Notes under the pieces: model-generated | Databases searched by the model: none | What the model saw: the letters and a program-made list of their open reading frames with translations, nothing else | Told to the model about the DNA's origin: nothing | Program-made: the position numbers and the translations under genes | Source of the DNA: Lingula anatina | Lineage: Eukaryota > Animalia > Brachiopoda | Direction: 5' to 3' | NCBI GenBank assembly: GCA_051362555.1 | Contig: CM120642.1 | Location: forward strand, 30,504,001-30,568,000 | DNA length: 64,000 nt | Shown: positions 1 to 64,000 of the stretch, one piece after another | How positions within the stretch are numbered: the first letter of the stretch is position 1 | How the letters are laid out: each line of letters starts with the position of its first letter

Positions 1-125
1 ACCATTATCCCATGAAGTCGCAGGCAATATCTTATGTGGAGATGAAGTCGCAATTTATCCTATGAAGTCGATTTGACAGTAAAATCAGAGCATTTATCCC
101 ATGAAGTGGTAATATACCATGAAGT
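1..125. repeat. Short degenerate tandem repeat (ttatcccatgaagtcg-like unit)
   Basis: Motif recurs about 5 times (atgaagt at ~12, ~42, ~62, ~101, ~119). Confidence 0.5.
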
Positions 126-143
126 ATCTTAACAAACGTCTAT

Positions 144-2507
144 TTAATTTTCAGCAATGGTCTTTGCGATCCAATCAAGGTAAGCACTAACGCGTGTAAA
201 AACGCCAGGTACTTGTCCCGGAGATCGAGCGCTGGAGAATGACGCAATGCCGACTTGAATCCATTTGTCTTGCCTTTTGCACACAAGTGGTCCACCGCTA
301 TCCCCCTAGATAAATTAAAAAAAAAACATATATGTCGGCCAATATTTCCAAATTCAACAATTTCATCTACACGAACATTACTAAAGATTGTCACAGCTGA
401 CAGCAATCACCTATGGTTCAGAGACATGGACGGTGAATGCATCCATTGGACCAAGCTACAAGTAACACAGAGAAAGATGGAAAGAAGTGTGTTAAACATC
501 AGGATAAGAGATAGGATGACCATTAAATAGATAAGAGAACAGACCAAAGTGAAGAGTGTGCTTCTTACAATTAAAGAAATGAAATGGAGATGGGCAGAAT
601 ATATCAGTAGAATCAAAGATGACAGATGGACAGTAAGACTGACAAAATGGACACCAAGATACGGACATAGGAAACAAGGGAAGCCTCGTAAGAGATGGAA
701 GGATGAATTAGAACAGTACTGGAAAAAAACAAACTGGAAGTGTGAATCCTAAGACAGAATACACTGGAGGAAGTATCCTGAGGCCTTTGTCTAACAGTGG
801 AACACTTTTGGCTTTAAATGAGGAAGATGATGATGATGATGATGATAAAAGATTGCCACATCAAACGTGAATGGAGTACCACCTGTGTTTCTGTTGGTAA
901 CCTTGATCATACTCACAGGGCACAAGCCTTTGGCCGCCAAATTGTAGCCGGCACAGAGGCGGGTGTCGCGGCGAACGTTCCAAAACCGTCTACACTCCCT
1001 GTCCGACAGTTTGGGTAGAGACAGCTCCATGGCATGATCGGACACCGTGGCACCTGTAATGTACACAGGAATTCGTGTTTTATACTTGCTTGTGCCCCAA
1101 TATACATATATTATTAAAAACGATTACGAAATCTTGAGATATTGCAAAGACGTGTACATTGTGATTTCCGGTGCACCCAATTTACATGTATCAGATGTTT
1201 GTAATATAACGAAAGAACAACCATGCCTTGTCTTATAATACATTCATTTATTTCATTGAATCCACACACACTGTGGTAACCGAAATTTTGGTAAGGCGAG
1301 TGGGAGCCTTAAGGAAAGAAAAATGAAAAAAGTTGACACCTTGTAGAAGATAATTTCTCACTTTCTCACGTTATCTTACCGCTGCTGGTGCAGCCCCAAC
1401 CCTTCATCACGCATTGTTGCCCGTCTTCAGGGAAAGAGACGTCCCCTTGTCGCGCTGGGAGTTCCACAGATGTGACGAATGTGGTGGTTGGGCCGACGGG
1501 GACGCTGCGTTCCAGTTTCACCAGAGCTATGTCATTCTCCCACAATGCTAGAGAAAGAAGTGCAGGGAGAAAACGATGAGATGTACATGTAGTACCATAT
1601 AGATGTGATAAAGCATTACTTGGGCTAATCTTGAATTCATCATGGTGCAAGGGCTTGTATATCTACTCATACTTTGTGTTTGAAACGGTTCAGACAGGAA
1701 CAGGGTGCTAAACCAAATTTGAGGGCGTTAATTAGGTTTAGACGGACTGCATGTTTAGGGCCCATGTATGATTGTCTTCACACGACTCACATCTTTCGTC
1801 ATAACCTGGATGAATAATAATTTTCTCCGCATCAACATTCCATTGCTGCCACTCCTGCCTGCTGAAGACACGGCCCAACACGTGCATGAAATAGTCCGAG
1901 GCCGACGGCTACAATAAACAATAGCACAGACACTTGGTTCCTATTCCATAATACCCATATTTCTTATATTTCTCTATTTTTTTATTCAGAATATCGATAA
2001 TGCACATTTACCTTTGTCCTCTCAAGGATAAGAAGACTCCGTTCACATACACAAGTGAGCTAGTCACATGTACATGTAACACACTTACAAATGCACATAG
2101 AAAGTAAAAGAAATTAACGTTTTTTCAATAGCATGCATTAAAATAATAAATAAATAAAAAGATAAATGAACAGATAAATAAAAAGGAGTTCTGTACGGAT
2201 ACATTCACAAAAGTCCATTCTCGCAATAATAAACAATACGCTGACATTTACTCGATTTACTCTTGCGTGTATATAGTATACTGCTTGAGAAGTGTACAGT
2301 CATTTTTGAATATTCAGAGAAACAGGGTTTATAAACTTACTTTGATCTTTACGGCTGCAATTCTTGCTTCCCAGGCATCGGGTTCGGTTGCTCCGTTCCT
2401 GGTTAAAAGAATATTGAACCATTGGGGATTCATAGACGATATGGGTATAAAATTCCCAAACCAATTATTAAAGCAATGTTGCAACAATTCTATGTTTTAC
2501 ACACACT

Positions 2508-2562
<55 letters not shown>

Positions 2563-2808
2563 ACTAGTACAGTACAGTACTCGTAGCCTACCTGAGATAA
2601 AAGCAGTGAGCTGCTGTCAGTATCCATCTGTCGTTCAACAGGGATCCTCCACAATAAAGCTCATATATAGTTAAGGGGATTCCGAAAAAAGTCTTCCCAG
2701 GGACATGACCCTGCAGGGAAACCAGCCAAGGCCACTTGCCGCGGTCGGAGATGGTGCGACCCCCAATCAACCGTTTAAATCTTGGCGCCTCGGCTCCATC
2801 ACTTCGTA
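144..2808 (-). CDS. Chymotrypsin-family (S1A) serine protease, multi-exon; 5' signal-peptide exon not located
   Basis: GT-AG exons 2808-2592, 2398-2341, 1908-1791, 1547-1380, 1053-917, 305-144 splice in frame: RFKR|LIGG...WPWLVSL...[18 protein letters not shown] (His)...ENDIALVKL (Asp)...GWG...LCAG...GLCP|GDSGGPLVC (Ser)...[14 protein letters not shown], stop TAA at 146-144. Confidence 0.93.
396..847 (+). mobile_element. 5'-truncated, degenerate RTE-clade LINE fragment in the last protease intron
   Basis: Translates with stops/frameshift to an RTE ORF C-terminus ([15 protein letters not shown]...[16 protein letters not shown]...[21 protein letters not shown]). Ends in a (TGA)n tail. Flanked by a probable TSD aaagattg(t/c)caca at 383-395 and 848-860. 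Confidence 0.85.
2499..2559. repeat. (CA)n/(GA)n compound microsatellite
   Basis: Seen directly in sequence. Confidence 0.95.
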
Positions 2809-3435
2809 CTGTAAACACGGAAAAGACATGATAATGAAAACCAGGCATTTCAAGCTGCAGTCCTTACTTTTAGAACAATTGCTGTGCCCTACGTTTTGAA
2901 AACGTTAATGCGTATATCTTTTTATCATTATAAACACGTTTCTGATAACGTTATGAAAATGTTTTTGATAAAATGGTTAATAGAAACATATATATAACGT
3001 TTATATAACGTTATGGTTTAACATGATCAAGGTATACTGCTTAGTATACTCCATTAGTTAACATCAATAATATTTTCATGTTAAGAATAATACATAAAAT
3101 AATATTAACTATGCACAAACAGTTTATTGTTGTTCTTATAAGTAAAACCTCCCTATATTTTTTTTATAATATTGGAAAGAAGACATGCAGCTGCAACAAA
3201 CAAGAACACTGAAATAAGTCTGTAGTCTTATCGCTTCGTCTTGATGTTTTCTGTAGGAGCCCTACGGTATAGACCCAAAATGCGTCATACTGGTCAAAAT
3301 AGGTAATCTCAGACTCTTAGACCCCATTCCCACAGATTTTAGATCGATCTATCCCTGCAACTTGTACAGAGGCGAAATGTTTTACCATAACTCCACTACA
3401 TTCCTAGCTGCAGTCATTCCGCCACGTTTTCTTAT

Positions 3436-6400
3436 TAGTAGGCTTGTTAAGAGGTCAAACGCTGCATTTTGTAGTACAAATGTCTAACTTGGCATAAATG
3501 TTCCTTGGGCCAAAAGAAAATTTTTTATCCAAAGAGACGCCCTCTATCGATACATTAATTAGCATAAATTATGCAAATTATGTGCCAAAATATATAATAT
3601 TTCATATATTTCATATATTTCATATCCATTAATTTTTGGCCTAGAAACATGTATAGATTATCAAACCTGACTAAATTAGGGACAAGGAACCCATTTTTGA
3701 TCATTTGGAAGCAATTGGTGGCCATTTTGTGCCTCAAATCCAAGATGGCCGCCACCCGCCATTTTGAAAGTGGACATAATTTTGCTATTTTATGTTGAAT
3801 TTTGAAGCGTTTGGTCTATATATATTTGATATAAATATCGATTCCTACTATTTTGGGTGTGAAAAAGTCATTTTTGATATTGTTTTGGTGATAGTAGGTG
3901 ATTTGAATGGACAAAGAGGGTGTTTTAAGTGCCTACCACATATGTGTGTACGCTGCAAAACCATGGATATTGATAACCCGTATTCAAATATATCTCAATG
4001 CAATTTTTTGTTATATACCATTGCTATTGGACTATATTATGAGCAAAAAAACCCACATTTTTACCATTATGGAGGCCATTGGTGGCCGTTTTATCCCTCA
4101 AATCCAAGATGGCCGCCAAAACCATTTTGAACATGAGCATAATTCGCTATTTTGAAACTACATGTACTACATCTTTGTAAATGAGTAATACGTCGTTTTA
4201 TATTATTTTCTGGTGCAGAATACATTATTTGTTTCTTAAAATTTGTGCCTCAAATCCAAGATGGCCCTCATACGCTATTTTCAAATTGAACATTATTCAC
4301 CATTTTGAAACTATCACACCTTCATAAGCGTGCCATACGTCATTTTTGATTATTTCCTGGAGCAGAATGCATTTTCGGTTTCATAAAATGTAAATAGAAA
4401 CTTTTATAAGCCTCCAAATAAATATAGGATTCAGTTGCTACATGGACCTGCAGTTTATATGTACAATGAGTAATCCAATTAGTACAAAAATGCTTTTGCC
4501 GATCTATAAAACAAGTGTCAGCAAACAAAATGGCTGAATTAAAGCAAAAGAATACATCTTTGACCGCATGAGGAAAATTGTTAGCCATTATTTTGATCAA
4601 AACCAAGTGATGGTTGCTTGCCGCTATTTTAATAATTTGGTGTTATTTATAATCTTTGAACTGTGGGACCCTCATTCGCTTGTATTAGGTAAAATGGCAC
4701 TATTCTTGGGCCTCAAAAGTAATTTTCCAGTGCTAATTTGGTGACAGAAGATAATAAAAAGGTAATATAAGGTTGTAAAATAAATTCCAAGATGAGTTTC
4801 GTTGAGTCTGTTACAAAAATGTGGAACCCAAACCACATGCTCAAATATATCATCTAGATTTATCTTAAGTGACCATCCACTAAAAGATACTGAATACTCA
4901 AAGGAAAGCAATAAATATATATACATAGTGGTATTATATTATTAATCTTTTACTGGTCAATGTGAACCAAAAAGCCTCATGCACATTTATGTCCCAGTCA
5001 CTGGGGCTTGCATTCGCATGTTAAATATAGCCCAGAAGATTTGAAGGGAGAAAAATGTGTCGTCTTATAATACTATGGAACTTGGTTAGTTGTGTTGATG
5101 CGTAAATGTCCGTGAAAGACAAGCAAATGGACTTTGCTTTGAAATAGCTCTAGATCTTGTCTGCAAAATCATCCAGCAGCACAGCAAAAAGAAACATGCA
5201 TGATCAGCTCTGGTAGGCCAATAAAACAACAGCTAGTAAGAATTGAGGTTTTGTCAGTGTCCTATGAGAAACAGCCAAACAATATATTAGAATCCAGTTT
5301 CCAGAGAAACATTAATGCATGAGAACATGTCGCATCAGAGGAAAGTGGTATCTTTACACAAAAGAATGAATCTGCAAAACCAACTAGAAAGCAGCAGCTG
5401 CGCAGGAAGGTAAGAGGGATAAAGCAAAGAAGTCGAGGAAGCAGCCTCTTTTCCTAGTTGACAGTGCCAGTGATCATTCCTAGCATGATTTGGCCAGACA
5501 AGTCATCTCACTACCAATAGAAATCCATAAGGCGACTACATAGTTCTCATTGTTTCCAATGGACGAACAAGCACAAAACATCTACAGTATATGACAACTA
5601 CAGGAATATTCATCTTGGAATCATCTTAAAACACCTTATGCCTTTTTTATTATCATCTGTCACCAGAGTAACACCAGAAATTAATTATGTACTTCCAAAA
5701 TAGTAACAATTGATGTATTACGATCATATGTAAGTCCAACAGCTCAAAAAAGGTAAATTATGCCATAAATAAACAGAGACAGGCTCTTGGATATGAACAA
5801 CAGAATAGCTAAAAGTAGTCACCATAAAGTTGAATCCACTATGCTGGTCTCTTGCACTTAATCTATGTCTGGCAAAACCATTTTAAAATTGTTATATAAC
5901 ATATTTTTGCACAAATTTGACTTCAAGACGTATACAAGCGAAGGTGAAGACGTAAGCCTGTATTGGTGTTGGAGCCTTTTAATATTTTCTTTTTGTATTA
6001 TATCTCAGAAGAGATAAGACACATGACTTCTACAACCCAAATGATAAGAAACGATGTATAACATGCTAGTGTAAGAGCAATAGCTTCAAATTGATGAGTT
6101 GTGCTTTATCCGTATTTCAAAATTGTGACTGGCGGCCATTTTGGATTTGAGGATCAAAATGGCTTCCAATTGTCTCCAAAGCACCAAATATGTGTTCTTT
6201 ACCTTTAATTAAGCCATTTTGGTCTCTTACACTTGTTTCAAGCTCTTTATGATTTTATAAAACATTTTGTACTAATTAGACTACATGGCACATGTAAGTC
6301 TATTTGACGACTTAAGCCTACATGCATATTCGTTTTGGAGAATAAAATAGTTTGTACTCACATTTTATGAAACAGATAATGTATTCTGCACCAGAAAATA

Positions 6401-7163
6401 ATATAAAACGACGTATTACTCATTTACAAAGATGTAATACATATAGTTTCAAAATAGCGAATTATGCTCAAGTTCAAAATGGTTTTTGGCGGCCATCTTG
6501 GATTTGAGGGATAAAACGGCCACCAATAGCCTCCATAATGATAAAAATTTGTTTTTTTGCTCATAATATAGTCCAGTAGTGATGGTATATAACAAAAAAA
6601 TCGCATTGAGATATATTTGAATACGGGTTATCAATATCCATGGTTTTGCAACGTTCACACATATCTTGGTAGGCACTTAAAACACCCTCTTTGTCCCTTC
6701 AAATCACCTACTATCACCAAAACAATATCAAAAATGACTTTTTCACCCCCAAAATAGTAGGATTCGATATATATATCAAGTATATATAGACCAAACGCTT
6801 CAAAATTCAACATAAAATAGCAAAATTATGTCCACTTTCAAAATGGCGGGTGGCGGCCATCTTGGATTTGAGGCACAAAATGGCCACCAATTGCTTCCAA
6901 ATGATCAAAAATGGGTTCCTTGTCTCTAATTTAGTCAGGTTTGATAATCTATACATGTTTCTAGGCCAAAAATTAATGGAAATATGAAATATTATATATT
7001 TTGGCACATAATTTGCATAATTTATGCTAATTAATGTATCGATAGAGGGCGTCTCTTTGGATAAAAAATTTTCTTTTGGCCCAAGGAACATTTATGCCAA
7101 GTTAGACATTTGTACTACAAAATGCAGCGTTTGGCCATTTTTTGGTTCTTAACAAGCCTACTA
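3436..7163. mobile_element. Non-autonomous DNA transposon with ~800-bp terminal inverted repeats, Academ-like
   Basis: 3436-~4235 is the reverse complement of ~6365-7163 (tagtaggcttgttaaga... / ...tcttaacaagcctacta; mirror ORFs appear in the ORF track). TAG...CTA termini, flanked by TAT on both sides (3433-3435, 7164-7166). No intact transposase ORF inside. Confidence 0.85.
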
Positions 7164-9127
7164 TATCGTGTCTCATGTAAAGACCCAATGCGTATATGAA
7201 TGAGATGTATTTCCAACGTCAGGGTCTGCAGCTTCGATTCCGTATTAATATAATTAGGCGAATAGTTTTTTTAATATCCCCATCATTAAAACTGGTCTTG
7301 AAAACTTTAAATACTTCTTTTTATAACTTTTGTGACATCTAGTATCTCATGGAGAACAATACACGAACTTTCTGTTTTAGGCCTTTTCTGCATGTGTACG
7401 AGTATCAGGACAAGAAAATAACTGTACTCCGTAATGAAACAGGGATAGGCGAACGAAAAGTTGAACAATTTAAGCAACGTGTTCTTGGTTTATCTGGATA
7501 ACAGAAAGATGTTTTGATTTAATTTACTATCCCACTCTTGAACTCATTTAGTATTAAGATCCGGGTACTAATTCACCATGGCAACAAGAGCAAAACACTC
7601 TTGGTTTATGTCAGGACACACGTTCTCCTTCACTTTATTTACAGTAGATAGTATTATTTTTATGTCGAACAGTCGACACAAATACCTTTGTCTGACACTG
7701 TTAACTTGTTATAATGCACATATAGAATGGTGTTAATTTACTTATTACCTCCAAATTGACCAAGCCTAGTTTAAGGTGGAGATATTGTGTAAATGACATG
7801 TAACCCCAAGCAAAAGAAAAAAGAACGGTTAAGTGTGGTGGTTTTACGCAAAATTCTGAGTATCGCTTTTAACAACCAATTGCAAAGGGGTCATATTGTA
7901 TATAAGTACTACCTTATTGCATATAAATAATTTTTTCGTTATTGTGCTAGTAATACAAGTATTTAAAAATGCTTAAAAACAGCATTATTGTCCTAAGCAG
8001 GTTATAGTCACTCCTGCGCATGACAGAATAAAAAGAATTCTCCGCCATAAAAAGGTATGTTTCTATCAAATCAATGTACACTGCTTCAAATGTAACGATC
8101 ATTAAATAACATAGGCCTACAGCGAATTTCCAGTTTCTTTTATTAAAAGTTGCAGAACGACACAGACAAATTTAAACTACCAAGCCTACAGGCAAAAATG
8201 AAAGGAAATTGGCTTAGTGTGTAAAGTTGGTAACTTCATCACAACACTCACCACCATCAGCTGAATACGACTGCAGCAGTGTGACCAGTACCACCCATCC
8301 TACCAACAGCTCCATTGCTTTTGACGTGTTGAATGCTCAGGACTGCTAGTAGCCAGCTGTACTGAACGGCGGCTTGGCTGGCAGCAGATCATTGGAGTAA
8401 TATGCACCATCCTGCCAGTAGCATGGAACTCGTTTCCCGTTATAATGTGGAATGCGTGAGAAGCCACGGGGTGTGCACATTATTGGGGTAAATTTCCTGT
8501 ACGTGTTAATAAAACAGGGGCACAGAATATGCTTGTGTAATATCACATTTTGATCATCCGTTTCCTCTACTTTATATATATATATATCATCTGTTTTCCA
8601 AACAAACCTCACGTAAGCCGTGTGCGTGTAGTGTTTGCGTGTGTGAGCACGCACGTGTTCGTGTGTACGTACTTGAGTGATGGTTGGTTCAGGAGCTCGA
8701 GGATACAGAATGAAAAGGAATAATACCACGACGACCCACAATAATTGTTCACAATAATTCATATTTATTCGGTAAATCATGTAACTAAAGAGAAAACAAT
8801 ATACGGTGTAAATATAGTGAACGGAGCGTTAATTGAAGGTTGACATGTCGCCTACATTACACAACTCTTCTACACAGGTGCTTGATTGCACTCATCCACT
8901 GTGGTTCTCTTCTGGAAAATCAACCATGGGCCATTTTACTTTTTAAAATTAATTCTAGTCTACAACCATACATACATCCTGTATAAGAGTTGCCTACTCT
9001 TATGCATACATACATCGAATAACTATCGTTATTTGAGTTCTACCTTAAAATATTAGTTTTCCTTTTAGCCTTCCTGGGATTTAAACAGCGTGATTAACAA
9101 TGCATCTATATTTAATTATATCTATAT

Positions 9128-12100
9128 TTAATTTTTCCAAAACTGCAGTTTCTCGCACAGTTTCTCCAGGTCAAGATCCCCACGTCGCCAGATGTGAAAA
9201 CCGACAGCCACCGCCGCCACGATTGTGCTGACACCTATTATCAATGGCAATTTTGCACGGAACATTGGAATAAGCATCATTGTGATTGGATTAAAGGCCT
9301 TTTCACACACTGATCGGTAGGTGTCACGTTTCTTTAGACGAAGGTAGTATGCTTTGGTGTTCGGTCGTCTGCCGTTTTCCCAGTAGCGATGTCTCAAACC
9401 CAGAAAGTTGAGACGCCCGAATAGAACTGCAAGGTGAATGTCTGCCACTGTCATGGCTGGGCCGCATAACCAGTAGCCACCGGCTAGTTACACATAGAAA
9501 AGTGAAAATACCCAATTTTTTAGTACTTAAACCAGTTATAACTACAAGGAGTATGCGAAGCTGAAATAAATTTGTGGTACGCAGAGATATCGACCAACAT
9601 AAAAATAGGCGAATTTCTAGTATGCCGAAACATATTTGGGAGGACTAGTCTCTTGAAATTTTCTAATTTCTAATAACTTTACAATTGATATATAATAATA
9701 ATAATAACTTTTAAGTTAAAACTGTAATAACATGTTTATCTTCAGTATCTTAAAATATTCAATCTTGGTTGTCTTTAATGTGACTTCATTTTCGAACCAA
9801 CTTTTAAAAACAGTTCCGTTTTCATTTTCTTTGTAACTTGTCACTTCACACTTGCTGTTTTTAAAACCTACCGTTATCCCGCAGGCGTAGTTCATCTTCA
9901 ATTTCATCAAAAACTTTTTCCGCCTTTTCCAAAGCTTTTTTTACTGTGGCCTCATCATTGAACCGCTTCACAAAGTTGCTCAAGAACGCTGCTTTTTTAC
10001 TGTATGCCTCCCGTAGGTCGGGGTTAGCTGCCTTTAATTTTTCAAACCCCGCACCGTATTTCCCCATTTTTGATGCTAAAATATAGAGAGATAGAGGCTG
10101 CCATTATAATAAGGCTCAGTTATCCCTGCAGTAACATGACGTCATCTTAACGCTATAACAATGTGACGTCATGTTACTGCAGAGATAATTGATCGTCAGC
10201 CACTGTATCGGTCAACACTACACATAAGAATATGCAGAGCTCTAAAGATTTGGTTTGTTTTCGCTCGATTGTACAGTGCAAAGAAATAGCTGACGTTTCA
10301 GGAAAAAAATTACAATCTGTATTCAGCGGCTGTATTATAACCATTTAAATAAAGAGTGAAAATTACCTTCTCCCAAACCCTAATGTCACATACATGAGGA
10401 TCAACATACCAATTAAACTAACAATACAAGGATCACATTGAAAATAAAATAAATTGCAAATAATAATAAATAAATAAATTGCAAGTTTCATCAAAACATT
10501 CGGGCCAAGAAGCACTGAAAATCAAAGACTCCATTCCTATAGATTTTAGATCGATCTATCCCCGTGGGGAGTCTCACTAGATTACTGTCAGCTTAGCCGG
10601 CTTAAGCGTCTGTCTTGCCTGCTAAAAGCTGTAAGGGGGTAATTAACTATGGTGCGCGCTCGGCTGACTGCAATTTAGCGTGAACCCCTAGGGAGTTAGG
10701 TCGATATAAATCTAAATCTCTGGATCGATCTAAATCTCTGGGAATGTACCCAAAGAAAGGAGCTGGACTGCTATAGGCCTTGCAAGGTTTGTAGCTGAGC
10801 TTATAGTAAAAAAGTCCGCAGGGGGTAAGATCATTACCTCTCCATCGTCCAAGCCGGGCAATGATACCCGTGATGTGACCTTCCTGTGTGTAGTGGGGAA
10901 ATATCATCATCCCAAAGGTTATTACTTCTATCTCAACGCTACTGATCAGCTCTGAGAGACGTTGAACTTTTTCTCTTTCATCGCTTCCAGTTGGCGGTAA
11001 CAACTTCGGAGACGAATCTTAAATAAAATAAAATCAAAAAAGTGATTAATCTTGTTGAAGTCGAAATAAGACATTTATTGCATTCATTCAAGAATTCACT
11101 GCAATCAATACAATACAAAACCTACGATTGTGGTTTGAACTTATATTAAAATGTTTTAGAAGAAAGGTTGAGGTTTTTCATTTGTCTATTTGATGGCTTT
11201 CATTCGCTCCAAAACTACAGGTACAAGAATAGTGGATGAGAAGATATTAAGTCAAACAGTTCGCTGGTGTGTACTTTAAAAATCAACACTGTACTTAATA
11301 AGGAGAAGAAATGAAATCTGTCATATTACACACAGTACATTTTGGCAGATTGCTCGTGTAGGCTACTTATTAAGATATAAGCTACTTAGAGACAACAATG
11401 TACTAGTAAACCAAACAAGAACTAGGGTGTAAGCAACACATAAGAGATACCCAGATTACATATCCGCCACCAAAAAGAAAATGCGTACATCAAGTCAATG
11501 AATTTACCCTCATGTCCACTAAAACATTTCTCAATTTTTATAAAATAATAAAACAGAATGCAAAACTAAGCAGTAATATCAAGAGCACGTGATTACGAAT
11601 CTAAGGAAGTGCAAATATGATTAGATAACTAACCGTAGGCCTTCTCCAGATAGTCCATTATGGCTTTAGAATCTGGAATGTATTTCCCTTGGTGCTTTAG
11701 AACGGGCACCTGGCCCTCAGGGTTGATTCTAAGGAACCATGGTTTGTATGTTTCTCCACCGGCTAAATTGATTATATTTTCGTTGAACGAAATATTCCGC
11801 TCCTTCAGATATAGTGCGACCTGCAAGGAAAACATTGATGAGCTACTTGGAAAAAAAAACAGAAAAAAGAAGAGAAAAAACAGTGTCCTTAAATGATATT
11901 TTCAAAAATTATGCATAACTGGTGGCAAAAAATTACTAAGTTCAAAGTTCAATAACTCCCACAGTTGCAATGGTATTAGGGGTATGTTAGGAAAAGAAAA
12001 AATCTTAAGGCAAACACTGCCAGGTTGGCCTATGAGATTTATGACTGGCAGACTTGACAACTTGACTAAAGATTTTGACTTTTTTTTCGGTTTGCCAAAA

Positions 12101-12740
12101 GAAAGGCAGATATTTCTCTAGTCATTCACTAGGTACGATAATGTGCATATTTCTATAGCGTGAATGTGTAGGAGAGGACAGAGTGCACCTGCATGTTGTG
12201 CACGGGCTATTTAACTTAATACAAATATTTTTGTTACATCTTGACTCTATGATATCAAAGTGACAGGAAAGAAGAAGATAGAGAAGAAGAAGAGGTAGAA
12301 CAGGAAGAAGGCGAAGAAAAGAGACAGAGAGAAGAAAAAGAAGCAAAAGAAGAAGAGAGAAGGCTGGATGAAAGGAGAGAGAGAGAGAGAGGTCAGGGTG
12401 GTGGAGGAGGTCGAGTATCCTATAATGATATAATTGGTACCGTCAGTTGACCTAGTAACCCATCTTTCATATGAAGAACGGATTTACCATAGCAAATACA
12501 TATATATAATAGTAAAAGGAATACAAAATAGTATTTTTCCTCGGACATGGGTTCCATGACACTATTCGAGAAGAAATCTAATCTGATTGTCACAGAATCT
12601 TCACTTATCGCTTAATAACATAGCAGTGTTTTTCACCGGTTAAGTGATGCACTCATGCAAAGTTAAAATAATTCATTAGTTACCTTTTGTGAGTAAAACG
12701 ATCCTGGATTGTAGAGAACTGTTAATTCGTCGTCCGCCAT
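9128..12740 (-). CDS. GDAP1: GDAP1-like glutathione-S-transferase-fold, tail-anchored protein, copy A (5 exons)
   Basis: Exons 12740-12684, 11820-11634, 11017-10838, 10075-9872, 9483-9128: MADDELTVLYNPGSFYSQK|VALYLKE...YKPWFLRINPEGQVPVLKH...DSKAIMDYLE...KAANPDLREAYSKK...WLCGPAMTVADIHLAVLFGRLNFLGL...RPNTKAYYLRLKKR, then a C-terminal TM helix. Confidence 0.88.
10117..10191. repeat. Near-perfect 28-bp inverted repeat (hairpin) in a GDAP1-A intron
   Basis: cagttatccctgcagtaacatgacgtca ... tgacgtcatgttactgcagagataattg. Confidence 0.85.
10532..10746. mobile_element. Small TIR element (MITE-like) in a GDAP1-A intron
   Basis: cattcctatagattttagatcgatct...gatcgatctaaatctctgggaatg are inverted termini. 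The same left terminus occurs at ~3326-3356. Confidence 0.55.
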
Positions 12741-13234
12741 TGTCTGCAATATGCCACTTGCTAACGTAATCTGTATTTACAAGCGATTAACTTTACTAGT
12801 CCAAAGTGACCCTGGTCTGTGTCGACGCTGAGGAATACACTAAGTAAAGGGCAAATACACGATTTGCGTGAACTCTACATATTGACCCCGTTTAGAATAA
12901 TGACCTAGATAGAAAAGTTCAACATTAAATTTAGCTTGACTTCCATTTTAATTTATAGGGCCTATGCAGTGTGTTTTGATGGTAAATATTGAATAGAAAT
13001 TCACCAAAATTATTTTTTCTGTGATGTGGAATATCTGTAGGCCTACGTCTTAATCGCCAGTGACTCTTTGTAGAATTTTTCAGATTTTCGACTGTGGCAG
13101 ATAAAAAAATCATTTGTCTTCTTTAATAATCATCTGACAAAGGACACATAAAATGACATCATTTCTTTACGTATTATGTAGGAGAGAGTCCCTGTGATAC
13201 AGGGTCGTGGTTCTTATAGATTTGTACAGGTAAG

Positions 13235-13915
13235 GCCCCTATTTCACACAGACCACGAATCCCACGAATCGCCAGGAATTGACAAATTTTAGGATTCGTG
13301 AGATTTTGCTAATTTTCTGGTCTTAAATTCGACACGCTCACGATTCACTTACGATACAGGTACGATCGTGTTTTCTAATATTCGTGGGATTCGGCTGGAA
13401 TCGTGAGATTTTGCCAATTTTCTGGTCTTATTCGACACGCTCTACGATTCAGTTACGATACAGGTGCGATAGTGTTACGAATATTAGTGGGATTCGGCTG
13501 GAATCGCACGAATATTGTCCAGAAATTCGCTACGATTTTTTGGAATCGGGAGTTCGCGGCCAAAACTATGAACAGCTCAAAATTTTTGCCACGAATTCCC
13601 GATTGATCTAGAATTGCACGAACTTACTACGATTATATACGAATCTGTTAAGAACTTCACGAACTGATTACGATTCAACCAAATTTTCAATTCCTGGAGA
13701 TTCGTGGGATTCGTGGTCTGTGTGAAATAGGGGCATCAAAGTTTTTGCCACCCATTCCTGTTGGTCAAGAAGTGCAAGAACTGACTACGAATATATATAT
13801 ATATATACGAATCTGTTAAGAACTTCACGAACTGATTACGATTCAACCACGAATCGTGAAATTTGTCAATTCATGGCCATTCGTGGGATTCGTGGTCTGT
13901 GTGAAATAGGGGCAT
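13235..13915. mobile_element. PIF/Harbinger-like MITE with duplicated right end
   Basis: Left TIR ggcccctatttcacacagaccacgaatcccacgaat. Its reverse complement occurs twice (~13700-13735 and ~13880-13915). TAA flanks the left end and the outer right end. Confidence 0.8.
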
Positions 13916-14583
13916 AAGTCCCGTCCTGGATTTTGACCCACTTAATTACTCCGTACGTCAGGCTAGCTCTGATTGTATCAGTCACCATATGTGTGTATAT
14001 TACACAGAAAGTCGTTTGTGTTCTACTTTTCTTTACTGTAACTTATTGAAATGCTATTGTTGAGGTGGCCATTACTCATCAAACATTGTTGCTTATACCG
14101 TGTAAATGCATTTGCACGGATTTTTTCCACGACTTCTCCACAAAATAGTTTTTCATATTCATTGAATGATCTCATTTATATAGAGTAGTGCTTAGCTTGT
14201 TCGGCAAGGCATTTTTGGTTCTTTTGTTGACGTCATAGACCTACATAAAACATTTCCAAAGCCATTTTTTATATTTGAAAGCCCTGTAATAGCACACAAT
14301 TAAATTCCCGTGTATATATTTAAATCGTAAAAAGAAAAAAACAGCACTTCAAGGTTGAAAAGTAAAATATACATCAGCAAAGGCTATAATGTTGCTGGTC
14401 CGTCTACAAACGAAGAACAGCTTGTCATCCGATTCCTTGGACTGGGTTGGTCTCTCTATGCATTTACATGTATTATTATTACATTTACATCTATTACTCT
14501 ATAAATAACGTTGATATTTGCACTAAGGCCACCCACTCACACCCACTCACGCAAAATGCTTCTAAAATTATACGATCACTTTC

Positions 14584-16104
14584 TTATTTCCAAAACTGCA
14601 CTTTTTCCACAATTGTGTTCAAATCGATTTCTCCTTTCCTCCAGAAATAGACGGCCACGGCGATCATGGCCAAGACAGCACTGATCCCAAGGATGGAAGG
14701 TAACTTTTTCTTCACCAGGGGGAGAAAAATTCCCAGAAATGGGTTAAACTCACACACAGCTTTGTAAACGTCGTTTTTCTTGAGGCGGTGAAAGTAAGCC
14801 TCGATATTTGGCCGTTTTCCATTTTTCCAAAACATGTATCCCACACCGGCGCTGTCCAGCCGACCGATCAAAATCGCCAGGTTGACGTCTGCCACTGTCA
14901 TATCAGGGCCACACAGCCAACATTCACCTCAATAAGAAACAGTTATTAATACTTAATGATCTCAGAAATGCACGTCATATTACACAGTTCAAGCATTAAG
15001 TAATTTTGGAAAAATTCCCTTCGAAACGTTAGCCTAATAACTAAACTGGACTATTCAACAACAAAGAAAATTGTATCTGTGCATATATTACACCATTCGT
15101 CACTTCTGAAGTATTATATCAATTTGAACATTAATAAATTTGAAAAGTAACCTTTCTTTACACACCTTCTTTTCTCTTTCCTAATGTGTCATCCAGTTCA
15201 TCCAAGACGTTTTGCGCTCCATCTATCGCTCTTTGAACCGTGGCCTCATCTCGAAATTGCGCATAGAATTCGCTCAGGTCCTTTTCCTTCTGGATGTACA
15301 CATCTTCAAGGTCTGGCGATTTAGCTTTATATCTCTCTAAAAACGGAGTGTATTGTCCCATGCTTTTAGCTAAAACATAAAATGGAATCAAAAAAGTAAA
15401 TCGATAATAGATTTGCATCACTCACCATTTTCGACAGTTGTACTGCATTTGAGAAAACGTAAAAGAAATTTCGTTGAAAACAAAAACTGTAAAACTGGGT
15501 CCACAAAACTTTTAACAGGATTCGATAAAAATTATATTCAAGGAATGGATTAACGTCTTCGGGTGCGCGTCTGCGTAGATGTAATTGTTGATGTTGATGT
15601 AATTGCTGTTAAAAACGCACGGTTAACGTCACTCAACAGGTACCTCTCCACTCCATTAACTTTTGGAATTTCCCGACCAGCATGCCACCTTGCGAGAGAT
15701 GAGGAAAACTTATAATCCCATACGTGATCACTTCGATCTTGATGGAATTGATCAGATCTGTAAACCGGAGTGCTTCCTCTCGCTGCGGAGTCGAGGCTGC
15801 AGGTAACAACTTTGGAGGGGTATCTAAAAATGTCAATGAAACAGATATATGTACACAGTATATATATTTCAGCAGTATCTATAGGCATTCAAAATGTATT
15901 TTGACACACCTGTTCTATGCGACGCATACTGTTGCCTCGTAGTTTAAAATTAAATATCTAACATTGAAGAATCCCAACGGATGTAAAATATTTCGTTATA
16001 CTGACGTCACATATCAGTTGAGAACAATCGCTCCAAAAGTGCACTCTACTTAGCAAATGTTAAGGCGACTTAAACTTTAACTGAACGTGCAAAAAAAAAA
16101 AAAA

Positions 16105-16139
<35 letters not shown>

Positions 16140-17299
16140 AAATTACCATATTCCTTCTCCAGGTATTGCATAATAGCACACGAGTCTGCCAGGTACCCCC
16201 CGCGATGCTTTATGACGGGCACCTGTCCCTTGGGGTTCATCCGCATGTACCATGGCTCGTAGGTTTCTCCAAGAAGAATGTTCACGTATCGGCCCTTGAA
16301 AGGTATACTGCGTGCTCTCAGATAGAACAGCACCTGCAAAGAGAATACATATGCCCTATATGTATACATCTGTGTACATGTATAAGTAACAGCAATTTAA
16401 AATCAGTACCCTGTATCTGCAGTTAAAAAAGATTGGGTATTATGTAAACTGTCAGGAATAACAAAAGCGAGTCTTGTGATTGATATGCCATGACTTTAGA
16501 GTACGTTCCGAACTTTTTCGTTTTCCAAAAATGCAACAGGGTTATGGGGAGTGTGAGGAAAGGAGTGTGATAGGTTGGTTAGACGGAGAAAAATACTGTT
16601 TATCTCAGGAAAATTAGTTTAACATGAGTCTGTCATGAAAAATCCCAATCTGGAGTGTTTAAAACAATCATTTCTGAGACAGATTGCAAAACAACGGAAT
16701 GTTTTAGTTATTAGTTCACATACGGAAGCTACTGGTTGAGAGAATAATTTAAAAAATCTTAGTAACTCCTTTCGCATCGTAAAAGACATTTGCTGAACGA
16801 TAAAGTTGTATATTTAACCACCCCCCCCCCCCCCCCATTTCGTTTAAACAGAGTAATTCCCGTCAGCCGCTATGACTAATATTTGCCAGCGGTTTGATAT
16901 ATATTTTTACAGCACATCTACACTCCTCGTACTACATTATACACCAATTAAACATCCAGGGAGGGAATTCCATACGATGGATGAAAATCTGCATTCCAAG
17001 ATTTTGTGCAGAAAATTTATTGCACATGTATATTGAACATATGCACATACCTTTAGGAGTCACAGATACAAATTAGTGCAGTGATGAAAGTGAGAAGGGG
17101 CAACTTTTAAACGTTTCTCACTTCTTTATGTGTTGGCCCTGCAATATGGATGCATACATTTAAAATTTAAAATCTCATTTATGTACACGTATGTACGTGC
17201 TACTCTGCCCGTTAGTTCGTAAATTATGCAGTTGTCAGGTGTACGGTCTTGTCAGCAAAACATCTGCACACGCTTCACCCTTACGATGTGTGTGTGTGT

Positions 17300-17331
<32 letters not shown>

Positions 17332-17611
17332 TGCACATAAACCCCTAGTTTGGGAAGTTCGTTTTTTCAGCTTGCCCATGACAAATTCGAGTGTGATAAC
17401 AGAGACGTATGTACAGTGACCTTTCTAACTCGGGAGATGTAGGCCAACAGCGACACAACCGCAGCATTTGTTACAGTCAGGACGTATATCAACAACGATC
17501 GATTATTTGCGACAAATGGGTTTGGTTTTAAAGAATATACAAATTTAATCTTACCCTTTGAGAGTAGTAGGATCCAGGAAAATAGTAAAGTGTCAGCTCC
17601 TCAGTAGCCAT
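14584..17611 (-). CDS. GDAP1: GDAP1-like GST-fold, tail-anchored protein, copy B (5 exons)
   Basis: Exons 17611-17555, 16333-16147, 15823-15644, 15369-15166, 14927-14584: MATEELTLYYFPGSYYSQR|VLFYL...YEPWYMRMNPKGQVPVIKH...WLCGPDMTVADVNLAILIGRL...RPNIEAYFHRLKK, then a TM tail. Same intron positions and phases as copy A. Confidence 0.88.
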
Positions 17612-17756
17612 GACTCGGTGATGGTTTGGTAGTAATAAAGAGGTTGGCCGCGTTCGCAAATGACCGCTTTCTGACCCAGTTTCTATTAAAAACACTGCGC
17701 AGAGTCTTACCCTGAGTTCACCTCCATTATAATCAAGAAAAGAAAGAGAGGGACAT

Positions 17757-18001
17757 CAGTGGCGGATTTAGGGGGCAGGAGGGTCCTGACCCCCCCCCCC
17801 CCCCCCCCTTGATTTCTTGATATTAGAAATGTGACTAGCTGGATCATAGTTGTAAACTGTACCAAATGGCACCGTTCGCCCTCCTAAAATACCAAAAATT
17901 TTCGGGTCCCTTCAGCGTGCCCCGCACAGCAAGCCAAGGGGGAAGGGAGGGTCAGCTTCTCATCCGCGGACCCCCTTCAAATAATCGTGGATCCGCCCCT
18001 G
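17757..18001. mobile_element. CAG-terminal MITE with 5-bp TSD (hAT5-like)
   Basis: cagtggcggattt...ggatccgcccctg, flanked by gacat at 17752-17756 and 18002-18006. A reverse-orientation partial relative lies at ~38035-38204. Confidence 0.75.
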
Positions 18002-19044
18002 GACATTCTGGTGGTAGGCCTACATGTAGGGTGCGTTTCCAAAACAAAAAAGTATATCATCTATATCTATATAGTGAAAAGGCAAGCACAGAAACTAGAC
18101 GTGAGGGCATTTGTGCCTAGTCTGTAGAATTACGTACAGTGCTGGGGTCGCGGTAAATGAATAAATTAATAATACTTTTCATTTTCCATGGATACTCCAG
18201 CACGAGTACCAGCCTGTGTGAGCTTGAATTCAATTTAATGCATCTATTAGCTGTACTGTCTATGAAAAAGATATTAGCGGTCCACAATTGTAGGGTACTT
18301 TGTGTAAGAGAGGGTGAGATGGAAGAAAATATACAAGCACTGAAATTTTAAATATGGACATGAAAATGGTTTTAAGACAGCGTATTGAGCATATTAAGAC
18401 AGATTTCCTTCAGTGCCCGTCCCGTATACTGCAGTGTTCGTCTTGGTGTTCAAGGACGGCAAGGCCTCTGTCCCTTCTTTACATAGTCAAATATTTTATT
18501 TCTTTCAATTATTGTCACAGTCAAATTTCTGATTGATCAGGATTTCGGCCAATCAAACCTTACATGAACCATTTCAGTAATTGGCAATGCTTTTACAGAG
18601 CCCCAAAACGATATACTCGGAGCACTACAAGTTTAACAGCAGTGTGTTCACTTTTTCAAAACAGCTAACAGAGTTCCAATTCTGTTGCATTTCAAGGCAC
18701 TTTGGAATTATCACGTCCCGTTGGATGGAGGGATAAAAACATTTTTGCCAAAGGCAAGTCTTGAGCTCAGGATCGAAAATTGCTACCAATTAATGCACTT
18801 CCAGTTTGATTTACAATTGCTTTCTTTTCCAAATTTGTTAAAATTATTTTTCTTTGTCGCTTGCATAGAGACACAGGAAGGAAAAAAACTTCATAAATTC
18901 CACAATGTACATCTTTTTATTATTTTAGTGTAAAATACACCATTCCAGCTTCACATCGCTTTGGTCCTGACAAAAATTCACAGATTCATGACCAATTTTC
19001 ACTTGATGCTTATGAAAAAGTCCACATATATACTATAGTCCACT

Positions 19045-20795
19045 TTACTTCTTCTTGGACACACCCACAGTTCTACCTCTGTGTCCAGTGGTCTTGGTGT
19101 GCTGACCTCTCACACGCAGGCTGAAAATAAATGAAATGTTCCATTTACTAATACATGTATCAATATATAATTTTCACATATTGTTAATTCTTATATAATG
19201 TAAATTGTTTCAATTGGATTCCTTGGAAACGTATTAATGGCCTTAACTGAATAAAACATTTTGCCACATTCACAAGTGAAATTAAGTGTTCTTTTATTTC
19301 AACAACCATCTGTTGTCCAACTACTAAATTTAGACGATGACATCGTTTTTGTATAACCCTCATCCTAATTTAAGAAATTTGTGTTATAAAAACAAATCTC
19401 GTGGCAAATCACTCAGGCAATACTAACTTTAGTATCCCCCTGCTCAGCATTTCAAACCTTAATCACAGAAATACCGAGTCCCCTGTTGGAGCTTCCCACA
19501 AGTATTGAAATATTCAACCCTTTTAGCTTGGACAAGCCACTCTTAAACATTATCAACCTGCCTTACCCCCAGTAGCCCAGTAGTGTCCAAGCCCCCTGTG
19601 CCCCCCACCGCCCCCAAACCTGGCCTTACCCCCAGTAGTGCCTGAGCCCTCTGTGGGCCCTGATCTTCTTCAGTCTCTCCAGATCTTCACGGAGCTTGTT
19701 GTCCAGGCTGTTGGACATGACCTGGGTGTACTTGCCGTCCTTGACGTCCTTCTGTCTGTTCAGGAACCAGTCAGGAATCTTGTACTGGCGAGGGTTGGAC
19801 AGGATGGTCATCATACGCTCAACCTGCAAGTAACCAAGCATCTGGGCTGCAATGTTGAACTGGGATAATTGTTTTAATATCGGCAGTGCATTTGTGGCAT
19901 TTTCACATGATGGAAGGACATTTTGGGGAGGGTGTTTATAGCTTTTTAACACACTGATGGAGTATTGTATCATGAATTATGTATCGAGTTTAAAACTTAT
20001 AACATATGTGCAACAACAGAATTGTAAATTAATAGAGCTGAACACCTACCTCTTCCTCACTGAGCTCTCCGGCCCTCTTGCTGAGGTCAATGTCAGCCTT
20101 TCTGGCACACACGTGTGAGTAGCGGCGACCAATACCCTACAAGTATCACACATAAACTGTTGAACACATTCCCATTAGAATACACAGTAACACAGTGAAT
20201 CAAATAATATACAACAATCTTTATTGTCCATGTCAAAACTACCTCTCTCTCTTCTTTCCCTATTTCTGAACAATTCAAATCAAAATACATTGACTTTGTT
20301 TGATGTTTTAAGGGATAATTAATCCCATACAGTACCAAAAGAACGAGTACACCTGGAAATTGTCTACATGCAACTTACATGATCCAAGATCTAAGGACAA
20401 AACATTTGGCTTTACCACTAGCAATATATTATCTACGGTGTTTTAACAAGTTTGTACAAAAAAATTGGTTTCCTTACTTTGATTGCGGTCATGGCGAACG
20501 CAATTTTGCGTTTGCCATCAATGTTGGTGTTCATCACACGCAAGATGTGCTGGAACTTCTCTGGCAGTACCAACGTCTGAAATGAAACACCATAATACAC
20601 GATTAATTTAGGATAAGCGTGGACATTAAGTACAATAATTTTCACAAAGTGCAATAAACAGGCCTTAAATAAATATATACTCGTGTACTTTATAAACAAA
20701 GTAACTATATGATTGCCATAATTGGCCAGAATCATGTTTCACAGGGACAGATGAAACGGATTTTAGGTTCACTGTTGACTGATTGCACCCACCAT
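19045..20795 (-). CDS. RPS18: 40S ribosomal protein S18 (uS13), 5 exons
   Basis: ATG-only exon 20795-20793, then 20576-20478, 20136-20050, 19823-19630, 19120-19045: [34 protein letters not shown]|GIGRRY...[17 protein letters not shown]...[23 protein letters not shown]|[24 protein letters not shown]. Confidence 0.99.
19377..19495 (-). ncRNA. Candidate intronic box H/ACA snoRNA in RPS18 intron 4
   Basis: Minus strand: 5' hairpin with 11-bp upper stem ctcggtatttc/gaaatgctgag, internal pocket and ctcc/gggg base; H box ATACTA (19435-19430); second hairpin closed by gtta/taac; ACA (19382-19380) plus 3 nt. About 118 nt, in a ribosomal-protein host gene. Confidence 0.6.
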
Positions 20796-20852
20796 CTTGG
20801 CTGCTTGGAAGGAAAAGGAAGTCTTTTACGCATGCGCATATCAACATCCAAC
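20796..20852. promoter_or_regulatory. Compact bidirectional promoter for RPS18/VPS52, with TOP/TCT tract, NRF1-like palindrome and YY1-like motifs
   Basis: Minus-strand pyrimidine tract ttccttttccttcc (20820-20807). cgcatgcgca at ~20829-20838. caagatgg and caacatggc overlap the two ATGs. Confidence 0.75.
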
Positions 20853-22422
20853 ATGGCAGGTCTTGCAGCCGAAGATTTTTCGGACGAGGTAGTTTTGTTT
20901 TGCAGAAACTTTTCGTTTCTTTATTTACACTAAAAACAAAATCACCAAACGTTTAAGTGTATTTATTATGTAAATATGTGCATTAAAAGGATTTCAGTCA
21001 GATCAATGTTTTAGAGGGGACTCCAAAAGTTTGGTGTGGCTTGATTTTTGCGGTTGATCACCGCCCCCCCCCCCCCCCCCCATCCCCTGCATTCTTATTT
21101 GCGACTGTATTGCAGGTCTTTCTGTCTAGCACTGGATGTTACGATGATTCTGTATTCGATTTATGAACTAGTTCAGTTGATCAGTACAAAAAGCAAATGG
21201 GTACTTTGCACTGGTTGTATTGAGGTCTCCAAATAGCTACAAAGCAGTTAACAGTGCTGAATGTTTACCTGTAGTTTACTGTCATTTAATTTCAGATCAT
21301 TGATCCAAATCAGTTACACATGGGGGAACTTGACTTAACTTCAGAAGACTTTCTTCTTGATGAAGTAGATTGTAAGTTATTATAATATCTTACAGTTTTT
21401 ATCAGACTGTAGCCAGCAATTTCAATTTTTTTCTGAAAAAGTGGACCTTTTACCATAAAATAATGCCATATAATAATATAATATAATACACTGTATATTC
21501 TTGTTGTTAAAGAGTGAAGTCATACAAGTAGGTTGTCTGAAGAAAGAATGGCAAACCTCTGTATTTGTTCTGTTTTTTTTGCAGTCCATATCCAGCAAAA
21601 TTTAGAAGATGACATTGTAAGGGAGGCACTCAAAACAGTGAGTTGATGTTTAAGATGTTATGAAAATATGCAGAGATGTATTCAATTTTTATTGTTAAAC
21701 ACATTTTCTGTTTAAAAAATTGAATTATTTTTATTATATTTGTCATGTGTAAATGTATATAATTACTCGTCATAAGTAGATAATTTTTCTAATACTTGTG
21801 AGGTAGTTATAAACATTAGTGTAGTTGATATTCTCTGGTGAGGCTGATATGATGTGTTATTTATACATTCCAGGGTGTTGACCTGAGGCAGTATTCTAAA
21901 CAGGTAGAACAGGAACTTTTAGAAGTGGAAAATGCCTCCATTCAGGACTGTATCCTTTCTTTTCCCAACCAGTGGCTCTATCAATAAGTGCTATTTCAAT
22001 CCTAAACATTGTTGGTATTTTAATCACTCTCTGTTAATAAAGTTAAACATTAAGCAGGAGTAGGTAAAATACATAGAGAAGAAAAAGGAGAAAAATATGC
22101 TTGATGTTTTTTTTATGCTGTCACTTAAAACCCTTGACAAACACAACAGATATTAAAGAAAGTCAGAACATTGCCAGTCTACACACACAGATAACAGCTT
22201 GTGATTCCATATTGGAGGTGAGTTGATCATTTATTTGTGTCATGAACAGGGTTTATTATGACAGAAATCAGTTGCCTTTGAAACTCTGGGTGTCTACTAT
22301 TGGTGCAAACCTATGAACTGTAGTTAGGGTTTTGCCTGTGATTATAGTTACATGGATTCCAAATGGGCAATATTGGATGTTTAAACGATTTCCAAGAGAG
22401 TGCAACTTGCAACTACATTAAA

Positions 22423-22473
<51 letters not shown>

Positions 22474-24356
22474 CCACAAATTTCATTGGAGACTGGATGA
22501 CTCTGGGGAGAAAGCCTTGACAATAACACACACAATTGTTTTTCTTTTCCAGACCATGGAACAAATGCTGCAGAGTTTTCAGACTGACCTGAGCAGCATC
22601 AGCAGTGAGATACAAACTCTCCAGGAACAGTCCATTGCTATGAATATCAAACTCAAGAACAGGCAGGTAAGATGATTTCATGTATTATGAATATACAGTA
22701 TATCAACACATTTTCACTGGGATATATTGGGTCCAATGGTTCAAAACCTGTGGTCTCCACACCTGTCTGTAGTCGGTTGAATGAAATTAGTTAATATTAA
22801 ATTAATTGTCATCGTATTAATTGGTTGTATGATGTCTGCATTTTGTACACAAGGAATTTTGAGTTGAATGTTGTATATTTCAGGCTGTGAGAGGGGAGCT
22901 AAGCCAGTTTGTTGATGAGATGGTAGTCCCAGAGTCCATGATCAAGTAATAAAACAGTTTTTTTAAGTGTAGAATACCTGGAAATACTCTCTTTTTGCAT
23001 AAGTTTGAACTAACATGATTCCTTTTTTTTTGTTTGATTATATTTTGTTTATTATACAAATCATTTCTGAATTAGTGAGATGTTACTTTGTTCTCATTAT
23101 TGTTCAAATATTGCAACTAGTTCAGTATTAAAGGCAATAAAGTGTGAAGATTTTCAGATCATTGCACTTCAGGTGCCTAGATCATTGATGATGTATCACT
23201 TTTGCAGTCATATATTAGACAGTCCAGTGACAGAGAGGGAATTCTTAGAGCAGCTACATGAACTAAACCACAAGATAAACTTTGTAAAAGAGCAATCTTT
23301 TAAAGAGTCAAGATCATGTATGGACGTAAAGGACATACTAGAAAAGCTGAAAATTAAGGTATTTAGTGACAAAGTTTTAATTACTGAAATGTTGAAACAC
23401 AAAAGGAAGGCTGTTTGATTTAAATGATGGTTTATTGTATATAAATTTTATATGATGGTATAATTTGACTTTAATTTCGATAGTCAAATTATTTTAATTT
23501 TTATCAATACTGTAACATTAAAATTGCAGTAAGATCATCCTTTGGGTTTATGATAATACAAGTATAATACTGTGGTAAGTATGAATGACAAGATATGTAT
23601 TCAAAACTACCATATTTATTTTTACACCACTTGCCTATAATATATCATTTCCTTAGGCCATAGCAAAAATCCGAGAGTTCCTACTTCAAAAAATTTACCA
23701 GTTCAAAAAGCCAATGACAAATTATCAAGTGCCCCAGAATGCCATGCTCAAGTTTAGGTGAGGGGTTAACACTGTATGAGTTAACAAAAAATCAAGTTAA
23801 TCAGCGTCCTTGTCTTGTATATGATCAAACTTCTTCATAGAAAAGAACACAGAAATCCATCAAAATCCAATGACTTATGACTATTACTGATAAAGAAAGA
23901 ATATTCTAGTTCTAAAAACTATCTTGAACTGCTTTTAGTCTAACTTTTGATTACCTGATTATTAATTGACTTATGAACTCAGAAGGGACTGTTTTTATTT
24001 TAAGGGTGTGATTGATGGCTTGGTAACTGGCACATTGCATATGTTTCATATTCATATGTGTATTTTCAGGTTTTTCTATGAATTTCTACTGGCCAATGAG
24101 CGACATGTTGCCAAGGAAGTTCGTGATGAATACCTGGACATAATGAGCAAGATTTATTACTCTTATTTCAAAGGATACTCCAGTCGCCTTATGAAACTAC
24201 AGGTAAGTCCTATGGTAGATATTAAAAAGAAAAAAAGGTGATGTCAGAACTGTAACCAGGGGGTGGGGACTGCCCTTTTTGCCAGGAACCAGGCTGCTCT
24301 GCATAAAATTTGATCAAGATGCATAAAAATATCATGGTAAAAGGTCCAGTTTGTTG

Positions 24357-24390
<34 letters not shown>

Positions 24391-27300
24391 AGATTGCTGG
24401 CAGCAGGCCTGTATGTGCACCATTTTCCCAAGATAATTATTATAGATTAGTGAGGAATTTGAGTTATTTAAAGATGCAAAACAACACTTGAATTGTATTT
24501 TAACAGCATTAAAAAATTTTATAGAAAAATCTTAATTCATAAACTGTTTTTGAAATGTATGCCTTAAGTGTAATGGCCTAAAATGTAAAACAATTATAAT
24601 ACATTGAATCACCTGTTAGAGAATAATGTTGCAAGCTTATTAGTGAAACACCTTCAATATTCTTCTTTCAGTTTGAAGAAGTAGCAGACAAAGATGACTT
24701 GATGGGTGCTGAAGACACAGCCAAGAAAGATATCCTTTTAGTATAGTAAACAATGCATTTAAAAAGTATTAAACTCTTTTTATTATGTAATTTTGTAATT
24801 GTCATATCGATTGGGACTTGTTTCTTAACACCACCCACGTTTCTTTTCCTCCAAGCCAGCTCTGAAAAATAGGTCCACCATCTTCACTGTGGGGAACAGG
24901 GGTGCTGTACTTACGTCAGAGTTAGAAGCTCCAATAATTGTTCCTCATGCTGCGCAGAAGTCAGATAAAAAGGTAACTGTATTATATATTTTGAGATACA
25001 TTGTGAATAATAAGTGATAAGTCTTGATTTCCCCATATAAGAACTACATGATAATGACTCAGACTAGTCACTTATTTATTTAGCAGGAATCTAAGATTTA
25101 CAAAATGTTTGAAAAAGATTTTAATAAATTTAAATTTGACTTTAGTTCATGGCTTAACAAGATTCGAGTGATGAAATGTAACATTTTACCATCTTCAACT
25201 CTTACAACAATATAAAATTATGTAATATGATTATAATGTTTTCTTTTTGTAGTACACCTTTGAGAGCCTCTTCCGTAGCCAGCACTATGCCCTGCTGGAC
25301 AACTGTTGTAGAGAGTACCTGTTTATTGTGGATTTCTTCATGGTGTCAGGGTCTGCAGCACAGGACCTTTTCAATGCCGTGATGGGGAAGACCATGTCCT
25401 CTTTTCTGGTAAGTGGGGGAAAGGGAGGGGGGAGGGGGGTAGACCCGAGAAGAAGACTGAGGTGCAAATTATCTGGTCTTTTGGCAGCTAGACAAAATTA
25501 GTGCAATCCTTGAAACCCCCCCCCCCCACCCCCACCCCCGAGTTGCAGACATTTTATGTGAAATTTGCAAACTAGGTACCTTGAAATTATAAAGAAAATC
25601 TGAAACTCCTACCCCCCTCCCCCCCTTTTATGGCATTCCTTATTTCTTTTTTTTCCTGTTTCAGAAACAGATGGACTTATTCACCAATGAATGTTTCGAC
25701 TCCATAGCAATATTCCTGTGCATACATATCATATACAGATTCCAGGTGGCAATGCACAAGAGGTCTGTCCCTGCTCTGGATAAGTAAGTACAACTGTGTG
25801 TAATGTATGCTAAATTGAGTACTCTGATATAATGATAATGAGATCTGAAGTTCATTATCAGATATTTTCAAGGAGACTTACAGATAATCACTCCTGGATA
25901 TGCAATTTTATAAGTCATCTAGCACTAAAGTCTTTGAAATTTTAATTTTATATGTACTGGTATATTTGCTAAAATATCTTCCACTTCTTTACAGCTTAGT
26001 ATAATTATGATGTTATTAAAAAAATTAAGAGTATTCCCATTTTAAAAAATCACCATTCTTTTCTTAGATACTGGGAGACATTGTTGGAGATACTGTGGCC
26101 AAGATTTGAGCAGATTCTTCATATGAATATACAGAGTGTGAAAGACTGTGACCCCTCCAGACTGGGGCCTATAGATACCAGGCCACACTATGTGAGTACA
26201 TGTGAATATACAAAGTGTGAAAGACTCTGATCCCTCCAGACCTTTTAGAAAAAAAAAAACGTGGACTGACTTATGGGAAAATTGTTATTTACTCCAGGAA
26301 AATTCATTTTTTGGCCAAAACAACAGTTATTATCTATTTAATACATGTAAGAGCTTCAGATATTAGCTCTTGACTGAGTATTTTGACAGCTTCAACCAGT
26401 ATCTATTCTTTGTATTTTCCAGATTGTTAGAAGGTATGCAGAGTTCTCAGCAGCTATAGTGGGTCTTAATGAGAGCTTCCCCAGCGAGAAAGTCAACAGA
26501 TTATTGGCTCTTCTGCAGGGGGAGGTAGAAAACTTTGTGCTGCGTATGGCTGCTGAGTTTTCGGCAAGGAAAGAACAGCTGATCTTCCTGATCAATAACT
26601 ATGATATGATGCTAAGTGTTATAATGGTAAGTTTCATCTCACTGACAAGCAATGGTCTCACATTCTTCCTTTCGCACATTTTCAATATGTTTATTAACAC
26701 TATTCTGAATACTTCATCAGACTGATTACAGTAAAGGAGAAAGCAGTGTAAATATGTTTGGAAGTCCATTTTTCAGGAAAGAACTCACGAGGACTCCAAG
26801 GAATCTGAGAGTTTCAAGGAACTGCTGGCAGCCAGAACCCAGGAGTTTGTGGAGGAGATCTTGGCCCCCCACTTCGGTGGCCTCATGTCCTTTGTTAAGG
26901 AGTGTGAAGTGCAGTTAGAGAAGGGGAACACAGAACAGCTGAAACACCAAGAAAGTAAGTGAATAGGAGAAGCTAGAGCAGGGATTTTGCCAGGGAAAAA
27001 GATTGGAATGAAAATGTTTATTGAAATTTTTTAAGTTTGACTCTACTTGAAGATTTCAGTAAATAAAAGTTTGAAGGGATTTATAGTTGATTAAGAGTAT
27101 TTAGAGTGGTACGTTTATCAAAAAATATTATCGTATAGATTATTTAAGAATTATTGAATATTCCCTTGTTTTGTGCAAATCTAAGTGGCGAGGTAATGTT
27201 TTTGTGATACTTTGTTTCATAGGGCGAGTTCAGCAGATAGTACGAGGGTTCAACTCCGAGTGGAAAAAGGCGATTGAATTGACCAATCAGGATGCTATGA

Positions 27301-27727
27301 GGTCTTTTACAAACTTTAAAAATGGAACACAGATTTTACAGGTAAATCCATAGCCTTACATCATCAGTTATTTATAAGGTAGAATTAAGTCACCACCCTT
27401 GTAGGAAATGTACACATACTGTAGATGCTGCAGACTTTGTGTGTCATTATCTGAAGCAGGAAGTGGGGAAAGAACTTTTATACTGTATAAACATAACAAA
27501 AAGATCATTGTTTATTGCCTTTACTTTAGGATTATTGGTTCCAGCAAAGTCACTCAAACTGGGTTGTTTGTTTCTTCCAGGGTGCCCTGACCCAGCTGAT
27601 CCAGTATTACCACAGGTTTACCAAGATCATGTCCCAGGCCCCATTTAAGAGTATGGCTATTAGGAGTGAGCTTATCAACATACATCATGTCATGGTGGAG
27701 GTGAAGAAACATAAACCGACTTTCTGA
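20853..27727 (+). CDS. VPS52: Vacuolar protein sorting 52 (GARP/EARP subunit), ~19 exons
   Basis: Spliced peptides: GVDLRQYSKQVEQEL...SIQDYIKESQNIASLH; MEQMLQSFQTDLSSISSEIQTLQEQS; FFYEFLLANERHVAKEVRDEY; RRYAEFSAAI; LIFLINNYDMML; SFTNFKNGTQILQ; LIQYYHRF...VMVEVKKHKPTF*. TGA at 27725-27727. Some internal exon edges are approximate. Confidence 0.97.
21950..22149 (+). other. U12-type (minor spliceosome) GT-AG intron in VPS52
   Basis: 5' site GTATCCTTT; branch point CCTTGAC ~10 nt before the AG; the junction restores QD-Y-IKES. Confidence 0.9.
24730..24838 (+). other. U12-type AT-AC intron in VPS52
   Basis: 5' site ATATCCTTT; branch point TTCTTAAC; 3' end ...CCCAC; the junction restores KK-G-FFSSKP. 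Confidence 0.92.
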
Positions 27728-29017
27728 GAGGTTGCCTCATCTTGATATATGAAGTCATTTCTGCATAAGTGAGGGCATGGTGTTGTCTTGATCTGTGGCG
27801 CCATCATGCAGCAATCAAGGAGATTACTTGCATCTTGATTTCTGATTATTTCATTGGTCATTATATATAAGATGACACTGATCGGTGCTGATTCTAAAAA
27901 TGGGCGTTTTCTATAGGAAACTTGTCTTGCAATATGTTATTGTGATTCAGTTTATCTTAAACAGTGGGTATTTAAAATTCATCGGTAATAGCCATAATGT
28001 CATGATTGAGATTAAAAGAAGAATGAAACAAAACTTTGTTAGTACAGCTGAGAGTCAAAAACTTCCTCCATACGGAGATAGTCTAAGTTGAGACAACGGC
28101 CTTGTGCTTACCAATAAAGGTGCAAAAATATTCAGAAAAAGGAGCATTCAAAACCAGTGCAATATTGAAATCATAATAACTTTAAAAATAGACGTAAAAT
28201 TTCTAAGATTCATATATATGTAAAAACATACCAAAATGACCACACACCAGTTTGAATAATTACAAGGTACATGTACTTTTAATAAGGTAGATATCATTTA
28301 AGTTTTCAGTCCTGTAGCCAGCATTTCAAATTTGGGGGGGGGGGGGGGGTCTTTTCATCATGAAACCAGGTGTACCTGGACCAAATGTTACCCAGAGCAG
28401 ACCCCTTTCCAGCAAAAATTGCAGTTCGGTTTACACCCCTCTGCCCTGGCTACGGGTTTGTGCTTTTATCCACTTTGAAGCACATGACAGTCACTGTTGT
28501 TATTCAGGGGATGTATTGATTGGCATATATATGACATGTTCCTGTATTCCTGAAATAAAATATTTGTGTATTATAAAATCACCTTTAAGCTTTTTCAGAA
28601 ACTGCTCAACACTCCTCTTATTGCACTAGCAGAGTGTAAATATTGTTTGAATAATTTACTGAAAATATGCAACCCCTCCAAATTTGGAATTTCAGGATTC
28701 GACAATACCATTTCAACGTCGCTGTAAGGGGTAACTTTTAAAATGAATAACGGTTTTGAAGTTCGATAAAAAAAGCACTTGTTCTGCTTGGCAACATTAA
28801 AAACGCCATCCAATTAAGAGATATCAACATATTTAGATCTACGTAGAAACTACGATGTGGGCCAAGAAAAATGCACCACGTTTTACGTCACACGGTTACT
28901 TCTCTTCGTATGACTTCAAAATTCTACATTAAATATATTTTAAACAACACAAAAATGTAATACTAAAAAATGTATACTAAATGGTAAATACGCATTTCAC
29001 TTCCAAAACGGCAGTTA

Positions 29018-29020
<3 letters not shown>

Positions 29021-29099
<79 letters not shown>
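29021..29099. repeat. (AT)n microsatellite
   Basis: Seen directly in sequence. Confidence 0.95.
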
Positions 29100-29103
<4 letters not shown>

Positions 29104-30629
29104 CGATCGATATTGGAAGATGGTGAACCGACATTGATTACTATCATCATTCTATTATCCGTTTATGGCACTTTTTCCGCCAAAACTTAAATTTTTCATC
29201 CCTCTAGACTCGAGAAGTGCTAATGTCGCTGTTAAGCAAATACATGTAGCACCTGTACTTTGGATCTAGGTCACGTTTGCTTATGGCTGCAACCATAAAC
29301 AGACAGGTAGGCCTATCTGTGGATATTTCCAAGCCAAGGAATTCTTCGAGCGATAAGACCGCAATGTTCAGAAATGAAGATCGAGAGCAGTTAAGGTACT
29401 AAACATGTATTTTTGTTGACTAATTTCAATGTACATAACCAAGAAAGCGACACAACTAACACACAGTTGCATTTTCGAATTTTACTTCCTTATCCGCCAT
29501 CTTAACGGTCACTGATACGATGACTTGACACAGGGCTCCTTCCCATTGAAACTATAGGTCTAAGTAGATAGATCCGACAGATTAACACATCTCTTGTTTC
29601 TAACGTCTCGTTAAATCATCCAAGACTCGTATTTTTTCTCAACACCAGAAAGAGGACTTAGTGGTCCTCCCTTTTGTTCGCATAACCATTTCAGATGTCT
29701 GACAGTCACTCAACAATTAAAAACCGTGTTCTCAAAGAAAACAAGATTTGAAGATACAGAAACAGATCGTTGGACAGACGACAAAAACGCTTTGAAGATT
29801 TTCTGAGGTCTATATTGCCTGGTAATTTTTCAAAACTACATGTTCCAGTCAAACAATATCGTAGGCCTATTCAACTTCAAAAATATATAATCTGCTTTTG
29901 CCTTCTTTTCGTTTAAGGTTTCCTTTTCAAAATTTTCTCGACAAATTGAGATTTCCGTTAAAAACAAACTATTTTCTACCCACGGATCATTGCTCGGTAC
30001 GTCCCTGCATGCGTTTGGATGTTCAATACCATTTTAGTTTTAAATGACCAGCCAGCCACAATATCACCGCCGTGCTTTCTTAATTGTTTCAGAAGGAAAT
30101 ATCAATATCCTACATTTAATTCAAAGATTTGATCGTTTGAATTAGGGAAGATGAGTATCTTTGCGTGGTATGTAGGCATAGACACAGAAATTAAGACTGT
30201 GGGACATTTCCAAACGTGGATAAGTTATCTTTTACTTTGCATCGATCAAAACAGCGGTATGTCTTGCTGTACAGTCACCAAATTACTTATAAAGACGCTG
30301 TTATTCTGCTGCTTTATCTGTTGATCCAATTTTATCTGCTTCCAGGCAAACACTCTATCATCATATCGTTTTGCACAAATAGAGAATGGGCGTAGGCTAA
30401 TACAACTGTGACCCGACACAAAGTACCGTCGTCAATAATTTACAGAATATTGTTCCAATACAAATTTTCACCTCTAATCTTTTGTCAGAAGCAATTAGAT
30501 TAAAAGATTGTTAAGGCTTAATTTGCTAAAAAAATAATTTTGAAAACTGCGTCCCATAATAGATTTATTTTATCTGAAATAAGAACACCATATATTGCAC
30601 GTAAGTGTTATTCGATATTCGCCGGTTGG

Positions 30630-30838
30630 TACATGTACACCCTGAGCTTCAGAGATAACTTGACACTAACCTCTTCACAATAGCCTATCTTCGTCGTGTC
30701 AAGTAACTTGACACGACGAAGATAGGCTATTGTGAAGAGGTTACTGCTGATTTATTTCAAGTAACTTGACACGACGAAGATAGGCTATTGTGAAGAGGTT
30801 AGTGTCAAGTTATCTCTGAAGCTCAGGGTGTACATGTA
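30630..30838. repeat. Long foldback palindrome with internal direct duplication
   Basis: tacatgtacaccctgagcttcagagataacttgacactaacctcttcacaatagcctatcttcgtcgtgtcaagt is followed by its reverse complement, and the inner part of the return arm is present twice. Confidence 0.9.
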
Positions 30839-31193
30839 ACACTTGGGGTCAAACTACTGATGTATTGCAGCTTCTAAAAGCAAAAGGCAAGCGTCAGTAG
30901 AATGTGTACCACAGTCACGTGACTTTTTGACACAATCATTTCTTCTACTTGATATCATAGAGAAATTCAACATTTTTTTTATTTCTTCAACATCAAATAC
31001 CACAGAACACGTGTATACTATATCACTTCTTATTGTAACGATTAGATAATTGTCTGAAATATGATTTACTGCTGATTTATTTCAATTTCGTATCCCTTTA
31101 TTTCCCTTATTGAACGTCAAATTAAATGTTTTGATATGACAGGGGGCACATGCTGCGGACAGTCTTAAGCGTGAAACAGGAATTTTAAGAAAA

Positions 31194-31231
31194 ATGAGTC
31201 TCGTCACCTCAGGTAAGTGGGATTAAATATA

Positions 31232-31286
<55 letters not shown>

Positions 31287-34200
31287 GGGGGGGGGGGTAT
31301 TACTTCACCACTGTATGTTAGGATAAATTGTATTTATTTATGTATTCTCTGAACCTTCTTAACGAACACCAGACAGTATTTACACATGTACATCTTTTTC
31401 ATTTTTCTTTTGACAGACATGGATCTTCAGAAAAGGAAAAAGCTTCCCTAGTTTATTGATGCGTCAATAAATTTTGAACGCATAGTAAGGGATGGCATAG
31501 TGTTTGTCGCTTCCGTTTTCATTTAATGCTCATTAATATTTTGCCGTCTATAAATCAAGATTACTTGAGCAAATGCTTGCTATTGATTTAAGCTGGTGCT
31601 GAAACACGTGCAGCAGAGGGCGTGAGGGTGTGGACTGACCAGCAACACAGTGTCACCGTCCAGGGCCAAACTCAAAAGGTTGGAGGTCGCAATGATCAGA
31701 GGACACTCGGCTGCTGTCTGGAGGTGAAAAAATATGGCATGGTGATGCAGGTTGTCGGAATCACATGCAGCCACTGGTCAATTGGCCAGCGTTGTTTTAT
31801 TCGGCACCAAGAGAGAGACATCGATATTGGTGTTGTTACCGGCAGATGTGCTGAGTGGACCGTTATAAGTCTTACCGATTCCTTTCTGGATATCTTGGAT
31901 GCAGGGCTGTGGTTTGGTAACGTTACGGAGGCCTTGGCAGGAGGATGGGGCGGCGTACGACGAAAACTTCCAGTTGGTAGCATAGTCAATGTGATGAAAC
32001 AAGATAACGTCGTGACGGCAAAAGTGACACAACACCACGATAGATTTTTTAACGTCTCCTGCGCTTCTACGGCTCATTTCACAGAACACGACTGCGGCAG
32101 TATTGTTGCAGTAAACAGCGTTTTATGCGGTGTGGTTGTACATGCCCCTAGTGACCAGGAAGCAGAAGTGGCCCATTTCACCGCTGTCCTGTCCAAAGTT
32201 AAGTCTGATCTGTGGTCACACTCAGATTTCACCGTGGAACTGGCAACAGGAGCAACACGTCTTAATGCTGGTAATAATACATCAAAGTTGATGTCGTGCC
32301 TGATTTTACTATGATTATTTTTATATTAAAATAGGAATGCAAAATTACTGCACATTAAATCTGAATGTTTAAGAAGTTGTAAAGAAAATACTAACACCGT
32401 TTACTGCTGTTTATGCGCTTAATTGATGTATATAGTGAAAGTCGTTTTCCTTTCATTTTAGAAATTAAACCTGTGCTTGAAGTCGACATGGCGGAATTGG
32501 ACATGGCGGAATTGGTGAATCATGCAGATTGTTGCCAGGAAAGAAGTGCCCAGTTGCCTGCTGATTCCACTTCGTACCAGCCACCTCCAGTTTCGTCTTC
32601 TGATGGTACATCAAACTTTAATTGAACTTGATATATATATTAAAATAAATTTCACAGCATTCTATGTTTTAAGTTTTCCAATGGCAAGCGTTGTAACTAT
32701 AATATTTTTCCAAATTTTGCGGGTATACATATGTCTGAAGCAGTTAAGCTTAATTAGCTATCCGTGGTAGGAGAGTAATAGTCAAGCTTGTCGACCATTA
32801 CGGTAGAGTCTCCCCCGTTGTATTAGTTCGCAAAGAAGGTTTTAGCTTCATTTTCTCTATATCTTAATATTGTGTGATTTATTCTATGCAGCAGCTAAGA
32901 ATTTTATACTCTTGTCCTGTCGTATATGAATATACAATTGGCTATCATTTTTTTCGTTTTTTGCAGAGACCGCAGAGAAGTGTTTTAAGCAGCTACTTTT
33001 AAAGGGCACGAGAAAGGAGAAACAAATCAGACTAATGGTCGTTGGTCCTCCGAAAGTTGGCAAAACACATATTATAAGACAACTTTTTGGTCAGCAGTAT
33101 GATCCGGAGGGAGACAAAAACACCAATGGAGTTGTGGTCAACTTCGGCGCTTGCGTCATCAATGAAGAATCTGCAGTAACTTGGAAAGCTAAATCAGGTG
33201 CTTTCTTTCATTAGAAGTAGTGTATTTCTTATGATAATACGCCTGTCGAGCATTAATTGGCGAGTGTAACTAAGATTTATTTTTTTACTTTATTTATTTA
33301 GAAACATGTTTTGTGATTTTCTTTTGCAGCCACGATCACTTCTTCAGATATAAGGACATTAGACTCGCCAAGTGCTTTCTTAGCGTTTGATATTTTCTAT
33401 CTCCCGAGTGTGCAACAGAGAACTGATTTTTATCCTGGTTTTTAACATTATGTAGAACATTCGTGCATGCCCTATACTTTTGTGTAGTCAAAATTATTTG
33501 AGACATTTCATAATTGACGGTTTAGCTTTAGAAAAATTTTTCGAGAACGCGCTAATCTTCTTGACTTTATTTTGTTCTAATTCTATGCACCATATTATGG
33601 TTGGATAACAGAGGAAGAACACGCAGTCACACAAGCTAGGTTGGTTGCGAAAAAAATGATTTCTGTTGAGGCGAAAGAGAAAGGTAACTTTATAAGCGTT
33701 TACTGGTAAATAAATATAATCTCAGCGCTAAAGCGAAATGATTTACGATAAGATTGCTTTTGAACGATGAGCATTATTTTGTTCTCTCTCTACAGTGCCG
33801 CTGAAATTTTAGCATAGGCTCTACTGTGCTGAGCTGCGGGTTTTTCATGCGCCCTGTCGCGGCTACCATGGAATATAATTTTCGTATATGCGATGTTTGC
33901 TTTTTTTTAACAATAGAACACTGCCCTGTGATGTAGTATTGCGTTCGAAGGGCTGAAATAATTTTTATGTAGGCCTACGTTAAAAAATATCATCCCACAG
34001 TATGTATAGCTTGATTACTTTAAACTTCTGATCATTGCAGTGGCAACTGAATGGGAAGAAATATTGATTTGTCCCAAGTGCCCGACTGTGGTTGAGCCAG
34101 GTTTGAAAGTGTGTGAAAATTGCAGTACACCTATTGCAAGGAAAAGTATGTGCTCTGTTTACAATCCCTCTTTTGATTTCCCACTGTGATTTACAGATTC

Positions 34201-37200
34201 TATTCTACATGTAAATTTTAACCGCTTAAATGTGCATATAAGTAGTGCTAATACTACATAGCAGATAAAAAGCCCTGAAATTATCTTTGATCCCGCATAT
34301 TAAATATTTTTTCCAACAAGAACCGTATTTGTCTGCCGCAGTAAAATAAAGATTAAAGCCAAGGTAGAGTATTAGAATCAAGGTTGGGCCTCCACTACTC
34401 TCTACCAGGACCATAGTTGGATTTTTCACTCAATATCTACAGATATGTCCCTGGCTAATTCATGACACTTTTGGGGTTGAGAAAGTGCACTTAATTAAAC
34501 TGTGGCCCTGGTAAATGGGAGGTACCTCTTGATTTAATTTCATTTATGTCTGATAATTAATGGGTCTACACTTCCCTCTACCAGGGCGACAGATAGATTT
34601 TTTACAGATATTCACAGATTTGTCTCTTGATAGATAGACGGTCAGACCTAAAATGACGTCTATCTATCTATCTGGAGACCTAGGCCCTATCTGTGAATAT
34701 CTGTAAAAAATCTATCTGTCGCCCTGGTAGAGGGTAGGTCTACACTATATAGCTACTAAGAATCTTTAGTCCCGTAATATAGATTTTCCATGAAACAATC
34801 TAACAATAAGATCTGATTATTATTATTATACCTTCATACAATATATATTGCTAAAAGTGCCGGAGGTGGCGGATGAATCAAGTATCCAAGTAGACCGTGA
34901 GGACTGTAATAAGCTGGAAGACGGTATCGCTGATGGTAGGGAAATTCTGATAAAGTTTATCAAGTTCAATATTTAGTAATATCCAATAACACAAGCACAT
35001 GTTTTAGATCAAAGGCGTGTCAGATTTGTCGTGGCAAGTTTTAATTACAAGCAGTTCTAGTAACATGGCTCCATAATACTGATGATAATAATATGTTATT
35101 CTATGGCTTCCTATTCTGTTCAAATTATAGACCGAGGTTGCATGTTGAGCAGGGTAGGTTTACTGTCAACACTAGTAGGGCCTACTGTTGAAACTTTGGG
35201 AGGCTAATCACAAATTTATCTACGTATGTTTTCTAGATTACGTTTATGCAATGGTGTATGAACAATACAAGTCGAAAATAAACTCTAAACCATGCTCCAA
35301 CTGGATGCTAAGCAACTGGTTTAGTCTAAGAGAGGGTGGCAGCAGCCACGTTTCCGGTACCGAAAAAGACACGATCAGATTATCAGTTTGGGATTTGGGT
35401 GGTCAGCATGTCAACTGCAGTATCAACCAAATAATCCTCACTGGTAGGGCTATTTATTTACTGGTCGTTGACTTGACCAAGGGGCTTGACCAGCCAATGA
35501 ATATTGAGGAAACGGGTATGTGTGGCAAGGACCGAGCTGTGGTAGGGGTTCCACGGACCCTTGGTGGTAATTTTTAACTTCTGTAACCTTTTTAAAGATA
35601 ACTTTACCAGTGAAACTATGCGTACCGACCTGGTTACGTTTGTAGTTGAAGTGGTCATGAACTTTTTGGTATGGGATGAGGATAGTCTTGTAAAATCTAT
35701 TTATTTTGCTTCTTTTGGGGCATATGATTATCTGAGGGAAGTTTGGTTTTAAGATATGATGGATGATATTTATTGGCACTCATTATAAAATTCACAGTAT
35801 GAAAATAGGAATTGAATATGTAATGAGAATATGGGTAAATCCTCCATTGATATTGCATCTGTTTGCATGAGTATTAAACTCGCTTTTAATGTGCTTACGT
35901 TATATCTTTCTATTTAAGGTTTTCTGGAATTCTGGATGAGGTCAATCCATCAAAATTCTGTTGGTAAGGGGAGTCTCCCTGAAGAAGCAAAAGATAATGA
36001 CAGACTTTGTCCTTCTATCATCATAGTTGGAACTCATAAAGACAAGGTAGTTGACTATGAACAGTTGTATAAAATATTTCATATATAATTGTTTTAAGCA
36101 ACATGCATGCATGCGCACTCTTGATAAATGCTGTTGAATGTTTCGGACAGTTTGATCAGAGATCGACTTGAATAAAAATACATTACAAACAAAATACCCA
36201 TTGCATAAATATCATGGATAAAAACTTTTACACAAAATTAAAAAACACGCCTCTTTTGAAACGTCATACACTTACATGTACATTTAATTAGTGTACTTAC
36301 AAATGGTCATTTCTGCGAAAATTAATGCTGCGCGTGTTTTCAATCTCCTCAATTCCAGTGTGCCACAAAATTTCATAGACCCATTCAGAACATGAAACAT
36401 GGCATCAAGGAATAATGTTTGTTCGCTGACTGAGATTTCTATCATTACCACAATCCATCAATACATTTTACAATAATCTGGGCCATTTTCTTTCAAACAA
36501 AGACTACCAGCATCTTTTTTAAATAAGATATTTTAATTTCCCATCTTTATTTTTATTGATTCAAGGTTACCCAATCTACAAAAGATGAGCGCTTAAATGA
36601 AATCCGCAAGTATCTTGAAACAAAACCACATTACGATCAAATACACGGAGTCTTCTTTGCGGTCGACAACACTGATATGGACGATCCCGCCTTACAGGAT
36701 ATTAGACAAGCTATAGAGGAGATAGCTAAACAACAGACATATTGGGGTAAAAAAAGACCAATTCGCTGGGTGCTTCTCGAAGAAAAGTTGCGTACCATAT
36801 CCAAGGAATGTCCATATGTGCATTTTAGTGAAGCTGAAAGCCATGCCAAAAAGTATAATATCAGCAAAGACGAACTGTACATTTGTTTGTCCTATTTTCA
36901 TGAAATCGGTGTGTTCCCATTTTATGATCATGGAAAGTTGGGGGCTATAGTCATTTTGGACCCGCAGTGGCTGTTCAACGCCATCAAAACTGTACTCACT
37001 CTACCACATTGCGAACACATTAAGCGTCATTCTCAGACAAAATCTTATTTGAAAGAAAAGGCTATACTGAGAGAGAAGTTCGTGAACCTTGCTTGGAAAA
37101 ATGACGACAGACTACTGGAGAATAAGAACCTGTTGCTTAAACTAATGCAGCGTTATGATCTTGCCTATCTGTACACACCCAGAAATCTAGACCTTGCGCC

Positions 37201-40200
37201 TCCATGTGCTCTGGGGGAGAGACTGTTTTTGATCCCAAGTCTTCTTAAGGTAGCCGAACCGAAGGATTTCATTCTCGCCGATAACGCTGTTATCAAGCCC
37301 ATTTATATTCAGTCCAAGTATGACTTCATACCCCAAGGACTATTCCTCCGTCTTCTCGTGGGTATGCATAAAAAAATGTTTCTCCAAAGTAACCTTCTAT
37401 TTGGCGATTATGCATGCTTCCGGATTCAAGCACCAAATTCCAACAGTGCCACAGGAAGAGCCTCGGCCCACGTGCTTGAGATGAAGTATGACGAATATAG
37501 AATTAAACTGAAAGTAGGGACATTGTCCCCCGGCGAGAAATTATATACGCCCTGCAAATCAGCTCTGTATGCTAGGAACATTGTTGTACAAAAATTTGAA
37601 GGGCTTAGACGTAAGCACTACCCTCATCTGGAATGGGACTTCGTGATTGAGCTAAATTCGTCTGGGGAAAGTGTTTTCGTACCCATAGATGAAGACAATG
37701 TACTCCAACAAGGTTACTTAATTTATCAAGGACAAAGACAGACGGTCAATACGAGTCTTTACTCGATTTGGTTTCAGAGAGAAGATGAAAAAGTATGTTT
37801 TTTTTTCATTTTATTTCAATTTTAGGTTTATATCAGTTTATGAACAAGTATGTAAACGAATGGAATTTTTTTCATATTTTAATATTAAAATATCTAAAAG
37901 ATGTATCTTTAAAATCAACATGTAATAAATGATTAATAATGTGAAACATGTATGCTTCATTAGCTGTTATTAAAAATATATAAATGAACATTTTTTTAAT
38001 TTTTCAGTGTCAGGTGTTTCCAAAGAAAGGTAAGCGTTCGGGGCCCGCTGAATGGCCCTGAAATTTTTTGGTATTTTAGAGGGCGACTGGTGCCATTTGG
38101 TATCGTTTAGAACTATGATTCAGCTAGTCAAATTTCTAATTTCAAGAGGGAACCATTGGGGGGGGGGTCAGGATCCCCCTGACAACCCCTTAAATCCGCC
38201 AATGATGTAACTTAATTGATATGTTTGATAAAAGGCTTATTCAATTTAGTTTTCTGCACATTCCTAAAGGTAAAATTTGTGCCTCGTTGTTAATAATACA
38301 AAAAGATACCATTTCAAATGCATATTTCCTATTTAGAAGAAAAGGAACAAGAAAGTAAAAATCAGGCTACATTAAAAGCTGCACCTGTGAAAGGCTCATC
38401 CACCCCTTACACATGTATAGGTATATAATTTTTGTCACGGGTTATGAAAAGTGAATGAGCACTCTTAATAAATGCATTGTTATTTTTGCCAATGTATACA
38501 ATCTAGCTAAAATAGGTACACCCATGCATAACAACAAAATACAGAAAATTGCAGCTTTAATGGTTCTTTCATACTGAACCGAAAAGGAAATTTAGATACA
38601 TAACCATTTATTGCATGTCGTGAAGGATTGGAAGAATGTGAAGAAGTTGAAGTTCCACCTTGCAAAGAAGACGTATTGACTTTTGATAGCCTAACGGTGA
38701 GGTTACAACATTTATTATGTAATTTTCGTCATACCTATCGTGAAAATAAAGAACACTTTATGATTACAACATTTAGAATTAACATGCATTTTAACTTGCC
38801 TGTTATGGACAAACGTGTGAAATGTCACTACAGCAAAGTCATTTGTATTTCAGTTGTGCATATTGTATACTGAACGATATTGTTATTTCAATGCATACGT
38901 GGCAAAATGAGACAATGATATTATCATATATTTCTATTATTTACACTGTATAGGTCTATGACTGTTTAACAGAGAATAGAGGAAGGGCTGTGATTATAAA
39001 CAATGTCAACTTTTACACTGATGATAACCCCAAGTATGAAGATAGATACGGAACAGAGATAGATGTACAACGTTTGACTAAACTGTTCGAAAAACTACAT
39101 TACCTTGTTATAACATATACAAATCGACCAGCTTGGGTAAGAAATATGCTTCTCATGTGTAAATTTCTACTTTGTGCCTTATATGACAAACACTGGCTTA
39201 TATACCTAAATTCAACTCTATTTGAAATTACATTTGACAGATCAATGATTTTAGTCTGGTAACAGCATTTGAGGAAGGTTAAAAACATTGAATGAATGAT
39301 GGTCTATTTTCCAGAAAATAAATAAAATTGCCTTGGACGAAGGCCAATACGACCATGGGAAGTATTCTTCTTTTATAATGGTGATACTGAGCCATGGGTC
39401 TAAGAACACAGTTATTGGTTCGGATGGCGCACACATTGCATATGATCAAATACGACAGCCATTCACCACCACTAATTGCCCGTCCTTGAAGGGAAAACCG
39501 AAGATGTTTTTTATTTCCGCATGCCAAAGCGGTGAGTAGAAATGTAAACATCACCCTTGGAAGAAAAGTTTTTATGCTAATGTACAACTGGCAACAACAG
39601 CCTGGGTTTCCAGTTACGTTGAAATATACATATACTTCCACCCTTATTGGATAGTACACCAATAAAGGACGCCCCCCCCCCCCAATAAATAAAAAAAAAA
39701 GAAATAATCAAGTGTTGAGATGTGATTATAATTATTATAACTGGTATATATTTTTGTTTTATAAACCAGTGAATTACCTGTACCAGAGATGTTTTTGTTT
39801 CCATTTTGTTCGTATTGTATGAGTGTTTCTGTATGTACGTTGGCCTACCCGTCTGTCAGGGTAAAGCGCTTAAAAACTATTTTTCTTTCATAAGAAATGA
39901 AAGCTAGCTTTTTTTATGAACAGATCAGAGTGCCAGCGGCTCACCCGAAAATGAAGCACAAGGCCCATCTCAGTCCACCAGGTTGAATGCTTCCTCAGTT
40001 TCTGGCGCCAGCGGAGATCCACCAGATGATGCTGACATGATACTGGCAACGGCCACCACCCCAGGTGAGGTGAAAGTATAGTTAGTGGCACCACTATGAT
40101 AAGCATGGGTTAGGCTCTGGTGTAGTAGTGCTATTTTCAAATACTAAAAAAACTTACATAACTGCAGGTTTACATTTAGAAAAGCTGCTAATGAATGAGG

Positions 40201-40782
40201 CGCATACTCTAAGATAACCACTGGGCTTGATTTATTCCCCTAAAAGAATTCTTATATTTCAATATGAACGTGGATTCTGGTAATTCTTTATATTACCAAT
40301 CATATTGGATATAATAATACAGAGTAATAAATTATCCTTATAGGCAAAGTGTCATGGCGGTCCACTGAAACGGGTACCAGATTCGTCAAAAGTCTCGTGA
40401 AAGTATTCTCAGCCAAGGCATGCGAGGAAGACCTGGCATCCATGTTGACTTTGGTATATGAATGAAAATGTTTTTAACTCAGAAGTTGTCACTACATATG
40501 GAATAACTAGTCACTAGTAACAATTATTCAAATGCAATTATAAGTCAAGTCCGATTTGGCTTTTCAGCAAAGAAACGGTAATAATGAGGTAGCCTTTGCA
40601 GCACAGGACAATTTTGTTCATTAAACACGTTTTCTTTTTCACAGGTTAACAATGAGGTCGCCAGCATGACTTCTGGTGGGCGGAGTCAAGTTTCAAACAT
40701 ACAGTTGAACACTCTGAGAAAGAAACTGTTTTTTTGTCCTGGATACTATATGCAGGATGGGGAGTTGAAACAGTATAAATAG
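31194..40782 (+). CDS. Roco-caspase fusion protein: trypsin-fold protease-like domain, Roc GTPase (with Zn ribbon insert), COR, caspase (C14); ~1325 aa, 18 exons
   Basis: Exons 31194-31212, 31593-32270, 32462-32605, 32967-33197, 33612-33683, 34041-34145, 34858-34935, 35237-35566, 35919-36046, 36566-37792, 38008-38029, 38337-38420, 38626-38696, 38954-39136, 39315-39531, 39924-40064, 40344-40453, 40645-40782. All GT-AG and phase-compatible, 3978 nt, no internal stop. Roc: IRLMVVGPPKVGKT, WDLGGQ, AIYLLVVDL, FWMRSI, IIIVGTHKD. COR: WGKKRPIRWVLLE, LSYFHEIG, VILDPQWL, FLIPSLL, IPQGLFLRLL. Caspase: RGRAVIINN, DRYGTEID, ILSHG, CPSLKGKPKMFFISACQS, DMILATATTPG, SWR, TLRKKLFF. Confidence 0.85.
34572..34736. 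mobile_element. Foldback MITE with 9-bp TSD in an intron of the Roco-caspase gene
   Basis: ~47-bp TIR ccctctaccagggcgacagatagattttttacagatattcacagat. ggtctacac at 34563-34571 and 34737-34745. A degenerate relative lies at ~34400-34520. Confidence 0.8.
38035..38204 (-). mobile_element. Partial copy of the 17757-18001 MITE family
   Basis: Reverse complement matches ggcggattta...ttagaaat(g/t)tgactagct...accaaatggcacc...aaataccaaaaa. Confidence 0.7.
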
Positions 40783-40860
40783 AGTAATAAAAAACCTTTA
40801 AAAAAACTTTGTGTAAAGAGAAGTTTGGATAAGAGAAGTTTTGGACACGGTGACAAGCAG

Positions 40861-41023
40861 CAGGGGCGGCTCCAGAGATTTTTTTCTGACAGTCTTCCTT
40901 TTGATGGTCCATCCTCCATTTTTGACAGTCTTCCGACAGAAAAAAATTAGATACCCGTCAATGAAAACTTGATAATCTGATCATCTCCTGGAAGGTCAAG
41001 AAGACGGCCTAAATCCGCCCCTG
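40861..41023. mobile_element. CAG-terminal MITE with 5-bp TSD just 3' of the Roco-caspase stop
   Basis: caggggcgg...ccgcccctg, flanked by agcag at 40856-40860 and 41024-41028. Confidence 0.7.
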
Positions 41024-42640
41024 AGCAGGACACTTAAACTCTTGTTTTGCATCCACTTCAGAAATAAACGGCCTTGCTATTGGAGCTTCATAGATTTGGT
41101 GTTGTTATATCCCATCTACCTAAGTCAGGGAACGTCCTTATAAAAAAACTTAGAAACATAAAACCTTTTTATTATAACAAGAAAATAAAGTAAGAACGAT
41201 AAGAGAATGTCTTTTTATAAGAAACCAAAGTAAAGTTGTTCAACTGCTATCCTCCTTCCACTGCAGTCCAATGCAAAAGATACGCGTTGCTGTGGTGCAT
41301 TAAAGATGTTTTTAAAAGGATGTAAAAGGAAAAAAAGATATAAAAATATGTTGTTAAGTTTCTCTTTCATATAAAAAATACGGTCCCAAGATATTTGAAA
41401 ATCCAGTACATCCCAATTTTTGTTTCCCCTTTCTTTTCAGGCCAGAGAGCCAATTGCTACAAGGCCGAGTATTGCCAAAGTTGTCAGGAATTCCCATCTC
41501 CCTCTACTGGTGAACAGAAAAGAAAAAAAAAGCATAATACTAGACCAAAAACAGTGATTCCAAATACTTAATATTTGGTACCTTTGTTAAATTTTAATAT
41601 TTAAAAATATTAGTGAATGCATCAAAACTTAAGAACCCATGGGGAATACTTAAAATTTTTACTCATAGTATCAAAAAAAAAAAAAAAATGAATCAAGTAA
41701 CAATTTCTAATTTTTGTATTTGTTTATATTCACAGAAAATTGTTGCAAATTATTTACACATTTACAAAAACTTCTAAAGCAGCTTGATATAAAGAAATGA
41801 TAGGATTCATACTTCAACCTCAACATAGAAGACTTCATGCCATCTTCACCAATCTCAATGAAATGAAGCTATAAAAATTACTTTCAAACATCAAAACAAA
41901 CTTGCTACAGATCATTCATTCTTAAATTTAAAATGTCATGTATATTATTACACTTACGCAGGTCAATGTTGTATCTAACTCTAGCATCTACATTCAAAAT
42001 ATAAAGTCCGCCTCTAGTCATAACATTGGGGCAAATTAATTTAACACAAAATCAATTTCATCCATCAATTTAGTGCAATAAATAATACAATACTTGCTGT
42101 TTGCTCAATGATATAATGTCAACCACACCAACCAATCGGCATTCACCCAATCCGCATTCACTCGGGGTGATAACTTGTGAAACGTGATTTCTATTCCAAT
42201 TATCTGAGATCAGTTGACTATTTACAAGCATATCACAAATGAACTGGACATCTGCATATATATATTTACATACCATAAACATTGTGTACAAGTTTCATAA
42301 CACATGCCTGAATACCCTTTCTGAATCTTAAAAATTACCTGCTTCATCTACTTTCATTCAATACAAATAAACAATTCAGTTCTGCTTTATAGGCAAAGCT
42401 GTATTTCTATTCCCATGGACTACTGCTATTATTTCATATTTCCAATTGTATTTTTACTAGTAAATCAGTAATGAAGTCTCTCTACACTGATATCAGGTTA
42501 AGCTGCCCATTGCTGTATAAATGTATCAAGCAATTCATATCAATTTAAGGCAAATATAAAGGTACAAAAAGGCTCGCTTTTTTTCACCCCCCTTCCCCTT
42601 AAAAACACTTTAATCTAGGCAAAATGGATAATACCCACAC

Positions 42641-44193
42641 TCAATTTGATGAGTTTGTCCTGCTTTCATATCTCTGTAAAGCATCTGTAAAAACTTTACC
42701 AGTTTCCACAAGCAAAGAGTCAAATATGGCATCAGCAAGCTGAAATTTCACAGCTAATTCATCGTCATCGTAATTTACCCATGAAGGTTCTTCTTCTCGT
42801 AACTCTTGGACTAAGATCAAATCTACCAAATCTTTCTTCTTGCGCCCTCCTAGTTTAACAGTCTTCTCATCCATCTTAGGTCTTTTGGAAAGACCTGTTA
42901 AGTTCAACACATGATGCTCCACCACTTCCTTCAAGTGATCACATGTAGTTGGCGGTGCCTTGCCCTTGTAATAGCGGTGCTGAATTTTTCGTGGCTTTTC
43001 CCAAGGTTCAGGTGTCAAATCCTCCTCATCTGCATAGATGTCTTTGATTAAATCACCAACAAGTTCAAATATCATCTTTTTGTAAACTCTCCTACTTGTA
43101 GCCTCTATATCTTGCCCTCTGTCCTCAGATGTAAAATAATCACCAGGTGGCGTCACAGAGTCAAAGGGCTCTCCATAGCGCCTAGCAGCCCAGAAAGCAT
43201 CGACTGCATTCCACGTTAATTTGATCACCTCCTCTTTTTTATGGGGGACGGCATAAAACAGCTCTTCTGTTAACTTTTGGAGATCCAACTTTGAGTACTC
43301 CTGCTTCGGTGCTACAAAAAATAAAATAAAATAAATAATATTAATAATAATAAATAAATAAATAAAATAAAAAAATATATATATATTGATACCAATCAAT
43401 TATTACTGCCAGTAGGGGGCCAATTAAGAAGTGACAATTTGTACCCTGAAAACCATGATCCAGACTCAAAGAGCATAAATATCTTTACTTTACAGGTACA
43501 ATATATGCGACCAAACTTGAATAATAGTGTGTCTTATTCCTGTACAGATGTGTATCTTGAGCATGGCAGATAGTAGTAGGTGTGTCCTAGGGGGTCACTT
43601 AAAGGGGGGGGGGGGCGCCACTGGGGATATTCATAAATCTGGGGTGGGAGATTTTAAGATGGGGCACAATTCCAGTGGGGACCACAGGCGCCACCTTCAG
43701 TCAATAACACCCTGTTCTTTCGTGTATACCTGGCAAGTTTGGGTGAGGTTAGCCCTACAGAAATGTGGGTAACAGAAGGCCAATACACCATAATGGTACA
43801 TAGGATATTATCTAAATTCGTTAGTCTGCCCTGTGCAATGTATGATTGGGTGTATAAATGTATATGGAAAGGGGAATACAGCAGAGTGTATCCAGTTGGA
43901 AGACAGGGGTGGGAGAGGGTGGGACATTGATTGCCCTGTTCAATGCAGCCCCTTGGGTAAGTTTTTAAAGACAGGAGCGTGGGTTGGGTGGATGTTTGAG
44001 TGATAGTACCATGCCAAATGCAGTCTTCCAATAGTACAAAGTGTACTCAGAAATATAGGGACGGTTAAAGACAAAATAGGCATGCAGCAATATTTGGGAT
44101 TGGCGGGAGGGAGGGGGGCATGATTACAATACACAACAATCCTAATTTCCTAATAAATCGAGAAGGCCTGTAGGTGTTTGTGTGTGTGTGTAC

Positions 44194-44257
<64 letters not shown>

Positions 44258-47200
44258 AATAAGAAGAGAGAGAGAGAGAGAGGGGGGATGTTCTCCTTAC
44301 CTAGCTCCATGGCAGTACCTGGGTAGGGAGGAGGTGGCTTGTCTGGTATCTGTCTCTGAAGACTAAGCCCAAAGTCGTCATCCATCCACTCGTTGCCTCC
44401 AAACTCCTCCAGTCCCAGCAAATCCAGAGCAGATATGCCATGCTGTGGGTTAGATTTAAACTATTGTTATAACATTATCAATAAACTCCCTCCTGCACAT
44501 AATCCGCAAGTATAATAACACCCGCAAACCACATTTTTACTAGAGCACTGTACATCAGAGCATTCTAAGGATGGGTCACTGTACCTCAGTAGCAGGGTGT
44601 ATGGCAGTAAAGAAGGGTAGATAACTTCAGTGTACTATAACACCCAAAAACCACACTGTAGATGTGGGGAAGGGATCTTTTTGTATGTGTAGATTACTAC
44701 TGTTCCAGTGAAAAATGCAAGTCTAGCAAAGCACTAAAAAAATCTAATTTTTGTTATTTTTTCTGACACTTGTCCAGCATATGTTTGTAAAATATATCAT
44801 AGGAGTGCTTTGATGACGGAGAGGCTGTATCAGGAGCAATATAGTTTAGTTTTTCTAAATGTGACCAGATACGTAGCTACTGAAAACACTGGAGTAACAA
44901 GAAACCAATAATATCAGACATGCAGGAAAAAAATTGGGTAAAACCACAAGTCACATGTCTTTCCTTAAACTCACCTGACTTCCTCCAAAGACAGGTGACA
45001 CTGGTCTGGCAGGAAGTGGGGTGTCTGCTTGCAACTCCTCCCTCTCTCTGATGGTGACCCTTGAGAACAAGTCCTCATCTGTAAGGTCAACGTCTGGGGT
45101 CAGCTTGTCCACGGCCACTGGACTCTCTGGATCTGGGGTCACCGGGGTTTTGGGGAGATCTTCAGGGGTATCTGGCTTTAAAGAGGACTGTTCAGTTTGA
45201 GTCTCAGCTGCAAATTTTTCAGTTTGTTTCCTTCGTATGCTGAGCATATCTGAGATGGCATCATTGAGCAAGTCGTTGAGGACTGTATTGGTGGTGATGT
45301 CCTTTTCTGAAGTTTTGGCACTATCTTCACTGGGTTTGGGCAACTGTGGCACAATGTCGGCTTTCTGAGCAGGTAGAACTGCAGGGGTCTCGGGAGAGGC
45401 CTGTAGCTCTCTCTGGAAATCTTCCTCAAAGTCTTCGACACTCTCATCAAACTGTTCCTGTTCTTTTGTTAGCAGATCCAAGAATGGCGTGTGTGGTTTC
45501 TCTTTTCCCTCGGACTCCTTTTCCACAATTTCCTTGGAATCATTTCTACCCTGTGTACTGTTGCCCTGCTTCTCTGCTATTTTTCCAATAACAGTCACAG
45601 AATCCTTGATAATCATTGCAGTAAGACTATCTGTTATTTTATCCACTACAGTGTCAAGGTTTCTGGCTGGTGCTGCCCCCTGTTGTCTGGTATCCTCTGG
45701 GACAGAATCTCTAGGCGTCACAGCAGTTGATGACAAAACATGTTCATCCACATCTCTTGGGGATGTTTCTTCAAACTGTTCAACAGCTTGTGCAGCAGAG
45801 CTAATTACCCGCTCCAGCTCACTATCTGTGGCAACGGACACCTCTTCCTGAATAGATTCCTCTTTCTCCTCACTTTTAACAGAAATTGCTTCCTGACCTT
45901 CACCTCTCAACTCCCGGCCCTCACTTCGGGACTTTTGACCCTCACCTGCAACCTCTGACCCATCAAAATCATCTGAATATTCTGGTGATTTTGGTGGCTC
46001 CTCAGGGGGAACTTCTTCTGTGACAGTGTGTTCACTGGGAGCCTCCTCCTCCTCAATATCTTCTTTGTCCTGTCTTGCTTTTACTTCAAATTCTGCTGGA
46101 AGGTGCTGACATCTATCTGCAGTCACAAACACCCCATGCATTGGTTTACAGTCAAAGTAATGGACACCATTTTTTGTCCCATCCCCCTCTCCTTCTGCTG
46201 TATCCAGCTCCACACCTGCCATAATCCCATCTGAAAATAATGTGGTGCCTTTGTACAAAAGTCTCCCTGGTTTGGAGCTGTCTATCAATACCCTGTCCCC
46301 TATGCTAAACCGTGTGAGAGGCTCTGCAAGGGGGGTGCTGGTGTCCAGTATCCTAGGTTCTTCATGGACCAGCCATGAGGGTGACTGAACTGGCGTGCGA
46401 TCTTCATCCTCTACAGCCCCCTTGGTGCGTGACAAATCCAGCATCTGTCCCGACTGCTCACTGTCCTGACTCTGCACTGATAAACGTTCGCTGACCTCAT
46501 CCTCGCTATGGATGCTTTCGCCAACGCTGGCAGTCTTCTCATCTTGTTGGACAGACCTCTGAGAATGCCGCGAGCTGGCTCTAGAAATGTCAGATTTCAC
46601 AGATTTTTTCTCTGAGGAAGATGAGAAGTCATCTGAATAGCTGGCTTCAGAAGCCTCGCTGGCTGACCTCGACCTAGTGCCCTTTGACCTTTCACTATCA
46701 GCCTTCGAGACTTCTGATCTCTTGCTCCTCTCAGAAACTTCAGACTTGTGGCTTACATCTGATTTTCTACTTCTAACTGATGACTCTGACCTCTGACTCC
46801 TCCAAGACTTTTGACTGTGTGAGGAAGCAGCCGAATGCTGACTCTTCACTGACCTTTGACTGTGTGTTGATGCGTCTGATTTCTGACTGTTCAAATCAGC
46901 TTCACTTTCAATGTCTTCTTGTATTTCTGACTCCACAGACTTGAGAGATTTTTGCACCTCAGTCTGCTCCTCTGTTGCCTTGGTGAAGTCCTCCCCATAG
47001 TCATACTCCTCAGTCTCTGACTTTTTGGTTCCATCCTGTGACTTTGACCTCGCAGTGTCCTTCACTGACCTTGACCTCTCAGAGATTTGTTCAGCAACAC
47101 TTCCTCCTCCAACACCATCAAACTTAAGAATCATATCTCCAGAAGACTTTTCTGATGCTTCACTTCTAGGGGAGAAAATGTCTTCCCCTATTTCCTCACT

Positions 47201-48110
47201 TATTTCTGATCCAGACTTTGCCAACTCTTCTGAGATTGACCTTGACCTTTCTTCAGCTCTGGATTTTGATTCTTCACGTGTGGGGCTACGCTGAAGACGT
47301 AGGGTATCTGGCAAGAACTTGGGCAATGATGAGGGTCGTGTTGGGGTCGAGGCTTCAGAACGCAGAGGAGATTGGTATTTAAGAGTATCTGAAAATATAA
47401 GACAATATAGGTGTGAAATGAGTTTTTGTGACTTATTCACTTTTTAAAATTAAACATACAGGTTTTATCTAAGAAATATTTCGACAAATAAATATGAAAC
47501 TATCAGTTTCAATACCAAATCAATTTAAACAGAAAGAATTATATGTCTACACTGCTTATCTGCAGGTTACACATTAATCATAGAATGAAATAAGTGTAAA
47601 ATCTTGATGAGTAAAATCTTGATGAATCCTTGCAAGATCTTCAAGTAAATGCAGTGGTCAGCTTACCATCAAGTTGAGGAGAGGGTGATAGCCTTGGTGA
47701 TTGTGCGGTAACTGGGGTGCCGGGTTCTCCGCCTTCTTTCCCCTCCTCGGCGATGGAGCTCTCTCTAGATTCACTCCTCTGCTTCACAATCTCAAGCTGG
47801 GGCACATCTTCGTGCTTGTGCAATGTTTTCTTTTCTGCAACTCTGGGTTGTTTGATCTGAGGTTTGACGGACCCCTTGACTGGTTCTAGTTCTAGTTCCT
47901 TGGTCAGGTCCTGTTTTATTTGGACAATTACATTGTCGTAGGCCTAAAAAAGAACATACTCAAAAAATTGGAAAAAATCATTTGTCAAGAGAATAACCAT
48001 GGGAGCAATTTAAAGACAGAGAAGAATAATCTTATAGCATAACCTTAGCTTAAGAAAGTGATTTTCAACTTTCACGTTAAAACTTGTTCTGATGCATTTA
48101 CACACACACC

Positions 48111-48169
<59 letters not shown>

Positions 48170-51100
48170 ACACACGAAGTGAATGCTTAAGGGCTAAAAA
48201 AAAAAAAAAAACTGTGTAAAACTAGATTCTGGTGACATCTTCTGACACCCCTACCTCTATTTGTTTCTTCAGGGATGCCTCCTGAGCCCTCAGTCTCTCC
48301 TTGTGTCTCTTCTTCTGTTCACGTTTCAGCCGTTCAGCTTCAATTTTGCGTCTCTTCAGGTCTTCCGCCAGAGCTCGAATTCTCCCCTCCACATCACTCT
48401 GGTCTGAGGCCGTCTCTGGATTTAGTAGATAAAACATTGCTCAAAACACAAAGTACTTGGCTTAAGACAAAATACTTGGTTTGAGTGTTAAAAGTATTTG
48501 CAACTTAATTATTCCTGACTGAAATTGTATTTTTAGATGGAATTGTTAAAGGCAAGTTGCATCATAAAATATAGTTTTGCATTTTTCCCCTGCAATTCGT
48601 TAATGCTGAAGTATTTACCTGATTGAGCATATGAGAAAGATTCTTCAGACTCGCTTGTCTCAGAACTTTTACGACGATTGGCAAAAGGTGAGCGCGGAGA
48701 TCGTGGAGACTTCAGTGAAAGATTTCCTTCTGAAAGAGACGAGACACAGGATCCACAATTGCAGGTTCAAAGAAGTTCAATTTTCCAAGATAAATAGCAA
48801 CAATAAAATATATAAATGTAGAATACATAAATGAAAAAAAAAAATTAATGTAGTTGCCTTGCTTAGCCCCCTCATGGGCAAGGTGGCTGATAGGAGAACA
48901 CACTGATTGCTCTTTCTGCCAATGGCAAGCTTAGAATTCAACCATATGACCCACACAGAAAAGTCATAGGAAAGATGGGCAACCTGTCCTCAATGTAAAC
49001 ACAACTTCTCCACATTTTCTTTTCATAACTCAACTAAGGCAATTTTCTTCCATTTGGGTGAAGTAAAAATACCACAATTATTCTAGATAATTGGTCCCAA
49101 AGGAAAGAATACAGCCATCAACAACCAAATTCTTAAGTTTTTTTAACAATAAAAATGCCAATCAAAGATAGACAAGAAACTGGTCATCATTTATACAATA
49201 CTGACTGACTTGCAATGCCAATCCAGAAAACAAATAAACCTGTTTTCAAGATAAAATTTTCCTTAAGAAATTCACATTTTACACCAGAACCGACTAGATC
49301 TACTAGTACATCAGCTTTTATCCTACAGACTAAAGATAAAAAGGCACAATAAAATATGAAGCATTTTCCCTGAACAATTTGTTGACAATCTACCTTTAAA
49401 GACTTGGGAAGAATTTTGTGCCATTAGAAAATCTGCTATCAAGTGCACTTACAAGGCAATACATTTATTATATTAAGTAATTGGAATTTATAACAACCAA
49501 TTACTTAAAAATAATAGTACTCAAAACTTAAATAATAAATCCTAAGTCTACAAACTGACATATCACAAAATGTCAACAACACCTACCCTATTCATAGATC
49601 TGTGCTATGAGATGTGTGAAAATAGATATAATACCTTTCTTGTTTCCCAAAATATGTCATGACAACCATAGCATCCAGCTGGTGCCCCTACCTACATTCA
49701 CTTTTCCTAACACGACATGATGTGTTCCTGCTGTGGCGATTTTAAGGTAAACTTCTTGTTTTGATTTTCATAATATAACCTGGGTATCATCCCTGTCCCC
49801 TATCTGACACACTAATCAAACAATGTACAGTGACTGCAGCTTGTTACATGGTCTTACATGGACGGTGCATATTCTAGGGGAATTAAATATTTCAGGGAAA
49901 TGGGAGAAAATATCATTCTAGTTCTGGCCTCTAGTCTTATTTACACTTATTAGTTCAGAAATTACGACTTGTGAGTTTCGTCAACTGAATTATTATTTTT
50001 GCTTTGCCATATGACTGTTGTAAAATATAATCATGGGATATGAATTAAAGTGATTCTTAGTTTGTTTTCTGTTCCTCTCCACTTAAAATGAATGAGCAAA
50101 TGAGACAATAAGTAGTATATAATAAAGTCCGACTTGGAAAAACTACCAAGTCAATTTTGTGAGCGTATACTTAATTTGAATATTAAAAATAAAGTTCCCC
50201 AGATAAATTCTCCTCTCACAGGACAGTACTACAAAACATTGATTTCCTATTTACTTTGTATCAAATCAACATCATTTTGCCATCAAATCATGTAAAAATG
50301 ACACCAATGTAGCTCACGAACACATTAAAAACAATTTTACAGTAAAACAACAAGCAGTTGATAGGTCCCAGAGGTCAGATATGGTGAGAGAAAAAAGATT
50401 CATCACCACCATCCATTTTCAGACCTTAACATGGAAGCACCTGCCAAATGTAAATTTCACACATGGATCCCTATTGCTCATCCACGTGCAGTGGCCCTGA
50501 CGGGGCATGTTCAGCCCCTGAGGCGGTGTAGTTAATGTGTGTAGAAGTGATTAGATAGCAGACTGGTGGACCAGCTGATACAGTACAATACCATACAGCC
50601 TCCTGATCAACTGGGTCAATAATGATAATCACATCTGCTTGTCTCACCTCCATGCTATTTCATTGTAGTGCATTATTTAATGCTGGTAACCGCTGTCCAT
50701 GTAACTTGATAACTCTGTGGTTTGTATATGGAGTTATCATGAAGTTATTTAAAAAAAAAAAAGCAAAACAAAGCTCACTTGTCACTGATATATTCCTCTC
50801 TTCGTGAAAATTATCATAAAATTTTAGATACTGGCATTATTGAGTAAATTAAGTCAGTCGTAAAAAAATCATAATAACAACAAAATTCATGAAAATCATA
50901 TCAATCAATAAAATATCCATACCAAAACTCCAGCAATTTTAGATACCTACACAATGCATAAATGTAGTGTTTTTTCCTGCCTTTAAATTTTTTTTTTTAC
51001 AATAACTTATTAAGGTATACTTTTTGTATAATATAACAATCCTCAAATACTGGATGGAAACTTGATGACAAGGCATTTTGCTTAATATCTAAGGATATCT

Positions 51101-54100
51101 GTCAAGTTAATTTTAAACACAGCTACTTAAATCTTACCTTTAGAGATTGCCTTGGACAACTTGCTGGCGCGAGATACCTCCTTCTTTCCAGTATCTGTGG
51201 ACTCAAAAGTGTCATTGGAGTATTCACCATTAGCTGAGCCGTTGTGAGTGGTATCATCGCTGGAGTACGATGATCTGAAAGTACAACACGCCCAGGGATG
51301 CAAGAGATGCAGAATAAAATGATGCCTTGAACGCAGCGCATAATTGCACCTAAATTGTTAAAATTAGGCAGTCAAAATTGCAAAGTTTTTTTCATGACTC
51401 ACATAGGGGCAAATGAAACCACTATGAAACGGAAAAACTAGCAATCTCTACTGTAACAGATTTTTTCTTTGCCATTGGCTGAAAATAGTATGAACAATTC
51501 TAACTCAAATTTTTGTGTAACTTGAGAACATTTTCATGGCTCAACAGATCTGAATTGAGTCAGTAGTCTACTGTATCTCTAAGATGCAAATAGAAAAGTA
51601 ACAAATAACTGCAAATATGTCATTTATTATAGTGAAAATGGACTGCATACGGAAGGCGGGAAGGGGGGGGCAAATAATGAAAAAATCTCAATGGGAGATG
51701 TTGGTCTACATGACAAACCAAACAATGAAGACCACAAAAACACACAAATGAATTTTAAAATCCATGACTGAATGAATGAAAGAGACCAAATGAAAAAAAA
51801 AAGCACAGTTACAACTGGCTTAGGTTTTTGTCTGTGAATGGAGGATAGAATAAGGTTTAAAAAAAAAATTAAGCTACTTTTCTGACTCAGTGACATTTTT
51901 CATCTTTTCATTTATTATTATTGCTATTTTTTTAATTAATTAATTAATTAATTAATTAATTAATTAATTTATTTATTTTGGCAATGCAGTTTAATCCTAC
52001 AGGTGTATATTTAAGCTTTGTATTTAAATCGAATGATTGGATATACATATAAATGTATGCTGGTGTGTGGTTAAAATCAGCATATTTTATTTAGCTAGAA
52101 ACCACAGGCAAATGATACAGTCTGTAGGTACAAGTTCATCTATATGGGGAATTTAATGTTCGTAAAGTTCAGCTTTGATGACCATTTAAATCAGGTGTCA
52201 CTCATACTCAATTAAATACATCTAGCTCATCATGCTTAGAGACTCATGCACTAGTGATTCCAAAAAAATTAGCAGAACTTACTTCTGTTTTCTTGGAGTC
52301 TCCGTATGGACCTCTTCTGCTATGCTACTGGCATGCGAAGGAACCTCTTCTGGAACAGAGCTCTCACTTCCACTTCTTCTGTGACCTTCACCCTTGACCT
52401 TGACTTCACCTTTGACCTCACTGGGTACCTCTTCCTGTATGGAACTTTCACTTTCACTTCTGTTGTGGCCTTTGCTCTTGGCATCAGAGACAGAGGGTGT
52501 CTGTAATTGAACAATATCTTTTAAAATACAACACAACCCACACTTTTGATAAATTTGTTGTTCTGTAATTAAAACTTCAAGTTGGTTAAAACATAAAATT
52601 ATATAACAATAACTAGAGGATCAGAGAGGCGATACCGCCTCCGGATATTGTACCACCAGCTGGAGTAAGCGCATTCGAATGGAACCACCCCCCCCCCCCC
52701 AAAAAAAAAAAAAAAGGGACACCACAACCAGTCTTGTCCTTGACAAGCTCTATGCAATAAACAAGAATTTTCAAAATATGCAAAAAAAAAAAAAAAAAGA
52801 AGAAAAAACATAGCATAAAAATGGTCCAATCAAGTGGATTTTCCAATTGGCCTGTATTTTCCTAACATTGATCACTCCTGTGATTTTCTAGACAAAAGGC
52901 CTTTGGTTTTCCTTGAAATGTGTTATCAGTGTTGCATATATGCTGACAAAAGAGAAAACCTAAGGCCAACACTGAGCATATCTCTGCTAGTTTTGAAGAT
53001 ATGAGGGGCAAGAAAATATGCAAAAGTCAGTTCATGGTCTATGATTTCCTATTCAAGTTAAATAGTAACTATGGGTATCTCCTTGCTAATTTTGGAGATA
53101 AAGAGGCCAGAAAACATGCAAAGTACAGTTCATCATAAAAAGTAGGTCAAAGGTCAATTTCAAGGTCACAGTTAGATTGCCAGTATATGACTTCCTGTTC
53201 AGGTTCAATAGTAACTATGGGTATATCTCTGCCAGTTTTCGAGATATAAGGGAGATAATTTTTGCAAAGTTCAGTTCATGGTGAAAAGTAGGTCAAAGGT
53301 CAATTTCAAGGTCACAGATTATCAGTATATGACTTCCTATTCAAGTTCAATAGTAACTAAGGGCTTATCTCTGCTAATTTTTGAGTAATTCACATTTTAT
53401 TTTCACCACTGAATTTTGGATGTTGAACTTTTTGATATAGTGCAATGCCTAAGCCGTATCAAAAACAAAAAAAATGGACACCACCCCCAGTGTTGCCCTT
53501 GACAAGTTCTACAAAATGCAAAAAACAAGAGGTCTCTAGCATTAACGGTTCCAGAATTAGAGAGAATTTTCAGTTTCGGCATCTAATGGCCGCTACTACC
53601 ATGAAAATGCACCGATTGACCCCAAACTCACGAAAATGAAAGATGACCCTAAGGGTAACACCTGCTCATAATATTATAGGTAAGATATGTTTTGTTTCTA
53701 AATATCGGCTGAAATAAAAATTTTCTAGCAAAAAATTCCCTTTTTTAGAAAATTTTGGCCTGTTTGACCTTGAAATAAAGGTCAAAGGTCAAATCCAAGG
53801 GCATATTTGAAATCCTCACATATGACTTTTGGTCAGCCATCTGTAGTAATTTTTCCCATAATTCCATCGGTTTGGGAGATATTTAGCATTGAATTTTCAA
53901 AATTTTTGACAAGGGTGCATTTCAAAGAGCGTCACGCCTAGGTCAATGCACCAACTGAGACAAAAAAACCTGGGGGTTCAAGTTGAGATTATATGTGACC
54001 TAAATCCAAGAGATGGGGACACAGGTCCTTGCGGTCTAGGAGGAGAAGCGGTAACGGTGACTCGTATCCCACGTCATCCTGCGGAGCCGCAGGAGCCGCA

Positions 54101-57100
54101 GGAGCCGGCGGAGCTGTACGAGACGGGTCGGGACTAAAACCATGAGTACCGCCAGCGTACACGCTGGTGGTACTAATAACAGTTTAGAGTTTTGAACAAT
54201 CCTGGGACAATACTTTTGGACAAAAATTCCTTATTCAATGCAACTTTTATGAACATTTCATCCCTTAACAGACATCATGCACAACTGCTCAAATAATTGT
54301 TTTCACATCAAAAGTAAGACCAGCCTGACATGATCAGCAATTCTTTGCATCCCATCAATTCTTATTGCCCAAAAAATGTAATCTTTTGCATTGAACAGTA
54401 TAGTTCTCACTGCCTCATCAGCTGTTATAAATACCATTCTACAAAGCTGTTCACTTTAGAAATCAACACAGAACAGGTTAATACATAATTCTGAGAGATA
54501 ATATTTACAACCACTAATTCACCAAAAATAACCTGAATGCATATGCATGTGAATTATATCACACTATACTTCTGTTGCTTATACCAGCAATGATATTAAA
54601 TATAAAAAGTAACAGATACTACTACTATATTCAGGCTGAAAACAAGATATAAAACAGTTGTCAGAACCATAAAGGTTGACAAACAAAAGAGAGTGTGCAT
54701 GGTCATTTTTGTGCTTGTTAATTATTCTCCACCATGTCCATCCCTTGACATGTTTTTATTCATCCAGTAGAATTAGAATAAAAAGTGTGTAACTCTGATA
54801 CTGGAACTTAAGTAAGCAATTGACTGACGTTCCAAGCCATATGACAATACATCAGGTGACCAGTACATCAGGGACATTTACCTAATGAAAGGTTTCAGGT
54901 TGAGACCCCAATGTTGGGCAGTTGCTAAGTTCCAGTATTAGTTATATTAACTATATTATATATAGTTCTACTTTTACCTGGATATCTTCAGCAATGGAGC
55001 TACCAGTTTTGCTGGCTGTGTGCACCGGGGATGGGACGTCCTCCGCTATGGAGCTCTCGCTACCACTGGCTCCTTGACGTGACCCGTCCAGCCTTGACCC
55101 GTCCAGAACTGGACTTCCGGTGGATGGAGGGAGGTTTTCAGAAATGGAGTGAGATTTCTCCTGGGGCTTGTCTGTAATAGGGTGAATGGTTTTTGAATTT
55201 CAACTAAATAGCCTGAGACACATGCAAAAAATCAACCATGTATCCTTTGTATTAATCAGTACCCTCCTTTTTCATCCAATTAATTTTACCGAGAAACACC
55301 CACTCAGATGTAGGGTCCTCTTAATCTTTTTAGAAATACATCTACCTACTATCTATATCCCCGCAAACACACACACACACGCATGCACGCACACACGCAC
55401 ACACACACACACCACATCAGTAAACATCCACGTAATATTTACAAAAACAGCAATAATGTATAAGAGAAGCATACTTCATGGAGCTGTACTCAGCAATACT
55501 CACCTTTTTCCCTTTTCCCTTCTTTCTCCTTCCCTTTCTTGCCCTTCCTCCTGCGGTCAGCATCGTCCAGTCTGACCTCTACGGCCTGTTGTTCCATCTT
55601 TTTGATCTCCCTCTCCTCTTGGTCAAGACGTTTCTTCCATGCCAGGAGCTCCTCTGCATGTCTTCGGCGCTGTTGGAGCTTTACCTCACGCACTGTCAGG
55701 TGCCTAAAAGGGTATCAGTATATACACATGATAAATGGGCCATTTTCCAAAATAATGCTTCATTTCAAGTTAACTATCAAAATTGCAGGAATATTACACT
55801 TATTACATCATTTCATCACTGCAAATTGCAAGCAATTTTCATGTAACAGTAAAAATTATAAGCCAGTAACACTTGTGAGCTGCAAATGATTTCAACCTCC
55901 AATTTATGTGGTATTTTATATACAGACTGTCCATTATGATAGTTCAATGTCTTAACCATTTAACAGACAACAGACAAATAAGTGTGACTGTTTGTAAAAT
56001 TTGCAACATGTTATTGGAAATATTATTGTCACAGACTTGCCATTCCACAATGCATAAAATCACTTAACTCTTGAATTAGCCTGCCATTTATTGAAAAACT
56101 CGGAAAATATACCATGGGGTCCAGGAAGCCACCTAGGCCAATGAAATTTTTGACTCCCACAAAGTCTGAAATCCACCGACAGTAGCAAAAATCTCATTCC
56201 TGTTAACTTTAACTGTTAAGACATAAGAACTCCTAATATAATTTTACCTTTCATCCAAATGTAACTTTTTCAACTCCTTCATCACTCTGGCATCTGGCCG
56301 TGATGAGGGTGACGGTGAACGGCGACTGGACAACTGACCACTGTCCACATAGACCTCCGTGTCTGACTTGGACTCCTGCCTGGACAGGTGGCTCTGAAGA
56401 AACTCCTCTGGTAACTGGAAGTATTCATTATGAATACATATATATCATATCAACAATATGACGGTGATTTTTCTGCTTTTGTAAATATCTTTCCTTTCTC
56501 CTATACATATGTGTATATCTGAATTTCTAAGCTTAAAGGAATGCTTTGTAAGAAAATATCAATACCAGCATGAGAATATCAATATCTGAGATTACATGGA
56601 ATGTCTAAATTTAAGTTAATTTTCCACAATCTGATTAAAGACTTGGCTTAATATGAAGTATTTTTATTGGATTTTCAAACATTTGATGAATACAAACACT
56701 AATGATTAAAGTCTAATTATAAAATCATTCAATATTTACAATTCTTATAAATAAATGCAATGAAAATACTTCAAGTGAGATATGATTTAATTACAATAAT
56801 TCACAATAAATAAATAAATCACCTGTAAGCTGTCTTTGTGCCCAGTCTCGTCCTCACTGTGTGTAGTTTCGATCCCGTCCCCCTTGCTGTCCTTCAGCTT
56901 GGATTTGACCTGCTGGGCCGACTGGCGGAGACGCGCTATCTCCTGGTGCTGCTGGAGAAGCAACTGGCGCTCACGACTGGCAATTCTATTAGCTTCCTGT
57001 AGTCTCTTGATCTCAGCCTGCAAGGTGAAAGATAGCAATGAAAATGTCACATTCTTTAAATACGTGTACATGTCCAATTGTCACACAGATAATTTGCTGT

Positions 57101-60100
57101 CCTATTTCAGAATCTATTATGCTGTATGTTGATAAACTCATTTCACTGGCAGTACCAGCATAGATTTAAAAAATACATCTCATACATTAGGCAAAAAATA
57201 AGTAAAACCTTTACAATACTCTTGTAATGTGCTGACTTGTAGACTCCACAACTGAAATCTTTATTGTTGGCTCACAGTCTTCTTTAACTATCCCAGAAAA
57301 CTTCATCAATTGTAGGCCCAATTTTAGCAAAGTGACAGTTATGAGACACAACAAACCCTTTGAAAATGACCATACATAACAAAAGATTAAACACAAGTTA
57401 AAAAGATCATCAGTCCATAATACCAACATGCTGTTCTCACCTGTTCTTTCTTATACTTCATAATCAGCCCTCTCTGTTTCTTGACAATCTGCGGATACGC
57501 GTCATCTGAGCCTTTATCTCTCAGCTGCTTTTTCTGCTGGTCCAGCCACGCCAGCTCAGCCTTCATCTTCTCCTCCAATGCTTTCTCACGTAGACGGAAT
57601 AACGCCCCCTAGAAATAACATTTCATTCCAAATTATTATATACATAGGCACCATGACAAAAAAATTCTACAGATAAAATAATTATAACAAAAGTTTAGAA
57701 AGACATTCACTGTAATGTCTAACCCTGTTGGTTCAGTCATTCATGTTTTGGCATCTTATTCCTAGTTTTGAATATATATTTAAGTGCTTATAGGTTACAT
57801 AATTCTGTAATAATTGTAAACAGCACCAAGAGGTTTGTGGAGGGTGGTTTTAATAAATTATTTTTACTATTCACATGTGCTATATATTTGTAAGGGATCC
57901 TGTCAATGTACCTGATGTTTAGCTCTCATTTCTTCTTCCTTCATGTACTGCCTGACCATCTCAGCCGTGAACTTACTGAAAGAGTCTTCACCATGGAATG
58001 GAGCATGTAGCTCTGACACACTCAGCACGCCTGTAACAATATTTGTATATAAGAACTGGTTCTTTTTTCAAAAACTCAACTGACAGTGAACTTTTTATGT
58101 GTATTGAGTAGAAGTGGAAGCAGAAAAAAAAGGAGAAAATTTTTCTATCATTCTGCTTGGTCATTTTGACTTGTTGGTATGACAAAATTGCCTATCATAA
58201 AGAAAAGCTCTGTGTTAAATTGCATCAAAGATGATGCATATATCGAATATCCTAGCCAATGCCAAAAGTTTCTGAGTAAACATGTACATAGCAACTAAAT
58301 AGCAAGCCCCCCCCCCACCCCCAATCTTTTAATTAACAACTTTTTATTGCATAAACAACACACATGTAAAAAGTGTTCCATCAATAGGTTACCCCCCCCC
58401 CCCCCAAACACAAGAGCCTCTCCTGGATCTTCTCACCAGAGATCTGCATCTCTTCAGAGGACAAGGACCCGTGATCCGAAACCCTGTGTTCCTCTTTCTT
58501 TGCCTTACGTCTGTGGGTCTCTGAGGGCAGCAAGGCTCTAAATGATTGGTCTTCAATCTCATCTTCTGTCATGGACTCGTCAAACTTCATAGAGTAGTCT
58601 TTTACAAGGAGAGATGATAAAGGTATTAAAGATTATGATTTATACACAAGTGGATGTGCAGCCTCTATTTGTATAGAAATGACAATGGCTAGACACTAGT
58701 GTGGTACATCATGTTATCGTTACAGGTATGTTAAAATATAACACCCATTGTACCTTATCTAAATATCAAATGCCAAATAACTTTTTCAAAAAACTTTTTT
58801 CTATTACAGTTATTCTTAAACACACTTTATTGCTGTATTTGTTAGATATAAGAAACTGCTACCTTTATCACTGGGGATTTCCTCTGTAACACTCTCAGTC
58901 TTGTCACTGTGAAGATCCTCCACAATGCTCTCTGTCAGGGTCTTGTCTTGGTCTGACTCTTCCTGGTGGCGGGGTTTGGCATCACTGGCTGTCAGTATTG
59001 GAGAATCAGTGTCCTGCGAGGCTCCTCTCCTGCCGGGATCTGACAGATCACTGGCCGTCCTTATGCTTGAAGCACTCTCACTGAAAGATAGATAAACCAT
59101 TGGTGTTTTTCATCCACATAAAATCACTACAAGAAGTAAAGGTCAATCAATCAAAGGACAGCTTTCATGATACTTTTGCCAGTTGGATGCCTTTCTATGA
59201 ACAGAAAGTCTCTGAAGTGATACAGTGCTTAGTGAAACTGCTTATTATGTTCAACTTAAAAGATAACTTTAATCCAAATTAGTATCTTTTCAATGGTCAA
59301 ACTGGTGAAGAAGAACAGATTGAGTACAGTCATTATCATGGTTAACAACTTCAATGAGGACTAGCAGCATCAAACAAAAACCATAAAAAAAGCACACTAA
59401 GAAAAATATTATTATTGCTCCACTTTACCAATTTTTTCAATAAGACATGAAGAATCATTTTTTAGAAAAGAAAATTCTCCAAACAACAAAAGCTAAATAT
59501 CCAATGGGGTACAAAGGGTCAACATATGCCTGTGGAAAAAAATCACTACCAACAATTATCAAAGAACTCAGGAAATCTGTGAAAAAATTTGAATCAAAAA
59601 GATATAAAGCCACAATCAATGACCTTCCAGATTTGGTTTTGGCCTCAGTCTCAGACTTGCTGCCACTCTCAAAGCTGTCTCCCCCGTAGCTGGCAGTGGG
59701 AGGGCTCCGGGTCCTGCTGACGGGACTATAGCTGGCTGTAGGCGGACTTCTGGTCCTGCTCCCTGCAGAGTAAGCCGCTGACACCTGGGTGCTTCTGTCA
59801 TAGGTGTACTGTCGGGCCTGTGATAACAGAATGGTTACAACATAATAAAACAGGACTGGAATTTACAACCATTAATGCACGCAGAAAACATCAATGGTGA
59901 TGAATAATTAATTTGTGATGCACACTGTCACCTGGATTAAACATAAAGTGCAATATGTATAATGGTAACATCTTAGCACAAAAAGAAAATGTCCATGGAT
60001 TAAAAACAGAAAACCAAACCAACACATGTCTGCCTACCTGTCTCCAAAAGTCCATCTGTTGTTGTCTCTGCTGGTCCAGGGCTGCTGTTACTGCTGCTGA

Positions 60101-61345
60101 GGCTGCTGCTGTCGCCACATCACTGGCTATTCTGTTAGAATCCAGGGCCTGGGCTGTGGCTGACTGGGACACTGAGGCCACCTGAAACAAATAATTAATA
60201 TATAAAATATGTGACTTGGAAAAGGATGAATTTTATATTGTGCAAAAGGGAATGAGCATCTGTCATTATTAAGTATTTCATACTGTAAAAGAAAGAAAAA
60301 ATTAAGACTTCTAATATTTGGTGCAATTTATAATTTACTGGCTTTTTGGTGAAAGAAGTTCTGCAGCAGATTTCATTATCTGAAAGATTAAAAGTCAAAC
60401 ATCATGTTGAATTTTCAACATTTCCACAACATCCATTTTTGAAATACCAATCATCTAAAATTTCAAAGCAAAATATATCAAATTAAAAAAAAAATTTACC
60501 TTCTATCAATACAAACTATGAACACTTTTTTTCTATCAACTCACCCCTGCCAGCTGGCGTGCTGCCTCAGCCGTGGCCTTGGCCGCCTCTGCCTGTGTCT
60601 CCAGCAACCTATGTGTGGAGTCTTGAATCTTGGTCGCAGCATCGCCACGGACCTCAGCAATGGCGCGTGCAGCCTCTCGACTGGCCTCGGCTGCTCGCCT
60701 CTGAGCCTCTTCTAGTTGTCTTGTAGACTCCAGGCGCTCTTGTTGCAATTTCATGTGGAGATCTTTCATGTCTTGGTTGTGAGTTTGTTGACGACCCTAA
60801 AGAAAATACAGCATTTTATATTTTTTTATATTTTTCACACACAAACTGGAAATCTCTCTCATATTTTGGCAATCTGTCAGCAAGGGTACAGAAAGTATAT
60901 ATAAAATTGAAATTCCTCTGAATAACAGCAAGTAGGATTTGAGGTATTAAAAATTTAAATTCACTTCACTTTTTAAGCCCTTCGGATAAAAACAGTGTAT
61001 AGACATCTATATAAGAGAAACATAAAAAGTTCTTTAATACGGTTTATTTAAGAACTCCCAGAAAAATGACTTTTTATTAGTACCCATATATGAAATACAC
61101 CATATTCATACCTTCAGAATCTGTGCCAGAGAAACGGTTTCTTGCTGTGCCATGGAGATCCCTCTGGCTCGCTCCACATCAGTCAGGTGGCGTAGGGACT
61201 CCTCCATCCCATCCAACAAGTTGAGCTCGGCCGTCATGCGGCGTTCTAGCATATCAGGTGCCAGCCTGGTCTCTGCAGGGGGATACGACCTGGGAGATCC
61301 TGCCGTCAGCTGAAAGTACATGCAGGGTGTGATAATGATGTCTGG

Positions 61346-61393
<48 letters not shown>

Positions 61394-61396
61394 TAT

Positions 61397-61432
<36 letters not shown>

Positions 61433-62254
61433 CACAGCATAAATTCACTCCCATACTTCAAAAAAGGCATGAACATACATACAAACAATTAAGGGTAACA
61501 AAGTCTGTTCTTAATCTACATCATGACAAGTCAGCATATCACAATAATAACTGCATAATGAGATGAACCTAAAGGTGAGATAACTGGCAAAATTGAAACA
61601 GTGAATTATTTACTTAAAATAAAAGGTCCCATAAGAGTGAGAAGATAGAATCCCACAAAGTGAAAAAAAAAAAAAAAATAAAAAATAATAATAATAATAG
61701 TAAAATGTTTTGTTTATGACCACAACATGAAACCCCTACCAACCTTAGAGGCCAGAGATAAAGGGTCCCTTCTCGTCTCCTCGTCCCCCAGACTAGACAA
61801 GTCCGAGTCCAGAGAGTCGTCCACTCGACTACGGTTACTAGGGACAAGGGAGAGGGACTGGACTGGCTTAGGACTGGGCGGACTCTCTCTGACATCCTCA
61901 TCACTAGAACAGATGTGTACGTAATGGTAGTAATAATAGTGGCCATATATTCAATTTACTTATTGTAGGTTGGTAACCAAGTCAAGTACTACAGCTGGGT
62001 ATTGCAAGTATTAAACTCTGTTTATCACAGAAAAATATCATGAAAAATAAATACAAAAAGATAAAATTCTCCACATAAAAAGTTGTATATAATACAGATC
62101 TATTAAGAAAATAGGCTTCTGGGGTGAGGGTGAGGTTGGAAAAAAATTGCCCTGATACCCCACTCACCTTTCAAGTGACTGTGTGAGGGAATCCCCCAAC
62201 GTGTCTTCTTCCCTCTTATCGTCTCTCTCTCCAGGTGATAGATTTTCTTCATTC
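42641..62254 (-). CDS. CEP350: Centrosome-associated protein 350 (CAP-Gly), 3' part; 5' exons lie beyond the window
   Basis: >20 exons. CAP-Gly domain (IGDRVLI...GVELDTAEGEGDGTKNGVHYFDCKPMHGVFV) in the 2.4-kb exon ~47388-44985. C-terminus VDLILVQELREEEPSWVNYDDDELAVKFQLADAIFDSLL. Other motifs: SFRALLPSETHRR, KAELAWLDQQK, AELNLLDGMEESLRHLTDVERARGISMAQQETVSLAQILK, ETASDQSDVEGRIRAL. Confidence 0.92.
52610..54177 (+). mobile_element. Helentron/HINE-like non-autonomous element (possibly nested) in a CEP350 intron
   Basis: Starts aactagag... with subterminal gtaccaccagc (~52650). Ends in hairpin gtaccgccagcgt-ac-acgctggtggtac (~54146-54173). Internal ~125-bp tandem units with ggtcaaaggtca/tatgacttcctattcaagttcaatagtaact (53030-53380). 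Confidence 0.65.
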
Positions 62255-63524
62255 CTACAATGAACAAATAGCCTTTAAGTTTGTTTTCTGTTTGTTTTGT
62301 TTTAAGAATCAATTTTTTTATGCTTTTCTACCAATAAATGCCATAATTTCTCCAGTGTTTACAACCCCTATTCCTTTTATAATTATTCAATATTTGATCC
62401 AAACAGACTGGAGTAACAGCCATGTTTATTTTCATTAAGCCAAGTTCTTTACAGAACATACATAATAGTTCTGACTTCTGCTGTGTATCAGTCAAAATGC
62501 TGGGTTTTTATGCAGCTGACAAAAAAATTCATGTAGAACTAATACAAACTAGCTCTATCAAACGAGTGAAAAAATTCAATTCATATGACACAGTTTTGTC
62601 TCCCTCTGTATCTAATATGCACCATCACCAATAAAAAGACATCATAAATATCTGTATTGAAGCTGTATTCATAATCATATAATAAGGCACAGGTAACAGT
62701 GGTCTGTTAGAAGCCATACAGGTATAAGCACATCACAATTTCAAGCTATAGCTGAGTGCAAAATAGCTGTCAATTAGCTATACTTAATGATTTAGCTTTG
62801 AGCCAGTATATTCAAAGTAGACATACTGTATACCTTGTGTAATTTAGAGGCCAATACCAAATAAAACAAAAGCTGTTTTTCATCATCAGGTTAAAACTAC
62901 CATGTTGATTTTAACATCAAAATAAATGAAATTCACCTCTTGCATTATACCCTTTCATTAATTAATCGTAAGTTATCACTTATCCAAAGATCCAGGAAGC
63001 AAACTGTACAGGGCTGCAATGCTCTGTATTCTCACATGCATAAGCATAAATTAAGTGAAAGTCAGCAACCATATCAAGGCATATGTGGATATAAAGCTAG
63101 TGGATTCCATGACAATCACCATAAGCTGTTACATAGTCATGTTCAGACGCTTGCTTGCTTCATGCAACATGAACAGAATTAGGTATAAATTTCACTTCCA
63201 GAAGACCCTGGCCTTGACCTTCATGACCTTGACCTTCCTGAGGTCACCCTGAGTTTTTAAGCCTATTGGAAACTTGCCTCAAATTAAGTGATAATGCTGG
63301 TTAAAGCATTTCCAACAGACCTTGGATGCCAAGGTATCAGAACGTGGCAGGTGTAAACAGAATAGTGGTCAAAATACAAGATGGTCCTTCCAAACATATA
63401 CACATAAAATTATATACATTACTAGTAATTATATCGCAAGGTGTTTCCTATGTCTTCCCATAACATAATTTGTTGTTAAACAGTTATTTATGTATTATAT
63501 ATTTTATACACAGTCAGCTTCTAG

Positions 63525-63644
<120 letters not shown>

Positions 63645-64000
63645 CAATATTAGCATAGTCATCAACTGTCACAATTGGTACAGAGTGGACAATACATTAT
63701 ATTGCACAACCCAACCCAAACTCAGGCAAACTCAACCATGATCCACACCCAACCCAGCAATATTTTAAACAAATAAATATGTATAATAAATAAAAAAGAA
63801 AAACGTAATGAATTTAACTGAATATCAGATATTAATGCACAAAATATTATATTTGATATCAAACAATTATTAAAAATAACACTATTGCACCTCTGACTCT
63901 AAGAAGTATTAAGAAATTCCTTTAATGCACATTAACCCCCAACTGATTATTATATATATATATATAAATATCATAATGTATAGGAACCATAATACACAAG

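What the first reader, a model, noticed from the sequence alone, without database searches (positions are those of the whole stretch)
31194..40782. Single-chain protease-Roc-COR-caspase protein: a candidate GTPase-gated, self-contained death/immune switch
Seen: 18 GT-AG exons join phase-perfectly into a ~1325-aa ORF with a protease-like N-terminus, Roc G1-G4 motifs, COR and a complete caspase p20/p10. Established: the familiar animal Roco proteins (LRRK1/2, DAPK1, MFHAS1) couple Roc-COR to LRR, kinase or death domains; COR mediates dimerisation; initiator caspases are activated by induced dimerisation, normally via CARD/DED platforms. Inference: Roc-COR replaces the CARD/DED prodomain and scaffold, so nucleotide-dependent dimerisation could switch the caspase on directly, with a second protease-like module as effector or sensor. 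I do not recall a characterised protein with this architecture. It resembles the NTPase-plus-protease-effector logic of prokaryotic and fungal cell-death systems.
Basis: partly seen in the sequence, partly recalled or inferred. Interest (0 to 1): 0.92.

Follow-up and report, generated by a model that had tools for sequence, protein, structure and literature searches.

The report
Two-protease Roco caspase in lamp shell
A lamp-shell (brachiopod) gene model joins a LRRK2-type GTP switch to a caspase and adds a front domain with no detectable relatives that is predicted to fold like trypsin; pairing of the switch likely turns the caspase on without adaptor proteins, a design already glimpsed in a worm, a mussel and bacteria but untested in animals.

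Summary
Observation confirmed. Eighteen GT-AG exons give a 1325-aa frame, matching Lingula anatina RefSeq model XP_013412607.1 in length with 9 substitutions. A diverged paralogue keeps the COR-caspase fusion. Transcripts could not be checked.

The Roc-COR-caspase core is not new. A ROC-prodomain caspase is published for Owenia (PMC11463336), whose supplement also holds a Mytilus one; bacterial Roc-COR-caspase systems are described (PMC8195603); a protein labelled Roc-COR-CHAT was shown to cleave bacterial gasdermin (10.1101/2021.06.07.447441). This scan noted similar fusions in two other genomes.

New here: an orphan N-terminal domain that language-model features place with trypsin-fold proteases (profile and structure tests did not confirm it), predicted triad His67-Glu94-Cys174; a non-canonical caspase motif (SACQS, shared with the paralogue); and a worn switch II (5 of 8 otherwise invariant positions changed).

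Likely mechanism: COR-driven dimerisation activates the caspase, probably in the GDP/empty rather than the GTP state; GTP gating of this copy is doubtful. Verdict: new variant of a known kind, interest 0.62.

The parts
31194..40782 (+). Whole gene: 18 exons (31194-31212, 31593-32270, 32462-32605, 32967-33197, 33612-33683, 34041-34145, 34858-34935, 35237-35566, 35919-36046, 36566-37792, 38008-38029, 38337-38420, 38626-38696, 38954-39136, 39315-39531, 39924-40064, 40344-40453, 40645-40782), 1325 aa
   Evidence: equals RefSeq model XP_013412607.1 in length, 9 substitutions
31593..32270 (+). Exon 2, a symmetric phase 1-1 exon: orphan beta-rich domain (aa 7-232), predicted trypsin (PA-clan) fold; predicted triad His67 (31772-31774), Glu94 (31853-31855), Cys174 (32093-32095); His at the usual oxyanion Gly position
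   Evidence: Atlas features 0.95-0.96 to Trypsin_2, Trypsin, Nal1_C clusters, 0.93 to Peptidase_C3; no sequence relative; triad assigned by eye, Cys174 aligned to the family's catalytic Ser by MAFFT but His67 was not
32462..32605 (+). Exon 3, acidic/Ser-Pro linker between the N-terminal domain and Roc
   Evidence: Sequence; RefSeq match
33044..33067 (+). Roc G1 P-loop (aa 307-314, Lys313, Thr314); G2 Thr333 follows in the same exon
34041..34145 (+). Exon 6: four-cysteine zinc-ribbon-like module (Cys392, 395, 406, 409) inside the long G2-G3 insert of Roc
   Evidence: Pfam DZR E 0.002, below the family cut-off; RefSeq match
35392..35439 (+). Roc G3 (DxxG, aa 495-498) and switch II helix, changed at 5 of 8 positions that are invariant in 16 relatives
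36032..36043 (+). Roc G4 (aa 591-594, THKD)
36758..37246 (+). COR-A (aa 660-822)
   Evidence: Pfam E 3e-19, full profile
37247..37789 (+). Diverged COR-B-like region (aa 823-1003), the expected dimerisation part
   Evidence: Pfam COR-B only E 0.037; own profile from 15 relatives 14.7 bits, 0 of 500 shuffles as high
38008..38696 (+). Exons 11-13: 59-aa linker from COR to caspase, no methionine
   Evidence: fusion kept with a shorter linker in the paralogue
38978..40731 (+). Caspase p20/p10 (aa 1072-1309): Arg1094, His1151-Gly1152 (39393-39398), Cys1194 (39522-39524) in SACQS, Ser-Trp-Arg1249
   Evidence: Pfam E 4e-47; best solved relatives caspase-8 and caspase-9, E 7e-35 to 2e-32; residues kept in the paralogue
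40786..40791 (+). AATAAA 4 bases after the stop codon, likely polyadenylation signal
   Evidence: such hexamers are common in this AT-rich DNA

Best explanation
This is a single brachiopod gene model for a Roco protein whose Roc-COR module stands in place of the CARD/DED prodomain of a caspase-8/9-like caspase, and it likely works as a cell-internal immune or death switch in which COR-driven pairing of two molecules would activate the caspase. Shown: the exon chain, domain order, kept caspase dyad and S1 arginines, G1-G4, no signal peptide or membrane helix, a paralogue with the same fusion. From established knowledge: initiator caspases are activated by dimerisation (PMC12052993); the C-terminal half of COR dimerises bacterial Roco, which is a dimer when empty or GDP-bound and a monomer with GTP (PMC5714945, PMC6337361). 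Inferred: cytosolic GTP would hold the protein monomeric and off, and hydrolysis, GTP loss or clustering through the N-terminal module would pair the caspases. The N-terminal slot, held by LRR sensors in bacterial and algal Rocos, here holds a predicted trypsin-fold domain, likely gained as one phase 1-1 exon, which would act as sensor, bait or second cutter. The Gln-to-Ser change before the catalytic Cys likely relaxes the Asp preference, as in Dronc. In this copy the worn switch II may have loosened the coupling to GTP.
For: Gene and fusion: (no Met between 901 and 1146, so the caspase has no start of its own in the modelled exons). Fusion kept in a paralogue, 32% identical over 852 aligned columns and 50% in the caspase, and seen by eye in three further lophotrochozoan sequences in the supplement of PMC11463336. 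Caspase catalytic and S1 residues kept in both paralogues despite very long branches for their Roc-COR (3.6 and over 4 changes per column). COR-B-like region present. Effector-swapping around Roc-COR in relatives: RIG-I helicase/CARD plus Death/ZU5 in Amphiura, NACHT-Death in Acropora, TIR/Death in Aplysia, at least 24 C-terminal effectors including caspase and trypsin in bacteria. A protease labelled Roc-COR-CHAT cleaves Runella gasdermin and kills cells, needing its His and Cys. N-terminal fold.
Against: No transcript evidence was obtained. No experiment seen links nucleotide state to protease activity in any Roc-COR protease (the word GTP does not occur in the Runella preprint's held text). 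The polarity comes from one bacterial Roco. Switch II, called the most conserved Roco region and the relay to COR, is changed at 5 of 8 otherwise invariant positions (Fisher P 0.005 at 16/16 conservation, but 0.06 at 15/16 and 0.35 at 14/16; 13 of the 16 relatives are one tight group). The caspase motif is not QACxG. COR-B does not reach Pfam significance. The paralogue model lacks G1. The trypsin-fold call failed three profile tests and two structure predictions were too poor to judge. An immune role is inferred from domain company only; the neighbouring genes are housekeeping and there is no cluster of copies in the window.
Confidence: 0.5

Rival explanations
1. GTP-uncoupled version: the fusion is real and the caspase is active, but in this copy Roc-COR is a passive scaffold and the trigger is the N-terminal domain, by binding or being cut by a pathogen protein or by cutting the chain in cis.
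For: Switch II is worn in this copy but canonical in the paralogue and in the Owenia and Mytilus sequences read by eye; only this copy is known to have the N-terminal domain; Atlas neighbours include viral 3C proteases.
Against: G1, G2, G3 core and G4 are all kept; the switch II excess is significant only at the strictest threshold; catalytic competence of the N-terminal domain is unshown and it has His where the oxyanion Gly is expected.
Confidence: 0.22
2. Non-lethal or pseudo-enzyme role: the SACQS caspase has little or narrow activity and the protein is a signalling scaffold or regulator (cFLIP-like, or a processor of one specific substrate) rather than a death switch.
For: Two of five pentapeptide positions differ from QACxG in both paralogues; 6 of the 9 differences from the RefSeq allele fall in the caspase (19% of the chain; binomial P 0.002, post hoc, may be one haplotype block); Lingula keeps many canonical CARD and DED caspases.
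Against: His, Gly, Cys and both S1 arginines are kept across about 50% divergence; Dronc is active with a changed first position (PMC2180229).
Confidence: 0.18
3. Annotation fusion: exon 2 (with exons 1 and 3) or the caspase exons belong to separate or alternative transcripts, so the three-part protein is rare or absent.
For: No RNA evidence seen; AATAAA hexamers lie in introns 3, 5, 6, 9 and 10; no second protein joins this N-terminal domain to Roc; linker exons have no homology.
Against: An independent model reproduces all 1325 residues including a 19-nt first exon and a 22-nt exon; all phases fit; intron 2 is 191 nt with no AATAAA; the COR-caspase joint recurs in four other proteins.
Confidence: 0.1

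Closest known systems
ROC-prodomain caspase of Owenia fusiformis, CAH1787638.1 (PMC11463336; passages, section 11 and supplement read), with Mytilus californianus XP_052096691.1 labelled ROC in the supplement
   Same: Roc, then COR-type sequence (read by eye), then an animal caspase p20/p10 at the C-terminus, no CARD/DED
   Different: The paper names only ROC, calls it species-specific and proposes kinase interaction; COR is not mentioned (0 hits). The Mytilus sequence and the second Owenia sequence have canonical QAC(R/Q)G; all three have canonical switch II; none has a trypsin-like N-terminus by eye. XP_013412607 is absent from its text and supplement and neither Lingula protein is among the 24 Lingula caspases listed. 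Orthology not tested.
Runella gasdermin-activating protease, labelled Roc-COR-CHAT (10.1101/2021.06.07.447441; passages and figure legends read)
   Same: Roc-COR joined to a C-terminal caspase-like His-Cys protease; experimentally a cell-death activator. An Atlas cluster of COR-A/COR-B/CHAT proteins is the top feature hit for aa 281-1325 (0.83, lead only)
   Different: Bacterial CHAT protease cutting after Leu, not an animal C14A caspase; has a dedicated neighbouring substrate gene; nucleotide control not examined in the text seen; no trypsin-like N-terminus reported
Prokaryotic LRR-AP-GTPase(Roc)-COR conflict systems (PMC8195603; passages read)
   Same: Roc-COR core with a variable C-terminal effector, caspase and trypsin among at least 24
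   Different: N-terminal LRR sensors there, none here; trypsin is C-terminal and alternative to caspase there, predicted N-terminal and additional here; the Lingula caspase is closest to caspase-8/9, so the fusion is likely convergent
Animal Roco proteins LRRK1/2, DAPK1, MFHAS1 and Chlorobium tepidum Roco (PMC6337361, PMC5714945, PMC11052575)
   Same: Roc G1-G4, COR tandem
   Different: No kinase, LRR, WD40 or Death domain; long G2-G3 insert with a zinc-ribbon-like exon; switch II changed
Initiator caspases 8 and 9; Drosophila Dronc
   Same: p20/p10 fold, His-Cys dyad, S1 arginines; long prodomain; like Dronc the Gln of QACxG is replaced
   Different: Prodomain is Roc-COR, not DED or CARD; motif SACQS
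Nal1_C / Trypsin_2 / Peptidase_C3 families (PA clan)
   Same: Nearest language-model neighbours of exon 2; similar order of His, acid, nucleophile motifs and a C-terminal helix
   Different: No significant sequence similarity; predicted nucleophile Cys and acid Glu instead of Ser and Asp; His at the oxyanion Gly position

Membership tests
Roco (Roc-COR) GTPases | Roc domain directly followed by COR | tested here: met
   Pfam Roc E 3e-9 and COR-A E 3e-19, both above cut-off
Roco (Roc-COR) GTPases | G1 GxxxxGKT, G2 Thr, G3 DxxG, G4 | tested here: met
   Aligned with 16 relatives
Roco (Roc-COR) GTPases | Conserved switch II helix after DxxG | tested here: not met
   5 of 8 positions invariant in 16 relatives are changed; lowers 'canonical switch', not membership
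Roco (Roc-COR) GTPases | COR-B dimerisation subdomain | tested here: inconclusive
   Pfam E 0.037 only; own profile 14.7 bits against shuffle maximum 4.0, 0 of 500
Roco (Roc-COR) GTPases | GTP binding, hydrolysis and nucleotide-dependent monomer-dimer cycle | not testable with these tools
   Needs biochemistry; the complex predictor was not available
Caspases (C14A) | Complete p20/p10 domain closest to animal caspases | tested here: met
   Pfam 1-233/233; best PDB relatives caspase-8 and -9
Caspases (C14A) | His-Gly and Cys dyad; two S1 arginines | tested here: met
   Arg1094, His1151, Gly1152, Cys1194, Arg1249, also in the paralogue
Caspases (C14A) | QACxG pentapeptide | tested here: not met
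   SACQS in both paralogues; active exceptions exist (Dronc)
Caspases (C14A) | Cleavage after Asp | not testable with these tools
   Needs assay
Canonical initiator caspases | CARD or DED prodomain | tested here: not met
   No death-fold family at E up to 0.05; not filed as a member
PA-clan (trypsin-fold) proteases, exon 2 | Sequence match to a PA-clan family profile | tested here: not met
   None in Pfam, NCBIfam, PHROGs, PADLOC or PDB sequences; own Nal1_C-type profile not above shuffles: 400 of 2000, 10 of 200, 98 of 1000 as high
PA-clan (trypsin-fold) proteases, exon 2 | Two six-stranded beta-barrels | tested here: inconclusive
   Atlas features 0.96, ten of ten best family hits in one clan, 161-165 of 256 features shared (calibration not measured for protein parts); AF2 pLDDT 33, best Z 3.7, 19 of 50 rows trypsin-fold by title and recalled fold class
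PA-clan (trypsin-fold) proteases, exon 2 | His-acid-nucleophile triad and oxyanion Gly | tested here: inconclusive
   His67/Glu94/Cys174 by eye; MAFFT put Cys174 on the catalytic Ser column but not His67 on the His column; His172 replaces the Gly
Prokaryotic LRR-AP-GTPase-COR conflict systems | N-terminal LRR sensor | tested here: not met
   No LRR family; works like, is not a member
Prokaryotic LRR-AP-GTPase-COR conflict systems | Enzymatic effector C-terminal to COR | tested here: met
   Caspase at 1072-1309
Lophotrochozoan ROC-prodomain caspases (PMC11463336) | Roc before p20/p10 | tested here: met
Lophotrochozoan ROC-prodomain caspases (PMC11463336) | Common descent with the Owenia protein (caspase-Y clade) | not tested
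   The Owenia and Mytilus sequences were only read in the supplement, not aligned

The most novel reading that the evidence does not exclude
An animal cell encodes its own 3C-like (His-Glu-Cys, trypsin-fold) cysteine protease in the sensor slot of a Roco GTPase, wired in one chain to a caspase of altered specificity: a self-contained two-protease tripwire, and one member of an overlooked lophotrochozoan class of adaptor-free Roc-COR caspases with swappable front modules (trypsin-fold in Lingula, Bcl-2-like in Owenia, none in Mytilus), convergent with bacterial Roc-COR-CHAT gasdermin activators.
Probability: 0.2. Interest if true: 0.87.

Novelty: new variant of a known kind. Interest (0 to 1): 0.62.

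Why it matters
Annelids, molluscs and brachiopods are reported to lack APAF-1 (PMC11463336), so how they switch on initiator caspases is open. A Roc-COR prodomain would be a platform-free route, and it recurs in all three phyla. It would also give Roco biochemistry a direct read-out: whether the output state of Roc-COR is the monomer or the dimer is debated for LRRK2, and a fused dimer-activated caspase reports that state. If the front domain is an active trypsin-fold cysteine protease it would be unusual for a cellular animal protein (recalled: that chemistry is typical of RNA-virus 3C-like proteases).

Tried and rejected
No whole genome is held, so copy number in Lingula is unknown. The sequencing-run search gave no answer, so transcripts are untested. 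The complex predictor was not available: no verdict on COR dimers. Relatives of exon 2: only the protein itself among 1689 word-matched candidates and among 1.84 billion representatives; nothing meaningful in PDB sequences, four family libraries, plasmids or phages. I built a profile from 75 of 121 fetched bacterial loci (120 held the motif in frame; kept only those with at least 140 residues upstream and no X); 63 of the 67 used in the alignment match Pfam Nal1_C; exon 2 did not beat shuffles in HMMER, hhalign or an ordered-block test. AF2 on the single sequence: pLDDT 33. AF2 with the borrowed, partly mis-registered bacterial alignment: pLDDT 55, best Z 3.4, no coherent match; discarded as circular and uninformative. 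The Roc-COR tree is long-branch dominated and says nothing on origin. The word-index search for long caspases found only the two Lingula proteins among 1088 candidates and missed the Owenia and Mytilus proteins known from the supplement, so it does not measure rarity. My recalled idea that CtRoco His554 lies in switch II was wrong: it is on helix alpha3. Horizontal origin of the caspase from bacteria rejected: best solved relatives are caspase-8/9. No Rfam match in 28000-43000. Literature searches; none of the listings or passages read described a trypsin-like domain plus Roc-COR plus caspase in one chain, but most hits were seen as listings only. The Lingula immune survey (doi 10.1016/j.dci.2017.12.021) is not held and may describe these genes; source-data files of PMC8195603 and the bioRxiv supplements were not seen.
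Full report
1. Observation. I rebuilt the gene from the window. Eighteen exons between 31194 and 40782, all introns GT-AG, give 3978 nt and one open frame of 1325 aa, with AATAAA four bases after the stop. Single exons hit Roc, COR-A and caspase profiles in the right order. Searching with exon 10 returned a 1325-aa protein annotated as Lingula anatina LOC106175244, XP_013412607.1, which differs from my model at 9 positions with no gaps. So the window is an allele or very close copy of that brachiopod gene, and an independent gene predictor reached the same 18-exon product, including a 19-nt first exon and a 22-nt exon. That record is a prediction and I did not see its RNA support; no transcript data could be obtained here. 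Splice sites rank high against other GT/AG sites (16 of 17 donors at or above the 91st percentile of 529, 15 of 17 acceptors at or above the 93rd of 525; partly circular) and exons are GC-richer than introns, 44.5% against 32.5%. AATAAA hexamers occur in several introns, so shorter isoforms are not excluded.

2. The COR-caspase joint. There is no methionine between residues 901 and 1146. A second Lingula model, XP_013401300.1 (872 aa), has Roc, COR and caspase too and aligns without a break from G3 to the last residues, 32% identical over 852 columns and 50% in the caspase. A fusion kept through that much divergence is unlikely to be an annotation accident. Its model lacks G1.

3. Caspase. Pfam covers the whole profile (E 4e-47); the best solved relatives are caspase-8 and -9. 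Arg1094, His1151-Gly1152, Cys1194 and Ser-Trp-Arg1249 are kept in both paralogues, but the pentapeptide is SACQS in both. The replaced Gln is part of the substrate pocket, and Dronc, which also lacks it, cuts after Glu as well as Asp (PMC2180229, one passage). I infer an active enzyme with a relaxed P1. No CARD, DED, Death or LRR domain was found, and no membrane helix or signal-like stretch.

4. Roc-COR. G1, G2, G3 and G4 are present. COR-A is complete. COR-B misses Pfam significance, but a profile from 15 relatives scores it 14.7 bits with 0 of 500 shuffles as high. The helix after DxxG is changed at 5 of 8 positions invariant in all 16 relatives, against 3 of 30 elsewhere (P 0.005); with looser thresholds the excess fades (P 0.06 and 0.35), and 13 of the relatives are one tight group. 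This region is described as the most conserved part of Roco proteins and as the relay from nucleotide to COR (PMC6337361 and PMC11052575, passages). A four-cysteine exon lies in the G2-G3 insert (DZR E 0.002, below cut-off).

5. N-terminal domain. Exon 2 has no relative by sequence: only itself among 1.84 billion representatives, nothing. By eye it carries the motif order of trypsin-fold proteases, with His67, Glu94 and Cys174 (recalled: the His-Glu-Cys set and spacing resemble enterovirus 3C). My test against a bacterial Nal1_C-type profile (75 of 121 loci) was negative three times: 400 of 2000, 10 of 200 and 98 of 1000 shuffles scored as high. The ESM Atlas feature search, however, gave first hits of 0.96, a level shuffled proteins reach about once in 100, and the named clusters were Trypsin_2 (35% of members), Trypsin (10%), a mollusc-rich Nal1_C cluster (16%), Peptidase_S55 and viral Peptidase_C3 (100%); shared features were 161-165 of 256, the range of distant relatives, and the calibration was not measured for protein parts. 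The single-sequence model was poor (pLDDT 33), best Z 3.7, though 19 of its 50 rows were trypsin-fold chains; the borrowed-alignment model was uninformative. My estimate: trypsin fold about 75%, active protease about 35-40%.

6. Mechanism. Initiator caspases are activated by dimerisation (PMC12052993, passage). In Chlorobium Roco the C-terminal half of COR is needed for the dimer, which forms in the empty and partly in the GDP state and falls apart with GTP (PMC5714945, abstract and discussion). With a 60-residue linker from COR to caspase, the simplest model is: GTP-bound monomer off; hydrolysis, GTP loss or clustering through the front module pairs COR and so the caspases. All of this is inferred for the Lingula protein; the complex predictor was not available. 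Rivals are a GTP-uncoupled version triggered by the front domain, a non-lethal or weak caspase, and a split or minor transcript.

7. What is known. PMC11463336 (passages, section 11, supplement searches and part 31) reports a ROC-prodomain caspase in Owenia, without mentioning COR; its supplement holds a Mytilus sequence labelled ROC and a second, unlabelled Owenia sequence, both Roc-COR-caspase by eye. Neither Lingula protein is among its 24 listed Lingula caspases. PMC8195603 (passages) describes bacterial LRR-AP-GTPase-COR proteins with caspase or trypsin among at least 24 C-terminal effectors. The preprint 10.1101/2021.06.07.447441 (passages) shows that a Runella protease, labelled Roc-COR-CHAT in a figure legend, cleaves gasdermin and kills cells through its His and Cys; GTP is not mentioned in the held text. 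Aplysia has Roc-COR with TIR and Death domains (PMC9334734, passages); brown algal Rocos are proposed immune receptors (PMC11378527, abstract); a bivalve caspase survey has no ROC, COR or GTPase mention (PMC7836458, term search). PMC7159879 and PMC8998645 were seen as passages. The Atlas lists several mollusc-rich Roc-COR clusters and a cyanobacterial COR-CHAT cluster as nearest to the core (0.76-0.83, leads only). Earlier notes of this scan record Roc-COR with a caspase-like protease in a protist and a cyanobacterium (unchecked AI notes); none matched this sequence. In ten paper searches I saw no description of the three-part chain, but the dedicated Lingula immune survey was not held and some supplements were not seen.

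8. Verdict. The feature is real. It is a member of the Roco family and carries a non-canonical animal caspase; it works like, but is not a member of, the bacterial LRR-Roc-COR effector systems. The core is known in outline and untested in animals; the orphan front domain, the SACQS motif, the worn switch II and the recurrence across three phyla are the new parts. New variant of a known kind; interest 0.62.

Noticed in passing
Supplement of PMC11463336, Owenia fusiformis CAH1786849.1: By eye a Bcl-2-like domain (BH3/BH1/BH2-type motifs, recalled) precedes Roc-COR and a caspase with a QACQG motif; the paper's table gives it no prodomain label. A Bcl-2-Roc-COR-caspase chain would be striking; not scanned with any tool and it may be a gene-model fusion.
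   Followed up: no
P0007, Amphiura filiformis XP_072025888.1: CARD + RIG-I helicase + RIG-I C-terminal domain fused to Roc-COR-A-COR-B-Death-ZU5 in 1894 aa: an RNA sensor in the Roco front slot, if the model is right.
   Followed up: partly
P0015, Acropora palmata LOC141889063: NACHT + Death + Roc-COR in one chain.
   Followed up: partly
P0017, Lingula anatina XP_013401300.1: Paralogue lacks G1 in its model (longest contig 23.9 kb): truncated model or real loss of the P-loop; it keeps a canonical switch II.
   Followed up: partly
window 30627-30841 and 34571-34737: Two near-perfect inverted repeats (85-nt arms, 98%; 49-nt arms, 98%), MITE-like; the first lies about 350 bases upstream of the start codon and contains a 58-nt direct repeat.
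   Followed up: partly
window about 19600-27000: RPS18 (minus) lies head to head with VPS52 (plus); the same pairing in the human MHC region is recalled, not checked.
   Followed up: partly
window about 800-2900, 9100-16400 and 42600-62000, all minus strand: A trypsin-family (S1) protease, two tandem GST genes (GDAP1-like by recall) and a CAP-Gly/DUF4378 gene (CEP350-like by recall). The Roco-caspase gene sits between VPS52 and the CAP-Gly gene.
   Followed up: partly
window 38954-40782: 6 of the 9 amino-acid differences from the RefSeq allele fall in the caspase domain, three in the inter-subunit linker, one removing an Asp.
   Followed up: partly
window 31593-35566: Exons 2 to 8 are all symmetric phase 1-1 exons, the pattern expected for exon shuffling.
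   Followed up: no

What the first reader, a model, noticed from the sequence alone, without database searches (positions are those of the whole stretch)
31593..32270. N-terminal chymotrypsin-fold domain with an apparent His-Glu-Cys (3C-like) catalytic triad
Seen: one 678-nt exon gives, in the right order and spacing, RTLGC, GITCSH (His codon 31772-31774), AEWTVISL (Glu 31853-31855), FTEHDCGSIV (Cys 32093-32095) and LCGVVVH. Established: Ssy5/Nal1-type trypsin-like peptidases show GTLG...LTCxH...DWAL...GDSGS; enterovirus 3C proteases use His-Glu-Cys on this fold with an S1-pocket His. Inference: the D->E and S->C substitutions suggest either a cellular cysteine-nucleophile trypsin-fold protease or an inactive decoy/sensor. 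There is no signal peptide, so it would be cytosolic. The oxyanion Gly is replaced by His, so activity is uncertain.
Basis: partly seen in the sequence, partly recalled or inferred. Interest (0 to 1): 0.8.

Follow-up and report, generated by a model that had tools for sequence, protein, structure and literature searches.

The report
Cysteine trypsin-fold domain heading a Roco-caspase
A brachiopod gene joins a predicted trypsin-shaped domain, with cysteine where such enzymes have serine, to a GTPase module and a caspase; the domain is more likely a disabled bait or sensor than a working protease, but if it does cut it would be a rare animal counterpart of viral 3C enzymes.

Summary
The 678-nt exon, its motifs and the His/Glu/Cys codons are real. 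The exon is spliced in RNA. It forms the N-terminus of Lingula anatina LOC106175244, a 1325-aa protein: trypsin-like domain, Roc, COR, caspase. The chymotrypsin fold is supported by language-model features (nearest: a mollusc-rich Nal1-like cluster, 0.97) and by an alignment-steered AlphaFold model (pLDDT 74) matching NAL1 and alpha-lytic-type proteases. Plain sequence profiles do not detect it. His67, Glu94 and Cys174 align with the catalytic His, Asp and Ser. It is not a 3C member: Gly193 is His, and the claimed S1 His is two residues off 3C's His213. No homologue was found, so Cys conservation and triad geometry remain untested. Owenia Roc-COR-caspases carry other N-termini, one Bcl-2-like, which suggests a swappable input slot. 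Best reading: a pseudoprotease bait or sensor on a GTP-gated caspase (0.55). Active Cys protease: about 0.27.

The parts
31194..31212 (+). Exon 1, coding part (MSLVTS + G); annotated start ATG at 31194. The frame stays open upstream to a possible acceptor near 31143.
   Evidence: loose ends (X16 keeps ATG; the X18 consensus of 5 reads shows GTG there with in-frame stops just upstream)
31593..32270 (+). Exon 2 (phase 1-1): predicted chymotrypsin-fold domain, residues 7-232
31772..31774 (+). His67, aligned with His57
31853..31855 (+). Glu94, aligned with Asp102 (Asp in 57 of 58 aligned relatives) in 7 of 9 alignments; the other 2 put Asp109 (31898-31900) there
32087..32098 (+). His172-Asp173-Cys174-Gly175, aligned with Gly193-Asp194-Ser195-Gly196
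32129..32146 (+). G186-V-V188-V-H190-A191 strand, aligned with 211-216; no His at 213
32462..32605 (+). Exon 3: acidic, Ser/Pro-rich linker
32967..36046 (+). Roc GTPase exons (P-loop GPPKVGKT, DLGGQ, GTHKD) with an insert holding a CxxC..CxxC zinc-ribbon-like exon (34041-34145)
   Evidence: (Roc E 7e-4 and 1.1e-5; DZR E 0.002, below its cut-off)
36566..37792 (+). End of Roc and the COR domain
   Evidence: COR-A E 3.8e-20
38954..40782 (+). Caspase p20/p10 exons: His1151 (ILSHG), Cys1194 (SACQS), DRYGT and VSWR; stop at 40780-40782
   Evidence: (Peptidase_C14 E 1.3e-6, 2.6e-15, 7e-5)

Best explanation
The exon encodes a predicted chymotrypsin-fold domain, with His, Glu and Cys aligned to the catalytic triad, at the N-terminus of a brachiopod Roc-COR-caspase protein, where it likely acts as a catalytically weak or dead bait/sensor rather than as an efficient protease. 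Shown: gene structure, splicing, the Roc, COR and caspase domains with intact P-loop and His-Cys dyad, and the substitutions D102E, S195C and G193H. Predicted: the double beta-barrel. Inferred: the degenerate cleft binds a peptide ligand (for example a pathogen protease inhibitor or effector, or a damaged protein). That would shift the nucleotide-dependent Roc-COR dimer, bring two caspase domains together and trigger cell death or inflammation. The N-terminal slot looks swappable between lineages.
For: Architecture. Fold: every named family above 0.85 is a chymotrypsin-fold peptidase family; pLDDT 74, pTM 0.70; NAL1 fills the top 10 rows, E 1.7e-6 to 3.9e-6, TMq 0.56-0.63; Z 17.4, rmsd 2.3, 166 aligned to L5 protease; NAL1 Z 14.3, rmsd 2.9, 178-180 aligned. 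Degeneration beyond the triad: G193->H, no His213, and the K-x-G-R-T-T-G motif is lost (K in 56 of 58 and G in 57 of 58 relatives, partly fixed by how I collected them). Plain Ser->Cys exchange inactivates trypsin toward common substrates (PMC6642262, passages). Swappable slot: Owenia Roc-COR-caspase CAH1786849.1 starts with a Bcl-2-like segment (my reading by eye) and CAH1787638.1 has almost nothing before Roc (supplement of PMC11463336). Precedents: inactive myotubularin before ROCO in Entamoeba and Roc-COR as a dimerisation device (PMC4104024, passages); inactive trypsin effector domains proposed as peptide binders or dominant negatives (PMC7159879, passages). The exon is under purifying selection: pN/pS 0.38 on the 38 exon differences shown.
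Against: His57, Asp194 and Gly196 are kept, and both changed triad residues are the ones picornaviral 3C enzymes use (recalled). By BLOSUM62-derived frequencies, S->C (0.022 given a change) and D->E (0.17) together are uncommon by drift. Gly193 loss does not always kill activity (mouse KLK13 G193D is active; PMC2967472, passages). None of the 40 differences shown hits the three codons, but only 40 of 152 were shown. No ligand, expression pattern or immune induction was tested. The model was steered by a foreign alignment that I chose; the single-sequence model failed (pLDDT 31).
Confidence: 0.55

Rival explanations
1. An active, narrow-specificity cysteine protease that arose from a NAL1/S1-like serine protease by D->E and S->C, convergent on viral 3C. 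It would process its own linker or caspase, or a partner, when Roc-COR dimerises.
For: H/E/C occupy the triad columns with D194 and G196 kept. The core is modelled at pLDDT 79-92. The joint substitution is rare by chance. Purifying selection on the exon. Cytosolic location suits a thiol nucleophile (inference).
Against: G193->H, no His213, loss of the K-x-G-R-T-T-G motif. Thiol-trypsin is nearly inactive. Both D->E and S->C can be single-nucleotide changes (genetic code). One RNA run may lack the annotated start codon.
Confidence: 0.27
2. A decaying passenger: a shuffled phase-1-1 exon that still folds but has lost its role, with H/E/C a chance state of drift.
For: No homologue among 1.84 billion representatives. 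Haplotypes or paralogues differ by up to about 15% in DNA (36 other letters in 233). The X18 consensus has GTG for the ATG with upstream stops, and a 21-nt shorter exon start. Switch-II of Roc and the caspase QACxG motif are also divergent.
Against: No indel is listed in exon 2 for any of the 4 runs (table 4). pN/pS 0.38. The exon is spliced into the transcript.
Confidence: 0.1
3. The cleft has been repurposed to bind a metal or sense redox (His67, His172, Cys174, Cys65 and His190 near the former active site), as in the degenerate HtrA-fold protein MamO.
For: 8 Cys and 10 His in 226 residues, several in cleft positions. MamO is among the structural neighbours (Z 14.0, rmsd 3.0, 158 aligned). 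MamO's metal role is recalled, not from a call.
Against: No geometry was available. One Cys (C92) changes to Ser in other haplotypes. MamO ranks among many near-tied S1 folds.
Confidence: 0.04
4. The exon is a captured viral 3C-like gene that later degenerated (decoy for viral substrates or inhibitors).
For: Single intron-less exon. GC 0.50 against 0.36-0.46 in five other exons. The top viral Foldseek hit is a picorna-like nonstructural protein (E 7.2e-7, TMq 0.46).
Against: Features and TM-scores are closer to cellular NAL1-like and alpha-lytic-type proteases. GC3 0.47 is within the gene's range 0.31-0.51. 3C hallmarks G193 and H213 are absent.
Confidence: 0.04

Closest known systems
Rice NAL1 and Nal1_C-like proteins (PF25819), including a mollusc-rich Atlas cluster
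   Same: Predicted double beta-barrel without a signal peptide; top Foldseek PDB hits; best Atlas cluster (0.97, 181 features, Nal1_C on 16% of members); T-L-G and T-x-x-H motifs.
   Different: NAL1 has His234-Asp291-Ser385 and works as a hexameric cage (PMC12012508, passages). Here the triad is H/E/C with His at 193, fused to Roc-COR-caspase. No Pfam Nal1_C hit.
Bacterial alpha-lytic/streptogrisin-type S1 proteases (L5, NAPase, SGPB)
   Same: Best VIA-align matches (Z 15.3-17.4, rmsd 2.3-2.6, 159-166 aligned); same spacing from DxG to the following G strand.
   Different: These are secreted Ser enzymes with GDSG. Similar proteins made up the folding alignment, so this match is partly built in.
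Picornaviral 3C and 3C-like cysteine proteases (Peptidase_C3 and relatives)
   Same: Chymotrypsin fold with Cys at 195; Glu as the acid in enteroviral 3C (recalled); Atlas 0.90; Tulane virus protease Z 12.9, rmsd 2.7, 146 aligned.
   Different: No Gly193, no His213; not in a polyprotein; spliced animal gene.
Owenia fusiformis Roc-COR-caspases (CAH1787638.1, CAH1786849.1)
   Same: Roc, COR and C-terminal caspase in the same order (PMC11463336 text and supplement; compared by eye only).
   Different: The N-terminus is very short or Bcl-2-like, not trypsin-like, and the caspase keeps QACQG. The Lingula accession is not in that supplement.
Fungal Ssy5 (Peptidase_S64)
   Same: Cytosolic signalling protease of the same fold; Atlas 0.90.
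   Different: Ser enzyme with a long prodomain (recalled); no Pfam hit.

Membership tests
Chymotrypsin fold (clan PA) | Two beta-barrels with the cleft between them | tested here: met
   Predicted only: (model steered by a chosen alignment); independent feature support
Chymotrypsin fold (clan PA) | His, acid and nucleophile in order at positions 57/102/195 | tested here: met
   H67/E94/C174 in alignment A3; the acid is E94 in 7 of 9 alignments, D109 in 2
Chymotrypsin fold (clan PA) | Triad side chains juxtaposed in 3D | not testable with these tools
   Model coordinates are not delivered
S1/NAL1-type serine peptidases | Ser195 nucleophile and Asp102 | tested here: not met
   Cys174 and Glu94
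S1/NAL1-type serine peptidases | Gly193 of the oxyanion loop | tested here: not met
   His172
Nal1_C (PF25819), Peptidase_S64, Trypsin, Trypsin_2 | Pfam score over the curated cut-off | tested here: not met
   0 families at E <= 1
NAL1 | Trimer/hexamer cage needed for activity | not tested
   Feature from PMC12012508; no complex was modelled
Viral 3C/3C-like cysteine proteases | Cys at 195 | tested here: met
Viral 3C/3C-like cysteine proteases | G-x-C-G motif (recalled) | tested here: not met
   H-D-C-G
Viral 3C/3C-like cysteine proteases | S1-pocket His213 | tested here: not met
   Val188 at 213, His190 at 215; feature from PMC5508998
Viral 3C/3C-like cysteine proteases | Part of an RNA-virus polyprotein | tested here: not met
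   Spliced animal gene
Viral 3C/3C-like cysteine proteases | Cys-dependent proteolysis | not testable with these tools
   Needs a bench assay
Roco proteins | Roc followed by COR, GTPase motifs present | tested here: met
   definition in PMC4104024
Caspases (C14) | His-Cys dyad and p20/p10 | tested here: met
Caspases (C14) | QACxG motif | tested here: inconclusive
   SACQS in the window and RefSeq; X16 reads have a Gly codon at the last position (table 5c)

The most novel reading that the evidence does not exclude
An animal-encoded, cytosolic chymotrypsin-fold cysteine protease that evolved a His-Glu-Cys triad independently of viruses. It is wired through a Roc-COR GTPase switch to a caspase in one polypeptide: a two-protease, GTP-gated death or immune machine.
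Probability: 0.27. Interest if true: 0.82.

Novelty: new variant of a known kind. Interest (0 to 1): 0.55.

Why it matters
Cys-nucleophile chymotrypsin-fold proteases are known mainly from RNA viruses, and engineered Ser->Cys trypsin is nearly dead. A natural animal example would show how a cellular scaffold makes the switch and would be directly testable with a C174A control. Even as a pseudoprotease it extends the Roc-COR-caspase scaffold, in the papers I found reported only from an annelid, to brachiopods. It also points to a swappable N-terminal input slot (Bcl-2-like, trypsin-like), an integrated-decoy-like logic in invertebrate cell death.

Tried and rejected
Homologue searches: exon query found only the protein itself among 958 longer candidates and nothing at E <= 10 among 225 same-size candidates. 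phmmer over 1.84 billion representatives found only itself at E <= 0.001. The full-length query found only itself among the 7,993 candidates scored. That search missed the Owenia Roc-COR-caspases, so it is insensitive. Nothing in plasmids, genome contigs or metagenome contigs. In 61 actinobacterial genomes 11 matches had E 0.02-0.9 and were treated as chance. PDB sequence search gave 3 unrelated hits at E about 1. Profiles from bacterial S1-type domains did not separate the exon from shuffles: 0.1, 8.9 and 1.8 bits against best shuffles of 12.2, 8.0 and 7.2, and 6.1 against 10.1. hhalign probability 0.5%. PF25819 rang in 0 of 5 bacterial genomes and 0 of 14 controls, so it gave no reference set. 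Single-sequence AlphaFold failed and was not searched. Picornaviral 3C chains are not among the 50 VIA rows shown; that does not exclude them. No RNA holder was listed by the word index; raw reads were laid instead. A candidate 42-nt exon at 33330-33371 is skipped in reads and RefSeq and was dropped. No whole genome is held, so Lingula paralogues could not be searched; no second copy lies in the window. No complex was modelled because no binding is claimed. Literature: ten full-text searches showed no paper on this protein or on a trypsin-Roc-COR-caspase. The accession was absent from the one supplement file of PMC11463336. It also gave no hit in the supplements of PMC8195603 (12 of 13 files), where the underscore handling may have hidden a match. 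Subscription papers, including any Lingula immune survey outside the library, were not searchable.

Full report
Observation. The stated interval is a genuine exon: AG acceptor before 31593, GT donor after 32270, phase-1 introns on both sides, open in the frame starting at 31592. The exon equals residues 7-232 of Lingula anatina LOC106175244, XP_013412607.1, 1325 aa. In full-protein numbering the residues are His67, Glu94 and Cys174.

Context. The gene continues through a linker, a Roc GTPase with a zinc-ribbon-like insert, COR (E 3.8e-20) and a caspase with an intact His-Cys dyad (Peptidase_C14 E down to 2.6e-15). Reads of run X16 show joints across most introns from exon 3 to the last caspase exon (15 of 19 joints shown, not all splice joints). 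The exon 2-3 joint appears in 3 of 3 RNA runs of one study. Three runs of two other studies barely cover the gene. The reads are mostly 85-95% alike to the window and fall into at least two haplotypes or paralogues. No indel is listed in exon 2. Among the 38 exon differences shown (40 of 152 rows displayed), 17 are synonymous and 21 are not, pN/pS 0.38. None touches the three codons, but with about 9% of codons hit that is uninformative.

Fold. Pfam, PDB sequence search, home-made HMMs and hhalign do not detect the family. The language-model search does. Its best cluster is eukaryotic, mostly mollusc, with Nal1_C on 16% of members (0.97, 181 features), followed by bacterial trypsin-like clusters. 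With those families removed come Ssy5, then Peptidase_C3, S29, C30 and S39. Single-sequence AlphaFold failed. I therefore collected 170 bacterial S1-type domains through a recalled motif and follow-up genome searches. From four subsets tested I chose 58 with compact loops and under 75% identity, the set whose alignment best respected the motifs. The model has pLDDT 74 and pTM 0.70. Foldseek ranks rice NAL1 first although NAL1 was not in the alignment. VIA-align gives Z 17.4 for L5 protease and 14.3 for NAL1, and its 50 rows are, by their titles and my recall, chymotrypsin-fold chains. Viral proteases match at similar E-values, with lower TM-scores for the top rows.

Active site. In alignment A3 His67, Glu94, His172, Asp173, Cys174 and Gly175 fall on His57, Asp102, Gly193, Asp194, Ser195 and Gly196. 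The His and GDSG columns are invariant partly because my collection pattern required them. Seven of nine alignments put Glu94 on the acid column; two put Asp109 there. The K-x-G-R-T-T-G motif of the bacterial relatives is lost. Side-chain geometry could not be measured.

Mechanism. Roc-COR units are proposed nucleotide-dependent dimerisation devices, and an inactive enzyme ahead of ROCO is known from Entamoeba (PMC4104024, passages). Initiator caspases are activated by dimerisation (recalled). A ROC-prodomain caspase was reported in Owenia (PMC11463336, passages). That paper's supplement holds two Roc-COR-caspases, one beginning with a Bcl-2-like segment by my reading. The simplest model is a conserved Roc-COR-caspase core with a lineage-specific input domain. 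Ser->Cys alone inactivates trypsin (PMC6642262, passages), and this domain has also lost Gly193 and other conserved residues, so I favour a bait or peptide-binding role (0.55). Against that, keeping His57, Asp194 and Gly196 while drawing both Glu and Cys is uncommon by drift, and a Gly193 change can be tolerated (PMC2967472, passages). Weighing these against a low prior gives about 0.27 for an active Cys protease; this is my estimate, not a computed result. Decay (0.10) draws on the X18 consensus, which has GTG in place of the annotated ATG (5 reads).

Comparison and novelty. It is built like a NAL1/alpha-lytic-type domain and resembles 3C in its triad residues, but fails membership of both: no Ser/Asp/Gly193 for the first, no Gly193, His213 or polyprotein for the second. 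It is a member of the Roco and caspase families. Ten literature searches showed no description of this protein or architecture. Of PMC8195603, PMC9334734, PMC7159879 and PMC12012508 I saw passages only. Verdict: real, a new variant of known parts, interest 0.55.

Noticed in passing
PMC11463336 supplement file 1, parts 10-11: Owenia CAH1786849.1 appears to be Bcl-2/Bax-like domain + Roc-COR + caspase in one chain (read by eye). The passages I saw mention only the ROC-prodomain CAH1787638.1.
   Followed up: partly
window 39516-39531: The caspase motif reads SACQS in the window and RefSeq, but X16 reads carry GGG/GGT (Gly) at 39528-39530 (table 5c): an allele or paralogue difference in the catalytic loop.
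   Followed up: partly
window 31185-31212 and 31593-31613: X18 reads (5) seem to have GTG for the annotated ATG with in-frame stops upstream, and to splice to 31614, dropping 7 codons in frame.
   Followed up: partly
window 33612-34935: A roughly 100-residue insert inside Roc, including a CPKC..CENC zinc-ribbon-like exon (weak Pfam DZR).
   Followed up: no
window 19620-20580 (-) and 20854-27728 (+): Ribosomal protein S18 and VPS52 genes head to head, about 100-300 bp apart (names from my reading, recalled, not scanned). The same pairing is recalled from the vertebrate MHC region.
   Followed up: no
window about 9100-17750 (-): Two to three tandem GDAP1-like glutathione S-transferase genes (by eye).
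   Followed up: no
window about 790-2860 (-): A conventional secreted-type S1A trypsin gene with IGG, LTAAHC and DIAL motifs.
   Followed up: no
window about 42600-62000 (-): CEP350-like gene: CAP-Gly E 2.9e-17 and DUF4378 E 4.7e-5; name recalled.
   Followed up: no
window 30627-30841, 34571-34737, 3436-4245 with 6359-7163: Two palindromic MITE-like elements, one just upstream of the gene and one in an intron, heavily covered by unrelated RNA reads; also an 820-bp inverted repeat at 93% identity.
   Followed up: no
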